From a virus: 57,256 nucleotides of DNA. The notes beneath the pieces were generated by a model. It did no database searches and was not told where the DNA came from. It saw nothing but the letters and a program-made list of their open reading frames with translations. This document shows positions 1-57,256 of the stretch, piece after piece. The position numbers were made by a program, and so were the translations under genes. How positions within the stretch are numbered: position 1 is the first letter of the stretch; each line of letters starts with the position of its first letter. The stretch lies in the IMG/VR virus record IMGVR_UViG_3300025294_000007, positions 1 through 57,256 of that record. The stretch is one strand, 5' to 3'.

Positions 1-127
1 CTCTCTCCTTTTCAATTAATTTCGCTAGACTAAACGCAATCTTCTCGATGTCTGCTTCTTCGCGAACAGTGAATGAGTTGCCGGTAACTAAGACTCCACC
101 GCCGGTCCCGCCGCCGTTGCCTTCAGA
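1..127. repeat. Terminal overlap: identical to 57130..57256 (circular-closure / assembly overlap)
   Basis: Read directly: bases 1..127 are repeated base-for-base at the window end. 127 nt is a typical de Bruijn k-mer overlap of a circular contig. Confidence 0.95.
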
Positions 128-2212
128 ATACTCACGATTTTCTTTAGCAGTTAAAACGCGTTCTCCTTTGTGTAATCGTGCTGAGTATCCGTCATAGGGA
201 ACTGTGTCTAAACCGCTGTAGTGTGATTTCTTACCGTCCTTTTTACCATCGCCACCACCAAATAATCCGCCAACAAAGTTCACGCCTGCGCTGATTCCGT
301 TCGTAATCCAACTTGGCGGTTTAACTTTTCCGATATAGCCAATGAATTCCCTAATTTTATCGTAAACTGACGATATCCAACCAGTTAACGATTCGAACCA
401 ACCTTGTACGGTTGATAACGCGCCAGATAATTTATCAAACGCAGTTTTGACAGATGATGTAAGGAAGTCAACTAATGGGGCTAGTACGTTGTCCCATACC
501 CATTTAATAACCGCAGATAATGCCTCCCAAGCTAACCCTAGAGCCATTAAGATCGGCTGTGCAATTGCCCATAAAGTCGCGAATAGCTGCGCTAAGAACG
601 AAATTGCCGGAGCTATTATGTTATTGTAAACGATCATTACGATGTCTCCGAGCATCTGTATCCAATCCCATAAACCACTCAAAATCGGTGATATAATGTC
701 CCATGCGCTTGTTAAGATGTCAGATACAGTAGTCCAAACTGTAGAAAACGCCTCTTTCAATTGGTCAAATATCGGCTGGAATTGCGTTATTTTTTCAGTA
801 ATGTACGACTTGACTTCTTCAAATTTTGTTTTCAGCGACTCAAAGGAGCCTTCTCCGAAAATTTTATCGAATACTCCTCCTACACCACCTTCGTTAAAAG
901 CCGTCATCAACTCGGAAATTTTCGTTTTGATTCCATTAATGATTCCGTTGATTTTTTCAGCTACATCCGGTGGAAATAGAACGCTTATTAATCCTTCCAC
1001 ACCGCCTTTTTCGAAAACTGACCACAAGTCTTTTACTACGGTAACAACTCTTTCAATAGCACCGCGGAATGTTTCGCTATTGTCGTAAAGTGTTTTGAGT
1101 CCAATTGCTGCAGCTGCGATTCCGGCTGCGATTAACGAAATTGGGTTTAAGAGTGCCAAAATTGTACCTACTACAGCTAACGCAGCTACAAACGTAGCGA
1201 TAGCGCCTAAAGCGTATGTGATAGGCTCTCGCCATTTCATGAACGCGTCATACAGTGCGATTGCTTTATCTGTGACCTTTCCGAGCATTGAGCCAAGATT
1301 ATTAGCGATAGATTTGGTATCAAGTTTTCCAAATGCTGCGTTTACTCGCTTTAAGGCTTCGGATAGTTTGGAATTACTTTCCATGCCAATATCTCTAAAT
1401 AACGTCTGCATGCCCTCGCCAAGTTGAGACCATTGACCGAGCGTCGTATTGCCCATCTTATCAATCATTGATTGCCCTACGCCCATTTTGTCAAATGCAG
1501 CGCCTAAAGCCTTTACCCTGGGCATTAGCCCATCCATTTTAGCGATACTTTGTAGCGTTTTCTTGTCTACGCCTCCAACAGCATCTTGGAACGAGATATA
1601 ATCTCCTTGAAATAGCTCCTTAACTGAGAAAGCTGCTTGCTTTGTATCTACGCCTGAGAGCGCCTGTGCACGCTCGACTAATGACCATACCTGTTTTAGT
1701 TCGTCAACGTTCTTAGACATTCCGACAAATGCTTTAGAGTTATCTAACATGTCAGTACTATTTAATACGGGACTAGCCTGAGCTAATTTATCAACCATAT
1801 TAAGGTAGTCTTTCGTAGCCTTCTTATCCCCGATCATTCCTTCTAGAGCCATAGAGCTTTGTTCAAATCTAGCAGCTGCTCCTATTGTCGCTTCAAATGC
1901 TTTTGCAGCACCTTGTGCACCTACATAAGCTCCAGCGATACCAACTAATGCGCTTTGCATACCGCCTAATGACGCACTTAGTCCGCTAGAACTTACGTGC
2001 AATCTACTCACTTGCGTAGCAAATCCGCCCATTCGACTAGACGTCGAAGATACTGCGCCACCAAGTCTAGTAGTAGCAGATTGAGCCCTCGTCATACCAT
2101 CACCAGTCGCTTTACTGGTTCTATTCATTTGATCCATCATCTGCGTGATTTTGCGCATCTTCGAGGAGCCTTCGTCTTTCATCTTAAAAATAGCCGTCAA
2201 GTTTACTGCCAC
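1..2212 (-). CDS. Tail tape measure protein (5' 2212 nt; the ORF runs off the window start and finishes at 57116 after circular closure, about 741 aa in total)
   Basis: GTG at 2212..2210 follows SD AAAGGAGG. I read the frame as open to base 1, and it is in frame with 57129..57116 (..IEKERVQVG, stop TAA 57118..57116). The protein is Ala/Gly/Leu-rich with hydrophobic segments, and the gene sits directly after the chaperone pair. The plus-strand ORFs listed for 447..2311 are its antisense shadows. Confidence 0.85.
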   Translation of the reverse strand, partial: MAVNLTAIFKMKDEGSSKMRKITQMMDQMNRTSKATGDGMTRAQSATTRLGGAVSSTSSRMGGFATQVSRLHVSSSGLSASLGGMQSALVGIAGAYVGAQGAAKAFEATIGAAARFEQSSMALEGMIGDKKATKDYLNMVDKLAQASPVLNSTDMLDNSKAFVGMSKNVDELKQVWSLVERAQALSGVDTKQAAFSVKELFQGDYISFQDAVGGVDKKTLQSIAKMDGLMPRVKALGAAFDKMGVGQSMIDKMGNTTLGQWSQLGEGMQTLFRDIGMESNSKLSEALKRVNAAFGKLDTKSIANNLGSMLGKVTDKAIALYDAFMKWREPITYALGAIATFVAALAVVGTILALLNPISLIAAGIAAAAIGLKTLYDNSETFRGAIERVVTVVKDLWSVFEKGGVEGLISVLFPPDVAEKINGIINGIKTKISELMTAFNEGGVGGVFDKIFGEGSFESLKTKFEEVKSYITEKITQFQPIFDQLKEAFSTVWTTVSDILTSAWDIISPILSGLWDWIQMLGDIVMIVYNNIIAPAISFLAQLFATLWAIAQPILMALGLAWEALSAVIKWVWDNVLAPLVDFLTSSVKTAFDKLSGALSTVQGWFESLTGWISSVYDKIREFIGYIGKVKPPSWITNGISAGVNFVGGLFGGGDGKKDGKKSHYSGLDTVPYDGYSARLHKGERVLTAKENREYSEGNGGGTGGGVLVTGNSFTVREEADIEKIAFSLAKLIEKER

Positions 2213-2781
2213 CTATTTTCCTCCTTTCTGGCGCTCTTTCTCCGCCTTTTCTTCCTCTTCAATAACAAGCATCTCAGATGCGTAGATGAAATTCTTATGA
2301 CGCCTATCTAACGCAAATATTTCTTGTGGTAACTTATGCTTATCTTGCCATATGCGGTGCAGCAAGTACGCCTCGCCGCCCGCCTTAATTAGTTTTTTAC
2401 TTCTTCGATTTCTTCTTCATCGTCAAATCCAGATAGCGTCATAATTGAACTTTGTAAAGTCAGAATTTCACCGGCTAATAACGCCTTTTGTACGCACTCT
2501 CCAGCGTCAGATGCTTTAAAATGCGTAAGTAAATCAGTATTAGCAAAGTTAGGTTCGATTGTCGCCTTAACGATGAGTGAGCGAGACACTTCTTCCTCGT
2601 TCACTTTTAACTCCGTTTTCTTACCGTTTTTAACTGGGTACGTTGCTTGCTCTCGAATCTTATCAATGTCCTCGCCTGTCAATGCCTTAATCGTAAAATC
2701 CGTACCTAATCGTTTGATCTTCACCTGATCCGTAATTTCTGTTGCTGGCTTTGCGCCTAATAATGCTTGTAATGCATCCAT
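2213..2781 (-). CDS. Tail assembly chaperone, -1 frameshift-extended product (gpGT-like), about 189 aa
   Basis: After the slip at 2392..2398 the -1 frame stays open for 58 codons (LIKAGGEAYLLHRIWQDKHKLPQEIF...EKERQKGGK). It stops at TAG 2215..2213, abutting the tape measure GTG. The extension has no SD and no start codon near its 5' end. Confidence 0.75.
2389..2781 (-). CDS. Tail assembly chaperone (gpG / XkdN-like), 130 aa
   Basis: Small acidic protein between the tube and tape measure genes. It ends in the slippery heptamer A_AAA_AAC immediately before its stop. Confidence 0.8.
   Translation of the reverse strand: MDALQALLGAKPATEITDQVKIKRLGTDFTIKALTGEDIDKIREQATYPVKNGKKTELKVNEEEVSRSLIVKATIEPNFANTDLLTHFKASDAGECVQKALLAGEILTLQSSIMTLSGFDDEEEIEEVKN
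2392..2398 (-). promoter_or_regulatory. Programmed -1 ribosomal frameshift heptamer A AAA AAC
   Basis: It matches the X XXY YYZ pattern in the correct zero frame (GTA AAA AAC TAA). Confidence 0.75.
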
Positions 2782-2816
2782 GTATAATTACCTCCGTTAT
2801 TTGAGTTTATTTTCGA

Positions 2817-2851
2817 ATTAAAAAGACGCTAAGAGCCGTAGCTCTTGCGTC
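2817..2851 (-). terminator. Intrinsic terminator after the tail tube gene
   Basis: Minus-strand stem GACGCAAGAGC/GCTCTT(A)GCGTC (11 bp, one bulge) followed by TTTTTAATT. Confidence 0.6.
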
Positions 2852-2862
2852 ATTGCGTTAAT

Positions 2863-3294
2863 TTAAATAGTGATATATTCATAGCCTTCGCAGACGAACT
2901 GCAATTCTTCCTCAACTAGCGAGCCGTGCTCGAAGTTGATTACTGGAATATTCGTAAACTGCACGCCTTTAATTCGGATTTTCTCCGCACTAACAGGCGC
3001 ATTTTCCGGGTCCTCTAAAGCTACGATAAGCTCCGTTACAAACGCACCTTTAGTGTCATCCGTAATCTGTCCAATCTTCTTCGCAAAATCGTTGCTCATT
3101 TTGTAAGACTTTATCGTGCCAGTAAATTCGAAGTCCATCGCTTTTTTACCTTTAGCGCGAGTACCCGAACGCTTAACATCTTCGTAGTTAATTTCGCCAT
3201 TTACTTCAACGCCATATACGTTTGTAAGCCATTGTCCTTCGTGGATTAGCTTCCCAAACGTCCCACTTACGGCATCTGTTGATTTCATAACCAT
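2863..3294 (-). CDS. Tail tube protein (XkdM-like), 143 aa
   Basis: Size and position immediately downstream of the sheath gene. Confidence 0.75.
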   Translation of the reverse strand: MVMKSTDAVSGTFGKLIHEGQWLTNVYGVEVNGEINYEDVKRSGTRAKGKKAMDFEFTGTIKSYKMSNDFAKKIGQITDDTKGAFVTELIVALEDPENAPVSAEKIRIKGVQFTNIPVINFEHGSLVEEELQFVCEGYEYITI

Positions 3295-3338
3295 TCGCTA
3301 TTACCTCCTGCGTTATATTTACTTTGAAAAGACGACTA

Positions 3339-4418
3339 CTAAACAGTAATCGTCAAGAAAATACGTTCCATGCTGTCGACTTCTTTGTAATTTACAGCAA
3401 GGAATACTTTGTCACCTTCGGATTCATATCGAGAGTCAAGCGCTACTTGTGGATCCATCAAAACGTTATCGGTTTCCATCAACTCTAAATATCCTTTAAT
3501 TGCGCCGATTAAGGAAGCCTGACCAAGAGGATTATTATCGACTTTACCGATATAGCTGTCACGCGCTGTTGATGGAATATCCGTCGCAATAGCTTGCTTA
3601 GCCCTAGCTTTACGGATTTTACCTCGCTCGCCAGCATTTGAGTCCGTCGTGATACCTTGCTCGATACGCACTTTATTACCGTCTTTGATGATTACGAGTG
3701 AGCCACTAATCAACGCTTTGTTTACTTGCGAATTTTTAAGTCGTAAAGTAACATCTGCAATCGGTAACTCAGCGTAAGTAATCGATTTATTGATCGGCGT
3801 GCCTGCGATAAGTCCTGCGATAAATGGCGCATAATCCGCCGATTGAACTTCTCTACCGTCTGCCAAAATAACGCCAGTTACCAGGTTGACGATGTATGGA
3901 TCTTTTAAAAGAATTGAACGTGCGTTGCCAGACTCAATATCTGCATCGCTTGCGGCATCTCCCCCAGCTACATACATGAAGTGCTTGCCTTCTTCGCGAC
4001 AGCTCTCTACCCACGCTTTAGTCGCTGTTTGCTCTGTAGCATCGACTACAGTAGGGTAAACAAAGACGTTAAAGTCTTGTACCGAAAGTGCATCTCGTAA
4101 ATTAGCGTATTGTACATTGCCTTCTTCCGGGACAACAAGCGCCGGTACTGCGTATACTAAAACCTCTTTAGCACCACCTTGTAAAATACGAGTAATTGGC
4201 GTTGAATTAGCGTTACCCACTAACTCGATACCGTCTGATACGGTTTCAATCGTATAAAATTTTCCGGATTCCGCTGTACCCCCATACGTAAAAATCGGTA
4301 CTGCTACAGTTCCTCGTGACCCCCCAGTAATGGAAGCGATAGCTGCGTCTCGGAAATTGATATACAGTCCAGGACGGACCGGTAATGATGTAGCTTCCCA
4401 CTGACCACCATTTGCCAT
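3339..4418 (-). CDS. Contractile tail sheath protein (XkdK-like), 359 aa
   Basis: Size and position upstream of tube/chaperone/tape measure. The N-terminus MANGGQWEATSLPVRPGLYINF is typical of small sheath proteins. Confidence 0.8.
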   Translation of the reverse strand: MANGGQWEATSLPVRPGLYINFRDAAIASITGGSRGTVAVPIFTYGGTAESGKFYTIETVSDGIELVGNANSTPITRILQGGAKEVLVYAVPALVVPEEGNVQYANLRDALSVQDFNVFVYPTVVDATEQTATKAWVESCREEGKHFMYVAGGDAASDADIESGNARSILLKDPYIVNLVTGVILADGREVQSADYAPFIAGLIAGTPINKSITYAELPIADVTLRLKNSQVNKALISGSLVIIKDGNKVRIEQGITTDSNAGERGKIRKARAKQAIATDIPSTARDSYIGKVDNNPLGQASLIGAIKGYLELMETDNVLMDPQVALDSRYESEGDKVFLAVNYKEVDSMERIFLTITV

Positions 4419-4420
4419 AA

Positions 4421-4882
4421 CTAAATTCCTCCTTCGTCAATTGCTGCGTGAATTTCACGCATTTTTTCATATTGTAGTTGCGTGTATGCCTCACGTAATG
4501 AAACGTTAAGAACACCAACAACCGCATAAACTCCGTCCGTATCCGTTTTGAATGGTGCGGACATAGAAAAAGACTCAAACGTCATAAAGTCGCTAGAGCC
4601 TCGAATTTGTACTTTTTTAGATAAGTAATCGCTCAATTTTGACCGGATTAGTTTCGATTTACTTAAACAGTCAACTTCATTGTTTCCGAAATATATTATC
4701 TGGTAATTACGATCAATTTCGTACGCTGCTTGCGTGAAATCCGTATCTGAGTCACCTTGCCATCGAATGCCTATCGTATTAGCGACATAGCTCTTCGGTA
4801 AATCTTGCTTATAGAAGCGAGTGACGCCTACAGCCGTCAGTAAATCGCCAATTGTATTAATTTCTCCGATTATGTCCGCCAT
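4421..4882 (-). CDS. Tail completion / sheath-proximal protein (XkdJ-like position), 153 aa
   Basis: Gene order only. Confidence 0.5.
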   Translation of the reverse strand: MADIIGEINTIGDLLTAVGVTRFYKQDLPKSYVANTIGIRWQGDSDTDFTQAAYEIDRNYQIIYFGNNEVDCLSKSKLIRSKLSDYLSKKVQIRGSSDFMTFESFSMSAPFKTDTDGVYAVVGVLNVSLREAYTQLQYEKMREIHAAIDEGGI

Positions 4883-4885
4883 AGA

Positions 4886-5290
4886 TTACCACCCAGCCTT
4901 TCTAAGTTCGGATTGTATTTCATCCTCTAACCATTGCGCCCATTTATCTTGATTTCGTTGCGCTGGTTTATCGAGGAATTTCTTTTCTCCATTGACACTT
5001 TTGCCGCCTGCATTTTCTTCGTGAATGTAATAAGCGTAATTAAAGCGCCTTAATCCGCGAGTTGCATTTGCGGAAATTTCAACACCAGGCCCGTTACCGT
5101 CCGTAAATACTTCGGTTTTTATCTGCTCACGTAAGTTACCCGTATCGATTGGTGCAATATCAACCGATTCTGCTTTCCAATCGTTCTTAATATCTGTAAG
5201 TCCATTTTTTAATCCGCGTGCTGTAGCGTCAATAGACTTACGTAGTGCTTGTGATAATAGATCGGATTCGAAATAAAATTCGCCTGCCAT
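4886..5290 (-). CDS. HK97 gp10-family head-tail joining protein, 134 aa
   Basis: Central ..RFNYAYYIHEENAGG...KFLDKPA.. pattern, plus position. Confidence 0.6.
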   Translation of the reverse strand: MAGEFYFESDLLSQALRKSIDATARGLKNGLTDIKNDWKAESVDIAPIDTGNLREQIKTEVFTDGNGPGVEISANATRGLRRFNYAYYIHEENAGGKSVNGEKKFLDKPAQRNQDKWAQWLEDEIQSELRKAGW

Positions 5291-5299
5291 TTCGCCACC

Positions 5300-5623
5300 T
5301 CACAGAAAAACGGATGTTAACGCTACTTTTCCACTTACCATCCGTGTGTATTTTATTGATATTGGCTTACGCTCAATAGTGACGCCAAGTTCATTTGTAA
5401 ACGAAAACTTATCGTTGTATCCAACGTCAGGCATTTTATCGAACATTAATTTCAGTGAGGATGTTACTTCTTCACCAAGTTGATTCGTAACAGCCTCGAA
5501 TCGTTCTGTGGCTCTGACCGCATATTCAACTGGCTCTGCGTAATCATCAGTCGACCAACCATCGTTATTGTCTGCGACGTATTTATGCACAGTTGCCTTC
5601 TGTTTCAGTGGTACAATCGCCAT
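5300..5623 (-). CDS. Head closure / head-tail adaptor protein, 107 aa
   Basis: Gene order and size. Confidence 0.5.
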   Translation of the reverse strand: MAIVPLKQKATVHKYVADNNDGWSTDDYAEPVEYAVRATERFEAVTNQLGEEVTSSLKLMFDKMPDVGYNDKFSFTNELGVTIERKPISIKYTRMVSGKVALTSVFL

Positions 5624-6133
5624 CTACAACGTCACCCACTTTATACGACCGTTATTACTGTCGATTTTGGGATTAGCTTCGGCGATCAAATCACGAATAT
5701 CATCCGTAATGAGATCATCGAGTTCTTTCTTTGCCCAATCCTTGAATGTAAAGCTAATGCCATCAATACTAAATCCTGCAATACCTCGTTGAGCCATTAC
5801 GGTAGTATCATTAAAGTTTGCGTTGAGGACGCAGGAAAATAGATAAGTTGCTTCGATTGGAATAACATAGCCTTTATATGCACGCTGTAATGTTCGCTTG
5901 GCAACGTTTAAAAAACGTACCTGCGTCGTAGAGTCTGACGATAAAAAGTCCTCATTATCGACTGCCTGATATGTTACATATTCAATTGTTTCCGTAAGAT
6001 TCCACCCACTGATGATAATCGGCTCATTTTCTGTTGTTGTTTCCGTTTCATTCGGTTCTGGAGTCTCCGGTGGTTGCTGCGGTTCTGATTCAATAGGGTC
6101 GCCCCACTCGTCATACTGTGTCATATGCGTCAC
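5624..6133 (-). CDS. Head-tail connector (gp6/YqbG-like) with an acidic Pro/Glu/Thr-rich N-terminus, 169 aa
   Basis: Gene order. The N-terminal 45 aa are low complexity (EPQQPPETPEPNETETTTENEP). Confidence 0.5.
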   Translation of the reverse strand: MTHMTQYDEWGDPIESEPQQPPETPEPNETETTTENEPIIISGWNLTETIEYVTYQAVDNEDFLSSDSTTQVRFLNVAKRTLQRAYKGYVIPIEATYLFSCVLNANFNDTTVMAQRGIAGFSIDGISFTFKDWAKKELDDLITDDIRDLIAEANPKIDSNNGRIKWVTL

Positions 6134-6138
6134 CTCCG

Positions 6139-6345
6139 TTATTTTGCGGAGGCTCTACGTGCTGACGTTTTAGCGGCTGGCTTTGCCTCCGGTTTTGGTT
6201 CATCAACGCAAATTGCGTCTGCAATTTCGTCTAGTACGGCAATATCATCCTTGTTGGTGGTTACATAAGTGCCGTTATTAAATCGCTTTAATTCATCGTT
6301 GACGTAAAAGCCTAACGACTTATAACGAGATTCATACTTTGCCAT
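6139..6345 (-). CDS. Small head-associated protein, 68 aa (start moved to the ATG behind SD AAAGGAG)
   Basis: The ORF-track start at 6369 is a TTG upstream of the SD. ATG 6345 follows AAAGGAGCGCAATC. Confidence 0.5.
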   Translation of the reverse strand: MAKYESRYKSLGFYVNDELKRFNNGTYVTTNKDDIAVLDEIADAICVDEPKPEAKPAAKTSARRASAK

Positions 6346-6376
6346 GATTGCGCTCCTTTCGTATTTCAATAAAGCG

Positions 6377-6398
6377 TTAAAGGCGGTACGTGACCGCC
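6377..6398 (-). terminator. Hairpin after the major capsid gene
   Basis: GGCGGT-cacgt-ACCGCC followed by CTTTAACGCTTTATT on the minus strand. The U tract is weak. Confidence 0.4.
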
Positions 6399-6407
6399 AA
6401 TTCGCTA

Positions 6408-7493
6408 TTATTTTAAGCCTTTGATACGAGCGTGCGCTTTCTCTTGCTTAAATTCTAGTAAAAATTCGCCTACGATTTGACCTTCTTGGTAATCGCCCTT
6501 TACTCCTAAGAATGTATGTGCAAACTCGCGACCTTTAAGTGGTTTAATTTCTGTACGGTTAGCATCGATAATAAATACTTCGTCAGGCGCTACGTTGTTG
6601 TTCAGTAAGATTTCTGCAGAACCGAAGTCTGATAAGAAGTGATCTACGACTTGACCACGACCGTTATCTTGGCGAGCGATTGAAATCTTATCTTTGTCTG
6701 CTGCGGATAAAGCACGTTTTTGTTTAGCGCCTACAATAATTTTATAGTTACCACCTGTAGCGAAACCGCCTGCCTCATAAATCGCTTGGAAAGCGTCACC
6801 TAAAGCATCAAGTGTTAATTCAGCGTCAGCCTTATCGAATACATTCGTTTGAATAAAGTTACGAATACCGCCAGTTTGACGTACTTTACCGTCTGCTGAT
6901 TCGTATTTCACGCCATTGATTACTGCTTTTTCAAGTTGTAATGCAAGTTCTAACAGTTTCTTTTGTTTTTCGTATTCGTAAAGATCGTCAATGCCGTATT
7001 CAGAAGTTGCTGCGGCTGTACCAGAAATTGATACTGTTTCGTCGAAGATTTGTGTTAAGTTAGATACACGTTTACGTGATTTGTGACGTGCTTTACGAGC
7101 GTCAGCACCTTCGATACCTTCAACGAATTGGAATTCTACTTTAGCGCCATCTACTATAACGCCTGCTGTAGTTCCAGCATAGCCACGAGTTACAGTAAGT
7201 TCATTCGCATTAACTACCTTAACTAGTAGCAATTCTTCGCCTACTTTTACTACATGCTTCGGTTCAAAGATAGATCCGTCTGCAACTGTAATTTTAGTAG
7301 CATCCACTGCGGCTGCTGATGCAGTCGTTTCATCTGCATACATTTCATCCTCAAACCATTGATGTTCAACTTGGGCTACTGGATCGCCAAAGCCTACTAA
7401 GTTAATCATTGGTGTCTGATGTGGATTTAAAAGTAATAGTTCGTCTGTTACCGACTCTTTCTTGCCTACGATTTGATTCTGTAAAATTGTCAT
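6408..7493 (-). CDS. Major capsid protein, 361 aa
   Basis: Size, position after the scaffold gene, strong SD, and a hairpin downstream. Confidence 0.8.
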   Translation of the reverse strand: MTILQNQIVGKKESVTDELLLLNPHQTPMINLVGFGDPVAQVEHQWFEDEMYADETTASAAAVDATKITVADGSIFEPKHVVKVGEELLLVKVVNANELTVTRGYAGTTAGVIVDGAKVEFQFVEGIEGADARKARHKSRKRVSNLTQIFDETVSISGTAAATSEYGIDDLYEYEKQKKLLELALQLEKAVINGVKYESADGKVRQTGGIRNFIQTNVFDKADAELTLDALGDAFQAIYEAGGFATGGNYKIIVGAKQKRALSAADKDKISIARQDNGRGQVVDHFLSDFGSAEILLNNNVAPDEVFIIDANRTEIKPLKGREFAHTFLGVKGDYQEGQIVGEFLLEFKQEKAHARIKGLK

Positions 7494-7583
7494 AAATTAT
7501 TAACTCCTTTAAGTTGTTTTAGATTTGATGTGTGCGGATTTTCCGCAATATAAAAAGCCGTCAGCTATATATCTGCTAAACGA

Positions 7584-8303
7584 CTATTTACCGAGTTGTT
7601 TTTTCAATTGTGCGTATGCAGCCTTATCCTTTAGTAAGCCCGTTTGTCGCGCTTTTTCTGCTGCTTCTGAGAGTAATTGGTCGGTTGTTTTTTCTACCGA
7701 CTGTTGACCACCGTTGGTAGCCTGTCCGATAGGTTGCGTTTGTTTCTTTGCTACCAGGTACGGTTTATTTTCAATAAGCGTCTTAATAACGTCATCTACA
7801 CCGTTTACTTTGCCATCTTCACTGATTTCAATTGAAGTTAGATCAGACAATGCAATGGCTGCGTCAATGTCGATAACGTTTGCGCTTGATGCTACCTTAA
7901 TAAACTCACTCTTAATCGCTTGTTGGCGTGTATTGTTACGTTCGGCTTCAAGCTGTGCCGTTAATTCCGTTAACTGTACCTCGAAATTTTTGGCTTGTTC
8001 TTGTGCTTTTTCAACTTCGCCTAATTCAGCAAGGCGTTGTTCTTCTGCCTTTTGTTCATATTTCTCTAACTGTGTTTTTAAATCATGGTAGTCAGCAAAC
8101 TTTTTACGTTCACGTTCAATGCGTTTAGCGATTAATTCATCTAATTGCGTTTGGGTAAACGTCTTTTCTGTGTTCTCAGACGCATCGAGTTTTGTTTCTG
8201 CGGACTCTTGTCCATTTGGATTCGTCTCAGGCGTAGTTGACTCGCCGTCTTCTGCAAAATATTGTAGGTTTAGCGTTAATAAGGCGTTGAATTTGTTAAT
8301 CAT
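7584..8303 (-). CDS. Capsid scaffolding protein, 239 aa
   Basis: Coiled-coil protein rich in Glu/Lys/Gln/Ala, immediately upstream of the capsid gene. Confidence 0.75.
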   Translation of the reverse strand: MINKFNALLTLNLQYFAEDGESTTPETNPNGQESAETKLDASENTEKTFTQTQLDELIAKRIERERKKFADYHDLKTQLEKYEQKAEEQRLAELGEVEKAQEQAKNFEVQLTELTAQLEAERNNTRQQAIKSEFIKVASSANVIDIDAAIALSDLTSIEISEDGKVNGVDDVIKTLIENKPYLVAKKQTQPIGQATNGGQQSVEKTTDQLLSEAAEKARQTGLLKDKAAYAQLKKQLGK

Positions 8304-8380
8304 AGCGTATTACCTCCGTTTTTTGAGCCTACGTAGGCTGTAGTTTCCGTTATTATTTAACGTCCTTTCCGTTCGGACAT

Positions 8381-8422
8381 AAAAATACCGCAACTCATTT
8401 ATTTCTCAGAGTGCGGTTTTTA
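8381..8422 (-). terminator. Bidirectional-looking hairpin after the toxin/immunity pair
   Basis: ACCGCA (8387..8392) pairs with TGCGGT (8412..8417), flanked by A- and T-runs. Confidence 0.45.
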
Positions 8423-8722
8423 TGAAAGATAAGATTCTGCTATTTCTATATCGTGCGCTATTAGTAAATTAGGATATTTTTTATCTAGTCTTTTGAGGCA
8501 ATCAGCGTATTCTTTACTTTGAAATACGTGTGCCAAGTCGTCAAAAATTGATGAAATCCAAGAAGCTTCTTCTTCGGTACATGTATCCAAAAAATGAATT
8601 GTATCTTTTTCAGCATTAAATTCTAAAACCAACTGATTCCAATAATTTTCGATTGCAGGATCGTTTATGTGCAATTCTTTCATTTTCTCAATAATATTCG
8701 TAATGTTACCTGTGTTAATCAA
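8420..8722 (-). CDS. Candidate immunity protein for the MuF C-terminal toxin, 100 aa, acidic
   Basis: TTG start 6 nt after SD GAGGAAGGTGA and 2 nt after the toxin stop, which suggests translational coupling. The region is visibly AT-rich and is followed by a hairpin. Confidence 0.5.
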   Translation of the reverse strand: MINTGNITNIIEKMKELHINDPAIENYWNQLVLEFNAEKDTIHFLDTCTEEEASWISSIFDDLAHVFQSKEYADCLKRLDKKYPNLLIAHDIEIAESYLS

Positions 8723-8724
8723 AT

Positions 8725-10005
8725 CTAATCACCTTCCTCTAAATGAGATTGCTTATTTGTAGGGAAAATAGTACTGATAACCTTATTATCATTTAGGTTT
8801 AAAAATACACCAATTTCAATATTCTTGTAAACACCAAATATTTGAAATCCATTAACAATTTTATTATTAGGATTGTTGGCTACATGTAAACCTGCTTTTT
8901 CAATATCATCTTTAGTCCAATTTTCAGGAAACCATGACTGTCCTACTCCAGTTTTCTTTGTCTTAGACTTATGTCTAGGAACGTTTCCTATGCGAACTCC
9001 GTTAGAGAAAATCTTTTCAATATTGTAATCAATATTATTTTCTTTTAAGAAACTAATATTATCTTGACCATGACCTCCACTTTTCATTTTAGAAATCTCT
9101 TGTGTGCGAGGTTCTATCGTAAAGTCTCCTAGATTAGCATGTTTAAGTGTTGATTCTGTTGGTTTCATCTCTGGTATATTAGATCGGCTATACTTCTCCG
9201 GATCACGCAATGGACTGATCAAATGTTTACAACGAGGATGAAATAGCTTTTTCCGTGGAATATCGCCGATGTAAGGATAATCTCCAGGTGCATTTTCTAC
9301 TAATTTTACAATTTTCCCCTCGTATTCACTGCAAGCGTCCTTAGCTCCATGACGACTAATTCGACCATAATAGGATTCTTCTGATAATGCTTCGTTAATA
9401 CTTGCTTCGCGATGCGCGTTCATCATATTTGTTCTGGCGACCACATCGGCATAGTTTTCAACTTTCCACCGATTACCCCTAGCGTCAATAATCGCAACGC
9501 CAGTAGCATTAATGATACGTTCCCGTATCTCTTTTGATATGTCAGAGGTGGCATTAATACCATTAGCAAGTTTAGCACGCATGGCTTCGACTGTTGCTTT
9601 TCTGATTGCCACCTTCGATTGTCGCTCCATATTTTGAGTTATCGCAAGTAAATCGGACTGTGTATTTGCTATAGCTGCGGCAATAAAGCGTCTATTTACC
9701 GTATTAAACTTTACAATTTTAAGGGCATCCTCATAAGACTTAGTAAGCTCTAAAGTATAAATAGTCGATGCGATACCTTCTGTTGCTGATTTAGTTAAGG
9801 CGACGGCAGACCATTCGTTTCCATATTTTTCAATGTCGGATAATATGTTACGGATAGACTTTTCAACGGCGATGATCTGCGCGCTCTCGAAATCCGTAAA
9901 AAATAAGTTGTTAAGTTCATTTTGAACGTCTTTTAATGCTTTTGTATAAGCTTTTTGTATCTTTTTAACGTCATAATCGTAATCTGGCTGAGGTACTTCA
10001 CGCAT
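8725..10005 (-). CDS. MuF/SPP1 gp7-like minor head protein fused to a C-terminal EndoU-like nuclease toxin domain, 426 aa
   Basis: The MuF core ends at ..KLFHPRCKHLISPL. The extra 150 aa or so carry SGGHGQDN..NGVRIGNVPRHKSKTKKTGVGQSWFPENWTKDDIEKAGLHVANNP, which matches the bacterial EndoU toxin pattern as I remember it. Confidence 0.7.
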   Translation of the reverse strand: MREVPQPDYDYDVKKIQKAYTKALKDVQNELNNLFFTDFESAQIIAVEKSIRNILSDIEKYGNEWSAVALTKSATEGIASTIYTLELTKSYEDALKIVKFNTVNRRFIAAAIANTQSDLLAITQNMERQSKVAIRKATVEAMRAKLANGINATSDISKEIRERIINATGVAIIDARGNRWKVENYADVVARTNMMNAHREASINEALSEESYYGRISRHGAKDACSEYEGKIVKLVENAPGDYPYIGDIPRKKLFHPRCKHLISPLRDPEKYSRSNIPEMKPTESTLKHANLGDFTIEPRTQEISKMKSGGHGQDNISFLKENNIDYNIEKIFSNGVRIGNVPRHKSKTKKTGVGQSWFPENWTKDDIEKAGLHVANNPNNKIVNGFQIFGVYKNIEIGVFLNLNDNKVISTIFPTNKQSHLEEGD

Positions 10006-11561
10006 CAGGCGTCAGTCCCTTCGACCGTTTCTGTATCAGGGTCATTAAAGATGGAAGCATCGACTGTACCAACTTCACGTTCTGTATCAGCTTTAATTCT
10101 TTCAATAATTTGTGCAGCTTGTAAGTCATCAAGCGAATCTAAGCGCTTAATAGCTGTAGCAACATCAATCGTTGGCTTGTTACCTGTACGGATTGCCATG
10201 ATTTCGGCTTGCTCTTTTTCTGAATGAGGTAATCCGTCTTGCCATTGTATTGTAGGATAAACGGCCTCGAAGTTAGCTTCACCATGCGCTATATCAAGCA
10301 ATTGGCAGTTATATAGTGCGTCTCGTAGAGCGCGGTCATAGTGCGTTCTAATACGAGCTACCTTCGTTAAGATTGGCATGAAACGAGCTTTAATCGCTGC
10401 TCCATCCGTATGTGACGTACCTGTTCCGCCTGCGTTTTGATCCCCGAGAACTGTACCGAATAGCCATTGTGGTGTTTCGGCGATTTGGAACGCCATTCCG
10501 ATTAACGTTTCGAGTTCTTTAAATGCACTATTTAACTGTCCATCCCATGTCATATAACCTGGCGTTTTATCTTCGGCAGTTAGAGGAATATATGCACCTG
10601 TTAAACGAGCTGAGCCTGTCGTTCCTAATTCTGGACCGTATGCTGTTGGATCACTATGTTTCCAGAGAATATAATCTAGCTGTACTAAACGGTCATTAAT
10701 CGCAATTAAGATGGATTCTAGAGCCTCCAGCGTACCTTTCCCTTCCCACTGATCGTCCGTTGATTTATATGGGATGTGATGGACTAGTAAATGCGGAACT
10801 CCAGTTTCAGTTGTTGTTGTTTCTCCAACTTTCTCGACGATTTTAAACAACTGTACTGGATAACCATAGCTAGTATCTATTCCGCCTTCATATGACTGTA
10901 ACTTATATCGCTCATTTATGATGTATCCAGGTAAATGACGCTCTACATTTAAAAACGGAATATCCTCTTTTGCAGTAACTACCCACTCAACTGACGCAAT
11001 TACAACAGACTTGAAGCTCTTAACGTTCCCTGCACTTGTTTGCGGGAAAACACAGTCTGCTGCGACATGCTCAATAATTGGCTCCATTTCTGCGTCAATT
11101 GGTAGTTCTAAACCCATTTCAGTCAAAACGCTATAGTCTTGACGGTAGTCATAGCGTACCTTGAACCAAGAATCTCCACGATAGCCATTTGCTAAGGCTG
11201 ATTCATGAATTAGCTTCACTAAGTCGTTTTCCTCTACGTATGAATTAATAGCCGTTTGTTGCGGTGAGTCATCAGCTAAACCACTATCAAAGATCGGAGG
11301 TTCTCCGACTAGTAAATCAGGAGGCTTGGTTACAATTATGTCTGCAATATTGGCTGCGATATATAACTTTTCTAACTGTGGTGCGTGCGGCGTATCACGT
11401 AATAAAGCCGTAGCACGTTCGTAAATTTCCGCTTGTTTCCCATCATATAACTTTTTCATTCGACGATATTTTGCGATACGCTCAATTGCGTTAGCAGGTG
11501 GAAATTGCTCTCCTGGCTTGAATGTATCGACATTGTATGTGACGCTTCCAGTTTCGTTCAT
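10005..11561 (-). CDS. Portal protein, 518 aa
   Basis: Size and position between the terminase and MuF genes. Confidence 0.8.
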   Translation of the reverse strand: MNETGSVTYNVDTFKPGEQFPPANAIERIAKYRRMKKLYDGKQAEIYERATALLRDTPHAPQLEKLYIAANIADIIVTKPPDLLVGEPPIFDSGLADDSPQQTAINSYVEENDLVKLIHESALANGYRGDSWFKVRYDYRQDYSVLTEMGLELPIDAEMEPIIEHVAADCVFPQTSAGNVKSFKSVVIASVEWVVTAKEDIPFLNVERHLPGYIINERYKLQSYEGGIDTSYGYPVQLFKIVEKVGETTTTETGVPHLLVHHIPYKSTDDQWEGKGTLEALESILIAINDRLVQLDYILWKHSDPTAYGPELGTTGSARLTGAYIPLTAEDKTPGYMTWDGQLNSAFKELETLIGMAFQIAETPQWLFGTVLGDQNAGGTGTSHTDGAAIKARFMPILTKVARIRTHYDRALRDALYNCQLLDIAHGEANFEAVYPTIQWQDGLPHSEKEQAEIMAIRTGNKPTIDVATAIKRLDSLDDLQAAQIIERIKADTEREVGTVDASIFNDPDTETVEGTDA

Positions 11562-11624
11562 ATCTGCGTCACTCTTTCTGAATAATTTAATTGTGCTCTC
11601 CTCCTTTGTATTAGATTTGCCAAC

Positions 11625-11655
11625 ATAAAAAGCACCATCATTCTGACGGTGCTTT
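11625..11655 (-). terminator. Intrinsic terminator overlapping the 3' end of the HNH gene
   Basis: Minus-strand AGCACC-gtcagaatgat-GGTGCT followed by TTTTTAT. Confidence 0.6.
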
Positions 11656-12729
11656 CAATATTCCTAGCGATTCTGCTGAATGTCGTATGTCTCTTGCTAA
11701 CACTTTGTGGCGTCGACTATTAAACTTTTTAGCTATATTTGCTGGACAGTCGCGCTTTAGTTCGTTCTCTAACCACTCTTTATGCTCGTACGCAAAAGTG
11801 AGGGAATCGTTTTGTATTACCTCTATAACTTTGTATGGACGAATTTTTAAATCTGTTGCAATTTCGCTGACTGACTTCTTGTAATGATTATCGTGAATAT
11901 ATTGACGTCTTCTTTTCTCTGCAATTTCAAACGGTATTACCTTAAAATCTTCGTCGATATGCTGCTTATCGTGACATGTCTCGCATAAAGTGATTAAATT
12001 ACTCAAATCCGTCAATCTTGCGTCATTTTCGCAAATATCAACGAAAGAAAATCTGTCTTGTTCGTCCAACAAGTTAATGTGCTTGTTTTCGGATAATATG
12101 TCATGGATAATGTCAGAAAACCTACGTATATGATGTGCGTGCATTTCTCCACCTTTGACACCACAGGATTGGCAAGTAAACTCATCAACAATTAGCCTCT
12201 CTTTAGATACCCAAGATAGTCTGTTGCGAATAAGACCCGTGACTGTTGTAACCCCGCCTTTCCATAGCGGATGATTCTCTTTCGAACTCCCGTATTTTAC
12301 TTTACGCTCGTCGTGCGTAAATGATGGATCGTTTCGTAGTCGTTTTGGTATTCCGTAAATATCTAGCCTTTTACAAATTAATTTATTAGAACAGCCAAAT
12401 TGCTTAGCTACTTCGCGTGTACTCATGCGCTTTATTACGTATAGGTCGTGAAGGACTTCTTTTGTTATGTTCTCGTATGCGTTGAATGTCCGTCTGCTGA
12501 TACTAGCTTCTTTTAACCTTCGTAATACTACACTTTTATTGACGCCTAAAATTCCGGCAATTTCTATAGATGACTTTCCTTCGAGGTATAATTTAGAAAC
12601 TACCTCTTTTGTAATATCCTCTCGTCGATTGTGCGCTACTCTTACCATACTAATCACCTCTCGATGTGATTTCTCGGTATTAAATAAGGCGGAAACACAC
12701 CGAGATATGCACTTGTCGATTCGGCTCAT
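11638..12729 (-). CDS. HNH endonuclease with tandem N-terminal HTH modules (homing-endonuclease-like); the likely true start is ATG 12648 behind AGAGGTGA
   Basis: HNH core ..GGEMHAHHIRRFSDIIHD...NLITLCETCHDKQH. There are two sigma-region-4-like HTH repeats (SIEIAGILGVNKSVVLRRL and STREVAKQFGCSNKLICKRL). Confidence 0.8.
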   Translation of the reverse strand: MSRIDKCISRCVSALFNTEKSHREVISMVRVAHNRREDITKEVVSKLYLEGKSSIEIAGILGVNKSVVLRRLKEASISRRTFNAYENITKEVLHDLYVIKRMSTREVAKQFGCSNKLICKRLDIYGIPKRLRNDPSFTHDERKVKYGSSKENHPLWKGGVTTVTGLIRNRLSWVSKERLIVDEFTCQSCGVKGGEMHAHHIRRFSDIIHDILSENKHINLLDEQDRFSFVDICENDARLTDLSNLITLCETCHDKQHIDEDFKVIPFEIAEKRRRQYIHDNHYKKSVSEIATDLKIRPYKVIEVIQNDSLTFAYEHKEWLENELKRDCPANIAKKFNSRRHKVLARDIRHSAESLGILKAPSE

Positions 12730-12798
12730 GACTTCCGTTTCTATCCGCCTAAGTATTATATCTGTTAAAGTTTGCGTTAATTTAGCGTTTATAAAAAA

Positions 12799-14511
12799 TT
12801 ATAACCACGCTGGTTTTTCTTGTAATTGTATTTTCTTTGTACCCTGCGCCAACTGAAACGCCATTGCGAGGGCATCCGGTCCATCATCATGTCTAGCGTT
12901 TGGGTAAACTTCCAGTTGTTCGATTAATAAACGATGCTTCTTGCTGAATCGGATTTTCCCATTCTGTATGTCAGGCAACAGCGCTTCAATACGTAAAGAC
13001 TTTCGCATACGTTGCTTAACCTCTTTGACACGAGTGATTCCTGGGTAGCCGTAGCGTTGTAGTTCGTCTTTTACTTTATGTGCGAACCATTCTTGCGCCA
13101 TCTGCGCCTCGACTGCTATTCCTACGTATTGGTACTGTAGCGCTTTTTTTACGACTGTATTTAGTAGTATATCCGGATGAACACGTTCGATAAATGTATC
13201 GACTACGTAGCAAGTACCTGTTTCGCGGTTTCTAGCGAGTGTTACAATAGCGGAGTAGTCACCTTTTTCTTTCCCCATCGCAAAATCCACCGCTGCGTAA
13301 TAATCGACTTTCATCCCATCTAATTCAGAGTCGTAGAAGTACGTAAATTCCTCCGGTTTAAAAATCTGCGAATCGGGATCAGTAGGATTTCCAAGATACT
13401 CTTGGTTGAACGCTCTCCCACCCATTGATTCACGTTTTTCCATAAAGTATTTATATGAGTACATCTGTGGCCATAACGTTTTAGTTCCGCGTAGCATCTC
13501 TTTTTCATTTTCCACGTAAAAAGCGTTGGCTTTTTCGTTGGAAGCTACATCGTCGCTATTATAAATCTCACGCCACTGATCCCATAAATCTTCGCGCTCT
13601 GTCCACGCTAAAATCGCAGGAAACTTACGGCTAATAAAGTCTTTTCGTTGTGTGATGACGTGATTAAGTAAGGAGTCTGGACCTAAAATCGTACCCATGT
13701 AAATACAGATACCACCGAACCCTAACGCCTCCATCATTTCTGACCGGAACCAGTGTAAGTTTTTCGTACGAAGTTCAGGCGTATTTGTATTTGCGTTACT
13801 TTCAAGGTCATCTAGCAAGAAAAGTCCTGGGCGATTACTAAGGTGGCGGAGTCCCCTCATTTGCGTACCCATACCCTTCGCCTCGACCTTTGTACCACTA
13901 GTCGTAATAAATTCTAACTTGTTATCTACCTCGTTAGCTTGCGATTTTTGGTATAATAGTTCGCCAAAATCAGCACGTAGGCGTTCGTTAAATTTTAGAT
14001 TCTGCGCAGTAAACTTTATGAAATCTGCTGCTACGTCAGTAGTCTCGGAAACTTCGATTATATATTTTTGTTTACGATACACAACTTGATGGCATAAGAA
14101 CGCGTTAGATAGGTACGCAGTCTTTGCATGGCGTCGTCCTACCGACCATGCTACGTTTGATTCCGACTTTCCTTTTGCTATATCGTCTAATAGCCCACAT
14201 AACTCACGGTGGAAATCAGCCGCATCTGAGAAGTGCTGTCCTTTCGGAATTAGATTTACTTCATTATCTGGATTAACTTCGTCTGAAAAGTATTCGTATA
14301 CGAAATATAATAAGTCACTTTCGCATCGATGGATACGTTCTAGTCGTTCCAGCTCCGTTAATCTTTCGTGGTAATCATCGATAAGACCAGCGCTAATAAT
14401 GTCGTCAATATCGGCATACTTTGTGTCTATAGTTTCGATGTATTCGCGATACACTGCGATTAGTGCTTCACGTTTATTTCTTTCGAGCCATTCTCCGTCT
14501 ACCCACGCCAT
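12799..14511 (-). CDS. Terminase large subunit, 570 aa (start moved to ATG 14511 behind GGGAGG)
   Basis: Walker-A-like VGRRHAKT, then an acidic LLDDLE motif and a nuclease-like C-terminal half. The ORF-track start at 14640 lacks an SD. Confidence 0.85.
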   Translation of the reverse strand: MAWVDGEWLERNKREALIAVYREYIETIDTKYADIDDIISAGLIDDYHERLTELERLERIHRCESDLLYFVYEYFSDEVNPDNEVNLIPKGQHFSDAADFHRELCGLLDDIAKGKSESNVAWSVGRRHAKTAYLSNAFLCHQVVYRKQKYIIEVSETTDVAADFIKFTAQNLKFNERLRADFGELLYQKSQANEVDNKLEFITTSGTKVEAKGMGTQMRGLRHLSNRPGLFLLDDLESNANTNTPELRTKNLHWFRSEMMEALGFGGICIYMGTILGPDSLLNHVITQRKDFISRKFPAILAWTEREDLWDQWREIYNSDDVASNEKANAFYVENEKEMLRGTKTLWPQMYSYKYFMEKRESMGGRAFNQEYLGNPTDPDSQIFKPEEFTYFYDSELDGMKVDYYAAVDFAMGKEKGDYSAIVTLARNRETGTCYVVDTFIERVHPDILLNTVVKKALQYQYVGIAVEAQMAQEWFAHKVKDELQRYGYPGITRVKEVKQRMRKSLRIEALLPDIQNGKIRFSKKHRLLIEQLEVYPNARHDDGPDALAMAFQLAQGTKKIQLQEKPAWL

Positions 14512-15154
14512 ATTAGCGCCTCCCTTCGTATTTAACCTCTTATTACGTCGATTTAGCGTTTCTTCGTCGTTCTTTATAAAGTATTGTCTCATTGCGTAAA
14601 ACAGCGTACAGGCTATGCTAGATAGGGGAAATGTTGTCACGTCACGTTACCTTTCCGCAAGGTCAAAGCGAAATTTTGGTACGCCGATTTATTTGCTACC
14701 AGAAAAGCCGACTCAGAAATAGGTGGCTTGGGGGATTTTCTTTTTATTTAACGTTATTTCAACGCATTGAATATCGATTGAATAAATATTCGTTTTCAGC
14801 TTCCTATAACCTTAATTATGTAAACTTGATTAATCTTCAAGCCTTAGTATATCAACGTTCTTTAAGTACGCGTAAAATAAGCGTATGCAGTTTCTTATAC
14901 ATACGCCTTAAACTCGCTATTTACGTACACTTACGTTTAGTAATCGAACAAATATTTCATCAGCACTTGCATAAATTACTGTATATTGTTATGCCTTTTA
15001 TTTCGCCCATTTACACTTTATACGCCAAAGTGTTCTAGGTGTACGCCCATTTCCGCCCTCTGCCCGACAAACCTACGTCAAATGGGAAGTTTAGTGCGGT
15101 ACATTTACGTAATAATATGGAGTTTCTTCCTATATAAACACTGTGAAGGATTCG

Positions 15155-15535
15155 TCACTTCCCACGTATGCGCTCTATGTCTGCTTTCATAGCCTCTATC
15201 GAAGTACTGTCATTCTTTGTCTCTACTTCTACCTTTTCTGTTAACATTCCAAATGATTGTAACAACGTTCTAAACATCGCCGCATTTCCGTCTTTAATAA
15301 TATGGTCGGGAATAGACTCCATAATTTCAGGCAATCTATCGATTGTATCTCGCATAATCTGACGCTTTAGTTCGTCATTAAATGCGTCATCCTTTCGCCA
15401 CTCTTGTAGTTGTCTACGAGAAATGCCGACTTCATCCGCGACTTGTTCGTAAGTAAGTCCGCCACGTTTCGGTTGTGATAATATCGCAATAGCTGAGTAT
15501 TGCTTATCGTTTAGATTTGGCATTATCTTATACAT
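15155..15535 (-). CDS. phBC6A51-type HTH protein / putative small terminase subunit, 126 aa
   Basis: N-terminal LTYEQVADEVGISRRQLQEWRKD HTH. It lies upstream of terL but is separated from it by about 640 nt of non-coding DNA. Confidence 0.55.
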   Translation of the reverse strand: MYKIMPNLNDKQYSAIAILSQPKRGGLTYEQVADEVGISRRQLQEWRKDDAFNDELKRQIMRDTIDRLPEIMESIPDHIIKDGNAAMFRTLLQSFGMLTEKVEVETKNDSTSIEAMKADIERIRGK

Positions 15536-15586
15536 CCTTTCTTTTTATTTTTACGTCATTTTAACGTTATTTTTTACAAATATTCG

Positions 15587-15615
15587 TTGACGTTATATTT
15601 AATTCATAGTATAAT
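15587..15615 (+). promoter_or_regulatory. Sigma-A consensus promoter of cassette A (TTGACG-17-TATAAT)
   Basis: -35 at 15587..15592 and -10 at 15610..15615. The leader AGTATAGAAAAGGAGGTGAA is nearly identical to the cassette B leader. Confidence 0.75.
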
Positions 15616-15642
15616 AAGAGTATAGAAAAGGAGGTGAACAAA

Positions 15643-15801
15643 GTGGATTACGAAACTATACTAAAACACACAGCTACAATTGTTGGTATCTTAGGTGGAC
15701 TTTCTTCATTTGCTCTCAACATACAGCAACTAAAGAATAACAAGCGTAAGAAGAACAACAAAAAGCGACGTCAGCCGACCAAGCCTAAACGTCGCAAGTA
15801 G
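15643..15801 (+). CDS. Small TM + poly-Lys/Arg peptide, 52 aa, Hol-Tox/TxpA-like (below the ORF-track cutoff)
   Basis: GTG start 7 nt after AAAGGAGGTG. Sequence: VDYETILKHTATIVGILGGLSSFALNIQQLKNNKRKKNNKKRRQPTKPKRRK. Confidence 0.6.
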   Translation: MDYETILKHTATIVGILGGLSSFALNIQQLKNNKRKKNNKKRRQPTKPKRRK

Positions 15802-15832
15802 TGATATGAAGGAGGTGAAAACCTCCTTTATA
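15757..15832 (-). ncRNA. Predicted ~75-nt antisense RNA to the 3' end of the 52-aa peptide gene
   Basis: Minus-strand promoter TTGCAT-17-TAGAAT (15867..15839). Then a hairpin with a GAAA loop on the plus strand (15809..15828), and the stem GCGACGT/ACGTCGC (15795..15763) followed by U5. Confidence 0.4.
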
Positions 15833-15861
15833 CTTAGTATTCTATCGTAACCACTAACGAA

Positions 15862-16059
15862 ATGCAAACGACGCTCAAACGAATATTTAACATTACTATC
15901 ATCATAGCACTTACCATTTTAATACCACGGACAACGGACTTTAATAATCTAACGACGTCAGACTATGTTTTCTTAGCACTGTACGTCTTAATTGTGATTC
16001 TTTTCATAGTTAACACCATACTAGAAGTAATTAATAAACGAGGTGATAACAATGACTAA
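15862..16059 (+). CDS. Two-TM small membrane protein, 65 aa
   Basis: Two hydrophobic helices. No obvious SD. Confidence 0.45.
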   Translation: MQTTLKRIFNITIIIALTILIPRTTDFNNLTTSDYVFLALYVLIVILFIVNTILEVINKRGDNND

Positions 16060-16252
16060 AAAATCACCTGACGCAGATAGTCCGTTATTTAAAATAATGG
16101 ATACCGCAGAAGCATCCGAATTATGGGGACTGACTCAACAGCATATTAAATTGCTATGTACGAAAGGAGAAGTCATTTGCCGTAAGATTGGTCGAGTATG
16201 GTTGCTTGAAAAAGACCAACCAAATCCGAGAAAGTATGAATCTCATATATAA
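16052..16252 (+). CDS. Small HTH DNA-binding protein (excisionase/MerR-like fold), 66 aa
   Basis: ATG 16052 follows GAGGTGA. HTH: AEASELWGLTQQHIKLLCTKGEVICRKIGRVWLL. Confidence 0.6.
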   Translation: MTKKSPDADSPLFKIMDTAEASELWGLTQQHIKLLCTKGEVICRKIGRVWLLEKDQPNPRKYESHI

Positions 16253-16267
16253 GTTCGACTGATTATT

Positions 16268-16301
16268 GACACCTTAATATTATTGTTAGGGTGTCTTTTT
16301 T
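16268..16301 (+). terminator. Intrinsic terminator of cassette A
   Basis: GACACC-15 nt-GGTGTC followed by T6. Confidence 0.7.
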
Positions 16302-16336
16302 ACTTTAGTTTCACCACTAATTACACCACTAATAGC

Positions 16337-16552
16337 GCACAGTAAATATTACTGTGCGGTGTATTTCTTTATCGTATTCTTTAAAGGAATTACGATAAAA
16401 TATATTATTATTGATAGCTACGATTATTTGCGTTAGCAAATGAGCGTAAATGTAATTATTTATAGTAAATATTTATAGTAAATATTTATACGCAGTAAAA
16501 ACTACTGTACCTTACAGTAAATTCTACTGTGTCGTACAGTAAAAACTACTGT
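16337..16552. repeat. Array of four 17-bp palindromes ACAGTA-N5-TACTGT plus tandem TATTTATAGTAAA repeats (candidate origin or operator array)
   Basis: Sites at 16339..16355, 16492..16508, 16514..16530 and 16536..16552. The last three are spaced 22 bp apart. Tandem 14-nt repeats lie at 16458..16490. The region is an AT-rich convergent intergenic gap. Confidence 0.8.
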
Positions 16553-16562
16553 ATGCTATCTG

Positions 16563-17036
16563 TCATAACCATTCTGAAACAGCGTCTCCATCACTTTTTG
16601 CTACTGTCTGAGCCTCTTGATACGCTTCTTTATCGACTGACTTTCGTCTAGCTACTTTATCAGCCGTTTCTTGTTTCGCTTCCCACATCTCTTTTGCTTC
16701 TGGAAACTTAACGAAAAACTCTTTCACATCTTCTATCGGTTCGTGTACATAATACACATTGTTGTGAAACGTCGCTCCTTTATGTTTACAGACTGTCACT
16801 AAACCGCAAGCGACAAGCGTCTTTACCGCATTATTAAAGGTTTTATCGCTAATCCCTAAATCTCGCATAACTTGCGTATTAGTCGGAAATGCATATCCAT
16901 AATCAGAGTTATTTAATTTTGTAAGATACCCGTAAACTTGTATTGAAGTACCGTTATACTTTGGATAAAAGTTATAGTGGGTAAATATCGCGTTAGAAAT
17001 CTGTACGAATCCACGTTTTGTTTGATTTATCGTCAT
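16563..17036 (-). CDS. wHTH replication-initiator/DnaD-N-like protein, 157 aa
   Basis: Pattern GFVQISNAIF...YGYAFPTNTQVMRDLGISDKTFNNAVKTLVACGLV. It is adjacent to the iteron array. Confidence 0.5.
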   Translation of the reverse strand: MTINQTKRGFVQISNAIFTHYNFYPKYNGTSIQVYGYLTKLNNSDYGYAFPTNTQVMRDLGISDKTFNNAVKTLVACGLVTVCKHKGATFHNNVYYVHEPIEDVKEFFVKFPEAKEMWEAKQETADKVARRKSVDKEAYQEAQTVAKSDGDAVSEWL

Positions 17037-17060
17037 TCTACTTAACCTCCTAGCACCGCC

Positions 17061-17246
17061 TTACTTAGCGGGCTTATTCTCCGCATATGACATAAGAGCA
17101 GTACTTAGTTCTGGCGTGCGTTCATACTGCCAAAACTGACGCATAGTGGATTCGTTAAGTCCTGTACAAATGTAACGGAATCCTAACGCTTTCAAGTGAC
17201 GATATAAATTCGGTGAGTATGCATAATAAAAACTATTGTTTGTCAT
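17061..17246 (-). CDS. Small conserved phage protein, 61 aa (start at ATG 17246 behind GGGAGG)
   Basis: SD-supported start. MTNNSFYYAYSPNLYRHLKALGFRYI resembles small Firmicute phage proteins. Confidence 0.5.
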   Translation of the reverse strand: MTNNSFYYAYSPNLYRHLKALGFRYICTGLNESTMRQFWQYERTPELSTALMSYAENKPAK

Positions 17247-17439
17247 ATGCAATCGCCTCCCTAGCGCTAATTCCATTTACAAAGACATCAACATCGGCAA
17301 ATAATTCAATATTTCCGTTAACCTCTATATGTGCCAATAAATACCCTTCACGGTCTGTTATCGCAAAAATCACATCATTTTTGTTAATTAAGTCCTGTTT
17401 CGGAATGTACTTGATTCGTTTCATTCTACTTATCCCCAT
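17233..17439 (-). CDS. Hypothetical protein, 68 aa or less
   Basis: ORF with coding-like composition. The start is uncertain (17439 or 17424). Confidence 0.4.
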   Translation of the reverse strand: MGISRMKRIKYIPKQDLINKNDVIFAITDREGYLLAHIEVNGNIELFADVDVFVNGISAREAIAYDKQ

Positions 17440-17615
17440 TTCGTTAATTTAAAACATCTCAATTGCGGAACATACCCGTCACATGTGTTTACCGAGCGAA
17501 TAAAATAACCGAGCCTTTCACATCTTGTATTAGCGTGAGTTTGCTCGGCTTGTATCTTCCTATAATGTAAAGGTACAAAACGTTATAAAATATGGATTAT
17601 TTCTCTGATATAAAT

Positions 17616-17644
17616 AAAAAAAGCCACACCTTAATAGATGTGAC
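17616..17644 (-). terminator. Intrinsic terminator of cassette B
   Basis: Minus-strand RNA stem GUCACA/UGUGGC (one G.U pair, which would be a C.A mismatch on the plus strand) followed by U7. Confidence 0.6.
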
Positions 17645-17785
17645 TTCTTTGGCTATTTTGAAAGTTTATATAAGGCATATTAGTTAATCGAAACGCCTTC
17701 TTCCTCTGCCTGCTCTGATAGATATTATGCAAACTTTTCGGCAAGCGAACTACAAACTTTCCATAATGCCAAATTTGGGCGAGAC

Positions 17786-18019
17786 TTAATTGTTAGCTTT
17801 CTTATCCATGTCATTTTTACGCTTAACAATATCTTCTTTAAAGAACAGCCTATCTCTAGGTAAATCTTTAATTGGTATTATCACACCACGTTGCACTAAG
17901 TTATTCAGATTTTGACGTGAGCATTGCAGTATCTCCAACGCTTCAGTTGTATTAATTATTTCATCTTGTATATATTCCGTTAATTCTTCACGTGAGTTGA
18001 AAGAGTAGTTTTCAGTCAT
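17786..18019 (-). CDS. Small HTH DNA-binding protein (excisionase/MerR-like fold), 77 aa
   Basis: HTH: TTEALEILQCSRQNLNNLVQRGVIIPIK. It occupies the same position in cassette B as 16052..16252 does in cassette A. Confidence 0.6.
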   Translation of the reverse strand: MTENYSFNSREELTEYIQDEIINTTEALEILQCSRQNLNNLVQRGVIIPIKDLPRDRLFFKEDIVKRKNDMDKKANN

Positions 18020-18032
18020 TTATTTCCACCAC

Positions 18033-18119
18033 CTAGCGTTTATTTTTTCGCATTGTAATAATCGTTGCGCCAATCACTATCAATGTTATAACAGTTAATA
18101 TTAAGGTTACAATTGACAT
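18033..18119 (-). CDS. 28-aa single-TM peptide (MSIVTLILTVITLIVIGATIITMRKNKR)
   Basis: ATG 8 nt after GAGGTG. Below the ORF-track cutoff. Confidence 0.45.
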   Translation of the reverse strand: MSIVTLILTVITLIVIGATIITMRKNKR

Positions 18120-18191
18120 ACTATAAACACCTCTACTTATTATTAAATTATATTCATTGTATAACATTCTAAATTCGTTTATATTATAGGT

Positions 18192-18266
18192 GAAGGCTAA
18201 GGGTGCGAGCCTTAACCTTCTTTTACTAGCTTGACGCTACTCCTCTGGAGTGGTGTCTTTTTTTTT
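18192..18266 (+). ncRNA. Predicted ~75-nt antisense RNA overlapping the 3' end of the 44-aa peptide gene
   Basis: Promoter TTGTAT-17-TATATT (18157..18185). 5' hairpin AAGGCT/AGCCTT (18193..18213). An 11-bp terminator stem at 18233..18257 has two G.U pairs that form only on the plus-strand RNA, and is followed by U9. Confidence 0.5.
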
Positions 18267-18371
18267 GTTTTCTTTACTTTTCTTGCTGTTCATCTTCGCT
18301 GTTTGGAAATTAATCATTGCGATTATCAAGTTGATGAACGCTGTTAGTGCAACTACTCTTTCAATGTCCAT
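18237..18371 (-). CDS. Small TM + Lys-rich peptide, 44 aa, paralogue of 15643..15801 (Hol-Tox/TxpA-like)
   Basis: ATG 6 nt after GGAGGTG. Sequence: MDIERVVALTAFINLIIAMINFQTAKMNSKKSKENKKKDTTPEE. It aligns without gaps to the cassette A peptide. Confidence 0.6.
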   Translation of the reverse strand: MDIERVVALTAFINLIIAMINFQTAKMNSKKSKENKKKDTTPEE

Positions 18372-18397
18372 TTCTTTCACCTCCTTTCTATACTTTT

Positions 18398-18426
18398 ATT
18401 ATAACATTTATATTTACTCACGTCAA
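18398..18426 (-). promoter_or_regulatory. Sigma-A consensus promoter of cassette B (TTGACG-17-TATAAT)
   Basis: -35 is the reverse complement of 18421..18426, and -10 is the reverse complement of 18398..18403. Confidence 0.75.
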
Positions 18427-18469
18427 TATAAATATGCAATTATTTTATATAAAAGGGTATTTTTAGAAT

Positions 18470-18495
18470 TAAAAAAGACCGCCATTCGGCAGTCT
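18470..18495 (-). terminator. Intrinsic terminator after 18516..18890
   Basis: Minus-strand RNA AGACUGCC-GAAU-GGCGGUCU followed by U6. Confidence 0.65.
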
Positions 18496-18515
18496 TAAAC
18501 GGTTATTCCAAAATA

Positions 18516-18890
18516 TCAACCAAACACTTCACGCATACGGCGGTCACTATCTCGTGTTCTAATACGATAATCAACTCCGTCTGTTGCTACATCTTGCGCA
18601 GCTTTTAAGGAACGTTCATCCTTTTTTCGGTATAACTCTTGAGTATCACTAAGTAATGGGTACTCTGTGTTACGCATCTTCATACGGTCATTATCAGCTA
18701 ATTCGTCCTGTAATATTAGCGTTGCCATACGGTCAAGTACGTGTGTTGCTGGCATATTTCCATGTTGAATGAAATATTTTTCTGTTAATCGTTCGGCAAA
18801 CTTCATACGATGCTGTCGGTTAGTTCTCGTATTTTTAAAACGAGTAAACTCGAAAGTAACTTCGTTGTGCAAGTCTTGATTAGTTATCAT
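18516..18890 (-). CDS. Hypothetical early/regulatory protein, 124 aa
   Basis: ORF with an SD. No motif recognised. Confidence 0.4.
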   Translation of the reverse strand: MITNQDLHNEVTFEFTRFKNTRTNRQHRMKFAERLTEKYFIQHGNMPATHVLDRMATLILQDELADNDRMKMRNTEYPLLSDTQELYRKKDERSLKAAQDVATDGVDYRIRTRDSDRRMREVFG

Positions 18891-18912
18891 AAATAATTGC
18901 CTCCATCTTATT

Positions 18913-19233
18913 TTAAAATTCTTTTTGCGTCAATTCTTCGTCCATTAAAGCCCACATCTCGTATATTTCATCAATTTTGACCGTAGCGGCATCAATGTGG
19001 GAGCTTACTACGTCCTGACCAACTCCCATTTCTTTACCTGCTTTCTCTTGCGTAAACCCTAGGCTATATACAAAATGAATAGCCTCTTTTTGTCTTTTCG
19101 TCAATTTCGCCATCTCACACGCTCTCTCAAAGTCAATGAGAGTATCACTGGCGTTTAAATCTCCGACATAACGACGCTCTCTTAGTGCGTGTAAGTTTGA
19201 TAATATTGCTTTTGCTGTTGATTTTCGTTTCAT
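18913..19233 (-). CDS. Sigma-70 region-4-like HTH regulator, 106 aa
   Basis: LTKRQKEAIHFVYSLGFTQEKAGKEMGVGQDVVSSHI. Confidence 0.55.
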   Translation of the reverse strand: MKRKSTAKAILSNLHALRERRYVGDLNASDTLIDFERACEMAKLTKRQKEAIHFVYSLGFTQEKAGKEMGVGQDVVSSHIDAATVKIDEIYEMWALMDEELTQKEF

Positions 19234-19253
19234 ATATACTCCTCGCTTTTACG

Positions 19254-19282
19254 TTGATTTCACGTTTATAATTTGATATAAT
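19254..19282 (+). promoter_or_regulatory. Sigma-A consensus promoter (TTGATT-17-TATAAT)
   Basis: -35 at 19254..19259 and -10 at 19277..19282, upstream of 19323..19916. Confidence 0.7.
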
Positions 19283-19322
19283 TGGTCATAATAATAACGT
19301 TAACTTAACGGAGGTTTTACGT

Positions 19323-19916
19323 ATGACCGTTTCTAAATTTTATACGCTAGAAGAACTATTACCCATAATTGACGAATCCGCACGCTCATATTGCGAATCT
19401 GTTGCTGATACATATATTGCAGGAATCGAACACAATAACGAACTATTTCCAATGATTACACTAGATACTCCTGCTGAAGCGGATGCATATTGCGCGGAGC
19501 TTGACCGAACACTCGAATATCATTTTAAGCCAGTACCTAATACGGAATTTGACGATGAAGAAGCGGAATTGCTTGCTGGATTTACGTTTGTTCCAAATAA
19601 AGGAATGTCGAAGATTTACGTCGGTAAACGTAATCGACTATATCTAAAAGGCGATGTACTATCACAGCTCGGCATTAAGCCCCGTTCACGCGTCCTTATT
19701 GCGTTCAATCCTGCTGAAAAGGCTTTTGCTATCGTTAAACCATCAGCGCCTTCACTTAGCGAAGAAATGCGTGCAGCTGGCTATTTCGTAAGTAATCGTA
19801 AAGACGTTACTGCAGCAAAACTTTTTAATCAATTTAAGTTAGATAAATACGAAGGACAGACTTTTTACGCTGATACTGCTTCACTAAGCGGTAATGTCGT
19901 TATTTTTAAGCAATAG
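19323..19916 (+). CDS. Protein with a C-terminal AbrB/SpoVT-like looped-hinge DNA-binding domain, 197 aa; stand-alone plus-strand gene
   Basis: RLYLKGDVLSQLGIKPRSRVLIAFNPAEKAFAIVKP. It has its own promoter and terminator. Confidence 0.5.
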   Translation: MTVSKFYTLEELLPIIDESARSYCESVADTYIAGIEHNNELFPMITLDTPAEADAYCAELDRTLEYHFKPVPNTEFDDEEAELLAGFTFVPNKGMSKIYVGKRNRLYLKGDVLSQLGIKPRSRVLIAFNPAEKAFAIVKPSAPSLSEEMRAAGYFVSNRKDVTAAKLFNQFKLDKYEGQTFYADTASLSGNVVIFKQ

Positions 19917-19930
19917 AAACGAGAAAACTC

Positions 19931-19970
19931 GCCTACCTCAACGGTAACATTCCGCTAGGTAGGCTTTTTT
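19931..19970 (+). terminator. Intrinsic terminator (GCCTACCT ... AGGTAGGC + T6)
   Basis: 8-bp stem at 19931..19938 and 19957..19964, followed by a T-run. Confidence 0.65.
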
Positions 19971-19984
19971 CTTTTTCAGTTTTA

Positions 19985-20575
19985 TCAACATCGTTTCTGC
20001 GTCTCAACATACGTTAATAGCGCATAACCGGCTAAATCAAGAAGTGTATCCGATATACTTTCGCTAACTTTCGCTTTGTCGCCGTCCTGTAAAGTCTCTA
20101 AACGTCGCATCTTATCGTCCATGCGGATTAATGCACTCATAAGTCCGTATTTATCGTACTGTTGTGAGAAACTATCGCCGTAATCGTGATTCTTACGAAT
20201 TAATAAGTCCCCTAAAGCCTCTACAGCGTCTCGAATAGCTACTTCTCGCGGTACTAGTTCGTCTCGAAGGTATTCCTCGCCAACCTCTGCCAACGCTATA
20301 AATCCGGATGCCATTCGTTCTGCATACGCGTCAGTAACTGTTATCTTACGTGGATGCTCTTGGACTTCGGTATGTTCATCTTCTTCACCAGCTTTTCGGT
20401 GGATTTCGTATTGTCCTGTGGAGGCGTAATAAACATCTTCAGTATCATCAATATAAAATCGAGGATAACCGTCACTTGAAATACTAATCACCTCGTAAAT
20501 TCCGCCAACACCGTACGACCAATCCTCTGGTACTGAAATAATTCGAATCAAATCGCCCTTCTGTGCTTTTGCCAT
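19985..20575 (-). CDS. DUF1599-like / MazG-like all-alpha nucleotide pyrophosphohydrolase-fold protein with an N-terminal beta domain, 196 aa
   Basis: C-terminal half has ..LIRKNHDYGDSFSQQYDKYGL..IRMDDKMRRL. Confidence 0.45.
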   Translation of the reverse strand: MAKAQKGDLIRIISVPEDWSYGVGGIYEVISISSDGYPRFYIDDTEDVYYASTGQYEIHRKAGEEDEHTEVQEHPRKITVTDAYAERMASGFIALAEVGEEYLRDELVPREVAIRDAVEALGDLLIRKNHDYGDSFSQQYDKYGLMSALIRMDDKMRRLETLQDGDKAKVSESISDTLLDLAGYALLTYVETQKRC

Positions 20576-20578
20576 ATA

Positions 20579-21289
20579 TCATCGTCCCTTTCCGTTTTTA
20601 AGTATCGTTACTTTCACTGTCTGTTTCCCTAATGTGTAAGCTTCATTAACGCTTGCAACGAGTACATCAATCTTACTACCTTTAATTGCCCCACCAGTAT
20701 CAGCGCAAATAGCCTTAAACGAAGTACCGTTTGGATATTCAACACGTACTATTGAACCTAGAGCAATTACAGTCGGATCAACGGCAATTACTCGTAGTCC
20801 GTTTGCAAATATAGTCTGTCGTACGTCATATCCCGTTGCAGTGATTCCAGAACAGCCATTGCAGCTCGATGTATAGTGAGTTGCTACCATTTTAAATTGC
20901 GTTAAATCAGCGTCGTTGTTTCGACTAATTTGCGCCTGCTCTTTTCGCTTCTGCGACTCTAATCGCTTTTGTTCCACTAACTTTTTGGCTTCCGCGCGAT
21001 GACGCTCGAGTTCTATTCTGCGTTTCTCCTCTGCAACCTTAGCTTCATATAACCTATGTGCTTCTTCTAACGCTTGTTGACGTTTGATGTTGAGTTCTGA
21101 TGCGGCTTGTTGGCGTTTCTTTTTGAGGACTTGAGCGTATAGTGCGTCAAATCCATTGTATTCTGTGTGTTCTAGCGTGCGTCCGGTGGGACTTTCGGAA
21201 AGCTGTTCGTGACTTTCTGGTTTATATACTATAATGAGCAGCGTTGCTACGATTATTAGCGCCATAATTGACGCGGAAATACGCTTCAA
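20579..21289 (-). CDS. Membrane-anchored coiled-coil protein with a C-terminal 3D (MltA/YabE-like) peptidoglycan hydrolase domain, 236 aa
   Basis: N-terminal TM helix, a Glu/Lys/Arg coiled-coil stretch, then HYTSSCNGCSGITATGYDV...IAVDPTVIALGS...ICADTGGAIKGSKIDV. Confidence 0.65.
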   Translation of the reverse strand: MKRISASIMALIIVATLLIIVYKPESHEQLSESPTGRTLEHTEYNGFDALYAQVLKKKRQQAASELNIKRQQALEEAHRLYEAKVAEEKRRIELERHRAEAKKLVEQKRLESQKRKEQAQISRNNDADLTQFKMVATHYTSSCNGCSGITATGYDVRQTIFANGLRVIAVDPTVIALGSIVRVEYPNGTSFKAICADTGGAIKGSKIDVLVASVNEAYTLGKQTVKVTILKNGKGR

Positions 21290-22002
21290 TCGGTAACCTT
21301 CGCTTCAATGAGATGTTGCGCTGAAATCGGAAAATCTTCACGAACAATCTGTAATACCGCGATAGCATAGTCGTAAATTTCCTTCTGAGCATCGTTCTTT
21401 AAGCGCTGGTCAAGGAAGTGACAAATCGCCTGTAATGAAGCAGTGTAGCGCCATCTCACCATTAATCCATAGGCTGGCAAGAATAATCTCGCTTGTTCCG
21501 GAGCAATTCCTGCATCCATAGCCGCCTCGTATGCAACCTCTCCATCTTTGTATACCTGCTCTAATGCCTGAGTCCATTTAATTCCTTCTGCCTCATCTAG
21601 TGGAGCGCCTGAACCTTGCTTTGAATTAGCTGGTTTACTGCGCCATTCGCCTGCGCCCGGCAAGTAAAACTCCGTCTTTTCCGTGATGTATCGTCGGCTA
21701 GATTCACTCCAAGGCGTACCGTCCTCAATGTGCTGGCTATCAATTGCGTAACGCCACCACTGACGAGCTACGACTAACGGTGCGTAGACTTCGAATGAAA
21801 TACGAGGTGACCGGAAAGGCGACATATGTTTTTCACGAGCTAAGAATGCGATAAGACGCTTGTCACTATCTGTTAATTCCGCCGATTCCTTGTCGTACGA
21901 GGCTCTAGCGTTGTTAACTACAGTTAGGTCCGAACCAAAGGTTTCGAGGTGTCTTACGTAGCCTTTATCTAATACGTTAATTTTGCGTTCGTTTTTTTCC
22001 AT
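21286..22002 (-). CDS. thyX: Flavin-dependent thymidylate synthase ThyX, 238 aa
   Basis: ThyX-like ..ARQWWRY...SESSRRY.. signature region, plus size and context. Confidence 0.7.
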   Translation of the reverse strand: MEKNERKINVLDKGYVRHLETFGSDLTVVNNARASYDKESAELTDSDKRLIAFLAREKHMSPFRSPRISFEVYAPLVVARQWWRYAIDSQHIEDGTPWSESSRRYITEKTEFYLPGAGEWRSKPANSKQGSGAPLDEAEGIKWTQALEQVYKDGEVAYEAAMDAGIAPEQARLFLPAYGLMVRWRYTASLQAICHFLDQRLKNDAQKEIYDYAIAVLQIVREDFPISAQHLIEAKVTD

Positions 22003-22061
22003 AAGTAACCTCCACTATTTTAATTTCTTTACACGAGCTGCTCTTTTTTCTATCCTCTTAT

Positions 22062-22592
22062 TCACACGCCACTACTTCCCCAACCGTTTGTGCCTCTATC
22101 GCTATCCTCTAACTCTCCCGTAATCTCAACAGCAACCGTATTTGGACGTGGTTGTACGGTTAACTGAGCAATTTTAACACCTTTACGGATAATGTACGTT
22201 ACATTAGTGATGTTAGTTTTCGGATCATCTATAGTAGCTGTAAGTGGCTGAAATTCTACTAATGGGGCGTTAGTATTGTCCATGATAATCCCGATCTCCC
22301 CTCGATACCCTTCATCAATTGGCGGACTTACTACTCTAAGTTTCGTTTTACTAGAAATTCCACTACGATTTTTAATGTAGGCGTCATGACCCTTTGGTAA
22401 GACTACTGCTAAGCACGTCTTAATTACCTTAGTCTCACCTGGAGCAATAACGACGTCCTCTGCTGCGTATATATCGTAGCCAGAGTCGCTTGCGTGCGCC
22501 TTTGTTGGCAATATTGCGTCATCTGTTAAACGTTTAAATCCGATTACTAATGGCATATTTTGCGTCTCTTTCTCAATTAAATTTGCGTCCAT
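22062..22592 (-). CDS. dut: dUTPase, 176 aa
   Basis: Motifs SDSGYDIY, NRSGISSK, IDEGYRGEIGI and RGTNGWGSSG. Confidence 0.85.
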   Translation of the reverse strand: MDANLIEKETQNMPLVIGFKRLTDDAILPTKAHASDSGYDIYAAEDVVIAPGETKVIKTCLAVVLPKGHDAYIKNRSGISSKTKLRVVSPPIDEGYRGEIGIIMDNTNAPLVEFQPLTATIDDPKTNITNVTYIIRKGVKIAQLTVQPRPNTVAVEITGELEDSDRGTNGWGSSGV

Positions 22593-22804
22593 TATTCATC
22601 CTCCTCCTCGTAATATTCATCGTCTTCCGTCATAAATCCGATAACATTTGTACTCTCAGGTTGAGTCAATAATGGGTTAATACTCACTTGTATCTCCATT
22701 TCGCTTGCGACTCCTAGCGTATCAATAAACGCTTGGATGTCTGTAGCTGCTTGTGGTAATTCTGACGAGTCATTTACGTTTAAGCCGATTACATACCTTT
22801 TCAT
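22592..22804 (-). CDS. Small acidic protein, 70 aa
   Basis: ORF coupled to dut. The C-terminus is DDEYYEEEDE. Confidence 0.4.
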   Translation of the reverse strand: MKRYVIGLNVNDSSELPQAATDIQAFIDTLGVASEMEIQVSINPLLTQPESTNVIGFMTEDDEYYEEEDE

Positions 22805-22817
22805 TACGTAGCCTCCT

Positions 22818-23471
22818 CTACCATGTCATTTCATCCGCAATAGTCGATAAACGACCTCGAAAGTTTTTCGTTAACTGTACGACATTTACAAAGTCGTACG
22901 GCACTAAGTGTTCGATATATGGTACAAACCCACTCTTATTTGGATTTGATAAGTCATTCTGTCCGTCATGCCCTTCAATGATTACCGTACAACTATCATG
23001 GATTCGCGTCAGAACCTTCTTCAGTTCGCCTCGCGTAAAGTTCTGCGCTTCTGCGATTATCACAGTCGAATCCTTGATATTTGTACCACGAGCAAAAATA
23101 TGACTGCGTGGATAAACCCACACATCACCATGTTTTTGCGCTTCGTTATTCTCTACATCATAAATCACCTTAGAAGGATTTTCGCCAATTTCATATAAAG
23201 CATCGATTAACGGCTGGTAGTATTCAGCTTCTTTATCCCGTTGTGTACCTGGTCGAAATCCCATTTTTCCTTCTTCAACTGGTGCGAAAATGTAAACGAG
23301 TGGCTTATTGAGTAAGGCAGCGCAAGCTACTGCAAGTGTAGTCTTACCACTGCCAGCCTTCGCATTTACAATTGTAACTTGCTTATCAAAAATACTATCG
23401 ACATATTCACGTTGCTCTTGCGTCATTTTTTCAACAAATCCAAATAACATTGTATCTCTAGGTAACCCCAT
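22818..23471 (-). CDS. PhoH-like P-loop ATPase, 217 aa
   Basis: Walker A NAKAGSGKTTLA and Walker-B-like VIIAEAQN. Confidence 0.7.
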   Translation of the reverse strand: MGLPRDTMLFGFVEKMTQEQREYVDSIFDKQVTIVNAKAGSGKTTLAVACAALLNKPLVYIFAPVEEGKMGFRPGTQRDKEAEYYQPLIDALYEIGENPSKVIYDVENNEAQKHGDVWVYPRSHIFARGTNIKDSTVIIAEAQNFTRGELKKVLTRIHDSCTVIIEGHDGQNDLSNPNKSGFVPYIEHLVPYDFVNVVQLTKNFRGRLSTIADEMTW

Positions 23472-23533
23472 AATTACGCCCCCTAATCGATAATGTAATT
23501 AAATTCGAATCCTTAACGTTCTTCTGAATACCT

Positions 23534-24502
23534 CTAGTCGAAATAAAAGTCTGAATCATGAACCGGTTCAACTGTTGCTTTTTTGTAGCCATTACCTTTC
23601 ATTGAGAAGAAGTCATGAGATTTTGTTTTCGTTGATAGTCCATTTAAAACTATTGGATTAAAGTTATCGTGTTTATAATATTCTTTAAAACCAACGTTAG
23701 ATAACGCCTTATTAGCATTGTATTGTACAAAATTAAGCACATCATGTGTAAGTCCGATCTCGTCGTAAATATCAGCAGTATACAAAGCTTCGTTTTGATA
23801 TAACTTTTCAAGTGTTCCATATACCCATTCAGACAGTTCGCTCTGAACATCTGATGACTGACGGTTATAGATTTCCTGTGCTAATAGCCCGACATATACT
23901 CCGTGAATACTTTCATCACGAATGATTAAGTTTATGATCTCTCCAGCCTGCATTAGTTTTCCTTGTCCGTACATATACAATGGATAGTAGAAGCCACTGT
24001 AAAATAAGAATGATTCAAGGAATACGGATGCAACTAGCGCCTTATAAAGTGTAATATCGTCATTACTTTTAACCGACTTGTACTGCGTCACTATAACGTC
24101 GGCTTTTGACTGTAAATATTGGTTTTCCTGCACCCATTCAAATACCCCTTTAATTTCCTCACGGTTTGCCAGTGTTAAGAAAATGTTCGAGTAAGACTTC
24201 GCATGTACTGAGTTTTCCATAGCTGACATGAAGGTAAGCAACGCTTGTCGTTGATGTCCTTTAATAAGAGGAATTAATCGCGGTATACCAACTCCTTGTT
24301 CTGTATCAAGTAAAGTCAGTCCTCCAAGTACACGCATATATGTTTTTTGTTCTTCTTTCGAAAGTGCTTTCCAAGTCAATAAATCCGGTGTGAGTGATAT
24401 TTCCTCTGGTAGCCAAAATTGCGAGTGATTCTGCTTTAAAAATGCCTGCGTAAATGAGTCGTCATCTACCGCGTAGTTAGCAGCCGTGTATACATTGGTC
24501 AT
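23534..24502 (-). CDS. nrdF: Class Ib ribonucleotide reductase beta subunit
   Basis: Ferritin-like di-metal motifs ([17 protein letters not shown]), 322 aa, next to nrdE and nrdI. Confidence 0.85.
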
Positions 24503-24514
24503 TTAGCATCCTCC

Positions 24515-26596
24515 TTAAACTTGACACGCTAGACAAGTATCTGCGCCTGTATCTTTTGTTCGTGCATAGTAAAGCGTCTTAATCCCTTTGTGATGAGCAT
24601 ATAAATCAATCTTTGTTAAATCGCGTGTTGTCATTGTGTCACGTAAGAATAACGTAAAACTTATACCTTGATCTACATGGCGTTGAATAGTTGCAATTAA
24701 ATCGACAACTTTTCGCATATCCATTTCATATGCTTCTTTGTAATAAGCCCATGTTTTATAGGATAGGTTAGGCATAGGATAGTAAGTTTTCGAGTTTCCG
24801 TAAGTTCGTTCCTCAATACGCTCCATAATCGGCATAACGCTCGCTGTCGCTGATTGTACATAGCTTATTGAACCTGTTGGAGCAATAGCGAGGCGATAGG
24901 CATTGTATAAGCCATATTTAGCTACATCGGCTACTAGTTCTCGCCAGTCGTCGATCGTTGGTAGCTCGATGCCGTCAAATAAAGATTTAATATACTCGTC
25001 TTTAGGTAAATGACTATTGTTTACGTAGTCCAAAAAGTAACTGCCATTTGCATAACTTGATTTTTCAAACCCTATAAATACAGTTTCTTTTTGTTTAGCT
25101 AACCCCATAGAACGTTTAATAGAATAATAGTTGACGGCTGCAAAGAATACATTTGCAAATTCCATTGCTTGTGGGCTTTCATAGTTAATTCCTACACTTG
25201 CTAGATAGCCATGTAAGTTCATAGCACCTAAACCAATCGAGTGCATTTCCTGATTAGCCTTTGAAACAGCTGGAGCATTAGCGATAATAGTTGACTCTGA
25301 CACAACTGTTAATGCATCCGTAGCTAAAGATACTGCACGATCCATGTCTTTTAATCGCATGATATTAGCAATATTTAAAGATCCTAAGTTACATGAAATA
25401 TCTAAACCAATTTCATCAGATTGTCCGTAATCTGTATACGTAGATTGCTCTGATAGTTGCAAAATTTCGCTACATAAATTCGAAAATTTAACAGTGCCAT
25501 CTAACGCATGAACATTGTTCACATTGTCGCTAAACATGATATACGGATACCCAGACTCAAAGCGAAGTGCAGCAATCTTTTCAAGCAATTGGCGTGGATT
25601 AATTCGGTCTTTTCGAATCGTAGGATTCGCCACTAATTCATCATAACGTCTGGATATATCTATGTTTGAGAAACGTTCTCCTGTTGCCATCTCTACAGTA
25701 TGCGGGTAGAACACATAAGCCGGCTTATTCTCTCGGGCAAGTTCGATAAACTTATCTGGAATAACGACGCCAATGGATAGCGTTTTTACTCGTACATCTT
25801 CATCAGCACTAATTTTTTTTGTATCAAGAAAATCATTAATGTCTGCGTGAAAGACGTTTAAATAAGCTGCTCCAGCCCCAGGGCGTTGTCCCATTTGGTC
25901 CGCATAACGAAAAGCATGATCAAGCATCTTCATAACGCCTACGACGCCTTTAGCAACGTTTTTAATACCTTTAATGGATTCACCTTTTGCACGGATATTG
26001 GAAAGGTTTAATGATACGCCACCGCCTAATTTTGAAAGCTGTTTTGCAGTTGATTCTGCCATGTTAATATCGTTTAAACTGTCGCCTACTTCCGTTAAGA
26101 AACACGACACTAATTCGCCCCTACGTTTACGTCCGACATTTAAAAATGTTGGTGTAGCCGGTTGATACTCTTGTTCGATTAGCAAGTCTGCATAATCAAG
26201 CGCCTTTTGCGGATCACCTTTCGCAAAGAATAAAGCATTTACTGCTATACGATCTTCATAGCGTTCCAAGATACATTCTCCATCGTCCGTCTTTAAAGCA
26301 TAGTCATTATAAAACTTGTATGCTGACATAAAAGAAGGAAAACGAAATTTCTTCGCATAAGCACGCTTGTAAACTGCTTTTACCTGTTCAAATGTGTATT
26401 GATCGAATAACTCTTGTTCGTAATAGTTATTTTCAAATAAGTAGTTAAGTTTTTCATGTAAGTTATGAAAAAACATGGTCTTTTTATTGACGTAATCCAA
26501 AAAGTAAGCGCGAGTTGCTTCCTGATCTTTTTCGTATTGGTAAATGTCTTTATCACCTTGCAGCATTATCTCATTATTTAATTCGTAGTATCGCAA
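24515..26596 (-). CDS. nrdE: Class Ib ribonucleotide reductase alpha subunit
   Basis: 693 aa. Contains ..NLCSEI.. and a C-terminal ..CLACQV redox pair. Confidence 0.9.
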   Translation of the reverse strand: MRYYELNNEIMLQGDKDIYQYEKDQEATRAYFLDYVNKKTMFFHNLHEKLNYLFENNYYEQELFDQYTFEQVKAVYKRAYAKKFRFPSFMSAYKFYNDYALKTDDGECILERYEDRIAVNALFFAKGDPQKALDYADLLIEQEYQPATPTFLNVGRKRRGELVSCFLTEVGDSLNDINMAESTAKQLSKLGGGVSLNLSNIRAKGESIKGIKNVAKGVVGVMKMLDHAFRYADQMGQRPGAGAAYLNVFHADINDFLDTKKISADEDVRVKTLSIGVVIPDKFIELARENKPAYVFYPHTVEMATGERFSNIDISRRYDELVANPTIRKDRINPRQLLEKIAALRFESGYPYIMFSDNVNNVHALDGTVKFSNLCSEILQLSEQSTYTDYGQSDEIGLDISCNLGSLNIANIMRLKDMDRAVSLATDALTVVSESTIIANAPAVSKANQEMHSIGLGAMNLHGYLASVGINYESPQAMEFANVFFAAVNYYSIKRSMGLAKQKETVFIGFEKSSYANGSYFLDYVNNSHLPKDEYIKSLFDGIELPTIDDWRELVADVAKYGLYNAYRLAIAPTGSISYVQSATASVMPIMERIEERTYGNSKTYYPMPNLSYKTWAYYKEAYEMDMRKVVDLIATIQRHVDQGISFTLFLRDTMTTRDLTKIDLYAHHKGIKTLYYARTKDTGADTCLACQV

Positions 26597-26940
26597 ACCA
26601 TCGACATCCTCTCGTTAAAAATTAGCACATCTTCATCTGTACCTGCCAGCTCGAATTTCTGCAGTAGAGGTACACCATATTCCTGTGCTATTAAGTCGCC
26701 AGCTTTACCGTAATTAACTCCCCAGTTACGATTACCACTAACGGCTACAGCACGCATTAAATGTCCGTTATTTCGCAGCCATTTCTTGACCTCTATTGGT
26801 ACTTCACCAAAGCCAAATGTATAAGTAATTAATACATAAGGCTCTGATGCGTTTTCTTCACGAATGCACTTCGCTTCAATATTTAGCTTTTCAACAAACC
26901 GCTGTACATTTCCAGTCAGACTCGCGTAATAAATTAGCAT
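26578..26940 (-). CDS. nrdI: NrdI flavodoxin-like protein
   Basis: MLIYYASLTGNVQRFV N-terminus, 120 aa, overlaps nrdE. Confidence 0.8.
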   Translation of the reverse strand: MLIYYASLTGNVQRFVEKLNIEAKCIREENASEPYVLITYTFGFGEVPIEVKKWLRNNGHLMRAVAVSGNRNWGVNYGKAGDLIAQEYGVPLLQKFELAGTDEDVLIFNERMSMVCDTTN

Positions 26941-27242
26941 TTATCGTCGCCCTTACTCTTGTTAGCCCCTACAAATGCAACACCTAAAATTGCAGTGATT
27001 AGTGTTAACAATCCGAAGACTTTTGGCAGGTCATCTTCTCTTACATTAGTTAATCCTAGTGCATTGAACGCTTGTACAACGTAATCACCTGTAAAGGCCT
27101 CTAGCACATAACCGAACCCCATGCCGACTAATAGTGCCAGCAATGGCAATACTGCAAAAGAAATAATCAGAAGAAATACTATTAGAATAAATGCTAGAGT
27201 ACTAGCAACAAATCCCATATTTTTACGTTTGTTTTGCGTCAT
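26934..27242 (-). CDS. Membrane protein with 2-3 TM helices, 102 aa
   Basis: Hydrophobic helices only. Confidence 0.45.
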   Translation of the reverse strand: MTQNKRKNMGFVASTLAFILIVFLLIISFAVLPLLALLVGMGFGYVLEAFTGDYVVQAFNALGLTNVREDDLPKVFGLLTLITAILGVAFVGANKSKGDDKC

Positions 27243-27740
27243 TTAATCAATTACACCCTTTCGTTTTAAGTAAACAATGCCAACCGCGATTGAATCAGAA
27301 ATATCTCCGCCTTTATTGTTGCGTAATTCGTCAATTCCGAAGTATTTCTTAACGGCTAACTCTACGTTTTCCTTCTTCATTCCGTCTTTTCCGGTAACTC
27401 CTGTAACTTCTCGTGCCCATTTCTTAACTGACGCAATATTGATTGGCTCTAGCTGGTAATCAGCGAGGCTAAACTCGATAACTCCCCGCGCTTTTGCAAT
27501 CTGCTTAGTTGCGGTATTAAAGCGAACAATGCCGTCCTCAATTGGAATAACCGAGCCAATATCAGGATACTTTCCGAGAATTGCGAGAATCCCCGAATGT
27601 AACTCTCGTAATCGCTCTCCATCACTCAACTTTGCGTTAGTTTTAATTAAACCGTAACTAACTACTGTTGCTTTTCTTTCATGAACAGACAAGACCACCC
27701 ACCCTGACTTTGTTAGCGAGGTATCTAGCGCAAGTATCAT
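27243..27740 (-). CDS. RuvC-like Holliday junction resolvase, 165 aa
   Basis: N-terminal MILALDTSLTKSGWVVL, plus size. Confidence 0.65.
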   Translation of the reverse strand: MILALDTSLTKSGWVVLSVHERKATVVSYGLIKTNAKLSDGERLRELHSGILAILGKYPDIGSVIPIEDGIVRFNTATKQIAKARGVIEFSLADYQLEPINIASVKKWAREVTGVTGKDGMKKENVELAVKKYFGIDELRNNKGGDISDSIAVGIVYLKRKGVID

Positions 27741-27742
27741 AA

Positions 27743-28822
27743 TTAAACACCCTCTGCTAAATAGTTTCGTAGATTCGTATGTTCCTGTTTGCCTGCCATG
27801 TTAGACTTTGACATTGTTTTTTCAACTTCAACCAAACGCGTTAATTCAACGTCTGTTAAGACTTTTTTACAGTGAGATTTAAATGGACAAAAACCGCATT
27901 TTGAGGTCATCTCTACGTTCATTCCAGGTATCTCACCGTTATATACTAGCTCAGCTTGTCGTGATAGATCATCAAGCAATTCATTCTTCATTTCATCCGT
28001 AATATAGAAGTACATCGCTCGAAAGTCAGGTAAAGGTTTGCCGTTATGCCAAGTCTTACGTGTTTTAGGTACTGATTTACGTTCTTCATCTGAGAACCAA
28101 GACGGCTTATGCATCGACTCGTACACTACAAAGCCTTCGTTAATTCCGTACACAATCGCTTCTGCAGTTACTTGGCGTAAATGATCGGCTTGCGCTCCGT
28201 TATAATCGAGCTTTCCGTTCATTTCAACGACCCCAGAAGCCTTTGTTTTATATTCAAAGATGAAACGTCGCTCTGGATCATTTGCATAGTTTAGGATTCC
28301 ATCCGGCTTAACTGTAATAGCAAATTTAACACCATTATGCTCAATCACTTGACGTACTTGCATAGCATCCTCCATCGCATAATCGCCATCGGATGTTATT
28401 GCAAAAGTAAATAATGCATCATTTCCTAGTCGCTTTTCCATGTGTGCAATGTCTAATTGTAAGTATTCGATAACTGCGCTACCTACACGGCGTTGACGTC
28501 CTCTAAATGGAATGTCTGGTGTCTTTTCTACTTTAACTTTCGCATTTTTAAAGAAGATTTCACGATCGCATTTGTTCGTTCCTGACGCGCCGAACGTTAC
28601 AAGCCCGTCATTTGGATACGGAGTAAAATTGATATGCCGTAAACGCTGCTCGTAAAAATTCCGAGCTATTTTGTTATCGTGAAAACTAGATGTTGGAGAC
28701 GCATAATAAATGTCAAATTGCGATTGAAATAGCTGTGCTAACTCTGCGCCTTCTTCGTATTTATCCATTAAAAACTGCTTATTGTTGTCGCCATATAAAG
28801 CTGTAAGTGCCTCATTGTTCAA
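27743..28822 (-). CDS. PD-(D/E)XK exonuclease of the Cas4/RecB type with a 4-Cys cluster, 359 aa
   Basis: ..FIFEYKTK.. core. One N-terminal Cys (GTNKCD) plus a C-terminal CGFCPFKSHC. Confidence 0.65.
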   Translation of the reverse strand: MNNEALTALYGDNNKQFLMDKYEEGAELAQLFQSQFDIYYASPTSSFHDNKIARNFYEQRLRHINFTPYPNDGLVTFGASGTNKCDREIFFKNAKVKVEKTPDIPFRGRQRRVGSAVIEYLQLDIAHMEKRLGNDALFTFAITSDGDYAMEDAMQVRQVIEHNGVKFAITVKPDGILNYANDPERRFIFEYKTKASGVVEMNGKLDYNGAQADHLRQVTAEAIVYGINEGFVVYESMHKPSWFSDEERKSVPKTRKTWHNGKPLPDFRAMYFYITDEMKNELLDDLSRQAELVYNGEIPGMNVEMTSKCGFCPFKSHCKKVLTDVELTRLVEVEKTMSKSNMAGKQEHTNLRNYLAEGV

Positions 28823-28823
28823 A

Positions 28824-29111
28824 TTATCGACTCTCCCTTGCTTGTTTTACTGCATCAAATACCTCCGTAATGTTACATATACCGTTAATTCGCGCCATTT
28901 CAATACCGTTTCGTTCAAATATAAGAACTGGAACACTCGTAATTTTATATTTATCGACTAGTTCTGTTTCTTGAGTAATATCATGCTCGATTACTGTTGC
29001 GCCAAGTGCTTCTAATTCCGTCATTTCTTCGGCTAGTGCATACCCTAATACTTGGCACGGTCGGCAATTGGGCTTTGATAGTTTCCTAATCTTAATTTGC
29101 GTTAATCCCAC
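28824..29111 (-). CDS. Thioredoxin/NrdH-like redoxin, 95 aa
   Basis: CRPC active-site motif near the N-terminus. Confidence 0.65.
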   Translation of the reverse strand: MGLTQIKIRKLSKPNCRPCQVLGYALAEEMTELEALGATVIEHDITQETELVDKYKITSVPVLIFERNGIEMARINGICNITEVFDAVKQARESR

Positions 29112-31264
29112 GTTAGTTCCTCCTTGTTATTAAACCATTCATTTACCGACATACCTTCCCCCCAGCGTAAGCTGATTTCAAGGTCGGTTTTATTCGGAAC
29201 ATTTAATTTAACCGTATTTAACATAACTGCTTCAAATTCTGCTACTTCTTCTCGTGTAATGGTATTTGGCACATATACGCCAATTTCATCATGGATACTA
29301 AACGCAGGGAACCAGTTACCTTTTCTCTTACACAGCTTGCTGACTTCGATCATAGTCTTTTTAGTTTGAATAGCAGCGCTGCCCTGTACGTAACTATTCT
29401 TAACTTGTCGTTCTGCTCGCGCCTTTTCCCGATAGTCTCTCGATCTAATCAACGGTACGCGACGTTTGCGATCAAATAACATGCGGATATATCCATGCTT
29501 TTTAGCATGATTTACTAACCCGTTCATGAAGTCACGAACACACGTATATTCTTCATAAAAATCGTCAATGAACGCCTGTGCTTCTTCTTTTGTAATACCT
29601 AGCTGCTTTCCGAGTGTGTATGGACCAGTGCCGTACATAACTGCAAGCATACCTGTTTTCATCATTTTTCGGTATTTCGAACCATCTCCACATTCTTCTG
29701 GCGGTTTCTTAAATAACTTTGACGCAGCCATTGTATATAAGTCTTGGCCTGTAGTATAAATTTCGGTTAAGTACGGTTCTCCACTGGCATGTGTTAATAT
29801 CCGTGGCTCTTGTTGAGAAAAGTCTCCGCTAAGAATGACATAACCTGGTGGCGCAACAAACATCGTCTTGGCAACTGCGGGTAAATTTTGTAGGTTCGGT
29901 TCTCGGCTACTGAAACGCCCTGTATCTGTAGTGTCCTGATTAAATTCGCCATGTACCCGTCCATCTGACTGGACCTGGCGAGGCATACTGTCGAAGTAAG
30001 TGCCGAAAGTTTTTGACGCTGCACGATATTTTAATAACATAGCAACACCGTCATGATGATTAGCGAGTATTTGTAAAGCTGTTTTATCAGTTGAATAATA
30101 CCCACTGTCACCACGTTTTAAGTCGGTTTTATTGAGATATTTATCGAGCTTCAGTTGATCGTATAAAAGAGACCTTAATTGCTGAGTACTGTTAAAGTTG
30201 AATTCATTATCTACCTCGAATGACTTTCGCATTTCAATATCAAGGCTATCTAACTTCTTTTTTTCTTCGGTCGCTAATTGTTCAACTCGTTTTTCGTCTA
30301 AATACAATCCTGCTCGTTCCATATCAACCACAACAGAAATTAACGGATTTTCCACTGCCATGTAATACTCATATAACTGCGTTCTCTCTAAATGGTGACG
30401 TTGAAAGTCTCGAAGTTTAATTGTAATGTCCCCATCTTTAGCTGCGTAGGCAAGTGCTAAATCCATTGGTACCTGATGAAAGCCTAGTTTACCGAACAAT
30501 TGACTGTATTTTAACGAAGGTATTCTTAGATATTTCGTTGCCAAGTCTTTTAGTGCCTTACTTTCCTCGTTTTCATTTAGAACATGACAGGCTACTTGTG
30601 TATCAAATACGAGTCCTTGTAAATCAACGCCCTCATTTCGCAACATGTGAATATCAAACTTTGCGTTGTGCGCGATTTTACCGAGTGATTCATTTTCATA
30701 ATAAGGCTTTAATTTCTGTATGACGTAATCATGGTCAAGTTGTTGAAAATCTGTCTCATGTTTAGTCGGTATATAAACATGAATGTTTGCTTTAACTGCT
30801 GAAATTACTTGCCCTACAATAAAGTCTTTGTAAACGTCTGTGCCAGTTGTCTCTACGTCAAAACATATTTCCATTTCATTATCCAACAGCTTGCATAATT
30901 CATCTAATTGATCCGAAGTTGTAACTAACCAGTAATTATCTGGAGTTTGCTCAATCATTTCTTGTCTAATTTGATTGATTCTCTCCTGTTGTAATGTAGC
31001 ATATAAGCGTAAAGCCTCCGCCTTGCTAAATCGTTTACCAGCACTGGATTCTTCACGACCAACTATTCCAGCAGCCATTGCTCCTTTTACTTCGTATAAC
31101 TTGCGCAAATCAGCATTACTATTTTTCATAGATAGAATTCGAACCCATGCTTCTTCGATTGTTTCATTTGCGCTAGCCTTACGTTTACTTGCATCCTTTA
31201 ATGCAGTCGAGGAGGACGTTTGTTTTGACATATTCAATTGAATTTTTAATTGCATCGTCATCAT
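29102..31264 (-). CDS. Family A DNA polymerase with a 3'-5' exonuclease domain, 720 aa
   Basis: Exo I FDVETTG; Pol motif A DFSQQEPR; motif B KTGMLAVMYG; motif C SIHDEI. Confidence 0.9.
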   Translation of the reverse strand: MMTMQLKIQLNMSKQTSSSTALKDASKRKASANETIEEAWVRILSMKNSNADLRKLYEVKGAMAAGIVGREESSAGKRFSKAEALRLYATLQQERINQIRQEMIEQTPDNYWLVTTSDQLDELCKLLDNEMEICFDVETTGTDVYKDFIVGQVISAVKANIHVYIPTKHETDFQQLDHDYVIQKLKPYYENESLGKIAHNAKFDIHMLRNEGVDLQGLVFDTQVACHVLNENEESKALKDLATKYLRIPSLKYSQLFGKLGFHQVPMDLALAYAAKDGDITIKLRDFQRHHLERTQLYEYYMAVENPLISVVVDMERAGLYLDEKRVEQLATEEKKKLDSLDIEMRKSFEVDNEFNFNSTQQLRSLLYDQLKLDKYLNKTDLKRGDSGYYSTDKTALQILANHHDGVAMLLKYRAASKTFGTYFDSMPRQVQSDGRVHGEFNQDTTDTGRFSSREPNLQNLPAVAKTMFVAPPGYVILSGDFSQQEPRILTHASGEPYLTEIYTTGQDLYTMAASKLFKKPPEECGDGSKYRKMMKTGMLAVMYGTGPYTLGKQLGITKEEAQAFIDDFYEEYTCVRDFMNGLVNHAKKHGYIRMLFDRKRRVPLIRSRDYREKARAERQVKNSYVQGSAAIQTKKTMIEVSKLCKRKGNWFPAFSIHDEIGVYVPNTITREEVAEFEAVMLNTVKLNVPNKTDLEISLRWGEGMSVNEWFNNKEELTWD

Positions 31265-31270
31265 CTCTCC

Positions 31271-31666
31271 TTACGCATTTTCAGAGATTTTAAGAGGCAG
31301 ATACCGCCATTTTTTTGATACATCGGCTGACTTACACCAATACTCACTTATAACACGATTTTCAGTTAAATAAACGTGTTCCCCAATTACACCGATAAAT
31401 GAATCACAGTCCGTTAAGTCGTATACCTGACCACTGTTTTTTAAACCGCGAATTACGTAGTATAGGACGTCATCTTTTTCTCGTTGTTTAATCGTTTTAA
31501 CTTGTATACGTTGCGTCTTACCAGCCTTTATTGCTAATAAGTCATGTGCTTCTGGTGTGGTGGTTTCATGAACCACCCAACCGTCAGCAATTAACGCAGC
31601 CATTGCTAGTAGTTCCGAATGTCTGCCGATGCTAGAAGTAGAAAGTCGGCTGTTTTTCTGCGTCAT
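31271..31666 (-). CDS. Small PD-(D/E)XK endonuclease (Hjc / group-I-intron-endonuclease-like), 131 aa
   Basis: GRHSELLAMAALIADGWVV...HDLLAI...RIQVKT. Confidence 0.55.
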   Translation of the reverse strand: MTQKNSRLSTSSIGRHSELLAMAALIADGWVVHETTTPEAHDLLAIKAGKTQRIQVKTIKQREKDDVLYYVIRGLKNSGQVYDLTDCDSFIGVIGEHVYLTENRVISEYWCKSADVSKKWRYLPLKISENA

Positions 31667-31684
31667 TTACGTCACTTCCTTGTA

Positions 31685-32413
31685 CTAGAATGGCAATGGC
31701 TCATCGTCAGCATTTTCATTTCGCGTCGAAGATACGTTGTCATAACCTACTAAACTTACGTCAAAGCCTGCTTGTTTTAGTAATTCAATCATTTGTGCTT
31801 CATTTTGTTCGTACCAGATACCGTTAAATACAGTTTGGTCAAACTCTGTTGGTGCTTTATCGAAGTTAGCACGTTGTTTTTCTGTTAAATCTTCTAAATC
31901 GAGTGGCGATAACATAACACTTGTCGATGTGCCTGATCCAACTTTTTCGAGTTCAAATCCTTTTTTACCGAGCTTGCTCTCGTTTTTACTGATAACTGTT
32001 GCAATAGACTGTGCCTGCTTTTTAGATAGATCAACGATAATGTATTCGCCTTTATCTAGATCAAAGAACGCCATTGCAAATCGTTGTTTAGCACGATATT
32101 TACTTGCTTCTTGACCGTGTTCGTCGTTAAAATCTTTAGATTTATCCTTGTGGTACTTGTACGCTTTATCCCACGGAGTTAAGTTATCCGTAGGGAATCC
32201 GTTAGGCGTTTTGATAGAAGGTTCTTTCGCCACAAACGAATTCACTTGCTTGAAAATACCGTAGCTGTACGCCATTTGTACGGCTGCTTTGTCAATAACA
32301 CGAACAATGAACTTACTGCCAGATTTTATCGAAGTAAATTCTCGGTTATTACTTGATTCGTTGTTAGAGTTTAATGCTGCCAAAGCGTCTGCACCTGTTG
32401 TAAAGTTTGTCAT
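31685..32413 (-). CDS. T7 gp2.5-like single-stranded DNA-binding protein, 242 aa
   Basis: Size, location beside the polymerase gene, and an acidic C-terminal tail ending in an aromatic residue (..NENADDEPLPF). Confidence 0.55.
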   Translation of the reverse strand: MTNFTTGADALAALNSNNESSNNREFTSIKSGSKFIVRVIDKAAVQMAYSYGIFKQVNSFVAKEPSIKTPNGFPTDNLTPWDKAYKYHKDKSKDFNDEHGQEASKYRAKQRFAMAFFDLDKGEYIIVDLSKKQAQSIATVISKNESKLGKKGFELEKVGSGTSTSVMLSPLDLEDLTEKQRANFDKAPTEFDQTVFNGIWYEQNEAQMIELLKQAGFDVSLVGYDNVSSTRNENADDEPLPF

Positions 32414-32466
32414 TAAAGCATCGTCCCCTTTTCATTGGTTTTAGTTTTTTTGAACAGTGAATGTCA

Positions 32467-32540
32467 CCGTCCGTTAATGTACCGAAGGCAGTAAAGGAAA
32501 GGAAGGAGGGCGAATATTCCTTCGATACATTAACGAACGG
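32467..32540 (-). promoter_or_regulatory. 22-bp stem / 30-nt loop RNA hairpin in the leader of the SSB-polymerase operon
   Basis: Arms at 32467..32488 and 32519..32540. The two mismatches are C.A on the plus strand but G.U on the minus (sense) transcript. Confidence 0.6.
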
Positions 32541-32589
32541 GCAGACGCTAGCTGCCTGCCAAACTTTTAACGTTACACTAGCGTTAATT

Positions 32590-32757
32590 TCACATAAGTT
32601 TAATGACTTTTAAAAAGTCAATGTTATCTGCATCATCCTCGTATTTTGGCAGACATCCGTGATAGTCAAAATACGTTTGTGAAATATATGCAGAATTATT
32701 AAAACGAGTAATATTTACCTGAGAAATATCCTCACATTCGGCGTAGAATAGTACCAT
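32590..32757 (-). CDS. Small acidic protein, 55 aa (below the ORF-track cutoff)
   Basis: ATG 32757 follows GGAGAGTGAGCGAAA. Sequence begins MVLFYAECEDISQVN. Confidence 0.4.
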   Translation of the reverse strand: MVLFYAECEDISQVNITRFNNSAYISQTYFDYHGCLPKYEDDADNIDFLKVIKLM

Positions 32758-33007
32758 TTTCGCTCACTCTCCATAGGTTTTTAAGCATTTCGTGTTTAAA
32801 AATAACGAACTCATGCTATAATTCCTTTAAAGGCGGTTGACTATAGGCAATAAAATTAATAATTGCATAAATACCGCCATCGTTTAATTAACTTTTAAAA
32901 GGAATACATACGACGTAATTAAACACGCCTGTATGTCGCTTGGTTAAGCGTGACTGACACTTCCGTTTCTGAGGCGTGTGTCCGTCAAGATTACTACAAT
33001 TTGATAG

Positions 33008-33568
33008 TCATGCGTGTTTGATTAAGAGGTTGTTTGCAACACACTCTTTTTCTAAACGACCCTGACACTTCGTTCTATAACGTTGGACCCAAATACGGAG
33101 ACTGCGAGAATTGCCTCCAAAACGGAGCGCCAACTCCTTGGCAATATCGCTGTCAGATTTTTTGTCAATCCAAGCGTTGAGAACAAATTTTTCCAAGTCC
33201 GTAGCCGCCAAGCTGCGGATTTTTTCGTTTAATGAGGATTTTTCTATCACCGACTCCTCGACGCCCGCCAAAGCATCTCTCGGTTCAAACTTTAACGATT
33301 CGCCAAAATCGTTTTTACTTACTATCGAGTCAAATGACACTGCATTTTGTTTTCTGTACTGATTCATTGCCAGTTTTATTTCTCTGTTAACCAACCGACA
33401 TGCGTGTCTATATCCACTCTTTCCAGTCGCATAGTATGCTGCTAATTGTGAGTAGATACGCCTTTCCAACTTGCAAGTATTGGTTATTATATGTGAAATC
33501 TCACTAACCTTCTGTTGGACATATGTCATAATAGATCTATCTCGATATACAATTGTTAGTTCTTGCAT
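33008..33568 (-). CDS. Sigma-factor-like protein (ECF/Xpf-like), 186 aa
   Basis: C-terminal region-4-like LEKFVLNAWIDKKSDSDIAKELALRFGGNSRSLRIWVQRYR. Confidence 0.5.
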   Translation of the reverse strand: MQELTIVYRDRSIMTYVQQKVSEISHIITNTCKLERRIYSQLAAYYATGKSGYRHACRLVNREIKLAMNQYRKQNAVSFDSIVSKNDFGESLKFEPRDALAGVEESVIEKSSLNEKIRSLAATDLEKFVLNAWIDKKSDSDIAKELALRFGGNSRSLRIWVQRYRTKCQGRLEKECVANNLLIKHA

Positions 33569-33740
33569 TTTGTTCCTCCTTGTACTCTTACCTTATACTA
33601 TATAAAGCACACTAACGCACCCTTGTTTGCAACAATTACTGGGATATTTTTTAAATAAATTACTAAAATGTGAATCTAAGTTATTATTGGAAACGTATCC
33701 ATGCACGTATTAGATAAATTGTGTACGTACTTACCTGTCT

Positions 33741-34724
33741 CTATTGACCAAATAGTTGAACATGTAGATGATTGATTATATTGGCACTGTCAGCTAAGGC
33801 ATGTAAGGCATTATCTCCTTTCGCTAGTAAAAGATCGTTTGCATCTTTAAACGGACAATTACGCCACTGTATGACGGCTAAGTCACGCCCTTTTAACGCT
33901 TGTACAATCTGCTCGTTAAATCTAAATCCAGCCTTATCGTTATCTCCCGCAACTACTAACCTTTTAAACGGAAGTCTACGAATTATATCAACTTGTTGTT
34001 TTGTAAATGATACACCTCCGATTGCGACAGCATTATATCCTGCGACACGCCACGACAAAGCGTCTATTTCCGCCTCGCAAATAATTAAATCATCATATGA
34101 TTGATTATATAAATCTGCACCAAAAACAAGCTCCCGAATAGGTTTTGCATTACGTTCGTAGAAAAATGTTTTACCCTTTGTAGCGCGATATTTTACGTTG
34201 GACAACTGCCCGTCAGGTGAGTACCAGGGAATGGCAACAAAGCCGTAATGACTGGACTTCCCAACCTTTGCCTCAATCTGTACTTCTAACGAAATTCCGC
34301 GATTGGTTAAATATGGGGATTGTTGTATCTCAATGATGTCACGTTGCAGGTTTCTTTTAAATGGTTCTAAATTGAATCTCGGTAAAACGATCCTTACATC
34401 ACCATCTATCGAAAATTCGCCAGATTTCAATATAAGATAATCTTGCGTTTCCTCATACGTTTCATTACGTAGGAAGGAAAGTAACTTAACTATACCACCT
34501 GACTTCCATTCGTCATCATAAGCACCTGAATCGCCCCATGATCCAGCCGGATACTCTCCATTTTCTTCTAGCAAGACAAAGAAAGAAGGTGAACGATCAT
34601 ATCGAAATGGTGACGCTGCTATAAGCTTATTGCTCGTCCATTTTGCACGATGCCATTCGAATTCTTCTAATTCAGCTCGTATGTCTATTCGAACATCGTG
34701 CCCACGTATTTTTATGTTTACCAA
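33741..34724 (-). CDS. DNA primase (TOPRIM), 327 aa
   Basis: TOPRIM motifs LIICEAEIDALS and VVAGDNDKAG. Confidence 0.75.
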   Translation of the reverse strand: MVNIKIRGHDVRIDIRAELEEFEWHRAKWTSNKLIAASPFRYDRSPSFFVLLEENGEYPAGSWGDSGAYDDEWKSGGIVKLLSFLRNETYEETQDYLILKSGEFSIDGDVRIVLPRFNLEPFKRNLQRDIIEIQQSPYLTNRGISLEVQIEAKVGKSSHYGFVAIPWYSPDGQLSNVKYRATKGKTFFYERNAKPIRELVFGADLYNQSYDDLIICEAEIDALSWRVAGYNAVAIGGVSFTKQQVDIIRRLPFKRLVVAGDNDKAGFRFNEQIVQALKGRDLAVIQWRNCPFKDANDLLLAKGDNALHALADSANIINHLHVQLFGQ

Positions 34725-34875
34725 TATCGACCACTCCTTTATATTAGCATAGCGTTAACCCCTAATTTGCTAAAAAAATCTACAAATTCCATTCTTGAGC
34801 GCTAAGTGCGCAAAGACTTTTTCTAAATTTCCCTTTCGGTACAACGAAGAACCTAAACTATCCACTTTTTCCAAA

Positions 34876-36219
34876 TTAGAAGTCAAACTGCGCAACTGAT
34901 GCCTCACCAACTTCAATTTCTCTTACCACTCCAACTTGCGGAACATACAAAATCTCAACTACTTCTCCCTCACCACCATTACGTCCTTTATTAATTCCTA
35001 CAAGCCCTCGACCTTGCTTGTAATCTGTGTCTATTGCGACTAACATAGATGCGTCTTCAAGCAAAGCCTTCGTTTTCTTAACACCTTCACGTTCTGGTAG
35101 TGCAAGTTCACGAACACCATCTTCGTCCTTGTTCTCCTTACCTTCTTCTGCTTGCGTAATCGCCAACGTTACTACTTGCAAAGTCCCTGTAAGTCTACGC
35201 AATTTCTTCGATGTATCTGCTGCATCTCCACCAGCAGTCTTTGATGTGTTTTTTTCGTAGTCTAAATAATAAAATGGATCAATAACGACGACATCTGCCT
35301 TCGTTTGTAAAATGTCCGACTCTAACTGTTTTAGCGATCGATTGCTAAAATCGTCATCATCAACTCCTCGTACAATAAGGTTGCCAGGAATCTCGTCATT
35401 TAACGTATCTAAAAATGCACGAAATGCAATTTCGAACTCATACGCCATATTGCCATTACGAACATCATTTGCGTTAAAACCACCGGATAAATCAAGTCCT
35501 GCAACATTTACTTGTGTTAACCCTTTACGTCCCGATAACGCGACATACAATCGTACAAGTACCTCAAACCATGGCATCTCCATCGACCATATGAGTACAT
35601 TAGCGCCTTGTATCGCCATATTTAGCGCTTCTTCAATCGAAGTGATTACCGATTTACCACGTCCTGACTTCGCATAGAATACGTACATGTTTCCACTGAC
35701 ATATTCGCCAATGTTCGAAAAGTTCGATTTCCAAGTTTTAAACGATTCCCCATTTTTACGACGGTCAAATTCATCAAGGAATTTTGAAGTATCATTTTTG
35801 ACATCCGTACCAACTTTTTCACGAACGTTTGTTCTGTATTTTATATTATCAAACTTTTCCATGAGCTTGTCAATGAGCGTATGGACATCATTTTTGTATT
35901 CGTCAAATAACGGTTGAATATCGTTTTGTACAACATCCACAAACTCTACTCGTCCAGCGTCATTTAACAAACGACGCGTCAACCATTCGTAGCTATCACT
36001 CACTTGTGGTACATAAAAGAAATCGGGTACTTGTTCGACTACCGTAGCGTATGATGGTGATTCTCCTCTATTTTGTTCGGCATAATTGCGAATAAATTCG
36101 TAGGCTTTGCGGTCAGCTTCGACTTTAAAATGCCCTGCAGTAATATTGTGTCGCGTAAGTGCTTGTACATCATTGTCATCAAGTATTTTTGATAATAATA
36201 GCGTTCCATTGTTACTCAC
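34876..36219 (-). CDS. DnaB-like replicative helicase, about 447 aa (start moved to GTG 36219 behind GGAGGTG)
   Basis: Walker A YAKSGRGKSV and Walker B VVVIDPFYY. Confidence 0.8.
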   Translation of the reverse strand: MSNNGTLLLSKILDDNDVQALTRHNITAGHFKVEADRKAYEFIRNYAEQNRGESPSYATVVEQVPDFFYVPQVSDSYEWLTRRLLNDAGRVEFVDVVQNDIQPLFDEYKNDVHTLIDKLMEKFDNIKYRTNVREKVGTDVKNDTSKFLDEFDRRKNGESFKTWKSNFSNIGEYVSGNMYVFYAKSGRGKSVITSIEEALNMAIQGANVLIWSMEMPWFEVLVRLYVALSGRKGLTQVNVAGLDLSGGFNANDVRNGNMAYEFEIAFRAFLDTLNDEIPGNLIVRGVDDDDFSNRSLKQLESDILQTKADVVVIDPFYYLDYEKNTSKTAGGDAADTSKKLRRLTGTLQVVTLAITQAEEGKENKDEDGVRELALPEREGVKKTKALLEDASMLVAIDTDYKQGRGLVGINKGRNGGEGEVVEILYVPQVGVVREIEVGEASVAQFDF

Positions 36220-36289
36220 GTAGAGTCCCACCTCCTGTAAATAAGTCTAAATCGTAATTTATATGCTTATATTAAATAAAGCACCTGAC

Positions 36290-36409
36290 TTATTCTTTAC
36301 TCTTATTTTTCCGATATTCTGTAAAATTTATATATTGATCTGCAAAAATTAATGCAATAGCTATCACGATAAATATTATCTCGACAGCAGTTCTAATATG
36401 CGTTAAAAT
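36290..36409 (-). CDS. Candidate 39-aa TM peptide with an apparent ATT start
   Basis: GAGGAGG, then 9 nt, then ATT 36409..36407. No ATG, GTG or TTG lies near the SD. Sequence: ILTHIRTAVEIIFIVIAIALIFADQYINFTEYRKNKSKE. Confidence 0.3.
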   Translation of the reverse strand: MLTHIRTAVEIIFIVIAIALIFADQYINFTEYRKNKSKE

Positions 36410-36662
36410 GGCGTCAAACCTCCTCTGCTGTAGCCTGACTCCAAAATTGTGCGACTATGTGCTGGCTATCCTAAAATTTGTCCTCTATCCCGTTTATGGT
36501 ATAATAAACGCTAACTACATACATGGTATTTACCGTCTGGTAATACCGTCTTTACTCGATTCTTTCCGTTCGAATGTATAATTTAAGTATACTGAACGAA
36601 CTGGACAATATTTGTCCATAAACCAAAATTTATTTAAAAGTATATAGATTTACATCCCAATT

Positions 36663-37403
36663 TTACCGTCTACCACGCTTGGATCCACCCTCAAATGCGA
36701 TTACAGCACATTGATCCCGAACTCTATCTGCCAATCGCGCATCGAAAACGGAAGCTAACTCATTAATAGGAACATTACTTGTGTATACTGTTGGCTTATC
36801 CGAAGTTGTTCTTGCGTTAATAATCGCATGTACTAATGATCTAAAACTTTCAGTTGAACCGCGCAAACCTATATCATCACAAACTAAGAAATCTACACTT
36901 GATGCTCGCTTGATGATGGATTTAATTTCGTTTAATCCGTTCTCGTCATTTGTCATAGTTGCAAGATTATACTTTGTCTGCATTTCGTTAATGTCTAAAA
37001 ATAGTGCTGGTTGTTGAATTGGTTGAACTCCGTGTTTCAATGCTCCCAAATAAGTTGTAATGATATATTCGTTCATGGCAACTACGGCAGTAGTTGTTTT
37101 ACCAGTTCCCGGAGACTCACTGTAAAGATACAAGGACTTAATGCGATTGTTTCCTGCGTCGAATATACGTTGATAAGTCGCAATATATTTCTCCAATAAA
37201 TCGTACGCCTTTGACTGTGTATCTCGTGCAGGTGAGTTTTTTAATGTCAAATCTCTATAACTAGAAGGTGCGCCTGCTGATGCAATGCGTCCGCCTTTTC
37301 CGTTTAAGCCAGTGAGGCTGATTTTATGTGGGCATGTTGGCGGACATGATGAACAACCATTGCGATTGCGTTCGTTAAGTATGCAATTTTGAACTATAGC
37401 CAT
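36663..37403 (-). CDS. DnaC/IstB-like AAA+ helicase loader with an N-terminal Cys-rich segment, 246 aa
   Basis: Walker A ESPGTGKTTTA and Walker B FLVCDDIG. Confidence 0.75.
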   Translation of the reverse strand: MAIVQNCILNERNRNGCSSCPPTCPHKISLTGLNGKGGRIASAGAPSSYRDLTLKNSPARDTQSKAYDLLEKYIATYQRIFDAGNNRIKSLYLYSESPGTGKTTTAVVAMNEYIITTYLGALKHGVQPIQQPALFLDINEMQTKYNLATMTNDENGLNEIKSIIKRASSVDFLVCDDIGLRGSTESFRSLVHAIINARTTSDKPTVYTSNVPINELASVFDARLADRVRDQCAVIAFEGGSKRGRR

Positions 37404-37783
37404 TCTGCCACTTCCTTATACTCTTCTTTCGCTTGTTCTGTCGCTTCTTTCCGTTTTTCAATCAATTCTGCCTGTTGCAACAATCGTGTCATATACGTCA
37501 CCATGAACCAGAATGTCAATCCAGGATATTGTTGCGTAGGTTTATAGTGCATGAAACATGCATCAATAAACGCTTTTACCGTCTCTTTACGATACAGACC
37601 TGTCTTACGAGCTGTTCCGATGTATTTTGTAATTAAATTACGTTCGGCTACTACACCACCTGCGCAGGTATATTGAATTCCATAGTATCTAACGTGTTGA
37701 TCGCGTAAGTAGGCTTGAAAATGCGCGCTATTCCATCTGTCTATTGACATTTCCGTATAATGATTAGACTTTTTAGTTTTCAA
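37394..37783 (-). CDS. Hypothetical replication-module protein, 129 aa (TTG start)
   Basis: ORF behind AAGGAG. No motif recognised. Confidence 0.4.
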   Translation of the reverse strand: MKTKKSNHYTEMSIDRWNSAHFQAYLRDQHVRYYGIQYTCAGGVVAERNLITKYIGTARKTGLYRKETVKAFIDACFMHYKPTQQYPGLTFWFMVTYMTRLLQQAELIEKRKEATEQAKEEYKEVAEWL

Positions 37784-37870
37784 TTTTCTTCGCTCCTTAA
37801 AAGAATAAAGGGTAATTATTACACTACCCCCTATTTATTTTGCGTTAAATCAGGGTTTAAAAAGCGTTTT

Positions 37871-40366
37871 TTAATCAAATACACCTGATATTAAATAAAT
37901 CTTATTATCAATGTTTGCATTTAGTCTTTTCATTTGGACTTTTAAAATAATACTTTCTTTAGCTTCCTTTGTTTCATAGTAAAATTCATCTTCTACAATT
38001 CCTTGTCTAACAGTTTCAGTACCTGTTGGTGTAAGAGCTACAAACTCCTCTTGTTCATTCTTTGATGTCATAGATAACTCTGCATTAAGAATAAGGTTTT
38101 CATCACGTTGAATCCAAAATAATACTCCTTTAGCTATTCCTTTGGGTGGCTCAATTTTATAGCGTGCAACAGACTCTAAAACAGGTGTATTAATCTCATT
38201 CTTATTTAGCGTAACTTTCTTCTTCGTTTTTGCTCCGTAATTGTCAATGACTTCAATCAGTATTTGATTTTCGCCAACTCGTAAATGTTCCAACAAGACT
38301 TCAAATTTCCATTCTCCGCCTGTACCACTATAAATCTCAACTGCTTTAGCGCTGTTAATTTGGTAATTTACTGTAACTGTTGAATTTGCATCTTGATCAT
38401 AGGCAGTACCACTAATTGTGAATTTATCAGTATCAATGGATCCACTAGGTACAACAGTATCTACAGACAATAACGGAGCTCGGTTAGGTACAACATAGAA
38501 TGATTTTTCAACGACTGATGACGATACGTTTTCGCTGTCTACAGCCCACACTTTTAATTTGTGCGCTACACCATCAGCTAGATTACCTGTAATAGCTATA
38601 TCACCATCGTAAAGTTTTCCGGCTTTGAATTTAAGCTGTTTTGATAATGATATTTGCGTTTGACTGACATTTGTCGCTAAAACTTTTCGTGAATCGCTGT
38701 TGATCTGATAATACACTGTAACTGATTGGTCTTTATCTTGATCATAGGCATCTCCGTTAATATTCATTACATCATTTTCGTATAGTGTCTGCTTGTCCGT
38801 TGGAGATACAACAGCAATAGACGGCGCACTATTCTGTGTATATGTCCCTGTATATTCGATACTAGTATTAGTTAATTGATAAACCAAAGCCGGAATTGTA
38901 CCGAAATTACCACTATAAGAGTTATCTTGTAAAACTGATGGTAACGTTGCTTCACCGCTAGTTCTGCTTGTCACTGCCGGCACATTATACCACGCACCGT
39001 TAATAACGTAACGCGCTATAATATTGTTGACTGTAGTTGATATTGATGGGTTTATTCCTGCGTATACAACAGCTACTTTACCGGAACTATCGACTGAAAG
39101 GGATGGGTTAAACCAACTGTAGTCATAACCTGTTACACCTTCAGGAGTTCTCCAAGTAGCGCCCCCATCTAATGACTTACAGTAAACTATACTGTACTTA
39201 CTACCTTCCCCCTTACTTTGCCACGCTACATGAATATTGCCGTTTTTGTCGATGACTGCCGACGGATTAAGTTGTTGAAAACTGCCTCCGCTATAGATTT
39301 TGCTTTCTTGCCATGAACCATTTTCGTATCTCTTAGCTATTATGTTGTAAATAGAACCATCGTACTGCTGATAAATGATAACAGGAACGGTGTCTTTTCT
39401 ACCCACTATCGTAGGTGTTGAGTTGTGTGTACTGGAAACATTAAAGCTTGTTGCATTAACAACAGGTTCCCAGGAAACACCGCCGTTAGTACTCCTAGCA
39501 TAACGAATATTCCATGCATTTGGGTATGTTGATGTTACGCACGACCACGCCGCGTGCAAAAATCCGGACGTCGGATCAAATGCTAAAGACATAGTTGCTA
39601 CTGATGTTGGTGAATCAAGTGTTGTCTCAGCGGCGAACGAAAAAATACTACCATTTCTCACTAATTTTCTAAAACGAATAGAGTTACCATACGAGTACAT
39701 AAACCCAACCTCATTAGCATTTATAACCGTTATAACTACATCTGTAGTATCTACACCAGCTAAACCAAGTTGAGTAGCATACGTCCATGATGATCCTTCG
39801 TTTTGCGATATATATACTTTAATATAATCGACGTTTCTAATGACCGTCATTAATGTTCCGTCTGATACTCTGACTAACTTACGCCCCCCGTTGCCGTTTA
39901 CGCTATACGGTTGATTAATAACTTGTCCAGGAAGTACTGGTCCAACTGCTGCACCTTTAACATACCAATAGCCATCGCTCTGTCGTCCGTTTGCCGGGTA
40001 TGTTCCTTCTTCTACAGCGATATTACTTTGTACTAACGAACCTTTGGAGTACGATGTATTAGTACCTGTTTGAACATACGTTGATTTACCTGTTGTTTTT
40101 TTGACTTTTGAACCTAGGGTAGCTGTAGATCGATATACGTCTCTGCCTCCACCACTATATAGAGTACCGGTTGGGCCATTTACTGAATCATAATTTACAT
40201 AAGAACCTGACAATTGAACGTAACCTTCACTATCTAAGTAATATGAAGTGTTTCCCGCATATGTTCCATCATACGCTTCTTGTTCAGCCCCCCATACAAC
40301 CTGCCAATTATAAATTGGTGTCTCGTCTTTTATTGATGTAAACTTGTCATAATAATATAAAGCCAT
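37871..40366 (-). CDS. Tail fibre / receptor-binding protein paralogue with a BNR (Asp-box) beta-propeller, 831 aa
   Basis: Asp-boxes SLDGGATW, STNGGVSW and SQNEGSSW. The N-terminus MALYYYDKFTSIK and the C-terminal 320 aa or so are shared with 40448..43078 and 49948..51945. Confidence 0.7.
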   Translation of the reverse strand: MALYYYDKFTSIKDETPIYNWQVVWGAEQEAYDGTYAGNTSYYLDSEGYVQLSGSYVNYDSVNGPTGTLYSGGGRDVYRSTATLGSKVKKTTGKSTYVQTGTNTSYSKGSLVQSNIAVEEGTYPANGRQSDGYWYVKGAAVGPVLPGQVINQPYSVNGNGGRKLVRVSDGTLMTVIRNVDYIKVYISQNEGSSWTYATQLGLAGVDTTDVVITVINANEVGFMYSYGNSIRFRKLVRNGSIFSFAAETTLDSPTSVATMSLAFDPTSGFLHAAWSCVTSTYPNAWNIRYARSTNGGVSWEPVVNATSFNVSSTHNSTPTIVGRKDTVPVIIYQQYDGSIYNIIAKRYENGSWQESKIYSGGSFQQLNPSAVIDKNGNIHVAWQSKGEGSKYSIVYCKSLDGGATWRTPEGVTGYDYSWFNPSLSVDSSGKVAVVYAGINPSISTTVNNIIARYVINGAWYNVPAVTSRTSGEATLPSVLQDNSYSGNFGTIPALVYQLTNTSIEYTGTYTQNSAPSIAVVSPTDKQTLYENDVMNINGDAYDQDKDQSVTVYYQINSDSRKVLATNVSQTQISLSKQLKFKAGKLYDGDIAITGNLADGVAHKLKVWAVDSENVSSSVVEKSFYVVPNRAPLLSVDTVVPSGSIDTDKFTISGTAYDQDANSTVTVNYQINSAKAVEIYSGTGGEWKFEVLLEHLRVGENQILIEVIDNYGAKTKKKVTLNKNEINTPVLESVARYKIEPPKGIAKGVLFWIQRDENLILNAELSMTSKNEQEEFVALTPTGTETVRQGIVEDEFYYETKEAKESIILKVQMKRLNANIDNKIYLISGVFD

Positions 40367-40447
40367 CCTTATACTACCTCCCCTAATTCAACATTTAATA
40401 TTTTGATGTGTATTGTATTATTAATTTCTATGCTGCTCCTTCTTTTA

Positions 40448-43078
40448 TTAATCTATTACACCTGATATTAAATGAATCTTATTATTAACAGTCTCATCTG
40501 GTCTTGTCATTTGGATTTTTAAAATAATATTTTCTTTAGCTTCACCGGTCTCATAGTAGAATTCGTCTTCCACTATACCTTGTTTAAGCGCCACTGTATT
40601 TATTGAGGTAAGTTCTACAAACTCCTCTGGTTCACTCTGTTCTGTCATGGATATTTCTGTATTCATAGTAAGCTTTTCATCACGTTGAATCCAGAATAGG
40701 ACACCTTTAGCAGTTCCCTGTGGCGGTTCAATTTTATAGCGAGCAACTGATTTTAAGACAGGCTTATTATTCTCAGTTTTTCTGAGTTTAATAGTTTTAC
40801 TAGTTTTAGCACCGTAGTTGTCAACAATTTCAACTACAATCGTATTTTCACCAACCAAAAGTTGCGTTAGAAAAACGTCAAATCTCCACGATCCACCTGT
40901 ACCATTGTAAATTTCGACTGCATTACCTGCATTGATTCTATAGGCTACCTTTACGGAGGAATTCGCATCTTGATCCGATGCAGTTCCACTTATTTTAAAT
41001 TTATCAGTGTTGATTGTTCCGCTTGGTATGACTTCATCAATTGTTAGTAGAGGTGCTCTGTTAGGTACGACATAAAATGATCGTTCGACGATTGTAGAAG
41101 AAGCTTTTTCACTGTCCTCTGCCCACACTTTCAATGCATGAGCTACACCTTCAGCGAGAGTTCCTGTAATGGCCGATTCGCCATCGTAAAGTTTGCCAGC
41201 TTTAAATTTAAGTTGCTTAGATAACATTATTTGCGTTTGACTAATATTTGTTGTTAAGACCTTCTTGGAGTCGCTATTGATTTGATAATAAGATGTAACT
41301 GACTGATCTTTGTCAGCGTCGTATGCATCGCCTGAAATATTGAACGTGTCATTTTCGTAAAGCGTTTGATTGTCGCTAGGCGATAAAACGGCGATTGACG
41401 GTGGGTTATTTTTGACGATGGCACCCGCCAACAATACCCCTTTATCCGATGTTTCATGAATGTAAGGAGGTGGCGAACCTGTATTTCTACCAAACGAAAG
41501 ACGGAATTCTGGGTCGTGTAGTAACTGAGGGTATTGGCTGTCCGTATTTACTAGCGTTGATGATTCCCATGATAACCCCCTGTCTTTGGACATAAAGGCG
41601 TAAACATTACTAGTTGCTGGACTAAAACCCATAGCCCATAGATTGCCGTTTGTTTTATCGTAAGTTATCGTGGCACTTGTACATTTGTTATCATTTAAAA
41701 AATTTCCTGTAGGTTCTTGCCATGCAGTACCGCTATCAGACCACAGTGTCGTTAATTGCGCAACACCATTAGTAGTCGTCGTTTTTAGATAAATCAAGTG
41801 AAAACGGTCATTACTATCCATAATTAGTTTAGGCGCTGTAGCTAGTTGTACGCTAGCAGACACCGGGTACGCATTATTAAATGTTGCGCTATTGTTTGTA
41901 CTGTATAGGATGCCAATGGAGAACACACTACCTTGTACAATGCTATAGGCTATCCAGATTTTGTTTCCTTTTGCCACAATAGATGGCGCGTAATTGTCCT
42001 TATTTAACTCTGTAGAGTTTGTAAGCATCTTGGCATTAGTCCACGCGTTTCCTTGAGCGGCAACACAATTCATGTATCTAATATTATAATTTGATGGGTA
42101 GATACTAGTTCTCACACTAAACGCTAAGTGTAGGATGCCTGTTGACTTGTCATAGAACATACTTGCACCAGCGCCGTTTTGTGAAATCGCATCTGTTGCA
42201 AGGATTGCGCCCGTTACCGTCAATGTGTGAGTTTCTAAGTTATACAAGTAATACAATAACTGAGCGTCTTTTTGTACTATCCATGCCACGCTATTACCTA
42301 CGGCGCATATGGTAGTGTCTTTCACACCTCCAATACCTAGCATGTACCCTTGTTCCCATGTTACGCCGTTATCTTTTGATACGAATAACGCTGTATTAGT
42401 ATCTTTTATATACGGCGCAGCAACTAGCCACCCATTGTCAAGGTATACAAATTTTGCATTCGCAGTAGGTCGTAATAATGACGTAATAATAGGTGTTACC
42501 GTCCCTGGTGGCGTCGGTCCCACGGCTCCCTTTTTAACGTACCAGTAGCCGTCAGTATGGCGCCCATCTGCTGGGTACGTGCCATCTTCTGCTGCTATGT
42601 TCGCCTGTACGAGTGCGCCTTTTGAGTAGGTTGTCTTGATAACAACAGGCGTTAATTTATAAATAGTTACCGTGTAGAAGTGCCCTGGGTTCTGCTCCTC
42701 GTAATCAGCGAACATATTAACCTTATATGTTCCGGCTCCGGGACCTGTAAATTGCATATAACAATATCTATGACCGTATGAACCGTAGTTAGTAGTGAAC
42801 TCGTATAAAGTTTTAAACACCGTTTCTTTAAGGTCACGATTTACAATAGGTTTCTCCATTCCAATCTTACCTGTTTTATCAATGGAAATACCATTATACG
42901 CAGTAGTCGGGTTTATTACAGTACCAGCGCCCAAATTATCAGGAATTAGTGGATTAAGCATTTGTACTACATCGACATTACTTATTGCTATTCTGGTTCC
43001 TGGAATAGCTACACTCTCGTAATAGTCGTATGTCTCATTTTTAATCGATGTAAACTTGTCATAATAATACTGTGCCAT
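40448..43078 (-). CDS. Tail fibre / receptor-binding protein paralogue with a BNR (Asp-box) beta-propeller, 876 aa
   Basis: Asp-boxes SKDNGVTW, SKDRGLSW and SDSGTAW. N-terminus MAQYYYDKFTSIK. Shares the C-terminal module. Confidence 0.7.
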   Translation of the reverse strand: MAQYYYDKFTSIKNETYDYYESVAIPGTRIAISNVDVVQMLNPLIPDNLGAGTVINPTTAYNGISIDKTGKIGMEKPIVNRDLKETVFKTLYEFTTNYGSYGHRYCYMQFTGPGAGTYKVNMFADYEEQNPGHFYTVTIYKLTPVVIKTTYSKGALVQANIAAEDGTYPADGRHTDGYWYVKKGAVGPTPPGTVTPIITSLLRPTANAKFVYLDNGWLVAAPYIKDTNTALFVSKDNGVTWEQGYMLGIGGVKDTTICAVGNSVAWIVQKDAQLLYYLYNLETHTLTVTGAILATDAISQNGAGASMFYDKSTGILHLAFSVRTSIYPSNYNIRYMNCVAAQGNAWTNAKMLTNSTELNKDNYAPSIVAKGNKIWIAYSIVQGSVFSIGILYSTNNSATFNNAYPVSASVQLATAPKLIMDSNDRFHLIYLKTTTTNGVAQLTTLWSDSGTAWQEPTGNFLNDNKCTSATITYDKTNGNLWAMGFSPATSNVYAFMSKDRGLSWESSTLVNTDSQYPQLLHDPEFRLSFGRNTGSPPPYIHETSDKGVLLAGAIVKNNPPSIAVLSPSDNQTLYENDTFNISGDAYDADKDQSVTSYYQINSDSKKVLTTNISQTQIMLSKQLKFKAGKLYDGESAITGTLAEGVAHALKVWAEDSEKASSTIVERSFYVVPNRAPLLTIDEVIPSGTINTDKFKISGTASDQDANSSVKVAYRINAGNAVEIYNGTGGSWRFDVFLTQLLVGENTIVVEIVDNYGAKTSKTIKLRKTENNKPVLKSVARYKIEPPQGTAKGVLFWIQRDEKLTMNTEISMTEQSEPEEFVELTSINTVALKQGIVEDEFYYETGEAKENIILKIQMTRPDETVNNKIHLISGVID

Positions 43079-43080
43079 TT

Positions 43081-43293
43081 TTAAACCACCTCTACTAATT
43101 CAACATTAAATGTTTGCCAATCACCGACAATTAGATCATTATCATATGGCAAACCCATAAATTTAGAATCGTCTGTATAGCGTTGTACTAACGAACAGCT
43201 TTCACATTTAAAAACATAATCGCCATCTTGTATTGAAAAACTGAATACGTGGTTACAACATGTTTGCTGGTTAAGTAATTGATTACGTTTCAT
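43081..43293 (-). CDS. Chimeric 70-aa protein: Cys-rich N-terminus plus the last 14 aa of the fibre-adaptor protein
   Basis: CCNH...CESC, then ..GDWQTFNVELVEVV. Compare ..GDWQTYSVDLVEVV at the C-terminus of 52051..52629. Confidence 0.5.
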   Translation of the reverse strand: MKRNQLLNQQTCCNHVFSFSIQDGDYVFKCESCSLVQRYTDDSKFMGLPYDNDLIVGDWQTFNVELVEVV

Positions 43294-43502
43294 AGCAACC
43301 TCCTTCTTTTATTTGCGATATACTTTTTAGATTAAGATATTCAAAGATTATATTGATATGGAGCAATAGCGACATAGAGGATTTATGCGAATGCATAAAG
43401 ACTCGTTAATATTTTAAAGATATTAGTTTAGTTAAAAAGAAAGTAGTATAGTTCGTGTATCTAGCTTGACGCCCCTGAGGCATATTCCATCTGACACCCC
43501 TA

Positions 43503-43805
43503 TCATCTTTTATCGAGTAAATAATAGACGTTTGTTGTCTGTTTCCCTTGCCCAAAAACTCGTTTTTCTCTCCGAATATAGCCTACAGATTCTAGAGATT
43601 TTAACGCCCTAAATACACTATTACGACCAACACCAACTATTTCAGCAAGTTTCTGTGCGCTTGGGTATGCTTGTTTACTATTGTTGTCCGTAAATAGACT
43701 AAGCGCTATGTATACCATTTTATCTCGATGTGTTAACGATTTATCGAGTGCTAGTGATTGTGGTATCATAACGAATTTAGTTGTCTGATAATCGATTATT
43801 TGCAT
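43503..43805 (-). CDS. Winged-HTH DNA-binding protein (Rep-N / DnaD-like family), 100 aa
   Basis: FVMIPQSLALDKSLTHRDKMVYIALSLF...AYPSAQKLAEIVGVGRNSVFRALKSLESVGYI. Confidence 0.55.
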   Translation of the reverse strand: MQIIDYQTTKFVMIPQSLALDKSLTHRDKMVYIALSLFTDNNSKQAYPSAQKLAEIVGVGRNSVFRALKSLESVGYIRREKRVFGQGKQTTNVYYLLDKR

Positions 43806-43953
43806 TTGATGACCTCCTTACCTCTAGTAGCACACTAGCAGTACGTCATATGCAACAAATTTTCTTAATTAATTACAATTAATCCAAAATACCTACGTAC
43901 TTTGTCGTAAAATATACATATAACAGGTAAATATATCAAGTGGAGGTAGTTGT

Positions 43954-44637
43954 ATGAACGAGAAGAAGCCGTGGTATACAAAAAAGAAGGTTTGGAAATG
44001 GATCGGTATAGTTTTCTTAGCATTGTTTATCATCGGTAAAGTTTCTGAGATTACAGGATATAGCGATAAGTTAGAGGCTCAAAAGGCGGAGGAAAAAGCT
44101 GAAGTTCAAGCTGAAAAGGATGCCAAACAGAAGAAAATAGAGGCTGAATTAGCTAAAGAAAAAGAGAAAGAGCAGGCTAAACAAAAGGCTGAAGCCGAGA
44201 AAAAGGCTGCTGAAGAAAAAGCAGAGAAAGAACGTCTTGCTAATCGAACAATTGACGAGAAAGTAAAAGACGCGGTTATTGCTGTTGTAGGAAAAGAAAA
44301 TTACCGAAGCCATAAATTTGAAGATAATACACTTTGGATACAAGTAACATTGCAAGATAATTTTACACAAAACATGATGCTTAAGGGTACTTATATGGAC
44401 ATGCTAGATATTGCTGAAAAAGTACGTGAAGAATCTTTACTCAATGGCGCAAATGATGTCGATGTGTCTTACTATACAGAACTAACAGATGCATACGGTA
44501 AAACATCAGATGGAGTAGTTGTTGAAATCGGCATGAATAAAGACACGCTTGATAAAATCAACTTTGAAAACGTATTACACAAAAATGTACCGACTATTGC
44601 GAATTACTATTGGGAGCACCCTTTGTTCAAGCAATAA
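43954..44637 (+). CDS. Membrane-anchored protein with a KAE-rich coiled coil, 227 aa (moron-like: plus strand with its own terminator)
   Basis: N-terminal TM WKWIGIVFLALFIIG, then a Lys/Glu/Ala repeat region and a globular C-terminus. Confidence 0.55.
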   Translation: MNEKKPWYTKKKVWKWIGIVFLALFIIGKVSEITGYSDKLEAQKAEEKAEVQAEKDAKQKKIEAELAKEKEKEQAKQKAEAEKKAAEEKAEKERLANRTIDEKVKDAVIAVVGKENYRSHKFEDNTLWIQVTLQDNFTQNMMLKGTYMDMLDIAEKVREESLLNGANDVDVSYYTELTDAYGKTSDGVVVEIGMNKDTLDKINFENVLHKNVPTIANYYWEHPLFKQ

Positions 44638-44688
44638 TTAAGAAATTGACGTTATATTGACAATACAATATATAGAGAATATGAACCA

Positions 44689-44713
44689 GGCGCCAATCAA
44701 GGCGTCTTTTTTT
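44689..44713 (+). terminator. Intrinsic terminator after 43954..44637
   Basis: GGCGCC-aatcaa-GGCGTC (one G.U pair) followed by T7. Confidence 0.55.
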
Positions 44714-44746
44714 ATTTTTAAAGCCCTAGTTCACTGATTTTTAAAT

Positions 44747-45541
44747 TTATCCTAAGAAACCATAATAATCATAACGAAGTTGTCTATTATAAATACCGCG
44801 AGTTGTCTTTTTTATTGCACTGTAAAGAACCGCAGGTAGTGACTTCACTTTTCCACGCTTAAATGCATTTATTACGCTCAAAATAGTTTCACGGAATGTA
44901 TCTTCGTGGTCCTCAATCTGAATATCACGATCAACAGATGCTTTTGCTTTATAAATTACACCAACCATTTCATACAATTCCTCTGCATCAAAGAAAGGAG
45001 CTAATACGTATTTTAATGTTTCTGGTAATTTACTTACTAGCCCATTTTTAATGAGCGCAGCGTTTTCTCCTGTATCATATGTATTATTTAAATCTTTTTT
45101 AGGAGTTTGATTAAGAGTATTAGTATGACACTCGGTATGACATTGCATATTATCCGACACGACTTCAATTACTTGTCCGAATGCTTCTCGCGCTGAAATT
45201 TGTGTTAAGAAAACAATCGCATTTGACGATTGGCGTTTATCACCGTTAGCACGATCCAATTGATATTGAGCGATAATTCCCATTGATCCTAACGTGTTGC
45301 AAATACGTACTACCTGGCGAGTACTTAATCCGACCATTTTTGCGATAGATGACTTCGCCAAATAACATACTCCGTAAAATTTAGATGCATAGCGATGTAA
45401 AACGTCTAGTACGTTAAGCATTGATGTCGTCATAAATTCTCCGAATTGCAGGCGGATTGCTTTTGTATTAGCGTTCAGTTGTTCGATAGATTCAAAAGGT
45501 TGTAACATTCTATAAGTTTTTTCTGTGTTTAACAGTTTCAT
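44747..45541 (-). CDS. Plasmid Rep-like winged-HTH protein, 264 aa
   Basis: Central wHTH SIAKMVGLSTRQVVRICNTLGSMGII. It is divergent from parMR and has a long structured leader. Confidence 0.45.
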   Translation of the reverse strand: MKLLNTEKTYRMLQPFESIEQLNANTKAIRLQFGEFMTTSMLNVLDVLHRYASKFYGVCYLAKSSIAKMVGLSTRQVVRICNTLGSMGIIAQYQLDRANGDKRQSSNAIVFLTQISAREAFGQVIEVVSDNMQCHTECHTNTLNQTPKKDLNNTYDTGENAALIKNGLVSKLPETLKYVLAPFFDAEELYEMVGVIYKAKASVDRDIQIEDHEDTFRETILSVINAFKRGKVKSLPAVLYSAIKKTTRGIYNRQLRYDYYGFLG

Positions 45542-45568
45542 TACAGTTTGCCTCCTATATGGAAACAG

Positions 45569-45614
45569 AAAAAAGCGTTACATCGCATAAATACTAGCGA
45601 CATAACGCTTTTTT
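45569..45614 (-). terminator. Terminator/attenuator hairpin in the leader of the Rep-like gene
   Basis: A6-GCGTTA...TAACGC-T6 with an inner TCGC/GCGA stem, about 20 nt upstream of the SD ATAGGAGG. Confidence 0.55.
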
Positions 45615-45616
45615 CG

Positions 45617-45645
45617 TTGACGAAACCGAATAAACAAGATATAAT
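45617..45645 (+). promoter_or_regulatory. Perfect sigma-A consensus promoter TTGACG-17-TATAAT pointing away from the Rep-like gene
   Basis: -35 at 45617..45622 and -10 at 45640..45645. The palindrome AAGATAT-N7-ATATCTT (45637..45657) overlaps the -10. Confidence 0.7.
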
Positions 45646-45651
45646 TAGCAT

Positions 45652-45757
45652 ATCTTATATATAACGATTAAGTCGGCAAGTGTTAGTCGCGAGTCTGGTT
45701 CGCGGTTGACGGTTATAAAGTGTTGGTAGCACTTTATAACAGCCGGCTTTTTCTTTT
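45652..45757 (+). ncRNA. Predicted ~105-nt non-coding RNA (candidate countertranscript to the Rep leader)
   Basis: It starts after the consensus promoter and has no SD or ORF. It contains the hairpin CGCGA/TCGCG and an 11-bp perfect stem GTTATAAAGTG/CACTTTATAAC (45712..45740), followed by AGCCGGC and T5CT5. Confidence 0.5.
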
Positions 45758-45834
45758 TCCGTGCGTTTATTTGTTACCACAACTTTACACTGTAAAAAAC
45801 GGAAATGCAAGAACAAACTTCATCTATTCCCTAC

Positions 45835-45869
45835 GCGCAACTCTAAAAAATGAGTTGCGCTATTTTTAT
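45835..45869 (+). terminator. Second plus-strand intrinsic terminator (GCGCAACTC / GAGTTGCGC + TATTTTTAT)
   Basis: 9-bp perfect stem at 45835..45843 and 45852..45860. Confidence 0.55.
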
Positions 45870-45881
45870 AAAATCATTAGA

Positions 45882-45966
45882 AATACGGTAAATCATACGT
45901 AATGAATTACGGTAATGAATATAGAAAGTATTGCATTACGGTAAATTCGTGATATAATTACGGTAT
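45882..45966. repeat. parC-like centromere iterons (A)TTACGGTA(A), four copies
   Basis: Copies at 45882..45891, 45906..45915, 45935..45944 and 45957..45966. They overlap the parM promoter. Confidence 0.65.
45931..45958 (+). promoter_or_regulatory. parMR promoter TTGCAT-16-TGaTATAAT
   Basis: -35 at 45931..45936 and extended -10 at 45950..45958. Iterons are interleaved with it. Confidence 0.65.
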
Positions 45967-45988
45967 AAAACAAATCGGAGGCGATTAA

Positions 45989-47065
45989 ATGCAATTGTTT
46001 GCGTTAGATTTAGGAAACCGTCAAGTAAAATTAATGAGTGAAAAAGCTACAAAAGTCCTACCTAGTTACTTTGTAAATGCTGCAGAATACGGGAAGCGTG
46101 ACGTGCTTGCGTTAGGTAAAAAAGAAAAGGAACAGACAACTAGCGATTATGTAACAGGTCGTGACGCAGATTTTACTTACGTTTGGGGAACGGGATTAGA
46201 TATTAACCGCAAACGTGTTACGGATACATTGGACTTCAATAGACGATATGATACGTTAGAATTTAAGGTGTTAGCAGATTTAGCACTTACTGAATTAGCG
46301 CGTGACTTTAAAGAATCTACAAAGAGCGCTATTGACGTGGCAGTTGTAACTGGTGTACCTACAGACGATTACGATAATGACGAGACAATTAAGCACATTA
46401 GAAACGCTTTAATCGGCGTACATAGCGCCTCGATTGACGGGGTAGATCATTATGTTCATGTACGTTCTGTAGACGTTCTTATGCAGCCAGTAGGCACAGC
46501 TATAGACGCAATGGTTGACGCACTTGGCAATATTAAAGAAGATAACGATATTGAGGACGGATATATTGGAGTAGTCGATGTCGGAGGTGGTACGGTTATC
46601 ATCAACGCTTTCGATAAGATGAATCTTGATACAAAGCACCGTGTACAAATGGAGGACGGATCATATTCATTATTCACAGAGATCCGCAATCGAATCATTG
46701 ATAAAGGCTACAAAATTTCTGAACACGAAGTTGAGCAAATTGTCCGTGATGGTAACGATAAGGAAGTATATACGTGGTCGCCAAACGGTCGTGAAACGCT
46801 TGATTTTACAGATATGGTTATGAAAGAGCGTAAATTATACACTCGTAACATTGCTCAATCTGTGAAATCAACGTTTAAAGCGATGTCTAGTATGCGTAAA
46901 ATATACGTAACTGGAGGTACTGCAAATCTTCTTATTAAAGATGAATTTACACGAGTAGTCAAAATTGCACATTTTGTAAACGACAGTGAAACGGCAAACG
47001 TGCGCGGGTATTATAAATACGGATTAATAAATGAGGTGACTGCTGTTGACGAAGCTACGAATTGA
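45989..47065 (+). CDS. Actin-like segregation ATPase (ParM/Alp family), 358 aa
   Basis: Phosphate-1 ALDLGNRQVK, phosphate-2 VVDVGGGTVII and adenosine motif YVTGGTANL. Confidence 0.8.
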   Translation: MQLFALDLGNRQVKLMSEKATKVLPSYFVNAAEYGKRDVLALGKKEKEQTTSDYVTGRDADFTYVWGTGLDINRKRVTDTLDFNRRYDTLEFKVLADLALTELARDFKESTKSAIDVAVVTGVPTDDYDNDETIKHIRNALIGVHSASIDGVDHYVHVRSVDVLMQPVGTAIDAMVDALGNIKEDNDIEDGYIGVVDVGGGTVIINAFDKMNLDTKHRVQMEDGSYSLFTEIRNRIIDKGYKISEHEVEQIVRDGNDKEVYTWSPNGRETLDFTDMVMKERKLYTRNIAQSVKSTFKAMSSMRKIYVTGGTANLLIKDEFTRVVKIAHFVNDSETANVRGYYKYGLINEVTAVDEATN

Positions 47066-47330
47066 GGTCGTACTAACGGAAGCAGATGCGGATATAATCG
47101 AATTTATACAAAGTAGTAGTGTGCCTCGCGCTACTCAATTTAAGCTGGCAATGCGCGAAAAGATGCAACGCCGTGAAGAGGAAAAGTTTGATACTAGAGT
47201 TAAACGATTGCTGGACGAAGTACTAGCGCAACGAGGCGTAAGTAATCCGGTAATTAATGAAGTGAAACCGTCAAAGAGACTTGGATTCGGCGGAAAAAGA
47301 CTTTATGACGATGAAGGCGACAGAAAATAA
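47046..47330 (+). CDS. ParR-like ribbon-helix-helix adaptor, 94 aa (TTG start behind GAGGTGA)
   Basis: N-terminal RIEVVLTEADADIIEFIQ beta-strand/helix pattern. Overlaps the parM stop. Confidence 0.55.
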   Translation: MTKLRIEVVLTEADADIIEFIQSSSVPRATQFKLAMREKMQRREEEKFDTRVKRLLDEVLAQRGVSNPVINEVKPSKRLGFGGKRLYDDEGDRK

Positions 47331-47342
47331 ACAAAAGAAAAA

Positions 47343-47385
47343 ACCGAGTGGACAATTGCGACGTCTACTCGGTCTTTTTCTTTTT
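47343..47385. terminator. Bidirectional intrinsic terminator
   Basis: ACCGAGTGGAC / GTCTACTCGGT stem flanked by an A-rich run and T5CT5. Confidence 0.7.
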
Positions 47386-47478
47386 CTTCGTCTTTTTAGG
47401 TGCAGTAGGCAATCCATATTTCTCCGTTTGCTTACGAACGCCTTCCGCAAATTTGTCCAACTTTGCTTTATTGTACAT
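47365..47478 (-). CDS. 37-aa Lys-rich small protein (MYNKAKLDKFAEGVRKQTEKYGLPTAPKKTKKKKKTE)
   Basis: ATG 7 nt after GAGGGAGGTGG. The stop lies inside the bidirectional terminator. Below the ORF-track cutoff. Confidence 0.5.
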   Translation of the reverse strand: MYNKAKLDKFAEGVRKQTEKYGLPTAPKKTKKKKKTE

Positions 47479-47652
47479 CGATATTCCACCTCCCTCTATC
47501 TTCAGTATGAGCAAATAAGTCCGCGACTAAACATAGCAGGACAACTTCAATATTGTACTAGGACAACCTCGATATCTCATACGCTATATAAAATAAGCCC
47601 GCGACTTTACTAATGTGTCGCAGACTTAAATCGGCTTTGGGAGGCGAGAAAG

Positions 47653-48279
47653 ATTCAAAAGGGGAGCACTAGAAAGGTTCGGTCCGATAAGAAACGTGAG
47701 GTAAGACCTGTCATCAAACTAGAACTCAAAGACGCAATTTATCGCTTGTCCTACATCACGTATACTCCGGTCAAAGACGTCTGTGAGCAGTTGTGCATTT
47801 ATGTTGTTTACGATAAGAGGATCATCGAACATTTATCGCAATTCTTTAAACGTGATGTACGCATGTCCAATACGTTATATTTCGGAAATGCTACGAATAA
47901 GATCATTAGCAAACGAGAACGAGGCGATAATCAGCGTGTGTCGGTGAGGTTTACACAAGGTGTGTACGATTCGATTGCGGTACTTAGTTATGCGATGGAT
48001 TGTACGCCATCTCGCACAGTTGCGATTTTACTGAATATCGCAATGAAAAATGTAGAGTATGTAAATCGTTATATGAAGGAATATTTAGATGGTCATTTGA
48101 GCGAGCAGCAAATGCGTGAATTACGAGGCGTATTAAAATACGTTAATCATACAAGTGATGCGCAACAATCATGGATGGCGTTACTAGGGACTATACTTGA
48201 TGAGGTTAGTGCGCCTATGACGCGAGTTAAGGACGCAGTTAGCGAGTTCTTGTCGGGAATAAAAGATAAGGATAAATAA
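47653..48279 (+). CDS. Hypothetical protein, up to 208 aa if it starts at ATT 47653 (ORF-track start is TTG 47746)
   Basis: The frame is open from 47614. GGGAGG (47639..47644) lies 8 nt before the in-frame ATT. TTG 47746 has no SD. The extension IQKGSTRKVRSDKKREVRPVIKLELKDAIYRL looks protein-like. Confidence 0.5.
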   Translation: MQKGSTRKVRSDKKREVRPVIKLELKDAIYRLSYITYTPVKDVCEQLCIYVVYDKRIIEHLSQFFKRDVRMSNTLYFGNATNKIISKRERGDNQRVSVRFTQGVYDSIAVLSYAMDCTPSRTVAILLNIAMKNVEYVNRYMKEYLDGHLSEQQMRELRGVLKYVNHTSDAQQSWMALLGTILDEVSAPMTRVKDAVSEFLSGIKDKDK

Positions 48280-48320
48280 AAAAAAAGACCGCAAGGCAGC
48301 GATGCCCTACGGTCTTTTCT
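48278..48320. terminator. Bidirectional terminator between convergent genes
   Basis: A9-GACCG...CGGTC-T4CTT with an inner AGGCA/TGCC stem. Confidence 0.65.
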
Positions 48321-48323
48321 TCG

Positions 48324-49004
48324 TTATCTTTGCGAAATGATGATTTTCAATCCTTCGAAATCTCCGCCTGTCATAGTGCCAGTCTCGAATTTGTCGAGCC
48401 ACGCTTTATCAATTTTCTTACTATCGACAGCTTGCTGCAGTAAATCGCGTACTGCCGTTTTCGTTTCTTTAATCGTAAATTGCATTATATCGTCATCCTT
48501 TCCAGTTGCATCATTTTTATCGTTTATTGCGTACTCAATCCGTTTCAAGAAGCTATTCCAACGGCACTCATCTAAAATACGATGTGGGCAGTACTTACCG
48601 TTCCAGTCTCGGTGCTTCTTTACTCGCTCAATGCCCCATCCGTATTTCTTTAGTAGGCTGGCGATATATTGAACGGCATTTTCTTCCGCAGCTACGTAAC
48701 GAGCGCCCCCACTTTTGCTGTAGCAGATTTCAATGCCGATTGATTTACGATTGCCATTACCTTGACCATCTCCGCAATGCCAGGCGTTACGATTGAATGG
48801 AATGGCTTGAATAGCCTCCTTATCGTCAATGGCAACATGGTAGGATACTAGATTGTTGTTAGTTATCATGTATCTAGTTTCGTTTTCAGCTGATGCGTCG
48901 TTCGCCGTATTGTGCACCGTGATATATTGAGGCGTCATTGCGTAAGGCGACTTAATCGCATATTTAACTGACGCTAATAAGTTTTGTTTGAATACGTAGC
49001 TCAT
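48324..49004 (-). CDS. Endolysin: N-acetylmuramoyl-L-alanine amidase (PGRP/Amidase_2) with a PlyL/PlyG-type C-terminal domain, 226 aa
   Basis: ITVHNTAN..., YHVAIDD, WHCGDG and KKHRDWNGKYCPHRIL. Confidence 0.85.
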   Translation of the reverse strand: MSYVFKQNLLASVKYAIKSPYAMTPQYITVHNTANDASAENETRYMITNNNLVSYHVAIDDKEAIQAIPFNRNAWHCGDGQGNGNRKSIGIEICYSKSGGARYVAAEENAVQYIASLLKKYGWGIERVKKHRDWNGKYCPHRILDECRWNSFLKRIEYAINDKNDATGKDDDIMQFTIKETKTAVRDLLQQAVDSKKIDKAWLDKFETGTMTGGDFEGLKIIISQR

Positions 49005-49324
49005 TTCGCCTCACCTGGCTTATTATACGACATAGCACGCTGGCTATCGCTAATTCCCTTCGTAGTTGGGTCAATCAATGCGTTATAAACCGATACCCCA
49101 ATGAGCGATAGCACATACGGATTACTAAACGCATTAGCTAAGAGTTGCCATACGCTTCCCCACGTTGTTAAATCTGCGCCTGTGATTCCGTAGTAAGCGA
49201 ATAGTGGAGCAAGTATGGCTAGTGTCACCGTAATCCAAAACTGCGGATTCTTCGCCCGTACTTTCAAATTTAATTGCGTCATAATTACGTCATCTCCTTC
49301 TGTTTTAGTGTGATAATAGTGCAA
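49001..49324 (-). CDS. Holin (phi LC3 / holin 4-1 family); the start may be ATG 49282
   Basis: NPQFWITVTLAILAPLFAYYGI...YVLSLIGVSVYNALIDPTTKG. Located between xhlA and the endolysin gene. Confidence 0.7.
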   Translation of the reverse strand: MHYYHTKTEGDDVIMTQLNLKVRAKNPQFWITVTLAILAPLFAYYGITGADLTTWGSVWQLLANAFSNPYVLSLIGVSVYNALIDPTTKGISDSQRAMSYNKPGEAK

Positions 49325-49574
49325 TGATAGCGACTACTATCGATGCAGTCGAAAAAACTCCGCCGATGACTGTACCTATCAGCCATCTACGATTATTGTT
49401 CGTCTCTGTGCGCATGTCTTTGAGTGCATCTTCATGCAATTCTGCGAGCCGTAGTGCTTGATTGGCGGTCGCGTCAGCTTGATTGGCTGTTTCGCGCACA
49501 GTTCTAAAATCGTCTATCTTCGCTTCAATTCCGCCTAAACGCTGATAGATGTCGCGCACTAAGGAATCTTCCAT
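49305..49574 (-). CDS. xhlA: XhlA-family haemolysin-like lysis protein, 89 aa
   Basis: Coiled N-terminus plus a C-terminal TM WLIGTVIGGVFSTASIVVAIIALL. PBSX-like position. Confidence 0.7.
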   Translation of the reverse strand: MEDSLVRDIYQRLGGIEAKIDDFRTVRETANQADATANQALRLAELHEDALKDMRTETNNNRRWLIGTVIGGVFSTASIVVAIIALLSH

Positions 49575-49605
49575 ACGTAGCCTCCTAGTGTTATTATGGT
49601 GTATA

Positions 49606-49737
49606 TTTATCGCCTGTGATTTCTTTAAATTGTGCCGTCGTAATCTTGCCAGCTACAACGAAAATCTTTACGTTATCTTTCGTATAAAATCGTGGATAGT
49701 ACGCTTTTGCTGCGTTTAAGTATACATCGTTATTCAT
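49606..49737 (-). CDS. XkdX-family small protein, 43 aa as read (C-terminus out of register, see findings)
   Basis: MNNDVYLNAAKAYYPRFYTKDNVKIFVVAGKITTAQFKE.. Below the ORF-track cutoff. Confidence 0.6.
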
Positions 49738-49948
49738 TTTTTGCGCCTCCTAATATTTGTAGTAACAATTCCGCTTGTAACGATTCTATCGCATCTAAAC
49801 GAATATCTTTTTCTATTAAAGAAAGCGTTAGAGACGCGTTTTCCTCCTCTAATCGCTCTACTCTTTCGCTAGATGTTTCGCCTTGACCGATTTTTTCTAC
49901 TGCGCCCAATGATCCGTCTGATAGGCGTGGTCTACGTTCAATAGCCAT
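49730..49948 (-). CDS. Small coiled-coil tail-fibre-associated protein (XkdW position), 72 aa
   Basis: Gene order only. Confidence 0.45.
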   Translation of the reverse strand: MAIERRPRLSDGSLGAVEKIGQGETSSERVERLEEENASLTLSLIEKDIRLDAIESLQAELLLQILGGAKNE

Positions 49949-51945
49949 TAAAGCACCCCCATAATTAATGTAATAGCGCTGTTTGCTTCAACATCCAATT
50001 TTTCCAATTCAAGTTGCAGGATAATAGAATCTTTCGCTTCATCAGATGCTAAGTAAAACTCATCTTCCACCTGACCGTTTTGTAGATTAGCTGTATTCGT
50101 CAGTGTCATAGGCTTAAACGATTCTTGTTCGCCTGATAGTGTCATACTTGCTGATATTTTTAACGTCAATTCAGCGTTATGTTGTACCCAAATGATAATC
50201 TCGGAAGCTGATCCAGTAGGAGGCGCTATTTTATAGCGAGCTGTTGATTTGTTAATGGGCACAACAACTTTATTTTTAAGGAGTTTTACCGTTTGAGTTG
50301 TTTTAGCACCGTAGCTGTCAACAGCTTCAACTGTTATAAGGTTTTCCCCAATGTTCAATGCGCCTAAAGAGACATTAAAGTCGAATGTTCCACTTGTGCC
50401 AGTTGCGATTTGAATGGAATTAGCACCGTTAATACGGTAGCTTACCGTCGTTTCGTTTTGGTCTTGATCCTCGAACGTTCCATCAATAACAAAGGTGTCC
50501 TTATCTATATTACCGGTTGTGGTAGGTGGATTAACTGTCAGCAATGGCACACGGTTAGGTACGACATAAAATGTTCGCACCACGTTCTCGGATGACGCAT
50601 TTTCGGTATCAACAGCCCAAACTTTTAAAGTGTGTGCTACACCTTCTGTTAAATCGCTTGTAATTGCTGTCTCATCGTCATAAAGTTTTCCTGCTTTAAA
50701 AGTGAGCTTTTTGGATAACGATATTTCTGTTTTACTTAGATTAGTAGCTAATACTTTTCGTTGTTCACTGTTTATTTGATAGTAAACTGTAACCGATTGA
50801 TCTGTATCAGTATCGGAAGCTGTACCTGTAATGTTTAATGTGTCATTTTCGTACAATGTCACGTTTTCAGACGGGCTGGTTAATATCACAGTAGGTGCAT
50901 TATTGTATTTCATTGTATATTCTGCGGAAGTAGTCCAAGCAGAAGCATCTGACGAATCCTTAGCACATACCCTAAATTGAATATATGTCCCTGTAATATT
51001 GGTTGGTATTGTCCAAGATATTCCGTTAGTAGTAGTAGTACTTATAGTAGTCCAAGACTGGCCTCTATCCTTCGTGTACTGGAATTGATAATTTACTACA
51101 TCTCCGTCTGGGTCACTTACTGTTCCGGCAGTTATTGATACTGCAACACCCGGCTTGAAAGTTCCAGTAGCTTGTAAACTTCCGGGCTTAGGAGGAGCAG
51201 TATTTAAATGAGTAATACGAGCATATCCACCTCCGGTATTTCCGTTTCCTGAAGTTCCATTAGGGAGAAGCATGTAGTTAGCTCCATTAACGGAGTTACC
51301 GGAAGTGACTCCCCCAATGTATCCGGAACCACCGCCACCTCCGGCATCATCATCATCACTATGGCTAGGGTAGTCGGTTCCGCCGCCGCCACCTCCGTAG
51401 TAGCCACCGCCACCGCCACCACCTCCTACGGAAGAAGTGCCCTGTCCTGAACGTCCTCCTTGTCCTAAAGAACCTGATTCTCCAGAAGAACCTCCGGAAC
51501 CACCGGCTCCTCCTGAGCCAGAAGAACCTCCGGAACCACCCATTCTAGTAGAAGCAGCATCGGGAGCCTTTAATCCATCAATTCCTCCTCCGGCTCCTCC
51601 GGCATGTGCGTCACTATAGGAAATATATCTTCCAGCTCCACCGCCACCTCCGGCTACAAGGATACGGTTGGATAATGAAGTACCTCCTCTACGAAAATCT
51701 GTGGCTCCACCACCATATAATTCAGACTTATTAGCTGCTCCGCCACCATTATATCCGAACTGTCCACCTACATATATATACAGAACTTCTCCGGCAGTAA
51801 GATTTACTATACCTTCTGAGAATCCTCCCTTTCCTCCATAAGTACCTCCTTGCGCTCCCCATGCGTATAATTGGTATCGTCCAGTTGTGGGAACAGTAAA
51901 AGTTTGCACAGCATTTGTATTTCCAAAATTCCATGTTTGACCCAT
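49948..51945 (-). CDS. Glycine-rich-domain tail fibre paralogue, 665 aa
   Basis: N-terminal TFTVPTTGRYQLYAWGAQGG...GGGGGGGGYYGGGGGG glycine-rich domain. The C-terminal 320 aa or so are homologous to the two BNR fibres. Confidence 0.7.
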   Translation of the reverse strand: MGQTWNFGNTNAVQTFTVPTTGRYQLYAWGAQGGTYGGKGGFSEGIVNLTAGEVLYIYVGGQFGYNGGGAANKSELYGGGATDFRRGGTSLSNRILVAGGGGGAGRYISYSDAHAGGAGGGIDGLKAPDAASTRMGGSGGSSGSGGAGGSGGSSGESGSLGQGGRSGQGTSSVGGGGGGGGYYGGGGGGTDYPSHSDDDDAGGGGGSGYIGGVTSGNSVNGANYMLLPNGTSGNGNTGGGYARITHLNTAPPKPGSLQATGTFKPGVAVSITAGTVSDPDGDVVNYQFQYTKDRGQSWTTISTTTTNGISWTIPTNITGTYIQFRVCAKDSSDASAWTTSAEYTMKYNNAPTVILTSPSENVTLYENDTLNITGTASDTDTDQSVTVYYQINSEQRKVLATNLSKTEISLSKKLTFKAGKLYDDETAITSDLTEGVAHTLKVWAVDTENASSENVVRTFYVVPNRVPLLTVNPPTTTGNIDKDTFVIDGTFEDQDQNETTVSYRINGANSIQIATGTSGTFDFNVSLGALNIGENLITVEAVDSYGAKTTQTVKLLKNKVVVPINKSTARYKIAPPTGSASEIIIWVQHNAELTLKISASMTLSGEQESFKPMTLTNTANLQNGQVEDEFYLASDEAKDSIILQLELEKLDVEANSAITLIMGVL

Positions 51946-51956
51946 TTTTCATCCTC

Positions 51957-52049
51957 CTATACTAAGACAAGTAGAGTCTTTTCTTTCGTCGATTTCAAAT
52001 CATACCTGTTCTTAATTTTCGCATACGTAACATTATAATACTGAGTCAT
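51957..52049 (-). pseudogene. 30-codon remnant of a YYYDKF-type fibre N-terminus
   Basis: MTQYYNVTYAKIKNRYDLKSTKEKTLLVLV, compared with MAQYYYDKFTSIKNETYDY. It starts 1 nt after the ..VEVV stop codon. Confidence 0.5.
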
Positions 52050-52050
52050 C

Positions 52051-52629
52051 CTACACCACCTCAACTAAATCGACACTGTATGTTTGCCAGTCACCGACGC
52101 TCATCTCTGCATTAGTTGTATCAATCACAACATTACTACGAGCTACTTTAGCACCTTTTTTATATGCATTTTTAAGTTCCTGAACTTTAAGAGTATCTGT
52201 GCCTACCTCAGTAATAGTAACGTCTTCGCTGTTTTCATCATCAAAAATAGTGACTTGAGAAAGGGCTATAAATCCCTCTGTACTAGCGACTCTTAAAGTA
52301 GTTCTGCCTACAGCAACAGCTTCGATAATTTCTGTTGTTGTTTTGTCTAGTACCATTCTAGTAGCAGCACCATCAAAGGCATCAAAGAAACTACCTCCGT
52401 TACCAGGAGCACGACCGTCAATGTCAAGTTGAGCCTGCAATCGTTTAACTGTTGTCTCTAATTTGATAATATACTCGTATGCTCCGTAAACTCCGTCTTC
52501 TATATTGTTAGCACGTTTTTGATTAAAGCGTGTACCCTCTTGTATGATTTGTCCGGTCGTCACATCTTTGATTTGGTCGTACCAAACTGTCTTAATATAC
52601 GGATTTACTTTACGTCCTAATGTAGTCAT
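52051..52629 (-). CDS. Tail fibre adaptor / upper fibre protein (XkdV position), 192 aa
   Basis: Gene order. The C-terminal ..GDWQTYSVDLVEVV junction is reused at 43081..43125. Confidence 0.55.
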   Translation of the reverse strand: MTTLGRKVNPYIKTVWYDQIKDVTTGQIIQEGTRFNQKRANNIEDGVYGAYEYIIKLETTVKRLQAQLDIDGRAPGNGGSFFDAFDGAATRMVLDKTTTEIIEAVAVGRTTLRVASTEGFIALSQVTIFDDENSEDVTITEVGTDTLKVQELKNAYKKGAKVARSNVVIDTTNAEMSVGDWQTYSVDLVEVV

Positions 52630-52928
52630 TGCATACCCTCCTTAATCTCAATTTTTATCGCAAATACAATTACTAATCCGTCTTTCCCTTTTTCAACAAC
52701 TGTATTGTAAGTTTGTAGTTCACGCCCCATAGAATCCACAAGTTTTGCAGATGTAATTGATCCCGTTTCATTATCTAAGTAAACGAAATGTTTAATAGTG
52801 TCGCCCGTTTGTAACGTATTCAATAGTGAATACTCTCTTGATACGCCGCCAATTGTAACGACTGCTTTCGCTCCTAATCTCTTAATAGATTCCAATATTG
52901 CGCTTTTATATAACGCTTGTATCGCCAT
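52626..52928 (-). CDS. Small baseplate/fibre-associated protein, 100 aa (start at ATG 52928, overlapping the upstream stop)
   Basis: ATG follows GGGGGTG. The ORF-track start at 52961 is inside the upstream gene. Confidence 0.45.
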   Translation of the reverse strand: MAIQALYKSAILESIKRLGAKAVVTIGGVSREYSLLNTLQTGDTIKHFVYLDNETGSITSAKLVDSMGRELQTYNTVVEKGKDGLVIVFAIKIEIKEGMQ

Positions 52929-53575
52929 TAGTACACCCCCTGTGCTTCGAACTCTCCGCATATTAAATAAGGCACGTTAAAGTCGTATTCATCCGACTTA
53001 CCACTAACTGAAAGGCCTATGCCAATACCGTTTGCATCGTCTGTTGTAAATTCTCCGCAAATAAGATACGGTACATCGAACGCATACTCTGAGCTTCTTA
53101 AAGTGATTAAGTCCTCTATTGTACCAGTAACGTCAAATTGCAGATGGGCAGGCTTATACGTTGCAATGTCGGTATTTAACTCCGTTAATGCAATTCCGTT
53201 TTGCAAAGGTATGTTAACGATAACAACGCCAGGCTCCGGTAACTCAGTTAATGTCGCGTCTTTATGCGGTACGTGAGAATTAATAATAGCCAACATATTA
53301 ACGAATGTAGCTGGCGCAGCACCACGCAATTTCGCTAGTATCTGAGACCGCCTGGATTCGATGGAGCTATTCGGCTTTGGACTTACCGCCAATATGCGTT
53401 CCCACTCACGTAATCCCCAAGTTGCTGTGCTAGCGTTAAATTGTAGTAACAAGTCATCTATACTTGCATTTAGGCGCATAAACTCTGCATCTTCTACTTT
53501 TAATAGTTCGCTAGATTCGAGAAGCTCGTCGTAATATGAAGGTACGTAGTCAATTAATTTACGATCGTACTTCAT
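52928..53575 (-). CDS. XkdU/YmfQ-like (DUF2313) baseplate protein, 215 aa
   Basis: IDYVPSYYDE...LLLQFNASTATWGLREWERILAV. The C-terminal EY(A/D)F(D/N)VPYLICGEF motif is duplicated. Confidence 0.7.
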   Translation of the reverse strand: MKYDRKLIDYVPSYYDELLESSELLKVEDAEFMRLNASIDDLLLQFNASTATWGLREWERILAVSPKPNSSIESRRSQILAKLRGAAPATFVNMLAIINSHVPHKDATLTELPEPGVVIVNIPLQNGIALTELNTDIATYKPAHLQFDVTGTIEDLITLRSSEYAFDVPYLICGEFTTDDANGIGIGLSVSGKSDEYDFNVPYLICGEFEAQGVY

Positions 53576-54635
53576 TGATATTCACCGCCCCTAAAACAGC
53601 GACTTCTTCGTCAGAAATTTCGATATTTGCAATATCACCATTAACTGTAAGATTCTCGTAATCGACGATTTGTGGAATAGCTAAGAGAATGGCGGCGATT
53701 CGATTGTATCTGACTGTGGGGTCTTTAAACGCTAAAGGTTCTAAGTATTCGTTTAAAGCCTTTTCAATAGCCACCAGCACTTCGCTGATAGTCGCATCAA
53801 TAGAGAGCGTTAAATCCACGTCAATATTAATTGATATTTCTGTAGCTCCTACGACAGTGACGCGAGCACCAACAGGACGTTCTTCTTCAATTTTTGTTAT
53901 AGATTCGTCAATGACGGTTTGCGAAGGTGTTCGCTTATCGTCGCTAAGTAAAACGACTTTAACTGTGTTGGGACCGTTCCAAGTCGGGTAAACTCGTACC
54001 GCACCAACGCCAGATACTCCACGTGCCCATTGCTCGTAATGATAAACATTGCCTGACGTTGCAGGCTTGCGGACTTTATCGTAAACACGCTGTAATAAGG
54101 ATTCGTCTGATTCTTTATCTACTCCGTTATCAAACGCTGATTCGTTTTTGACGGTAAGTACACCGGCAAGGTCGCCCACAACGGTATTTATTTCATCTGA
54201 CCTAACATTTCCGCTAATTCCGCCAAGCTCTGCCTCAACAGTGACTTTTGTAGTTTCTTGCGTTAATGTTACGTCGTTAAGCACATTAAAGTACACGCCG
54301 TTGTCTGTTCGTACTTGCATATCTTTTGGGATAAACTGACCAATCTGTCCAGTAAACGTAACTTCGCCTTTTGCTGCAACAGGAGACTTACGATCAATAC
54401 CAAGATCTGATGCTGCCATTGTTAATAAATCTGATGGCATATCTTCGTTGAGGAAAGCGTAACTCAATGTCCTATCTAGCGCTATATATGCTTGCGCGAA
54501 TTCTTGCGCCGCAGGGTCGGATAAATCATAAGCAATCGAGCCTTGTCGCTTATCTACCTCTGGTACTATAGCGTCTAATAAACGTTCTAAAATTGCTGAT
54601 TCTGTTTGCTCGCTAAATTGCGGTGTTATCGCCAT
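53559..54635 (-). CDS. Baseplate J-like protein (XkdT-like), 358 aa
   Basis: Size, position and N-terminal ..ILERLLDAIV..DKRQGS. Confidence 0.7.
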   Translation of the reverse strand: MAITPQFSEQTESAILERLLDAIVPEVDKRQGSIAYDLSDPAAQEFAQAYIALDRTLSYAFLNEDMPSDLLTMAASDLGIDRKSPVAAKGEVTFTGQIGQFIPKDMQVRTDNGVYFNVLNDVTLTQETTKVTVEAELGGISGNVRSDEINTVVGDLAGVLTVKNESAFDNGVDKESDESLLQRVYDKVRKPATSGNVYHYEQWARGVSGVGAVRVYPTWNGPNTVKVVLLSDDKRTPSQTVIDESITKIEEERPVGARVTVVGATEISINIDVDLTLSIDATISEVLVAIEKALNEYLEPLAFKDPTVRYNRIAAILLAIPQIVDYENLTVNGDIANIEISDEEVAVLGAVNINEVRS

Positions 54636-55075
54636 TATAAAGTCACCTCCTCCGTAATAAATAGTCCTGTAGCCGTAATAACCGTTACCGCAATTAAGAT
54701 ACTGTCGGAATTATACTGCATCACAGTTACGTCGGATACTTCCTCGATACGGTCGTCTCCTTTGATAGCATCTCGTACTACTCGAGGAATCTCTACGTCC
54801 ATAAGTGCTTTTGTTAAATTCTGTCCGATTAAATCGTGTAATTCTTCGCCATACGTGTCGTCATAAATAAGATAACGATTACGCGCTGTTATAAGTACTT
54901 TTCGGATATATTGACGTATAGCTTCGTTGCCGTCGATAAAAGTACCGATACGTCCGTTTTCTAGGTCGATACGCCAAGTTTTAGACGTTTCTATTTCGGG
55001 TAATGCCTCCGATTCTAAATCGAGCCCATCTTCTTCCTCCGCCAGTATTTCGTATTCAATCGGTGTTAGCGACAT
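54635..55075 (-). CDS. XkdS-like (DUF2634, gp25-like) baseplate wedge protein, 146 aa
   Basis: WRIDLENGRIGTFIDGNEAIRQYIRKVLITARNRYLIYDDTYG. Confidence 0.65.
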   Translation of the reverse strand: MSLTPIEYEILAEEEDGLDLESEALPEIETSKTWRIDLENGRIGTFIDGNEAIRQYIRKVLITARNRYLIYDDTYGEELHDLIGQNLTKALMDVEIPRVVRDAIKGDDRIEEVSDVTVMQYNSDSILIAVTVITATGLFITEEVTL

Positions 55076-55076
55076 A

Positions 55077-55388
55077 TTAAACCACCGCCTTATCTAGAAC
55101 ATATACGACCTGGCCATCGTTTGCTATCACTACGATAACGGAATCTCCAACTTTCAAATCGCAACTAAATATCGCCTCTGCTCCGTTGATAGTGCGTTTA
55201 TGTTCTGTTAAATATTCAGCTACGATAATGCCTTCGACTGGCGTATCGATTGAGTCACCGTCAACTTGTACGGCAATAGTCGGAGGCAATGCTTTAATTG
55301 TTGCGAGTTTAATTTCGATTCCGGACGATCCCGAACCTCCTCCCAAAAGTTGATATAAACGAGACGCGCCACTTCCTTCCATTGTCAC
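55077..55388 (-). CDS. XkdR-like (DUF2577) baseplate protein, 103 aa
   Basis: Size and order between the XkdQ-like and XkdS-like genes. Confidence 0.55.
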   Translation of the reverse strand: MTMEGSGASRLYQLLGGGSGSSGIEIKLATIKALPPTIAVQVDGDSIDTPVEGIIVAEYLTEHKRTINGAEAIFSCDLKVGDSVIVVIANDGQVVYVLDKAVV

Positions 55389-56461
55389 TTTTTAGCTGCC
55401 TCCTTTTTCTTCTCGGCTTCGAGCGCCTTTTTAGAAGTTTTCTTTTTCTTTTTATCTTTGACTACTTCGGGTTTTAAATCGTCTGCACTTATATCTATGT
55501 CTGGTAAATCATAAGTGCGGCTAAGTTCGAGCGACATCAAATGATTCTCGGAATATGTGTGTTTTACCGAGGTTACATAAAATGCACCATAAATGCCAGT
55601 CATGGCGTTTTTAATATAAACAGGTGTACCGACATCGACCTCCGGAACGCCTAAAACATCAACTTGATACTGCTCGTCAATAACGCCTTTTTGCTTCATT
55701 AACGCATCAGCTCGTTGCTTTATCTGAGAAGCCGTAGCTTTTTCGTCCATTGTTTCAAGTGCTTGCATAACTCCGAATCGCTGTCGAAGCTTCTCGTTCT
55801 TAGCGACAACCGATTTCTCCTTACCTTTTTCACCGCCAATTACTTTGACTTGTGTAATCGTATCCTCGATAGATGATTTGAAAGATGCGCTAATTAAGTT
55901 CGCTCCGTCTTTAAAAACGTACTTGGTGTCAGCCTTTGCACCTTCTTTTAGCGTCAGGCTACCACCATCATTTCCGATGAAAAATCGCTTGCCAGTTTGC
56001 CCCTGCGTAAGCTTTAACGCAGTAACGACCATATCGAAAAGCGTCTTATTAGACATACGTAAGTAAGGAATAACGTAGCCTGTATCAGCAATTTTGCCCG
56101 TCTTGATACCGAAGTCTTTCGCTAACATCGTAATGATTTCGGAAGCTTTTTTGTTCTTGAATATCCGAGAGTCATTCGATTTCGTAAGATAAACGTTACT
56201 ATCGTAAGCCGTCAAAGTGACGTTACCGTCGCTATTTACTTCGTGGGAAAACACAACTCCAACAAAGAGTAATTTATTATCAATACGTAGGGAAATACGA
56301 CTGCCTTCGCTTATTCGGAAAAGTGGAGTACGTCCATCTTTAGTTACAATCGCGTTGACACTTAACTGCCGATTAAATTTCGAGGTGTCTCCGGACAAAT
56401 CAGCGGATATTACCATTTCGGATATATCGTAAGTGCCGTTAATTAAAATACGTAAATTCAT
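55385..56461 (-). CDS. XkdQ-like / late-control-D-like baseplate hub protein, 358 aa
   Basis: Size and order. C-terminal Lys-rich tail. Confidence 0.6.
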   Translation of the reverse strand: MNLRILINGTYDISEMVISADLSGDTSKFNRQLSVNAIVTKDGRTPLFRISEGSRISLRIDNKLLFVGVVFSHEVNSDGNVTLTAYDSNVYLTKSNDSRIFKNKKASEIITMLAKDFGIKTGKIADTGYVIPYLRMSNKTLFDMVVTALKLTQGQTGKRFFIGNDGGSLTLKEGAKADTKYVFKDGANLISASFKSSIEDTITQVKVIGGEKGKEKSVVAKNEKLRQRFGVMQALETMDEKATASQIKQRADALMKQKGVIDEQYQVDVLGVPEVDVGTPVYIKNAMTGIYGAFYVTSVKHTYSENHLMSLELSRTYDLPDIDISADDLKPEVVKDKKKKKTSKKALEAEKKKEAAKK

Positions 56462-57123
56462 ACAGGTATCACCAACTTTTGTCCAGGATAGATTTTATCT
56501 GGATTCTTGCCGATCGTCTTCTTATTAGCCTCGTAAATCTTGTTCCATTTAGCGCCATCGCCATATTTTGCTTTCGCAATTTTCCACAAGGAGTCGCCTT
56601 TCACAACGACATAAGTAGTCGGCTTTTTATCTGCAGTTTGTGTTTGCTTCGCGGGAGTAGTCGTTGTTTTACCTTTACTGTCCGTAATCAACTGCTTGGC
56701 GGTAAATGGTCGATGCTCTACTAAAGTAATCGAGTAATAGACATCCCCAGGTGCGCCAGCCTTTTCCGGCTCTAAGTCGAATGATTCAACGAATACCGGA
56801 ACGCTAATCGGAGTGCCTGTGATAATTAAGCGTAAGTTTAGGCGCGTATCTCGCCACTTTTCGATTTGCTCGACCCATTTCCACGGATCCATAAATCCGT
56901 CATACTCGCAATAAGTGGGGTTGTAATCGCGAGGAAAGAACGAACTAAACGAATACTTCTTCAACCCTCGCTCGCCAGGAACAATAATATCGCCGAGACT
57001 AGCGATTTTTACTGTCGTGAAATCGAAAGGAGACTCGCGACTAACTACTTCCGGATTTACTGGAAACTGCTTATAAACGTTATGACGATCCTTAAGCCAT
57101 ATAGCAATAGCATTCTTAGCCAA
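56458..57123 (-). CDS. LysM-domain tail protein (XkdP-like), about 221 aa (start moved to TTG 57123; the ORF-track start 57144 lies upstream of the SD)
   Basis: C-terminal LysM YVVVKGDSLWKIAKAKYGDGAKWNKIYEANKKTIGKNPDKIYPGQKLVIP. AAGGAGAG lies 8 nt upstream of TTG 57123, which overlaps the tape measure stop. Confidence 0.75.
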   Translation of the reverse strand: MAKNAIAIWLKDRHNVYKQFPVNPEVVSRESPFDFTTVKIASLGDIIVPGERGLKKYSFSSFFPRDYNPTYCEYDGFMDPWKWVEQIEKWRDTRLNLRLIITGTPISVPVFVESFDLEPEKAGAPGDVYYSITLVEHRPFTAKQLITDSKGKTTTTPAKQTQTADKKPTTYVVVKGDSLWKIAKAKYGDGAKWNKIYEANKKTIGKNPDKIYPGQKLVIPV

Positions 57124-57256
57124 CTTGAACTCTCTCCTTTTCAATTAATTTCGCTAGACTAAACGCAATCTTCTCGATGTCTGCTTCTTCGCGAACAGTG
57201 AATGAGTTGCCGGTAACTAAGACTCCACCGCCGGTCCCGCCGCCGTTGCCTTCAGA
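57116..57256 (-). CDS. 3' end of the tape measure gene (mostly the duplicated overlap copy)
   Basis: Same frame as 1..2212 after joining 57129 to base 1. Stop TAA at 57118..57116 overlaps the TTG (57123..57121) of the next gene. Confidence 0.8.
   Translation of the reverse strand, partial: SEGNGGGTGGGVLVTGNSFTVREEADIEKIAFSLAKLIEKERVQVG
57130..57256. repeat. Second copy of the 127-nt terminal overlap
   Basis: Identical to 1..127. Confidence 0.95.

Follow-up and report, generated by a model that had tools for sequence, protein, structure and literature searches.

A MuF minor capsid protein with a predicted EndoU-type RNase toxin domain and a putative immunity gene in a contractile-tailed Lysinibacillus phage

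Phage MuF toxins and their closest counterparts

Polymorphic toxins that phages carry on MuF head proteins were described by Zhang et al. 2012 (PMC3482391) and by Jamet et al. 2017 (PMC5576092). The latter study named PF06152 'MuF2' and placed EndoU_bacteria among the MuF-toxin domains, with small downstream ORFs; the accessible part of its supplement holds no text 'EndoU'. Known since 2012 and 2017, MuF toxins have been studied experimentally in one class only, the (p)ppApp synthetases termed Apk2, which are found in prophages of Streptococcus pneumoniae, Mannheimia and Pasteurella and are opposed by an immunity protein, IapK, that works by binding the toxin (PMC12226406). SPP1 gp7, as cited in two papers (PMC5576092, PMC12226406), is a minor head protein that binds DNA, associates with the portal and has a few copies per capsid. 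Among EndoU-type toxins, CdiA-CT(STECO31) of E. coli, the partner of CdiI (PDB 5HKQ), cleaves tRNA in the anticodon loop and needs no metal to do so (Michalska et al. 2018, summarised in PMC9086364).

Here we analyse a MuF gene and the small ORF that follows it on a contractile-tailed Lysinibacillus phage of ~57 kb. Coordinates refer to the window, by which we mean the whole stretch of 57,256 nucleotides that was analysed, and all features described lie on its minus strand. We consider it likely that the two genes are a polymorphic toxin of the MuF family and its immunity gene. As in the MuF toxins of Jamet et al. (PMC5576092), a MuF-superfamily domain (here PF06152) makes up the N-terminal part of the protein, and its gene directly follows that of the portal; the C-terminal part is a toxin domain of a type found in other polymorphic-toxin families, a small ORF of <150 aa comes immediately downstream, and the host is a Firmicute. 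The locus adds a further example to this described class, of which it is an expected member, and does not represent a system of a new kind; neither a phage-plasmid lifestyle nor an exchange of the cassette, both considered below, changes its category. Jamet et al. (PMC5576092) found such toxins in prophages and temperate phages only, for the most part siphoviruses, whereas the present phage is contractile-tailed, has ~57 kb, brings genes of its own for replication and nucleotide metabolism as well as a partition gene of the ParM type, and has no integrase. With Apk2 (PMC12226406) the locus shares the MuF N-domain, a C-terminal toxin domain, predicted here, and a downstream immunity candidate that is more diverged than the toxin. 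Apk2, however, is a (p)ppApp synthetase with two immunity genes, whereas here an RNase is predicted with one immunity gene. As for SPP1 gp7, the gene comes after the portal gene, but gp7 is a single-domain PF04233 protein that has no toxin tail, whereas the core here matches PF06152.

A cassette recombined onto the 3' end of a MuF2 gene

The head genes are arranged in the order terminase, HNH, portal, MuF, small ORF, scaffold and major capsid. The portal gene (10005..11561; PF05133 SPP1_portal, E=1.3e-7) provides the context, and by the ORF coordinates its stop codon shares 1 nt with the start codon of the MuF gene. The MuF minor capsid protein ORF (8725-10005) encodes 426 aa, of which residues 1-275 (9181..10005) form the MuF-superfamily core. 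This core matches PF06152 Phage_min_cap2 over residues 43-238 with 32.4 bits, the gathering score being 26.3, and phrog_4611, a minor head protein, with E=1.9e-41; in Pfam it has no match to PF04233. When the 426-aa protein was compared with PDB sequences, PDE4 phosphodiesterases were returned for the helical MuF core at E of about 0.02-0.2 and 15-17 bits, which we discount as chance matches. As originally predicted, the ORF runs past the core: HPRCKHLISPL corresponds to residues 256-266 and is followed by ~150 further residues that include GGHGQD and NGVRIGNVPRHKSKTKKTGVGQSWFPENW. In NCBI the 426-aa protein already bears the name "EndoU domain-containing protein".

Does the extension belong to the MuF lineage in which it is found? 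Among the 120 best-scoring homologues of the MuF core, 118 are of a short form (272-300 aa), 46-79% identical to the core, and those that were aligned end at about residue 275, at ...PLRDPSKYNE(S)*. The toxin fusion is thus rare in its own core lineage, being present in 2 of these 120 homologues. Likewise, the closest isolated phage, Sporosarcina phage Lietuvens, has portal, minor capsid and scaffold genes and lacks both the tail and the small ORF. Given that nearly all of these relatives are short and that the aligned ones stop at the same place, the module is an insertion of ~790 nt, in agreement with the swapped-in module that had been proposed. By recombination, a MuF2 gene has acquired at its 3' end a cassette made up of the linker, the EndoU-type domain, the 100-aa gene and a hairpin that resembles a terminator. 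The linker, residues 276-288 (SNIPEMKPTESTL; 9142..9180), marks the junction between the core and the toxin cassette, located where the native protein would stop, and similarity to the Listeria EndoU cassette starts at PTESTLKHANLGDF. Downstream, the insertion is bounded by the scaffolding protein gene (7584..8303; PF06810 Phage_scaffold, E=2.3e-14).

Base composition changes at the same place, the drop in GC starting at the linker. The stretch 8420-9165 has 30.6% GC, compared with a mean of 39.7% (sd 3.1) over equally long stretches of the 57-kb window; so low a value is reached at only 0.02% of window positions and is essentially the window minimum, which bears out the AT-richness noticed earlier. 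GC3 is 0.19 in the toxin part and 0.25 in the small ORF; the head genes on either side have about 0.33.

The hairpin that had been said to close the pair is found as well. A terminator-like stem-loop with a U-run (8378..8424) overlaps the stop codon of the small ORF; it has a predicted energy of -15.7 kcal/mol (z = -4.85, with none of 200 shuffles as stable), is followed by AUUUUUAU, and is kept in L010, a related fusion locus. No Rfam family was found in this conserved hairpin region. The remaining intergenic region (8304..8377) holds two weak hairpins and the Shine-Dalgarno site of the scaffold gene. Between the window and L010, intergenic identity is 78-85% and that of the coding parts 63-69%. 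The tail-less relatives lack the intergenic region save for its last ~45 nt. The distal intergenic part belongs to the inserted module.

The EndoU-type domain and its small partner gene

The toxin domain proper comprises residues 289-426 and, with the TAG stop, occupies 8725..9141. A Pfam search, the check that had been proposed for the EndoU identification, places residues 306-416 in PF14436 EndoU_bacteria with E=1.6e-12 and 48.4 bits, above the gathering score of 25.3. All 37 distinct viral homologues of the toxin match the same family, the best with E=9.1e-18. Conserved residues of the domain are H289, H312, R338, H345, K350, S357, T412 and P415. Of these, H312 and K350 are invariant over the 37 viral ORFs and H289 and T412 nearly so (at least 90%), and S357 is invariant in an alignment of 38 tail sequences. 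The catalytic signature of Tox-EndoU is H, H, [SNT], [SNT] (PMC3482391). H289, H312, S357 and T412, together with K350, agree with this signature and are candidate catalytic residues; their spacings are 23/45/55 compared with 16/51/49 in XendoU, the equivalence of positions being taken from order and spacing.

An AlphaFold model of the tail has a pLDDT of 93.7. Foldseek searches with this model gave no significant match in the PDB or in BFVD, the solved EndoU structures 5HKQ and 2C1W were absent among the matches listed, and a profile of the tail had no match among PDB sequences. Given that Foldseek retrieved no solved EndoU, the EndoU call rests on the sequence profile and on the conserved-residue signature. 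The tail resembles CdiA-CT(STECO31), an EndoU-clade polymorphic toxin, in its His-His-Lys(-Thr) active site, predicted here, and the order of secondary-structure elements in our model (a bb a bbb a bbb) comes near that published for the E. coli toxin (bb a bbbb a bbb; PMC9086364). The two nonetheless show no detectable sequence match and no Foldseek match. They also differ in delivery, which is by type V secretion in E. coli and would be by the phage head here, and in their partners: CdiI(STECO31) is alpha/beta, and for the product of the small ORF an all-alpha structure is predicted. The substrate specificity of CdiA-CT(STECO31) cannot be transferred to the tail. The YxiD/YxxD pair of B. subtilis, considered as a possible relative, consists of an Ntox50 toxin and an Sm-like immunity protein and is unrelated. 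A CASP13 paper retrieved with 'MuF' and 'EndoU' had matched through the name of a predictor, 'MUFold'.

The small ORF (8420..8722) encodes 100 aa and would give the putative cognate immunity protein. Its TTG start at 8722-8720 lies exactly 2 nt past the TAG stop of the toxin at 8727-8725, and homologues conserve residues upstream of the first internal Met, which supports this start. A Shine-Dalgarno-like sequence, GAGGAAGGTGAT (8728..8739), sits inside the last codons of the toxin gene; its counterpart in L010 is AAGGAGGGTGAA. The 2-nt spacing and the position of the Shine-Dalgarno point to translational coupling. The product has a pI of 4.5, with 19 D+E against 8 K+R. The acidic 100-aa ORF, its distance from the stop codon and the Shine-Dalgarno at 8739-8728 are therefore as first noticed. 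We do not propose an internal promoter: the toxin-coding region upstream of the small ORF does contain promoter-like hexamers, but shuffled sequences have them just as often, and L010 does not conserve them. Given this lack of conservation between the window and L010, expression of the small ORF in carrier cells is unsupported.

The small-ORF protein is predicted to be all-alpha-helical. The structure model is of moderate confidence (pLDDT 71), and a Foldseek search with it against the PDB gave no significant match. Its family comprises about 306 representative clusters, a few members of which, for example P0171, carry the domain two or three times in tandem. In 50 family members Pfam gave no consistent match and one weak match to Imm68; NCBIfam gave no match for the small ORF, and in PHROG it matches only phrog_19054, of 'unknown function'. 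As no named immunity family (Pfam Imm*, SUKH, SuFu, CdiI) was matched, the family is unnamed.

The pair is kept together far beyond this phage. The toxin clade is found at 53 IMG/VR loci, and 35 of its 37 distinct viral toxin ORFs are MuF fusions. In 40 of 52 viral loci a family HMM recognises the ORF directly after the toxin as a member of the small-ORF family, and in all 34 pairs compared the small ORF is more diverged than the toxin. In the L010 fusion the toxin is 67% and the following small ORF 54% identical to those of the window; across genera the pair is kept at about 38-57% identity. The closest sequence relatives of both genes are the Listeria LXG/PT-TG EndoU cassettes. In an LXG locus of L. 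welshimeri (GCA_014227085.1, L004) an orphan EndoU cassette is 57% identical to the toxin domain and the 104-aa ORF after it 39% identical to the small ORF (E=5e-18), in the same order and with the same spacing. Unlike the phage toxin, the Listeria modules are not on a head protein; they are orphan C-terminal modules or PT-TG/LXG fusions (P0006 is PT-TG + EndoU) linked to type VII secretion. The same pair is in circulation on head proteins of both types, MuF1 and MuF2, in many phages, and in Listeria LXG loci as well. In Listeria a small-ORF homologue also adjoins a CdiI_4 gene downstream of an LXG toxin, forming an immunity array, and a Lysinibacillus chromosome carries a 74%-identical orphan of the small ORF with no toxin nearby. 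The immunity-like role first proposed for the small ORF is supported by the retention of the pairing in other delivery contexts and by the orphan and array occurrences; that it encodes the immunity protein of the EndoU toxin is a prediction supported by these gene neighbourhoods.

Phage lifestyle and the role of the pair

The phage encodes a DNA polymerase, a DnaB-like helicase, a primase, NrdEFI, ThyX, a dUTPase and PhoH, as well as a ParM/Alp7A-like segregation protein, and no integrase or recombinase was found in any ORF scanned. It is present as 56-59-kb contigs in two Lysinibacillus assemblies. Relatives occur in Lysinibacillus assemblies as separate replicons or contigs of ~56-64 kb, and one is a separate 63.5-kb replicon in a finished genome. 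Given that an integrase is lacking and a ParM-type partition gene is present, the phage is probably a phage-plasmid, and these observations together are consistent with an episomal temperate lifestyle. The original prediction had referred to MuF-toxin fusions in temperate Firmicute phages; the Firmicute host agrees with this. As no integrase was found and the phage resembles an episomal phage-plasmid, the published tie to temperate phages would hold here only if it is indeed a phage-plasmid. When 6 kb and 25 kb of the window were compared by megablast with phage and plasmid collections, no match was obtained, so the phage is without a close sequenced relative in these collections.

How might the pair act? 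The fusion and the immunity protein would be made together late in the lytic cycle, and in the producing cell the RNase would be bound and blocked by the acidic immunity protein. A few copies of the fusion would enter the procapsid through the portal by means of the MuF core, with SPP1 gp7 as the model, and would exit the head together with the DNA when the next cell is infected. The RNase would then cleave host RNA, most likely tRNA or some other limited set of RNAs, by a His/His mechanism that needs no metal, and translation would be arrested in any recipient that lacks the immunity protein. Cells with the phage, or with an orphan immunity gene in the chromosome, would be protected. We infer packaging and ejection from the likeness to SPP1 gp7; injection, toxicity and neutralisation are likewise proposed by inference.

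The same packaging logic would serve an RNase that benefits the phage itself. Injected early, the EndoU effector might degrade host tRNA or mRNA, or counter an RNA-based defence, the small ORF silencing it while virions are built; it would then be neither an interbacterial weapon nor linked to lysogeny. The virulent-type gene set listed above and the absence of an integrase would suit such a role, as would the apparent expression of the pair only within the late head operon, the promoter not being conserved. Yet 118 of the 120 best-scoring MuF-core relatives have no tail, so the tail is dispensable for the infection cycle. Moreover, LXG interbacterial toxins use the same cassette, and orphan immunity genes in chromosomes and immunity arrays are typical of competition toxins. 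We therefore hold a host-takeover enzyme to be unlikely. It differs from the polymorphic-toxin explanation only in the beneficiary.

Given that the phage is apparently kept as a plasmid, with a ParM/Alp7A-like segregation protein and with relatives that are separate replicons or contigs, the pair might instead stabilise the episome by addiction, loss of the element entailing loss of a labile immunity protein and killing by residual toxin. This is very improbable, as the toxin forms part of a structural head protein whose late operon is expected to be silent in carriers, the toxin gene comes first and the immunity gene second with no autoregulatory HTH, and many phages of 30-45 kb carry this cassette on their MuF proteins. 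Nor does either protein match a TA family, and PADLOC found no defence-system match for the toxin or the small ORF. A non-functional tail, whether a remnant that is decaying or lacks catalytic activity or a decoration with a structural or RNA-binding role, next to a small ORF that is an unrelated moron, seems equally hard to credit. Solved EndoU enzymes were not matched structurally and the small ORF belongs to no named family, as such a view would have it. Against it, four independent contigs of the phage carry the two ORFs intact (two with proteins identical to those of the window, two with proteins 95-99% identical), the candidate catalytic residues are invariant or nearly so over 37 diverged homologues, and the gene pairing persists across genera at the identities given above.

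Within the preferred reading, that of a MuF polymorphic toxin and its immunity gene, a bolder proposal can be made, which we regard as possible though doubtful. The MuF-EndoU protein would be an injected effector of a non-integrating phage-plasmid lineage, and the 100-aa family a dedicated EndoU immunity of which orphans are kept to survive toxin delivered by particles. If so, an effector of a phage-plasmid would break the pattern by which these toxins belong to temperate integrated prophages only, and the immunity gene of a polymorphic toxin would act as a defence against a phage effector. If the phage is indeed a phage-plasmid, MuF toxins would occur over a wider range of lifestyles. The locus is in any case a compact test case, with a single predicted RNase domain, obvious candidate catalytic residues and one small immunity-gene candidate, and it offers near-isogenic natural relatives without the module and a culturable host genus. 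An unnamed putative immunity family (about 306 clusters) travels with one EndoU clade through MuF1, MuF2 and Listeria type VII (LXG) loci, which documents an exchange of cassettes between phage heads and a bacterial secretion system.

A MuF head protein with a predicted EndoU toxin domain and its downstream partner

The original prediction, that a MuF head protein of this phage carries a C-terminal EndoU-like toxin domain and is followed by an immunity-like gene, is a correct reading of a real fusion, and its class is already described. What the present case adds is the exact insertion junctions, evidence that cassettes have been exchanged repeatedly, an as yet unnamed family of putative immunity proteins that is tightly linked to this EndoU clade and also present in Listeria LXG loci, and an atypical carrier, a non-integrating, probably plasmid-like myovirus. 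All genes of the head module, toxin pair included, lie on the minus strand in the order large terminase (12799-14640), HNH endonuclease (363 aa, 11638-12729), portal (10005-11561), 426-aa ORF (8725-10005), 100-aa ORF (8420-8722), scaffold (7584-8303) and SU10-type major capsid protein (6408-7493). In the 426-aa protein HPRCKHLISPL occupies residues 256-266, and about 150 residues follow, including GGHGQD and NGVRIGNVPRHKSKTKKTGVGQSWFPENW. Pfam assigns residues 43-238 to Phage_min_cap2 (PF06152; 32.4 bits, gathering score 26.3), the 'MuF2' branch of the MuF superfamily in Jamet et al. 2017 (PMC5576092), and residues 306-416 to EndoU_bacteria (PF14436; E=1.6e-12, 48.4 bits, gathering score 25.3). 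Residues 4-291 match the PHROGs 'minor head protein' family (E=1.9e-41). NCBI records of Lysinibacillus xylanilyticus and L. capsici name this protein 'EndoU domain-containing protein' and the small ORF 'hypothetical protein'.

The small ORF begins with TTG at 8722, 2 bases past the TAG stop of the toxin gene (8727-8725), and GAGGAAGGTGAT, read from the sequence at 8739-8728, lies ahead of it as the strong SD that had been noted. The TTG start is credible, because homologues conserve residues ahead of the first internal methionine. The predicted protein is acidic (pI 4.5). A stem-loop at 8378-8424, with a U-run after it, overlaps its stop codon (-15.7 kcal/mol, z = -4.85; none of 200 shuffles folds as well), in agreement with the hairpin proposed to end the pair. 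The AT-richness is likewise borne out: GC content of 8420-9165 is 30.6%, essentially the lowest in the window, against a mean of 39.7 ± 3.1% for stretches of the same size, and third-position GC is 0.19-0.25 in the toxin part and small ORF against about 0.33 in the adjacent head genes.

The EndoU tail as an inserted cassette

The tail was thought to be a swapped-in module, and comparison with relatives supports this. In isolated phages tblastn matches the core only (residues 1-272), best in Sporosarcina phage Lietuvens (51%) and Paenibacillus larvae Halcyonevirus phages (40%); Lietuvens has portal, a 300-aa minor capsid gene and scaffold with no gene in between. Among the best 120 core homologues in a large protein database (46-79% identity), 118 are 272-300 aa long, and PF14436 occurs in two alone, a 99% identical protein of the same phage (P0050) and a 430-aa protein (P0093). 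Protein and DNA alignments place the end of the aligned short genes at ...PLRDPSKYNE(S); from this native stop point to the last ~45 nt ahead of the scaffold start, the window holds ~790 additional bases. Identity between the window core and tail-less relatives is sustained at ~83% up to the native stop. The second fusion, in the related phage locus L010, has a different junction: its core shares 93% identity with a tail-less protein in residues 1-220 and 52% in residues 221-272. Because the two junctions differ, this phage lineage has either acquired related cassettes on two or more occasions, or has passed them from member to member through recombination at differing sites.

We also compared the non-coding stretch after the small ORF (8304-8419, minus strand) with L010 (7116-7221). 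It comprises the terminator-like hairpin, GUCCNAACGGAAAGGAC and the following bases, and has no Rfam match. Hairpin and following sequence are 78-85% identical, against 63-69% for the coding parts, which suggests that the cassette, lying in mid-operon among the head genes, could bring along a 3' regulatory element of its own.

Candidate active site and conserved pairing

Across 37 viral ORFs of the toxin clade G293, G310, H312, N335-G336-V337-R338, G340, K350, W358-F359-P360, W363, A371 and P415 are invariant, and H289, H345, Q356 and T412 nearly so (≥90%); S357 is invariant in a 38-sequence tail alignment. The Tox-EndoU signature is H, H, [SNT], [SNT] (Zhang et al. 2012, PMC3482391), represented in XendoU by H162/T278 and H178/S229, and the active residues of CdiA-CT(STECO31), as summarised in PMC9086364, are H187, H204, K261 and T262. 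Judged by their order and spacing, H289, H312, K350, S357 and T412 are the likely counterparts of these residues. The AlphaFold model of the tail (pLDDT 93.7) has the elements alpha-bb-alpha-bbb-alpha-bbb, an order close to the topology published for the STECO31 EndoU toxin. Foldseek against PDB and BFVD returned no significant match for the tail model, just insignificant small BECR RNase toxins. Searching PDB sequences with a profile gave nothing either, so a relation to solved EndoU folds is tentative. The small ORF is modelled with moderate confidence as six helices (pLDDT 71.5) and has no structural match; this predicted all-helical protein is unlike STECO31 CdiI, whose fold is alpha/beta.

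By sequence, the tail is nearest to Listeria EndoU proteins (57% identity), one of which carries a PT-TG pre-toxin domain. An LXG (type VII) toxin locus of L. welshimeri contains, behind an LXG-colicin E5 toxin with its immunity gene, a 138-aa EndoU cassette; the next ORF (104 aa) is 39% identical to the small ORF of the window (E=5e-18). Another homologue of the small ORF, again in Listeria, belongs to a small-ORF array located downstream of an LXG toxin and has a CdiI_4 immunity gene as its neighbour. A lone copy, 74% identical, is found at 8001-8309 of a locus in the Lysinibacillus sp. NPDC093692 chromosome (GCA_050280125.1), and no EndoU ORF could be detected around it. This ~100-aa family numbers 306 clusters by a full HMMER scan (1.84 billion representatives), and a few of its members have two or three tandem domain copies; 50 members examined share no consistent Pfam match.

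The toxin clade is encoded at 53 IMG/VR loci. All 37 distinct viral toxin ORFs match PF14436 and 35 are MuF fusions (23 Phage_Mu_F, 12 Phage_min_cap2). At 40 of 52 viral loci the next same-strand ORF matches the small-ORF family HMM; three of the 12 misses lose the downstream ORF at the contig end. The small ORF is more diverged than the toxin from the window's copy in 34 of 34 distinct pairs (mean identity 34% vs 50%). The conserved pairing, the greater divergence of the small ORF, and the Listeria, orphan and array contexts together form the usual comparative pattern of a toxin with a putative cognate immunity protein, in line with the original prediction.

Several of these loci have further features. 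Four MuF-EndoU groups (L042, L044/L045, L051 and L053-L057, all IMG/VR) have a post-toxin ORF without an immunity-HMM match although the contig continues, and may use another immunity family for the same toxin clade. P0171 (317 aa) and P0183 (401 aa), with three tandem copies of the ~100-aa domain, look like poly-immunity fusions. The orphan Lysinibacillus gene adjoins small HTH genes and could guard its host against toxin that phage particles bring in. The inspected part of OR846734.1 ('Listeria phage LM 4-11-1', UNVERIFIED_ORG) resembles a bacterial chromosome, not a phage. Its contents are the C-terminal portion of an LXG toxin, several arrayed small ORFs of immunity type (one CdiI_4) and, labelled by eye, a large apparent solute-binding protein and ABC-transporter-like genes.

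The carrier phage and a proposed route of delivery

An identical 426-aa protein is encoded on metagenome contigs of 57,175 and 57,270 bp, and assemblies of L. xylanilyticus and L. capsici have 99%-identical copies on contigs of 55.9-59.5 kb. Compared with these contigs the window is permuted, and it holds the whole genome. It encodes sheath, tube, baseplate, tail fibre, holin and amidase, a replication set (family A DNA polymerase, DnaB-like helicase, primase, RuvC, Cas4-like nuclease, and an IstB-like ATPase slightly under the Pfam cut-off) and NrdE/F/I, thioredoxin, ThyX, dUTPase and PhoH. An Alp7A/ParM-like actin (45989-47065, plus strand; PF17989 and PF22128) matches plasmid ParM across 80% or more of its length in 343 plasmid records, best at 46% identity in a Lysinibacillus capsici plasmid. 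In one finished L. xylanilyticus genome, a short-MuF relative occupies a separate 63.5-kb replicon. The ORFs scanned yielded no integrase or recombinase, and together with the ParM-like gene this suggests, as the most economical reading, a phage maintained as a plasmid, a phage-plasmid. The published association of MuF toxins with temperate phages would hold here only under that reading.

Architecture, insertion, conserved pairing and a conserved candidate active site are established here; the steps of action are drawn from SPP1 gp7 and the MuF-toxin literature. Toxin and immunity protein would be co-produced late in infection, the immunity protein blocking the RNase inside the producer cell. 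A few copies of the fusion would enter the capsid through the portal, leave the head with the DNA and cleave RNA in recipients that lack the immunity protein. The benefit may fall to the infecting phage, to the population of carrier cells or to plasmid stability.

Elsewhere in the genome, small ORFs at 47046-47613 (plus strand) accompany the actin gene. The HNH gene between terminase and portal is shared with Lietuvens; L010 and a further related locus, L012, have no gene there and carry, just upstream of the terminase gene, a small resolvase and a 174-aa integrase-domain protein, respectively, so this spot is variable among relatives. ThyX, dUTPase, PhoH, NrdF, NrdE, NrdI, RuvC, the Cas4-like nuclease and thioredoxin form a compact block (20579-29111, minus strand) that adjoins a 3D-domain protein and is unusually rich in nucleotide metabolism for a 57-kb phage. 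Two large minus-strand genes (37871-40366 and 40448-43078) lie apart from the tail module, in the interval from the replication genes to the ParM region. Their products, 831 and 876 aa long, each match BNR and Big_7 weakly, the former also Glucodextran_B, and may be sugar-binding or depolymerase-like.

Follow-up and report, generated by a model that had tools for sequence, protein, structure and literature searches.

A candidate type I toxin-antitoxin-like module of a plasmid-like phage resembles yonT/yoyJ/SR6 of SPbeta in its architecture

A convergent layout in which a peptide gene and an antisense RNA gene overlap at their 3′ ends is a hallmark of type I toxin-antitoxin loci of Gram-positive bacteria. 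The par locus (Fst/RNA I-RNA II) of the Enterococcus plasmid pAD1 is a plasmid-borne type I module with a proven role in post-segregational killing. In par, the toxin mRNA and the antitoxin RNA converge around a shared hairpin, their interaction depends on 5′ direct repeats outside the overlap, and the antitoxin is the less stable RNA. Two prophage-borne systems, txpA/RatA of the skin element and bsrG/SR4 of SPbeta, produce a convergent antisense RNA that overlaps the mRNA of a small hydrophobic toxin at its 3′ end. A further system is yonT/yoyJ/SR6 of the B. subtilis prophage SPbeta (Rfam RF02892), which T1TAdb lists as the YonT/as-YonT family. YonT has a very strong Shine-Dalgarno sequence and a K/R tail, and its expression is lethal in B. 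subtilis RNase III mutants (PMC3531473). SR6 was shown experimentally to be an antitoxin acting via RNase III (PMC5848175, PMC3531473); it is a 100-nt RNA that is made from a mapped promoter and that greatly exceeds the toxin mRNA in stability (PMC5848175). In some assays, the toxicity of YoyJ and YonT was merely mild or indirect (PMC2887945, PMC5848175). Until now, yonT/SR6 has been regarded as an orphan of a few genomes of the Bacillus subtilis group (PMC5848175).

Here we describe a locus in a phage assembly of 57,256 nt, the whole of which was analysed and is called the window below. We consider the locus to be a type I toxin-antitoxin-like module that is built like yonT/yoyJ/SR6, with a probability of about 0.65. 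This closest known system was not named in the original prediction for this DNA, which had drawn its parallels with txpA/RatA and bsrG/SR4.

A peptide gene on a plasmid-like phage and its relatives

With a terminal overlap of 127 bp, the assembly is circular; one of its genes encodes an Alp7A-like partition actin, and no integrase was found among the ~40 ORFs of the window that were scanned. The element thus does look like a plasmid-type prophage (phage-plasmid), and the plasmid-like persistence that had been proposed agrees with these three features. Its host is Lysinibacillus-type and the phage is Bacillus-type. When the window DNA was compared with isolate phages and PLSDB plasmids, no matches were obtained at near or distant similarity. 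The following features make up the peptide gene:

15587..15615, plus strand: promoter of the peptide mRNA, TTGACG (15587-15592)-17-TATAAT (15610-15615), 11/12 consensus matches
15622..15642, plus strand: short 5′ UTR, read from the sequence, with an inferred transcription start
15627-15637, plus strand: 11-nt Shine-Dalgarno sequence AAAGGAGGTGA, followed by a 5-nt spacer and the GTG at 15643
15643..15801, plus strand: 52-aa peptide gene with a GTG start, product MDYETILKHTATIVGILGGLSSFALNIQQLKNNKRKKNNKKRRQPTKPKRRK, based on homologues, dN/dS and hydropathy

The promoter, the strong Shine-Dalgarno sequence and the GTG-initiated ORF could all be read directly at the positions given in the original prediction. 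The ORF had been called unannotated, which is inexact, since gene callers do call it: the JGI call (P0001, 55 aa) starts at a GTG at 15634 within the Shine-Dalgarno sequence. The start at 15643 is backed by homologues that have an ATG at the equivalent position. One homologue, from Lysinibacillus capsici, is annotated as a hypothetical protein (WP_158539204.1). In the predicted mRNA fold, the Shine-Dalgarno sequence is mostly unpaired. As had been described, the peptide consists of one hydrophobic helix and a Lys/Arg tail. The hydrophobic segment covers residues 11-27, is rich in Gly and Ser and is only moderately hydrophobic (mean Kyte-Doolittle 1.68), and K or R account for 14 of the last 22 residues. 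The N-terminal 32 codons have a dN/dS of 0.07-0.42, a ratio at which the peptide is judged to be under purifying selection.

In total, we found 38 distinct related loci in prophages of Lysinibacillus, Bacillus, Virgibacillus, Viridibacillus and Robertmurraya, and the family also occurs in B. subtilis itself. L. capsici PB300 has two copies, one on contig_22, in synteny with the window, and one on contig_29; the family members P0016 and P0017 are encoded by strains of the B. subtilis group. In all 38, a strong promoter and an 11-nt Shine-Dalgarno sequence precede the start codon, which is usually GTG, the peptide has one helix and a Lys/Arg tail, and the stop codon is closely followed by a hairpin and, beyond it, a minus-strand promoter. 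The promoter of the peptide gene is a near-consensus sigma-A promoter with the same spacing to the start codon in nearly all loci, and the block (A/G)AGTATAGAAAGGAGGTGAACAAA of the Shine-Dalgarno region is kept across the family. The relatives are located mostly in chromosomal prophages. The family is widespread and has no name in any of the databases searched: across the five Bacillaceae genera its peptides are annotated solely as hypothetical proteins, a model of the family is absent from Pfam, Rfam, NCBIfam and PADLOC, and matches to PHROGs were insignificant. A tblastn search with two family peptides against phages and plasmids gave no matches, possibly due to low-complexity masking of the tail.

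The predicted antisense RNA and its terminator inside the ORF

On the opposite strand, we found the elements of a short RNA gene that points into the 3′ end of the peptide gene:

15839..15867, minus strand: promoter of the predicted antisense RNA, TTGCAT (15867-15862)-17-TAGAAT (15844-15839), from the promoter scan and family conservation
15756..15833, minus strand: predicted antisense (antitoxin) RNA of ~78 nt, from a match to covariance model R1 and a two-hairpin fold
15809-15828, extendable to 15805-15832, both strands: hairpin AAGGAGGT-GAAA-ACCTCCTT, directly past the stop codon
15756..15795, minus strand: intrinsic terminator of the predicted antisense RNA, within the codons for KKRRQPTKPKRR, from fold and covariation

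Model R1 was built from the family, with the window included in the seed. In the fold of the 82-nt minus-strand stretch (-28 kcal/mol, z = -4.9) there are exactly two hairpins, and none of 200 shuffles folded as well. Over its full length, the predicted RNA is complementary to the 3′ end of the peptide mRNA; it covers the final ~45 nt of the ORF, as had been proposed, with a predicted length of ~78 nt where ~75 nt had been claimed.

The minus-strand promoter was present at the site originally proposed, with a -35 element, TTGCAT, that matches only 3/6 of the consensus. The promoter scan read the same site as TTTGCA-18-TAGAAT (9/12), and 13 promoter-like sites of that quality were found in 2.5 kb compared to 9.5 +/- 2.8 in shuffles. 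Since such sites are no commoner than in shuffles, the promoter is not significant in the window sequence alone; without an extended -10, it is also among the weakest of the family. Across the family, the distance between the hairpin and a minus-strand promoter is 4-12 nt in 37 of the 38 loci scored (overall range 4-17 nt), with the mapped psr6 promoter of SPbeta counted among the 38. The mean promoter score at this site is 10.3 on the minus strand versus 7.8 on the plus strand, and 28 of 37 family loci have an extended -10. Moreover, the promoter is kept in five loci from which the ORF downstream of the peptide gene is absent (L002, L006, L010, L011 and L098), and also where all flanking genes share the strand of the peptide gene (for example L012, L015, L017 and L019).

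The 8-bp hairpin with a GAAA loop was found at 15809-15828, in line with the original description. On the plus strand, 15805..15832 would give the peptide mRNA a weak 3′ hairpin or terminator; in the antisense RNA from the minus strand, it would be the 5′ stem-loop. In its core, 6/6 pairs covary among 39 distinct sequences in an alignment that was fitted to the model, and in the RNAalifold consensus 13/18 pairs showed a compensatory change. The hairpin also holds a copy of the Shine-Dalgarno sequence, AAGGAGGTGAA at 15809-15819, identical to 15628-15638. We considered whether the antisense RNA might also block the ribosome-binding site of the toxin via this copy and set the idea aside, because the motif is not conserved (the hairpins of relatives are of the GGGGAAG- or CGGGGCG-type) and because the Shine-Dalgarno sequence is mostly unpaired in the mRNA. 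A further reason is that no ribosome-binding-site blocking effect was found for SR6 (PMC5848175).

The second structure lies within the coding sequence. The inverted repeat GCGACGT (15765-15771)/ACGTCGC (15789-15795) is accompanied by A5 on the plus strand (15760-15764), that is, U5 on the minus strand (15764-15760). The stem and U-run that had been predicted were thus present, with the start of the stem at 15765 and not at 15763. The terminator stem is formed by 15788-15795 and 15765-15772 (8 bp, one of them G.U). A simple terminator scan misses this terminator because its loop is 15 nt long; the loop is interrupted only by a predicted 4-bp inner helix.

Every family locus has an inverted repeat in its tail codons followed by a minus-strand U-run. 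As 24 of the 38 loci had been retrieved with the stem sequence itself and are therefore uninformative on its conservation, we restricted this analysis to the 14 loci that were found via the peptide only. In these, 96.4% of the cells were paired and 4/8 pairs were altered on both sides. The covariation score was 0.316 compared to 0.175 in shuffles, and none of 500 shuffles reached the observed score. Pairing was better on the minus strand (108/112 cells) than on the plus strand (93/112), because transitions yield G.U on the former and A.C on the latter. Minus-strand stems of 6-12 bp were present, with at least 8 bp in 12/14 loci, and all 14 were followed by a U-run. In L008 (stem GCGACC/GGTCGC; residues RR to RP and RR to GR) and in L015 (stem GCAACCC/GGGTTGT; tail KQP...GCK), the stem was kept and the peptide changed. 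In addition, synonymous sites of the N-terminal half of the peptide gene are near saturation (dS 0.8-2.7), and the stem arms are almost invariant. Because the stem covaries, even at the cost of amino acids, and has more paired cells on the minus than on the plus strand, we assign it as the terminator of the predicted antisense RNA. At the level of sequence comparison, this shows selection on the stem as an RNA structure of the minus strand, which dictates the codons of the tail and, in two relatives, the amino acids. Arg codon bias was also considered as support for the stem and was found to be weak, as CGA already makes up 21% of Arg codons in the phage.

All elements are kept in position across the family, with covariation, which shows that they are selected and do not occur by chance. 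The convergent, 3′-overlapping layout of peptide gene and antisense RNA gene that had been proposed is real and conserved in evolution, at the level of sequence and covariation.

Comparison with yonT/yoyJ/SR6 and other named systems

When compared to SPbeta, the locus shares with yonT/SR6 a strong promoter, a short 5′ UTR, an 11-12-nt Shine-Dalgarno sequence and a GTG start (the yonT start region is AGAGTCATAGGAAAGGAGGTGTACATA-GTG). The peptides have 52-58 aa, one hydrophobic helix and a tail of ~65-75% Lys/Arg, and YonT has 15 K or R among its last 22 residues, one more than the peptide of the window. In both loci a hairpin follows just past the stop codon, with a convergent sigma-A promoter a few nt beyond. 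Furthermore, both RNAs would consist of a 5′ hairpin and a terminator whose stem is an inverted repeat in the toxin tail codons, followed by a U-run, a likeness that holds at the level of sequence and covariation; accordingly, Rfam SR6 in SPbeta maps to the hairpin, the in-ORF stem and the U-run. Like yonT, the members of the family are located in prophages. A downstream ORF for a two-helix membrane protein, with a start that overlaps the antisense promoter region, corresponds to yoyJ in position and topology. It belongs to a small plus-strand block:

15862..16059, plus strand: two-helix membrane ORF, 65 aa, with its ATG within the -35 of the antisense promoter and the same position as yoyJ in SPbeta
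16052..16252, plus strand: HTH_59/excisionase-like gene, 66 aa (Pfam HTH_59 7.6e-8; phrog_2655 7e-10)
16268..16358, plus strand: two terminator-like hairpins from the terminator scan, which would stop read-through transcripts of the block

The 65-aa ORF has no Shine-Dalgarno sequence. The HTH gene is the final gene of the block and may be part of the module; the trio of peptide gene, 2-TM ORF and HTH gene was found again in family loci L003 and L019.

Sequence homology of the family to YonT and SR6 is not demonstrable. The Rfam SR6_antitoxin model gave no match in the window at E <= 10 or the gathering score, with SPbeta as positive control at 128 bits. The covariance model of the family and the nhmmer profile of its 5′ region found the right sites in SR6 (E = 0.44) and yonT (E = 0.39), respectively, neither being significant. 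YonT aligned to the family peptides with an hhalign probability of 28% over 21 columns and a BLASTP E of 83, and it was not among the 11 representatives at E <= 1e-3. The family of the partner ORF did not match YoyJ significantly in BLASTP or hhalign (probability 5%). There are also differences in anatomy. The predicted RNA of ~78 nt is shorter than SR6 (100 nt) and probably starts downstream of the start of the partner ORF, whereas SR6 overlaps the yoyJ start by 30-40 nt; the antisense promoter of the window lacks the extended -10; and, unlike SPbeta, the element that carries the locus is a plasmid-like phage whose host is Lysinibacillus-type.

The resemblance to txpA/RatA and bsrG/SR4 that had been proposed holds for the convergent, 3′-overlapping layout and does not extend to the peptide or the RNA. 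The peptide had been called Hol-Tox/TxpA-like, a label that we cannot uphold, since no Hol-Tox, TxpA or BsrG model matched at E <= 10 in Pfam or NCBIfam, and Hol-Tox (PF16935) did not match 15 family members at E <= 0.01. In Rfam, neither RatA nor SR4 matched at E <= 10, and searches of the region and the whole window gave nothing. The TxpA and BsrG toxins lack a long Lys/Arg tail, neither locus has a partner 2-TM ORF, and RatA and SR4 (180-220 nt) are structurally unlike the predicted RNA. With par, the window locus has in common a plasmid-type carrier and a convergent arrangement around a hairpin; there is no sequence similarity to par. PADLOC was searched with the peptide, the 65-aa ORF, the HTH protein and the second-cassette peptide, and none of them matched at E <= 0.1. 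For the peptide and its partner, searches of Pfam, PHROGs, NCBIfam and PADLOC returned only insignificant, composition-driven matches (PIGBOS1, phrog_20 and retron Ec48 2TM).

Proposed mechanism and alternative explanations

The in silico evidence supports reading the locus as a type I toxin-antitoxin module. By analogy to SR6/yonT, RatA/txpA and SR4/bsrG, the antisense RNA would be made constitutively and pair with the 3′ end of the mRNA. RNase III would then cleave the duplex, as in the RNase III-dependent mRNA decay of these systems, so that the toxin mRNA decays and no peptide is made. When the antisense RNA becomes too scarce, the peptide would enter the membrane and cause cell arrest or death. 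The 65-aa membrane protein may be a co-transcribed partner of the peptide; because the DNA of its start codon doubles as the antisense -35, read-through and antisense transcription should interfere. The element could benefit through maintenance of the phage-plasmid or prophage, or through a switch linked to stress or induction. Post-segregational killing, a role suggested in the original prediction, is somewhat doubtful, because the relatives occur mostly in chromosomal prophages and because the antitoxin RNA of SPbeta outlasts the toxin mRNA, the opposite of what killing requires (PMC5848175).

We tentatively put forward a wider view, possible though doubtful, in which the module is a three-part, doubly dual-coded switch: the tail codons spell the antitoxin terminator, the partner start serves as the antitoxin -35, and mutually exclusive transcription leads to a bistable decision, which may be tied to prophage induction or plasmid loss. 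The tail motif KKRR-x-P-x-KKKRRK would then exist largely because its codons must spell the minus-strand terminator; on that strand, the Arg-Arg/Arg-Arg and Ser-Pro/Lys-Lys codons would pair mutually. Likewise, the partner start ATGCAA or ATGAAA would be the reverse complement of a -35 TTGCAT or TTTCAT. Read-through from the toxin promoter would then preclude antitoxin transcription, and vice versa. If this view is true, the family and yonT/SR6 would provide a model for an antisense gene that shapes the protein under its control.

The architecture of yonT/SR6 is found again in this far larger family, whose members occupy prophages and a phage-plasmid in at least five Bacillaceae genera. The locus offers a clear example of a coding sequence that contains, and co-evolves with, an RNA terminator which would help to silence the encoded protein. 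The covariance model and the peptide profile can now be used to annotate such loci. If the peptide is toxic, the family would be relevant to prophage and plasmid stability and to the engineering of Lysinibacillus and Bacillus strains, and RNase III would be essential wherever such loci reside.

It is also conceivable, if unlikely, that the antisense RNA is real and the peptide non-toxic, the RNA only tuning the level of a small membrane protein. The peptide could, for instance, be a prophage 'moron' that acts with its 65-aa partner in exclusion, signalling or lysis timing. Of the 37 family loci examined, 30 have a homologous 2-TM ORF downstream of the peptide gene, which suggests a two-protein function; against this, five loci keep the module without the partner. 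The purifying selection on the peptide, the position of relatives at prophage ends beside lysis or cargo genes, and the mild or indirect toxicity in some YoyJ and YonT assays would all agree with such a protein. However, the anatomy is shared with yonT, which is lethal without RNase III, and a gene that combines an extremely strong Shine-Dalgarno sequence and promoter with its own antisense RNA is typically one that has to be kept silent.

We regard it as very unlikely that no discrete antisense RNA is made and that the hairpin and in-ORF stem serve to terminate transcription or to insulate convergent units from each other. The stem would then halt leftward transcription from the minus-strand genes at 16563-18019 ahead of the terminase operon. 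These genes are oriented toward the cassette, the terminator scan called no minus-strand terminator between 16563 and 15867, and the antisense promoter of the window is weak. Such a reading leaves unexplained why 37 of 38 loci have a promoter-like site, mostly with an extended -10, at a near-constant spacing from the hairpin, why the site is also kept where all flanking genes share the strand of the peptide gene, and why its SPbeta equivalent is a mapped promoter that gives a 100-nt RNA (PMC5848175).

Least probable is that the peptide is a late holin, antiholin or lysis accessory with incidental RNA structures, for which a weak match to holin phrog_20 (E = 0.04), the single helix with a basic tail as in small holins, and some relatives within 1-2 kb of amidase/holin genes could be cited, since the phage has a canonical lysis cassette 33 kb away (Phage_holin_1, 49001-49324; Amidase_2, 48324-49004), no Pfam holin family including Hol-Tox matches, relatives beside lysis genes possess separate holins of their own, and the covarying minus-strand terminator within the ORF would be left unexplained.

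One relative carries the UniRef label 'DUF3948', which a Pfam scan did not reproduce. The one paper found on DUF3948 deals with unrelated peptides that are encoded by ~110-nt genes in B. cereus.

Elements of the locus and its family

The cassette of the original prediction was read directly from the sequence, with each element where it had been placed:

15587-15615, plus strand: promoter of the peptide mRNA, TTGACG-17-TATAAT
15627-15637, plus strand: Shine-Dalgarno sequence AAAGGAGGTGA
15643 to 15801, plus strand: 52-aa ORF with GTG start
15765-15771 and 15789-15795: inverted repeat GCGACGT/ACGTCGC, preceded by A5
15809-15828: hairpin AAGGAGGT-GAAA-ACCTCCTT
15867-15839, minus strand: antisense promoter TTGCAT-17-TAGAAT

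The two genes are convergent, and the predicted antisense RNA of ~78 nt is fully complementary to the 3′ end of the peptide mRNA. For the 82-nt minus-strand stretch a fold of −28 kcal/mol (z = −4.9) with exactly two hairpins was obtained. The minus-strand terminator was not called by a simple terminator scan because of its 15-nt loop. The antisense promoter of the window, taken alone, does not stand out from chance: the sequence had 13 promoter-like sites, and shuffles 9.5 ± 2.8.

A word-indexed protein search yielded three close sequences and a full HMMER search 11 cluster representatives. Locus scans added further loci, and viral contigs were scanned by DNA pattern and filtered with a family profile, giving a total of 38 distinct loci. 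The hosts are Lysinibacillus, Viridibacillus, Virgibacillus, Robertmurraya and the B. subtilis group, and every family peptide is labelled 'hypothetical protein' in the databases. In the consensus peptide, MDY(E/D)KIL is followed by a hydrophobic helix, then by NIQxL and KKRRxPxKKKRRK. In the N-terminal half of the gene dN/dS was 0.07-0.42, which shows at the sequence level a translated peptide under selection; synonymous sites in this half are almost saturated. Type I toxin-antitoxin loci are typically multi-copy. Lysinibacillus capsici PB300 has two family copies, one in a phage and one (L006, contig_29) in a non-phage context; two copies lie 1.3 kb from each other on viral contig L038, and locus L014 has a second, weak match to the RNA model at 1982-2055.

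A second, related cassette is present on the minus strand of the window at 18160-18430. Its promoter, TTGACG(18426-18421)-17-TATAAT(18403-18398) with a TGt extension, and its 5′ UTR AAAAGTATAGAAAGGAGGTGAAAGAA, the same as in the first cassette, precede a 44-aa peptide (MDIERVVALTAFINLIIAMINFQTAKMNSKKSKENKKKDTTPEE, 18371..18237) that has a hydrophobic helix, yet an acidic end. A strong hairpin and a 28-aa hydrophobic ORF follow. The family 5′ profile matched this cassette at E = 1e-8, and the antisense-RNA model weakly matched its opposite strand (18194-18266, E = 0.1).

Selection on both hairpins of the predicted antisense RNA

Comparison of the family loci showed both hairpins of the predicted antisense RNA to be under selection. 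For the stem inside the ORF, the test was limited to the 14 loci that had been retrieved by way of the protein, which avoids ascertainment by the stem itself. Here, 96.4% of the cells of the 8-pair stem were paired and four pairs had changes in both partners. The covariation score was 0.316 compared to 0.175 in shuffles, and none of 500 shuffles reached 0.316. In two loci the stem was kept at the cost of peptide changes, as GCGACC/GGTCGC in L008 (RR to RP, RR to GR) and as GCAACCC/GGGTTGT in L015 (tail KQP...GCK). More cells were paired on the minus strand (108/112) than on the plus strand (93/112), single transitions consistently giving G.U on the former and A.C on the latter. Across these 14 loci the minus-strand stem measures 6-12 bp. 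Other family loci reach up to 15 bp, with Lys codons pairing with Ser-Pro codons (minus-strand readings CUU and GGGAGA, respectively). A U-run follows 3′ of it in every case. Judged from these patterns, the stem is a minus-strand RNA structure and, with the U-run, a predicted intrinsic terminator of the leftward transcript, encoded within the basic-tail codons.

The hairpin past the stop codon is highly diverse in sequence (AAGGAGGT, AAGAAGGT, AGAGAGGT, AAGGAGAC, GGGGAAG, CGGGGCG), with pairing always kept. All six core pairs covary in the model-fitted alignment, and RNAalifold reported compensatory changes in 13 of 18 pairs. A minus-strand sigma-A promoter lies 4-12 nt past this hairpin in 37 of the 38 loci scored, and 28 of 37 family loci have an extended −10; the mean score was 10.3, versus 7.8 for the best plus-strand site. 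Since the promoter is kept in L002, L006, L010, L011 and L098, loci that lack the downstream ORF, it is by its conservation part of the peptide module. In L002, similarity to the window stops exactly at the antisense −35.

In 30 of 37 family loci, the peptide gene has directly 3′ of it a homologue of the window's 65-aa two-helix membrane ORF (15862-16059). These ORFs conserve a loop motif, (D/N)(F/Y/W)-x5-6-D, and in every case lack a Shine-Dalgarno sequence. Their start, ATG(C/A)AA, is reverse-complementary to the antisense −35; in the window the start codon lies within that element. No Pfam family matched the ORF, and homology to YoyJ could not be demonstrated (hhalign probability 5%). A second toxin, as claimed for YoyJ, an immunity factor and a cofactor are candidate roles.

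Likeness to yonT/SR6 and predicted control

The original observation is confirmed. The type I toxin-antitoxin reading is well supported in silico, and the attribution to Hol-Tox/TxpA had to be replaced by a yonT/SR6-like one: the Hol-Tox, TxpA and BsrG models all failed on the peptide. Models of RatA and SR4 failed on the antisense RNA; holin families and PADLOC defence models did not match either.

The SPbeta yonT locus (L020) matches this anatomy at each element. Its promoter has an extended −10, and its 5′ UTR is AGAGTCATAGGAAAGGAGGTGTACATA-GTG (window, AAGAGTATAGAAAAGGAGGTGAACAAA-GTG). The peptide combines a transmembrane helix with a K/R tail, and an inverted repeat GCGTATACGC...CGTATACGC lies inside the ORF, with AAAAAGAAAAA before it. 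A hairpin past the stop codon, a minus-strand TGtTATAAT and a downstream two-helix ORF (yoyJ) are present as well. The Rfam SR6 model covered exactly hairpin, stem and U-run there (L020 912-1015, 128 bits) and had no match in the window. Our family covariance model R1 hit SR6 in the right place without significance (E = 0.44); the family 5′-region profile gave E = 0.39 on the yonT leader, and YonT matched the family with an hhalign probability of 28% and a BLASTP E of 83. Because homology to the SPbeta system cannot be demonstrated at the sequence level, we file the locus as yonT/SR6-like, probably a distant relative, rather than a proven member. Homologues of yonT/SR6 have been reported only from a few Bacillus species (PMC5848175). 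In effect, the locus belongs to a new and sizeable family within a known kind of system.

The antitoxin RNA SR6, 100 nt long, promotes decay of yonT mRNA in a manner that depends on RNase III (PMC5848175). RNase III is essential in B. subtilis on account of yonT and txpA, and the yonT Shine-Dalgarno is among the two strongest in that genome (PMC3531473). Following the precedents of SR6, RatA and SR4, the antisense RNA would form a duplex with the mRNA, RNase III would cleave it and the toxin mRNA would be lost; membrane toxicity of the peptide would appear when the antisense RNA becomes limiting. As the Shine-Dalgarno is mostly unpaired in the modelled mRNA fold, control by decay appears more likely than intrinsic occlusion of the ribosome-binding site. 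In the window, the U-tail of the plus-strand hairpin is poor; transcripts likely continue through the 65-aa ORF and the HTH gene and stop at terminators at 16268-16358, like the polycistronic yonT transcripts (PMC5848175). Post-segregational killing by the locus of this plasmid-like phage is possible but not implied; most relatives are chromosomal and SR6 is longer-lived than its target mRNA (PMC5848175).

The phage element

The window is a circular assembly of 57,129 bp (bases 1-127 recur at 57130-57256) from a myovirus-type phage of a Bacillaceae host. The minus-strand large terminase (12799-14640) shares 57% identity with its counterpart in Bacillus phage phBC6A51. Over the whole region, a 57,977-bp contig of L. 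capsici PB300 is the nearest relative. An Alp7A-like partition actin (45989-47065) beside HTH_36 replication-initiator-like genes (44747-45541 and 43503-43805), the circular assembly and the lack of an integrase among ~40 window ORFs scanned make a plasmid-type prophage plausible. The element's own lysis cassette comprises Amidase_2 (48324-49004) and Phage_holin_1 (49001-49324). The peptide/antisense locus sits in a small plus-strand island (15587-16360) flanked by the terminase operon on one side and early genes on the other, both on the minus strand.

At 45590-45760, directly upstream of the rep-like gene 44747-45541, a near-consensus promoter (TTGACG-17-TATAAT) points away from the gene towards a non-coding stretch that is GC-rich and hairpin-forming. 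This stretch had no match in Rfam and could be a replication-control RNA. Two large tandem paralogues (37871-40366 and 40448-43078; region 37867-43115), with repeat segments 71-81% identical, share shorter segments with 49948-51945 (50206-50853 region) and probably encode tail-fibre or receptor-binding proteins. In the interval from the small-terminase start to the peptide promoter, a motif TTTTACGT(N)ATTTAACG is kept in 3/3 syntenic phages (window 15540-15586; L001 2895-2935; L002 2905-2945). Similar TACGGTAAAT/TACGTAA repeats recur near window 45880-45960 and in L001 at 3690-3760. A phage regulator or a replication protein may bind these motifs.

What the first reader, a model, noticed from the sequence alone, without database searches (positions are those of the whole stretch)
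18157..18426. Cassette B: paralogous 44-aa peptide gene with a strand-specific antisense terminator inside its 3' end
ORF 18237..18371 (minus strand) has promoter TTGACG-17-TATAAT and SD GGAGGTG. It aligns without gaps to the cassette A peptide.

On the plus strand, TTGTAT-17-TATATT (18157..18185) is followed by the hairpin AAGGCT/AGCCTT. An 11-bp stem (18233..18257) plus U9 then follows. That stem has two non-Watson-Crick positions that are G.U on the plus-strand RNA but C.A on the minus-strand RNA, so it works as a terminator only for a plus-strand transcript.

No plus-strand ORF exists here. The terminator sits inside the last six codons of the peptide gene, giving a 30-nt overlap.
Basis: partly seen in the sequence, partly recalled or inferred. 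Interest (0 to 1): 0.7.

Follow-up and report, generated by a model that had tools for sequence, protein, structure and literature searches.

The report
Antisense RNA gene between two phage peptides
This phage carries a small antisense RNA gene between two tiny membrane-peptide genes, built like the known yonT-yoyJ/SR6 toxin-antitoxin module of Bacillus phage SPbeta, so it is a solid new example of a known kind rather than a new mechanism.

Summary
The sequence features are real. A 44-aa peptide gene (B, 18237-18371, minus) has a near-consensus promoter and Shine-Dalgarno (SD) sequence. On the plus strand, a promoter, a 5' hairpin and an 11-bp terminator plus T9 define a ~77-nt RNA (18190-18266) with no conserved ORF.

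I found the locus in 31 other places (Lysinibacillus and Ureibacillus genomes, phage SDFMU_Pfc, viral and metagenome contigs). The plus-strand -35 and -10 are conserved while the spacer drifts. The terminator stem pairs in 100% of cells on the plus strand and 79% on the minus strand. Its changes are G.U<->A-U switches plus one double compensatory change.

Two claims fail. Peptides A and B are not paralogous (1/44 identity). A is really 26-29 aa, not 44.

The two "cassettes" form one conserved operon: P_B, B, antisense RNA, A, then a Xis-like helix-turn-helix (HTH) gene. This architecture matches yonT-yoyJ/SR6 of SPbeta, the promoter-leader sequence is shared with yonT, and the same layout occurs in B. 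thuringiensis pCT51, phage yong1 and at 15587-16295 in this window.

Best reading: an SR6-like type I toxin-antitoxin module. Toxicity and transcription are untested.

The parts
18398..18426 (-). Promoter P_B: TTGACG-17-(TG)TATAAT
   Evidence: 11/12, extended -10. Kept at the same place in most relatives. The -10 and leader are shared with yonT of SPbeta, pCT51 and yong1.
18372..18391 (-). Short leader of B mRNA with SD GGAGGTG (18378-18384)
   Evidence: Mean pairwise column identity 0.81. Leader cassette AGTATAGAAAGGAGGTG aligned across modules.
18237..18371 (-). Peptide B gene, 44 aa: N-terminal hydrophobic helix (VVALTAFINLIIAMINF) and Lys-rich tail ending DTTPEE
   Evidence: Variable sites by codon position are 16/10/31 and all indels are in frame. 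Kyte-Doolittle (KD) hydrophobicity 2.31 over 17 aa. No Pfam, NCBIfam or PADLOC family.
18157..18185 (+). Promoter of the antisense RNA: TTGTAT-17-TATATT
   Evidence: In every locus a TTGT..-17-TATA.T match ends 7-8 nt before hairpin 1. Column identity is 0.93 for -35, 0.61 for the spacer and 0.93 for -10.
18190..18266 (+). Predicted ~77-nt antisense sRNA (ends inferred, not mapped)
   Evidence: Two-hairpin fold, -29.9 kcal/mol, z -4.25. 23 distinct homologous sequences. No Rfam family.
18192..18220 (+). Hairpin 1. On the sRNA it is 10 bp with a C.A mismatch. On the mRNA strand it is 11 bp (U.G) with a YUNR (pyrimidine-U-any-purine) motif at the first loop position.
   Evidence: Stem invariant in 22 of 23 sequences. 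dG is -11.3 on plus and -14.1 on minus.
18233..18266 (+). Rho-independent terminator of the sRNA: 11-bp stem, loop TCT, T9. It overlaps the last six codons and the stop codon of B. The T-run lies opposite the Lys codons.
18033..18133 (-). Peptide A gene (28 aa, ATG 18119, MSIVTLILTVITLIVIGATIITMRKNKR) with SD GAGGTG at 18128-18133
   Evidence: Intact in all loci. KD 2.67. No conserved promoter of its own.
17786..18019 (-). Xis-like HTH_17 gene (77 aa). It starts 13 nt after the stop of A, and the stop codon of A overlaps its SD.
   Evidence: Pfam HTH_17 1e-5 and phrog_4691 'excisionase' 2.7e-28. Found directly downstream of A in every locus with enough flank.
17617..17650 (-). Terminator-like hairpin plus T-run that would end the B-A-HTH transcript
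18475..18496 (-). Terminator-like site of the upstream genes, which insulates P_B

Best explanation
The locus is one transcription unit on the minus strand. A strong sigma-A promoter P_B drives peptide B (44 aa, membrane helix plus Lys-rich tail), then peptide A (28 aa, membrane helix plus basic tail), then a Xis-like HTH protein.

A ~77-nt non-coding RNA is made from the plus strand, from its own promoter in the B-A spacer. It consists of a 5' hairpin, a short linker and an intrinsic terminator. That terminator is written into the last six codons of B, and its U-tract lies opposite the Lys codons of B.

The sRNA is fully complementary to the 3' end of B and to the B-A spacer of the polycistronic mRNA. 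I infer that it pairs with that mRNA and that the duplex is cut, most likely by RNase III as for SR6/yonT. First contact would be with the YUNR-bearing loop of the mRNA hairpin. Cutting would destabilise the B message and uncouple or lower expression of A and the HTH gene.

Functionally this makes it a type I toxin-antitoxin (addiction or stabilisation) module of the yonT-yoyJ/SR6 type, carried by Lysinibacillus and Ureibacillus temperate phages.

Shown here: the sequence features, their conservation, the strand-specific structural selection, the coding signatures and the shared architecture. Inferred: transcription, pairing in vivo, the RNase involved, and toxicity of B and A.
For: 1. All elements are present at the stated places.

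2. There are 31 related loci. The sRNA promoter hexamers score 0.93 identity against 0.61 for the spacer, and these positions were not part of any search pattern.

3. The terminator helix is 100% paired in 253 cells. Six of 11 pairs vary, by G.U<->A-U, U.G<->U-A and C-G<->U.G, and one pair switches UA<->CG in 6 sequences. The same columns pair in only 79% of cells on the minus strand. dG is -12.6 to -16.2 on plus against -2.2 to -9.9 on minus.

4. Hairpin 1 is more stable on the mRNA strand, and its loop starts with YUNR in all 23 sequences and all 9 distinct loops.

5. B and A show coding signatures and conserved SDs. Both are hydrophobic-helix peptides with basic tails.

6. There is no minus-strand terminator after B and no conserved promoter for A. 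The stop of A overlaps the SD of the HTH gene. The HTH gene follows A in every locus with enough flank.

7. The same layout occurs in the characterised yonT-yoyJ/SR6 system. There a ~100-nt antisense RNA lies between two toxin genes on a polycistronic mRNA, its 3' end lies inside the yonT coding end, no terminators follow yonT or yoyJ, and decay depends on RNase III (PMC5848175; SPbeta sequence).

8. The promoter-leader cassette TGnTATAAT-..AGTATAG-AAAGGAGGTG-6 nt-start is shared with yonT, pCT51, yong1 and a second module in this window.

9. B is decayed in some loci (L005/L015, L026; ATT start in L006) while the sRNA is kept. This would be consistent with loss of a toxin gene.
Against: No expression data exist for either strand.

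The sRNA -35 is weak (TTGTAT, 8/12 in all, no TG).

B has no detectable sequence homology to YonT, BsrG, TxpA or Fst. tblastn against all phages, including SPbeta, finds only SDFMU_Pfc. The pairwise E-value against YonT is 0.04 in a 15-sequence database. There are no Pfam or NCBIfam hits.

The B leader is only ~20 nt, so the usual 5' structure that sequesters the SD of Gram-positive type I toxins is absent.

Unlike SR6 and yoyJ, this sRNA does not overlap the ribosome-binding site of the second peptide. Its 5' end lies about 70 nt upstream of the ATG of A.

The sRNA and A persist where B is dead, which could mean that B is not the main target.

Most loci were ascertained with patterns taken from hairpin 1 or from the terminator, so conservation of those two elements is partly built in.
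Confidence: 0.6

Rival explanations
1. The antisense RNA is real, but the module is a regulatory switch and not a toxin-antitoxin pair. B and A would be harmless membrane proteins expressed in the lysogen, for example for superinfection exclusion. The sRNA would mainly gate how much of the P_B transcript reaches the Xis-like HTH regulator.
For: The HTH gene is invariably linked and tightly spaced behind A. The sRNA and A are kept where B has decayed. P_B is near consensus, as expected for a constitutively expressed lysogeny gene. The HTH proteins are homologous across the Lysinibacillus, B. thuringiensis and B. subtilis-phage modules while the peptides are not.
Against: The characterised relative by architecture, yonT/SR6, is a toxin-antitoxin system with a toxic first peptide (PMC5848175; PMC2887945). 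SPbeta has no HTH gene at that position: yonU shows no significant match to the HTH proteins (E 0.11-3.1). Peptide features fit type I toxins.
Confidence: 0.2
2. The invariant inverted repeat GAAGGCTAAGG...CCTTAACCTTC acts at the DNA level, as an operator for the HTH protein or another phage regulator. Its conservation would reflect protein binding rather than RNA structure.
For: The stem is invariant in 22 of 23 sequences with no covariation. It lies at +1 to +29 of the sRNA promoter. A DNA-binding protein is always encoded in the operon.
Against: Freezing of the stem is also expected if both transcripts must fold, because G.U intermediates on one strand are C.A on the other. Analogous modules with homologous HTH proteins have a hairpin at the same place with a different sequence. 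The loop keeps a strand-specific YUNR motif. This reading does not exclude the RNA role.
Confidence: 0.1
3. The plus-strand hairpin plus T-run is only an insulator that stops stray plus-strand transcription from running antisense into B. There would be no dedicated sRNA gene.
For: The sRNA promoter is a weak consensus match (8/12). Terminator-like sites are 3 found against 1.4 expected in the region.
Against: No plausible plus-strand gene lies upstream for several kb. The -35 and -10 hexamers are conserved with a drifting 17-nt spacer, at a fixed 7-8 nt before hairpin 1, in all loci. Hairpin 1 would have no role.
Confidence: 0.05

Closest known systems
yonT-yoyJ/SR6 type I toxin-antitoxin system of Bacillus subtilis prophage SPbeta (PMC5848175; PMC2887945)
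   Same: A polycistronic mRNA from a strong promoter with an extended -10. The first product is a membrane helix with a basic tail. A small (~100-nt) antisense RNA has its own promoter in the spacer before a second membrane-protein gene. The antisense terminator lies inside the toxin's 3' coding end, with the T-tract opposite Lys codons. No terminator follows the toxin gene. The -10, leader and SD cassette is shared.
   Different: There is no detectable sequence homology of B to YonT or of the sRNA to SR6. The second peptide is 26-29 aa with one helix, against the 83-aa two-helix YoyJ. The sRNA does not cover its ribosome-binding site. The ORF overlap is 30 nt against ~65 nt. A Xis-like HTH gene follows instead of yonU. 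The hosts are Lysinibacillus and Ureibacillus.
bsrG/SR4, bsrE/SR5 and txpA/RatA, the prophage type I systems of B. subtilis (PMC6562991, PMC3834814)
   Same: Convergent toxin mRNA and antisense RNA overlapping at their 3' ends. Prophage location. Loop-loop recognition with U-turn motifs. Decay assisted by RNase III.
   Different: Those antitoxins are 163-222 nt and the toxin mRNAs are monocistronic with their own terminators and structured leaders (Table 1). Here the sRNA is ~77 nt, the mRNA is polycistronic and the leader is ~20 nt. There is no family-level sequence match.
Unnamed modules in B. thuringiensis plasmid pCT51, B. subtilis phage yong1 and this window at 15587-16295
   Same: Identical gene order: small membrane peptide with a basic tail, antisense sRNA with a 5' hairpin and a terminator inside the ORF end, second membrane protein, small HTH protein. 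The HTH proteins are homologous (58% identity, E 5e-30 to pCT51; E 1e-10 to yong1). The promoter-leader cassette is shared.
   Different: The peptide and sRNA sequences are unrelated. The second protein has two helices and 65-80 aa. None of these modules is annotated or, as far as I could find, characterised.
Lambda OOP RNA / cII (own knowledge)
   Same: A ~77-nt phage antisense RNA that overlaps the 3' end of a convergent gene and triggers RNase III cleavage.
   Different: The target there is the lysogeny regulator cII and not a membrane peptide. There is no homology. This is an analogy of mechanism only.

Membership tests
Type I toxin-antitoxin systems (general) | Small (<60 aa) hydrophobic, membrane-targeted peptide | tested here: met
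   B is 44 aa with KD 2.31 over 17 aa. A is 28 aa with KD 2.67. Both have basic tails. Coding signatures are present.
Type I toxin-antitoxin systems (general) | Antisense RNA gene overlapping the toxin mRNA | tested here: met
   In silico only: conserved promoter, hairpin and strand-specific terminator on the opposite strand. Transcription was not observed.
Type I toxin-antitoxin systems (general) | The peptide is toxic when expressed, and the RNA prevents its synthesis | not testable with these tools
   Needs induction and deletion experiments. The only indirect hint is decay of B in L005/L015, L026 and L006.
yonT-yoyJ/SR6 | Toxin homologous to YonT | tested here: not met
   tblastn of B against 50,697 phage records, which include SPbeta, finds only SDFMU_Pfc. 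Pairwise identity is 33% over 39 aa with E 0.04 in a 15-sequence database.
yonT-yoyJ/SR6 | Antisense RNA between two membrane-protein genes of one operon, with its 3' end inside the first ORF | tested here: met
   Compared with the SPbeta sequence and with PMC5848175.
yonT-yoyJ/SR6 | The 5' part of the antisense RNA overlaps the ribosome-binding site of the second gene | tested here: not met
   The sRNA starts at about 18190. The SD of A is at 18128-18133 and its ATG at 18119. The sRNA promoter lies in between.
yonT-yoyJ/SR6 | Related toxin promoter and leader | tested here: met
   Alignment A3: TGnTATAAT, AGT(A/C)ATAG, AAAGGAGGTG, then 6 nt to the start codon, shared with yonT. The elements are short, so convergence on a strong promoter and SD cannot be excluded.
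yonT-yoyJ/SR6 | RNase III-dependent decay of the toxin mRNA | not testable with these tools
   Needs rnc mutants or in vitro cleavage.
TxpA/BsrG, BsrE/BsrH, Fst/Ldr and other curated toxin families | Match to the family profile | tested here: not met
   Pfam (E<=0.1), NCBIfam (E<=10), PADLOC and PHROGs give no toxin family for A or B.
Any Rfam antitoxin or sRNA family | Covariance-model match | tested here: not met
   No hit at gathering score over the whole window. At E<=10 on 17950-18500 there are only two chance-level hits elsewhere.

The most novel reading that the evidence does not exclude
The unit is not primarily an addiction module. Instead, this is a widespread, undescribed phage control circuit of Bacillaceae and Caryophanaceae temperate phages and phage-plasmids. 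In it, a cis-antisense RNA sits between two membrane peptides and gates expression of a conserved Xis-like HTH regulator. The frozen hairpin would serve as both RNA structure and operator. The circuit would couple membrane or stress state to prophage maintenance or induction, and yonT/SR6 would be a degenerate offshoot that lost the regulator.
Probability: 0.15. Interest if true: 0.65.

Novelty: new member of a known kind. Interest (0 to 1): 0.45.

Why it matters
It adds an unannotated family to the type I toxin-antitoxin repertoire: two peptides and one sRNA with no Pfam, NCBIfam or Rfam entry. The family occurs in Lysinibacillus and Ureibacillus phages. It also links the so far Bacillus-restricted yonT/SR6 system to a broader set of modules in B. 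thuringiensis plasmids, phi105-like phages and this phage, which carries two of them.

The locus shows dual coding clearly. The last seven residues of B (DTT[S/P][K/E][K/E]) are dictated by an antisense terminator, and the U-tract of that terminator lies opposite the peptide's Lys codons. One hairpin evolves freely through G.U intermediates because only one strand needs it. The other hairpin is frozen, possibly because both strands need it.

The constant link to a Xis-like HTH gene raises a testable question: do such modules regulate prophage functions rather than merely stabilise the element?

Tried and rejected
1. Near-identical DNA in the phage and plasmid collections: none. Distant blastn gave SDFMU_Pfc and short promoter-leader hits that led to pCT51, yong1 and phiCDKH01.

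2. Rfam at gathering score and at E<=10: nothing relevant.

3. Pfam, PHROGs, NCBIfam and PADLOC for A and B: only chance-level hits.

4. A protein database search with B: one 46-aa relative only, because such ORFs are rarely called.

5. A/B paralogy: rejected.

6. A dedicated sigma-A promoter for A on the minus strand. The window has TTCACC-17-TAGAAT (9/12) and many loci have a weak mirror-image TATAAA-16-TACAAT, but neither is conserved. The T6 position of that -10 varies, and the conserved bases fit the plus-strand -35.

7. Trans pairing of the CU-rich sRNA arm with the translation-initiation regions of B or A: duplex energies are no better than with shuffled sRNA, with z mostly between -1.5 and +1.3 (the first attempt, timed out).

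8. Hairpin 1 on the mRNA strand as a terminator for B: rejected, because no U-tract follows it.

9. A plus-strand coding role: rejected, because there is no conserved ORF or SD.

10. Literature search for a described Lysinibacillus type I system, or for yonT relatives outside Bacillus: none found.

Full report
WHAT IS THERE

The window is a ~57-kb phage genome of a low-GC Firmicute. It encodes terminase, portal, DNA polymerase, ribonucleotide reductase, thymidylate synthase, an amidase and a partition protein.

On the minus strand, between 17600 and 18500, the following lie in order:
- a terminator of the upstream genes (18496..18475);
- a near-consensus promoter, TTGACG-17-TG-TATAAT (18426..18398, 11/12);
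- a ~20-nt leader with SD GGAGGTG;
- a 44-aa ORF (B, 18371..18237);
- a 117-nt spacer;
- SD GAGGTG and a 28-aa ORF (A, 18119..18033);
- 13 nt later, a 77-aa HTH_17 / phrog_4691 'excisionase' ORF (18019..17786);
- a terminator (17650..17617).

On the plus strand, inside the B-A spacer, lie TTGTAT-17-TATATT (18157..18185), a hairpin (18192..18220), a 12-nt linker, an 11-bp stem (18233..18257) and T9. The predicted 77-nt RNA folds into exactly these two hairpins (-29.9 kcal/mol, z -4.25).

First, the AAGGCT/AGCCTT register is sub-optimal. Second, the A/B 'paralogy' does not exist: identity is 1/44 ungapped and BLASTP finds no alignment. The 44-aa version of A is an over-extension of a 26-29-aa gene.

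IS IT MORE THAN CHANCE?

A distant blastn found the locus in Bacillus phage SDFMU_Pfc (host Lysinibacillus fusiformis) at 74.5% identity.

Pattern scans based on hairpin 1 or on the terminator found it in:
- Lysinibacillus capsici (twice);
- L. mangiferihumi;
- a Lysinibacillus MAG;
- Ureibacillus sinduriensis;
- a Bacillota MAG;
- 14 IMG/VR contigs;
- 10 metagenome contigs.

That gives 31 loci, with 23 distinct sRNA sequences including the window's own.

Three observations do not depend on the search patterns.

(a) Column identity is 0.93 for the sRNA -35 and 0.93 for the -10, but 0.61 for the 17-nt spacer and 0.38 for the stretch upstream. This is the footprint of a promoter. The -10 always ends 7-8 nt before hairpin 1.

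(b) In the loci found through hairpin 1, the terminator was free to vary. It does vary at 6 of 11 pairs and is still paired in 253 of 253 cells. The changes are G.U<->A-U, U.G<->U-A, C-G<->U.G and one UA<->CG double change in 6 sequences.

(c) Read on the minus strand, the same columns pair in only 79% of cells. Hairpin energies are -12.6 to -16.2 kcal/mol on the plus strand against -2.2 to -9.9 on the minus strand.

The T-run exists only on the plus strand, and this is the main reason termination is one-directional.

CODING CONSTRAINTS

B has 16/10/31 variable sites at codon positions 1/2/3, only in-frame indels, and a conserved N-terminal half (M-E-L-E-R-V-V-A-I-T-A-F-V-N-L-A-I-A-I-I-N-F-Q-T-A-K). 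A has 21/12/24, with conservative I/L/V exchanges.

The middle of B's tail varies in length. The last seven residues, by contrast, are DTT[S/P][K/E][K/E] everywhere, because they are the terminator stem. The stop codon TAG lies in the stem. The compensatory C-G to U-A change converts P-E-E into S-K-K. The T-run is the complement of the Lys codons.

Hairpin 1 behaves in the opposite way:
- its stem is invariant (one break, in L026);
- it is more stable on the mRNA strand (-14.1 against -11.3, because C.A becomes U.G);
- the mRNA-strand loop starts with a YUNR motif in all 23 sequences and all 9 loop variants, whereas the sRNA strand rarely has one.

U-turn loops are the usual first-contact sites in antisense systems, including SR4/bsrG and SR5/bsrE (PMC6562991).

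ONE MODULE, NOT TWO CASSETTES

The HTH gene follows A in every locus with enough flank, while the other neighbours differ.

No minus-strand terminator follows B. No conserved promoter precedes A. The stop codon of A overlaps the SD of the HTH gene.

So B, A and the HTH gene are most likely co-transcribed from P_B. In that case the sRNA is complementary over its whole length to this mRNA: the last 30 nt of the B ORF plus the spacer.

B is degenerate in L005/L015 (no -10 or SD, and a frameshift) and in L026 (early stop), and has ATT for ATG in L006. A and the sRNA are intact everywhere.

COMPARISON WITH KNOWN SYSTEMS

No Rfam, Pfam, NCBIfam or PADLOC family matches.

The architecture is that of yonT-yoyJ/SR6 of SPbeta. 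That system has:
- a polycistronic mRNA from a promoter with an extended -10;
- a membrane-helix toxin with a basic tail;
- a ~100-nt antisense RNA that starts in the spacer before a second, weaker toxin gene and ends inside yonT;
- no terminators after yonT or yoyJ;
- RNase III-dependent decay (PMC5848175; PMC2887945).

I retrieved the SPbeta locus. SR6 likewise has a 5' AAGG...CCTT hairpin, a terminator inside the coding end, and a T5CT5 tract opposite KKKK codons.

Short promoter-leader hits led to three further copies of the same layout:
- B. thuringiensis plasmid pCT51;
- the phi105-like phage yong1;
- a second module in this very window at 15587-16295 on the plus strand.

Each copy has a predicted antisense RNA with a terminator inside the end of the first ORF. 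The HTH proteins of these modules are homologous (E 5e-30 and 1e-10). The pCT51 two-helix protein matches the window's 65-aa ORF (E 2e-9). The -10, leader and SD cassette aligns across all of them, including yonT. The peptides B and YonT themselves show no significant similarity.

MECHANISM

The best-supported reading (confidence about 0.6) is an SR6-like type I toxin-antitoxin module. The ~77-nt RNA would pair with the B-A-HTH mRNA, the duplex would be cleaved, and B synthesis would be kept low, possibly along with A and HTH synthesis.

That a plus-strand sRNA gene exists I rate at about 0.9. That it acts as a cis-antisense regulator I rate at about 0.8. Toxicity is the least certain step.

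The rivals are:
- a regulatory switch for the HTH gene, with non-toxic membrane peptides (0.2);
- a DNA-level operator role for the frozen inverted repeat (0.1, and not exclusive of the RNA role);
- a mere insulator terminator (0.05).

A trans-acting anti-SD role for the CU-rich arm is not supported.

VERDICT

This is a real, well-conserved, unannotated antisense-RNA and peptide module. It is a new member of a known kind, moderately interesting, with a few instructive features and one open question: the constant HTH partner.

Noticed in passing
window 15587-16295 (+ strand; antisense RNA on the - strand about 15838-15750): A second module of the same architecture. It has promoter TTGACG-17-TATAAT and the same leader. 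A 52-aa YonT-like ORF starts at GTG 15643 (VDYETILKHTATIVGILGGLSSFALNIQQLKNNKRKKNNKKRRQPTKPKRRK). A minus-strand promoter TTTGCA-18-TAGAAT (15868..15839) is followed by a 5' hairpin and a terminator inside the ORF end (fold z -3.5). Then come a 65-aa two-helix ORF (15862-16059), an HTH ORF (16043-16252) and a terminator (16268-16295). The two-helix ORF has no nearby SD, but a perfect GAAGGAGGTG is locked in the mRNA hairpin 30 nt upstream.
   Followed up: partly
L032 (B. thuringiensis pCT51, 890-1570), L034 (phage yong1, 270-960), L033 (C. difficile phage phiCDKH01, 420-970): The same gene order (small membrane peptide, hairpin/antisense region, second membrane protein, small DNA-binding protein) sits behind a near-identical -10, leader and SD cassette. 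In pCT51 and SDFMU_Pfc the module lies next to the holin-endolysin genes. In phiCDKH01 the third gene encodes a different small protein (58 aa; by eye AbrB-like, not checked against any family), and I did not examine an antisense RNA there.
   Followed up: partly
L005/L015 (L. capsici PB300 contig_22, the closest relative of the window), L026, L006: Peptide B is inactivated (promoter/SD deletion plus frameshift; early stop; ATG->ATT) while the antisense RNA gene and peptide A stay intact.
   Followed up: partly
window 16330-16560: An iteron-like array: four copies of ACAGTAAAnnnTACTGT (three of them at 22-nt spacing) and three 13-nt AT-rich tandem repeats (GTAAATATTTATA). It lies next to the DnaD/HTH_36-like gene 16563-17036 and is a likely replication origin.
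   Followed up: partly
window 45989-47065 (+) and the whole window: A partition protein (phrog_691) is present, together with an own DNA polymerase, helicase, ribonucleotide reductase and thymidylate synthase. No integrase turned up among the ORFs I scanned. The close relative is a 57,977-bp stand-alone contig. The element may be a phage-plasmid, which would suit an addiction module.
   Followed up: no
window 37871-40366, 40448-43078, 49948-51945 (all -): Three large paralogous proteins share the C-terminal ~320 aa of phrog_21129 (unknown function). They are possibly alternative tail-fibre or receptor-binding proteins.
   Followed up: no
L001 2271-2672 (SDFMU_Pfc CDS WNO29726.1): The deposited 133-aa CDS appears to be an over-extension. 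It runs from the Xis-like gene across peptide A into the sRNA promoter. Peptide A and the sRNA are not annotated there.
   Followed up: no

What the first reader, a model, noticed from the sequence alone, without database searches (positions are those of the whole stretch)
37871..43293. Ectopic second receptor-binding locus: two BNR/Asp-box propeller fibre genes between the replication and plasmid-maintenance modules
The 831-aa and 876-aa proteins share three parts: the N-terminus M-A-x-YYYDKFTSIK, a G(S/A)LVQ(S/A)NIA(V/A)E(E/D)GTYPA(N/D)GR..DGYWYVK linker, and a C-terminal module of about 320 aa. Their central domains are different sialidase-like propellers, each with several S-x-D-x-G-x-(T/S)-W boxes.

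The same C-terminal module also ends the glycine-rich fibre at the canonical tail locus (49948..~50905). The phage therefore encodes three fibres with a common C-terminus and three different heads. Two of them lie more than 6 kb from the baseplate genes.

This could mean a multivalent or switchable host range, or depolymerase activity on three different cell-wall glycans.
Basis: partly seen in the sequence, partly recalled or inferred. Interest (0 to 1): 0.65.

Follow-up and report, generated by a model that had tools for sequence, protein, structure and literature searches.

The report
Captured tail-fibre genes in replication operon
A Lysinibacillus phage that lives as a plasmid carries two intact extra host-recognition (tail-fibre) genes copied from the tail region of other phages into its early replication operon, which probably lets one virus carry several receptor binders but has not been tested.

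Summary
ORFs 37871..40366 (831 aa) and 40448..43078 (876 aa) share an N-terminal unit and a ~322-aa C-terminal module. That module also ends the glycine-rich protein at 49948..51945. The central domains are diverged BNR/Asp-box beta-propellers (AlphaFold pLDDT about 90).

In all ten related loci examined, a fibre carrying this C-module occupies the last-tail-gene slot: after Baseplate_J, a gp48-like gene and ~100-aa and ~200-aa genes, and before a ~71-aa gene, XkdX, holin and lysin. So this is a tail-fibre/RBP family.

The ectopic pair is a ~5.6-kb insertion. The sister phage-plasmid of L. capsici PB300 has 187 nt at this site, and three or four other relatives carry small early genes there. 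Each inserted gene still drags the last codons (NVELVEVV*) of the gene that precedes fibres at canonical loci. The 70-aa ORF is a fusion of a native Cys-rich ORF with that tail.

The C-modules are anciently diverged (dS 1.7, dN/dS 0.11), so this is not a recent duplication.

No invertase, inverted repeats, DGR or sialidase catalytic motifs were found, so "switchable" and "sialidase" are unsupported. Virion incorporation is untested.

Verdict: a real, well-explained RBP-capture event and a new variant of the known multi-RBP theme. Interest is moderate.

The parts
37790..43355 (-). The inserted cassette (~5.6 kb): chimeric 70-aa ORF, 876-aa fibre gene, 831-aa fibre gene and a terminator-like hairpin. 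The end points are approximate and are defined by loss of homology to the sister plasmid.
   Evidence: blastn against L. capsici PB300 contig_22: L019 6086-6527 matches window 43797-43356, and L019 6715-7814 matches window 37762-36663. PB300 has 187 nt where the window has 5.59 kb.
43081..43293 (-). Chimeric 70-aa ORF. Residues 1 to ~45 are a native Cys-rich small early ORF. The last 15 codons (43081..43128, VGDWQTFNVELVEVV*) are the 3' end of the ~200-aa gene that precedes fibre genes at canonical tail loci.
   Evidence: The Cys-rich part has homologs directly after the wHTH gene in L060, L062 and L063, and one in L022. The tail is the same conserved end as in window 52051..52629, L001 9363-9998 and L006 6519-7157.
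40448..43078 (-). 876-aa fibre/RBP gene. N-unit aa 1-194 (42497..43078), BNR propeller aa 195-554 (41417..42496), C-module aa 555-876 (40448..41416).
   Evidence: Residues 1-550 are 99-100% identical to a partial 'sialidase family protein' (690 aa) of L. xylanilyticus, P0067.
40369..40395 (-). Remnant NVELGEVV* of the fibre-upstream gene, in the 81-nt spacer just before the start of the 831-aa gene.
   Evidence: Direct repeat D6, 40319-40403 against 43031-43115, 81% identical.
37871..40366 (-). 831-aa fibre/RBP gene. N-unit aa 1-147 (39926..40366), BNR propeller aa 148-510 (38837..39925), C-module of three Ig-like domains aa 511-831 (37871..38836).
   Evidence: AlphaFold2 models. Foldseek.
37797..37835 (-). 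13-bp hairpin with a U-rich tail directly after the 831-aa stop codon and before the RBS of the 129-aa gene. Terminator-like.
   Evidence: RNA fold -22.5 kcal/mol, z -3.3. It was not reported by the simple terminator scan. PB300 has no aligned counterpart at its empty site.
43503..43805 (-). Left flanking backbone gene: 100-aa wHTH protein, resembling the N-terminus of replication initiators and DnaD-like loaders. A promoter-like site lies at 43939-43911.
37394..37783 (-). Right flanking backbone gene: 129-aa protein (phrog_6154), followed by DnaC-like, DnaB-like and primase genes.
49948..51945 (-). 665-aa glycine-rich protein in the canonical fibre slot. ALK/LTK-type glycine-rich domain aa 20-247, an Ig-like region, and the lineage's own C-module (aa ~345-665, 49948..50913).
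   Evidence: Its C-module is 73% identical to that of the PB300 fibre, in line with the 75-82% backbone identity.
51957..52049 (-). 30-codon remnant ORF MTQYYNVTYAKIKNRYDLKSTKEKTLLVLV*. It starts one base after the stop of the upstream gene and looks like the decayed 5' end of a YYYDKF-type fibre displaced by the glycine-rich gene.
   Evidence: The similarity is short (8 of 17 residues), so position is the main argument.
52051..52629 (-). 192-aa gene that precedes the fibre slot and ends ...VGDWQTYSVDLVEVV*. It is conserved in every related locus examined where the upstream region is on the contig, and it is the source type of the remnants in the cassette.
49730..49948 (-). 72-aa gene after the canonical fibre (Pfam Lin0124_C), followed by a 47-aa XkdX gene. 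The ectopic locus has no counterpart of either.

Best explanation
The window is a complete, circular ~57.1-kb Lysinibacillus phage-plasmid. It has a contractile PBSX-like tail, ParM/Alp7A partition and its own DNA polymerase.

The two genes are intact members of the tail-fibre/receptor-binding family that normally fills the last-tail-gene slot in Lysinibacillus myoviruses, PBSX-like elements and phage G. They were captured from the tail loci of other (pro)phages. Each copy was cut inside the last 12-15 codons of the conserved upstream gene. They landed by illegitimate recombination in a hypervariable accessory slot of the early operon, between the wHTH initiator-like gene and the 129-aa/DnaC/DnaB genes. 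This fused a native Cys-rich ORF to the foreign gene tail.

Each protein has three parts: an N-unit, a BNR beta-propeller head and a constant C-module of three Ig-like domains.

Inferred, not shown: both genes are transcribed with the early operon and translated from their own Shine-Dalgarno sites. The proteins are mounted on the baseplate alongside the glycine-rich fibre, through the shared C-module. This gives one virion up to three glycan-recognising heads and a wider or hedged host range among Lysinibacillus strains.
For: Family identity:
- In all ten related loci a fibre carrying the same C-module sits in the canonical slot: P0015, P0014, P0002, P0003, P0037, P0033, P0029, P0062, PB300 and pFN9E. 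The first seven are full-length BNR homologs (41-59% identity). The other three carry other heads or none.
- Phage G has gp423 (a homolog of the upstream gene), four tandem fibres gp424-427 that all carry the C-module, then gp428/gp429, which resemble the 72-aa gene and XkdX by N-terminal sequence and position.

Insertion:
- PB300 has an empty site.
- L060, L062, L063 and L067 hold small early ORFs there and no fibre genes.

Origin:
- VGDWQTFNVELVEVV* and NVELGEVV* remnants lie directly upstream of both genes.

Intactness:
- Both ORFs are full length relative to 40 homologs.
- GGAGG-type and GAGGTGG ribosome-binding sites precede the two starts.
- C-modules have dN/dS 0.11 with dS 1.7.

Fold:
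- Propeller plus three Ig-like domains.

C-module as the common handle:
- It is the only part shared by all slot occupants, including pFN9E, phage G gp426 and the glycine-rich protein, which lack the N-unit.
- Across nine loci its identity tracks that of the upstream ~200-aa gene (Spearman 0.84), against 0.26 for the N-unit.
Against: - There are no expression or virion data.
- The genes sit among early genes, which is an unusual time and place for structural genes.
- A terminator-like hairpin follows the 831-aa gene. If it is strong it would interfere with the replication genes downstream, so the arrangement could be recent and not yet purged.
- The foreign C-modules are only 53% identical to the native one and may not fit this baseplate.
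- The ectopic locus lacks the 72-aa and XkdX genes that follow canonical fibres.
- The correlation uses non-independent pairs from nine loci.
- Purifying selection was measured over a divergence that largely predates the insertion.
- The ectopic arrangement was found only in this one genome. The two assemblies are 100% identical over the 22.5 kb compared.
Confidence: 0.55

Rival explanations
1. Captured but unused. The cassette is a recent recombination by-product or a passive reservoir of RBP modules. It is not incorporated into virions, and it matters only as raw material for later exchange with the canonical fibre through the shared C-module and the conserved 5' junction.
For: - The arrangement is unique among five backbone relatives.
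- The location is in early genes.
- The 72-aa and XkdX partner genes are missing.
- The foreign C-modules are 53% identical to the native one.
- A terminator-like hairpin sits awkwardly before the replication genes.
- The conserved junction and C-module could serve as homology arms.
Against: - Two ORFs of 2.5-2.6 kb have no stop codon or frameshift, and both keep ribosome-binding sites.
- A 99-100% identical copy of the 876-aa protein occurs in an L. xylanilyticus isolate, so the element or its donor circulates.
- DNA identity of 71-79% to the canonical C-module is low for efficient homologous exchange.
Confidence: 0.27
2. A role outside the virion. The early-expressed BNR proteins act as free glycan-binding or glycan-cleaving proteins. 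They might be released at lysis to strip or mask surface glycans, or act in the lysogen as a superinfection barrier.
For: - The genes lie in the early operon, in a slot that holds accessory early genes in relatives.
- The propeller resembles glycosidases, lyases and lectins.
- The C-module resembles adhesin stalks and glycan-binding proteins.
Against: - The N-terminus (MA-x-YYYDKFTSIK) is a conserved family motif rather than a hydrophobic leader, judged by eye. Export from a living lysogen therefore looks unlikely.
- In ten of ten related loci, fibres of this family sit in the tail-fibre slot.
- No conserved catalytic residues were found.
Confidence: 0.1
3. Assembly artefact. The contig is a metagenomic chimera that joins a tail locus of another phage to this backbone.
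For: The window comes from metagenome assemblies, and the family is repetitive within Lysinibacillus communities.
Against: - Two assemblies, ENA 57,270 bp and JGI 57,175 bp, are 100% identical to the window over the 22.5 kb compared.
- The repeats are only 71-81% identical, too low to mislead a k-mer assembler.
- The left junction is an in-frame gene fusion with a ribosome-binding site, and the contig closes on itself (1-127 = 57130-57256).
- GC content and GC3 match the backbone.
Confidence: 0.03

Closest known systems
XkdV-slot tail fibre of PBSX-like elements (Bacillus subtilis PBSX; Brevibacillus phage tail-like bacteriocins, PMC9406221)
   Same: In relatives the family occupies the same position: after Baseplate_J and a gp48-like gene, before XkdX, holin and lysin. 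It is hypervariable between strains, as expected for the specificity determinant.
   Different: Sequence similarity to XkdV itself was not tested. Here two copies lie outside the tail operon. The constant part is C-terminal and the variable heads are N-terminal or central.
Bacillus (Lysinibacillus) phage G gp424-gp427, the 'gp424 adhesion protein family' (PMC12484599)
   Same: Same N-unit, BNR propellers and C-module (49-52% identity to the 831-aa C-module). Several paralogs in one genome all end in the same module. The block lies away from phage G's baseplate genes (PMC8570332).
   Different: In phage G the whole fibre block (upstream gene, four fibres, then genes resembling the 72-aa gene and XkdX) stays together. 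In the window only the fibre genes, with stubs of the upstream gene, were moved into an early operon. Function in phage G is also untested.
Multi-RBP phages with branched tailspike complexes (Ackermannviridae CBA120-type, PMC11414711; Klebsiella dual-RBP phages, PMC6872550; K1-5 and phi92, from my own knowledge)
   Same: One virion carries several glycan-specific binders. New specificities are gained by horizontal capture of RBP genes.
   Different: In those systems the RBP genes are clustered in the structural module and dock through distinct N-terminal adaptor domains. Here the shared element is a C-terminal Ig-like module, and two genes are encoded among replication genes. Incorporation is not shown.
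Endosialidase tailspikes of K1 coliphages (GH58; from my own knowledge)
   Same: A sialidase-type beta-propeller used as the head of a phage receptor-binding protein.
   Different: No S74 chaperone domain was found, and no triple beta-helix stalk appears in the monomer model. Sialidase catalytic motifs are not conserved. The host is Gram-positive, with an S-layer.
Micromonospora viridifaciens sialidase (1eut, 2ber)
   Same: Same domain order of propeller, Ig-like linker and beta-sandwich. It is among the top Foldseek hits (E about 1e-12 to 3e-13).
   Different: About 10% sequence identity and low global TM-score (0.25-0.36). No FRIP motif or Arg triad. It is a secreted enzyme, not a phage protein.

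Membership tests
BNR/Asp-box beta-propeller superfamily (Pfam sialidase clan) | Six- or seven-bladed beta-propeller fold | tested here: met
   AlphaFold2 model of the 831-aa protein has a propeller at aa ~148-510 with pLDDT about 90. Foldseek hits to sialidases, GH145, PL42, GH93 and a propeller lectin have target TM-scores of about 0.3-0.64. Only the 831-aa protein was modelled. The 876-aa protein is inferred from alignment.
BNR/Asp-box beta-propeller superfamily (Pfam sialidase clan) | Repeated Asp-box S-x-D-x-G-x-T-W | tested here: met
   Three boxes in the 831-aa protein and two strict boxes in the 876-aa protein. These are the only five in the window.
BNR/Asp-box beta-propeller superfamily (Pfam sialidase clan) | Pfam BNR_2 score above the gathering threshold | tested here: inconclusive
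   The 876-aa protein scores 32.1 bits (cut-off 31.4) and the 831-aa protein 25.2 bits. The family profile hits solved BNR proteins at E 5e-11.
GH33 exo-sialidase (catalytically active) | FRIP motif, arginine triad, Tyr/Glu nucleophile pair | tested here: not met
   Neither protein has an [FYW..]R[IVL]P motif. No invariant or nearly invariant Arg or Tyr occurs in the propeller columns of 40 homologs. This is a sequence-level test only. Another catalytic chemistry is not excluded.
Tail fibre / RBP of PBSX-like myoviruses (XkdV slot) | Gene lies after Baseplate_J/gp48-like genes and before XkdX, holin and lysin | tested here: not met
   This is met by the family fibre in ten of ten related loci. 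It is not met by the two genes themselves, which lie in the early operon. Remnants of the upstream gene show they came from such a slot.
Tail fibre / RBP of PBSX-like myoviruses (XkdV slot) | Protein present in virions and determines adsorption | not testable with these tools
   Needs virion proteomics and knock-outs.
Endosialidase-type tailspike (GH58) | C-terminal S74 intramolecular chaperone domain and trimeric stalk | tested here: not met
   No such Pfam hit. The C-terminus is three Ig-like sandwiches.
Switchable fibre systems (Cin/Gin invertible segments, shufflons, DGRs) | Site-specific invertase or reverse transcriptase, plus inverted or template repeats flanking the variable part | tested here: not met
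   Only two weak inverted repeats occur in 37000-52500, and neither flanks the genes. No recombinase, invertase or RT was found among the ORFs scanned. A few small ORFs were not scanned.
Phage-plasmid | Complete phage gene set plus plasmid partition and replication genes, no integrase | tested here: met
   ParM/Alp7A and a ParR-like gene at 45989..47330, and a Rep-like wHTH protein at 44747..45541. Tail, lysis and replication genes are present. The contig ends overlap. No integrase was found. The head genes were not individually annotated.

The most novel reading that the evidence does not exclude
The C-terminal three-Ig-domain module is the baseplate-docking or assembly handle of this fibre family. 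That is the reverse of the usual polarity, in which the N-terminus anchors and the C-terminus binds the receptor. If so, any protein ending in the module can be mounted on the virion wherever its gene lies. The ectopic pair would then be a working example of 'plug-in' receptor binders encoded outside the structural operon. Phage G's four tandem fibres and the headless 462-aa fibre would be other states of the same system.
Probability: 0.3. Interest if true: 0.7.

Novelty: new variant of a known kind. Interest (0 to 1): 0.5.

Why it matters
Phages that carry several receptor binders, and horizontal swapping of those binders, are well known. Three things are new here.

- There is a clean, datable capture event. 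Two whole fibre genes, with scars of their former neighbour, were dropped into an accessory slot of the early/replication operon of a phage-plasmid.
- The fibre family has its constant part at the C-terminus and its variable heads at the N-terminus or centre. It spans tailocin-like chromosomal elements, phage-plasmids and the megaphage G.
- There is a natural series for dissecting how specificity modules are added: a headless fibre, one head, two heads, four tandem genes and an ectopic pair.

If the ectopic proteins are mounted, host-range determinants need not be looked for only in the tail module. That matters for host prediction from genomes.

Tried and rejected
- Megablast of 37000-44000 against the phage and plasmid collections found nothing. 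Only protein-level searches were informative.
- Paenibacillus phage Unity has a 'replication initiation protein' directly upstream of the 129-aa homolog. It shows no BLAST similarity to the window's 100-aa wHTH protein, so I did not use it as an empty-site reference. PB300 served instead.
- A recent in-situ duplication is rejected. The C-modules are 70.7% identical in protein and 71-79% in DNA, with dS 1.7. Each is about as close to fibres of other genomes (67-70%) as to its neighbour.
- Concerted evolution of the three C-modules is rejected for the same reason.
- An invertible or DGR-type switch is rejected.
- A sialidase active site is rejected at sequence level.
- Phage G's spacers between gp423-427 were checked for VEVV-type remnants. 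None were found. They carry a repeated hairpin instead.
- Foldseek of the C-module gave only generic Ig/FN3 adhesin stalks and no phage-specific match, so its role rests on comparative arguments.
- The phage G papers in the library do not say whether gp424-427 are virion proteins.
- L016 and L017 are identical to the window, so there is no polymorphism to test current selection.
Full report
**1. Observation**

The minus strand carries three ORFs: 37871..40366 (831 aa), 40448..43078 (876 aa) and 43081..43293 (70 aa).

The two large proteins begin MA(L/Q)YYYDKFTSIK. Both contain the motif G(S/A)LVQ(S/A)NIA(V/A)E(E/D)GTYPA(N/D)GR..DGYWYVK. They are 42% identical overall. Their last ~322 residues are 70.7% identical to each other. 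That stretch is 53% identical over 330 aa (E 9e-112) to the end of the 665-aa glycine-rich protein at 49948..51945.

The five strict Asp-boxes found in the whole window all lie in these two proteins, three and two respectively. Pfam BNR_2 is just above threshold for one protein and below it for the other. A 40-sequence family profile hits solved BNR/Asp-box proteins at E 5e-11.

An AlphaFold2 model of the 831-aa protein has mean pLDDT 83. It shows:
- an N-terminal beta-sandwich (aa 11-108);
- a conserved but low-confidence linker (aa 108-142);
- a confident beta-propeller (aa ~148-510);
- three Ig-like sandwiches at the C-terminus.

A separate model of the C-module has pLDDT 92. Foldseek matches the propeller to sialidases, GH145, PL42, GH93 and a propeller lectin. 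It matches the C-module only to generic adhesin stalks and FN3/Ig arrays.

**2. What family this is**

A database search gave 136 homologs. Nearly all that carry a source name are from Lysinibacillus. One, P0067 from L. xylanilyticus, is 99-100% identical to residues 1-550 of the 876-aa protein.

I looked at the genomic context of ten related loci: P0015, P0014, P0002, P0003, P0037, P0033, P0029, P0062, the PB300 fibre and the pFN9E fibre. In every case a fibre carrying the same C-module lies in the same slot. It follows Baseplate_J, a Mu gp48/P2 gpI-like gene, a ~100-aa gene and a ~200-aa gene. It precedes a ~71-aa gene, XkdX, holin and lysin. Seven of the ten are full-length BNR-propeller homologs, and three carry other heads or none.

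This is the position of the fibre XkdV in PBSX (established knowledge; PMC9406221). Several of these loci are a chromosomal PBSX-like element next to aconitase. That element carries a different head in each strain, as expected for a specificity determinant.

In the window this slot is held by the glycine-rich protein, followed by a 72-aa Lin0124_C gene and XkdX.

Phage G, whose host has been revised to Lysinibacillus, has a related block:
- gp423, a homolog of the ~200-aa upstream gene;
- four consecutive fibres, gp424-427, all ending in the C-module;
- gp428 and gp429, which resemble the 72-aa gene and XkdX by N-terminal sequence and position.

**3. The ectopic pair is an insertion, and its origin can be read from scars**

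The window is a circular ~57.1-kb element: bases 1-127 repeat at 57130-57256. It encodes ParM/Alp7A partition, a Rep-like protein, DNA polymerase A, ribonucleotide reductase, ThyX and a contractile tail. No integrase was found. It is a phage-plasmid.

A sister element is contig_22 of L. capsici PB300 (57,977 bp). It shares the backbone at 75-82% DNA identity. There, the wHTH gene and the 128-aa gene are separated by non-homologous sequence of only 187 nt. The window has 5.59 kb at that point.

Four further relatives (L060, L062, L063, L067) carry 1.9-3.3 kb or more of small early ORFs of unknown function at this site, and no fibre genes. The site is therefore a hypervariable accessory slot of the early operon.

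In three of these relatives (L060, L062, L063) the slot starts with a ~50-aa Cys-rich ORF, and L067 has a 53-aa ORF in the same position that I did not compare. The window's 70-aa ORF has that Cys-rich N-terminus. Its end, however, is VGDWQTFNVELVEVV*, the conserved C-terminus of the ~200-aa gene that precedes fibres at canonical loci. The spacer before the 831-aa gene keeps NVELGEVV* in the same position. An 85-nt repeat, 81% identical, spans both gene starts.

Both genes were therefore copied from tail loci with a stub of their former upstream neighbour.

The copies are old. Their C-modules are 71-79% identical in DNA, with dS 1.7 and dN/dS 0.11. Each is about as close to fibres of other genomes as to its neighbour. 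The pair was therefore acquired from elsewhere, together or in two steps, and was not duplicated in place.

**4. The canonical fibre is also rearranged**

One base after the stop of the 192-aa gene lies a 30-codon ORF, MTQYYNVTYAKIKN...*. It looks like the decayed start of a YYYDKF-type fibre. It is followed by a fresh ribosome-binding site and the glycine-rich gene.

The glycine-rich protein's C-module is 73% identical to that of the PB300 fibre, which is the backbone level of divergence. So in this lineage the C-module stayed put while the N-terminal part was replaced.

Further observations bear on which part is the constant handle:
- pFN9E's only fibre, phage G gp426 and the glycine-rich protein all lack the N-unit but keep the C-module.
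- L067 has a 462-aa fibre made of the N-unit and C-module only.
- Across nine loci, C-module identity follows the identity of the upstream ~200-aa gene (Spearman 0.84). This is much better than the N-unit does (0.26), although the N-unit is the DNA neighbour of that gene.

The pairs in that correlation are not independent, so this is suggestive only. Together these points make the C-module the best candidate for the part that fits the virion or its assembly partners. That is the reverse of the usual fibre polarity. This is inference.

**5. How it most likely works**

Shown: family membership, insertion, origin, intact reading frames, ribosome-binding sites and predicted folds.

Inferred: the cassette is read from the early promoter region, where a promoter-like site lies at 43939-43911. 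The simple scan reported no terminator within the cassette. The proteins would accumulate and be mounted through the C-module beside the glycine-rich fibre, adding two glycan-recognising heads.

Caveats:
- A 13-bp hairpin with a U-rich tail follows the 831-aa gene, just before the replication genes.
- The foreign C-modules are only 53% identical to the native one.
- The 72-aa and XkdX partner genes are not duplicated.
- Only one genome shows the arrangement.

I put 0.55 on the full statement. The captured-RBP-genes part is at about 0.9, and mounting on virions at about 0.5.

**6. What is not supported**

'Switchable' is not supported. There is no invertase, reverse transcriptase or flanking inverted repeat, and the copies are too diverged for frequent homologous exchange.

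'Sialidase/depolymerase' is not supported at sequence level. There is no FRIP motif and no invariant Arg or Tyr in the propeller across 40 homologs. The heads may bind rather than cut, or may use other chemistry.

The relevant surface is that of Lysinibacillus, not Bacillus.

**7. Comparison with known systems, and novelty**

Multi-RBP phages and RBP capture are well described (PMC11414711, PMC6872550). Propeller heads are known from K1 endosialidases (my own knowledge).

Membership in GH33, GH58 and invertible-segment systems fails on tested features. Membership in the BNR propeller superfamily and in the XkdV-slot fibre family holds by homology. Position is not met for the two genes themselves.

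My literature searches of the paper library turned up no description of fibre genes captured into an early-operon cargo slot of a phage-plasmid, nor of the C-terminal-constant architecture. This is a limited search.

I rate this a new variant of a known kind, with interest 0.5.

Noticed in passing
window 51957..52049 (-): A 30-codon ORF, MTQYYNVTYAKIKN...*, starts one base after the stop of the 192-aa gene. It looks like the remnant of a YYYDKF-type fibre start displaced by the glycine-rich gene, which has its own ribosome-binding site.
   Followed up: partly
window 43382..43399 (-): A hairpin, TTTATGC-ATTC-GCATAAA, lies between the wHTH gene and the Cys-rich ORF (z -3.9). PB300 keeps the stem with a different loop. 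It may be an operator, attenuator or origin element.
   Followed up: partly
window 37797..37835 (-): A 13-bp hairpin with a U-rich tail lies right after the 831-aa gene and before the 129-aa/DnaC/DnaB genes. PB300 has no aligned counterpart at its empty site. If it terminates transcription it would affect expression of the replication genes.
   Followed up: partly
window 1..127 and 57130..57256: The contig ends are identical, so the window is a complete circular (or terminally redundant) genome of about 57.13 kb.
   Followed up: yes
window 18913..19233 (-): A 106-aa protein has only a sigma-70 region 4 match. It is a candidate phage late-transcription factor.
   Followed up: no
window 19985..31264 (-): The nucleotide-metabolism set is large for a 57-kb temperate element: DNA polymerase A, NrdE/NrdF/NrdI, thioredoxin-like protein, ThyX, dUTPase, PhoH, RuvC and a DUF1599 nucleotide-modification domain.
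   Followed up: partly
L067 10001-11389 (Logan SRR6659455_651, 60,937 bp): A phage-plasmid of the same family has a 'headless' 462-aa fibre, made of the N-unit and C-module only, as its sole protein in the fibre slot.
   Followed up: partly
L066 (phage G 326002-344114): gp423 is a homolog of the fibre-upstream gene. gp424-427 are four tandem fibres with one to two propellers each and the same C-module. gp428 and gp429 resemble the 72-aa gene and XkdX by N-terminal sequence and position. The spacers carry a repeated hairpin (CCTTCTATG...CATAGAAGG).
   Followed up: partly
L002, L008, L065: A chromosomal PBSX-like element sits next to the aconitase gene and an SLH-domain gene in several Lysinibacillus genomes. 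Each carries a different BNR fibre, which suggests a tailocin-like element with strain-specific targeting.
   Followed up: no
L021 12588-15068 (L. capsici PB300): The canonical 826-aa fibre contains the N-unit twice (YYYDK(F/Y) ... GSLVQ...DG(Y/F)WYV(R/K)). Each copy is followed by a non-propeller stretch that I take to be FN3-like (not scanned), and there is no propeller. The 'N-terminal' unit is therefore a repeatable internal module.
   Followed up: partly
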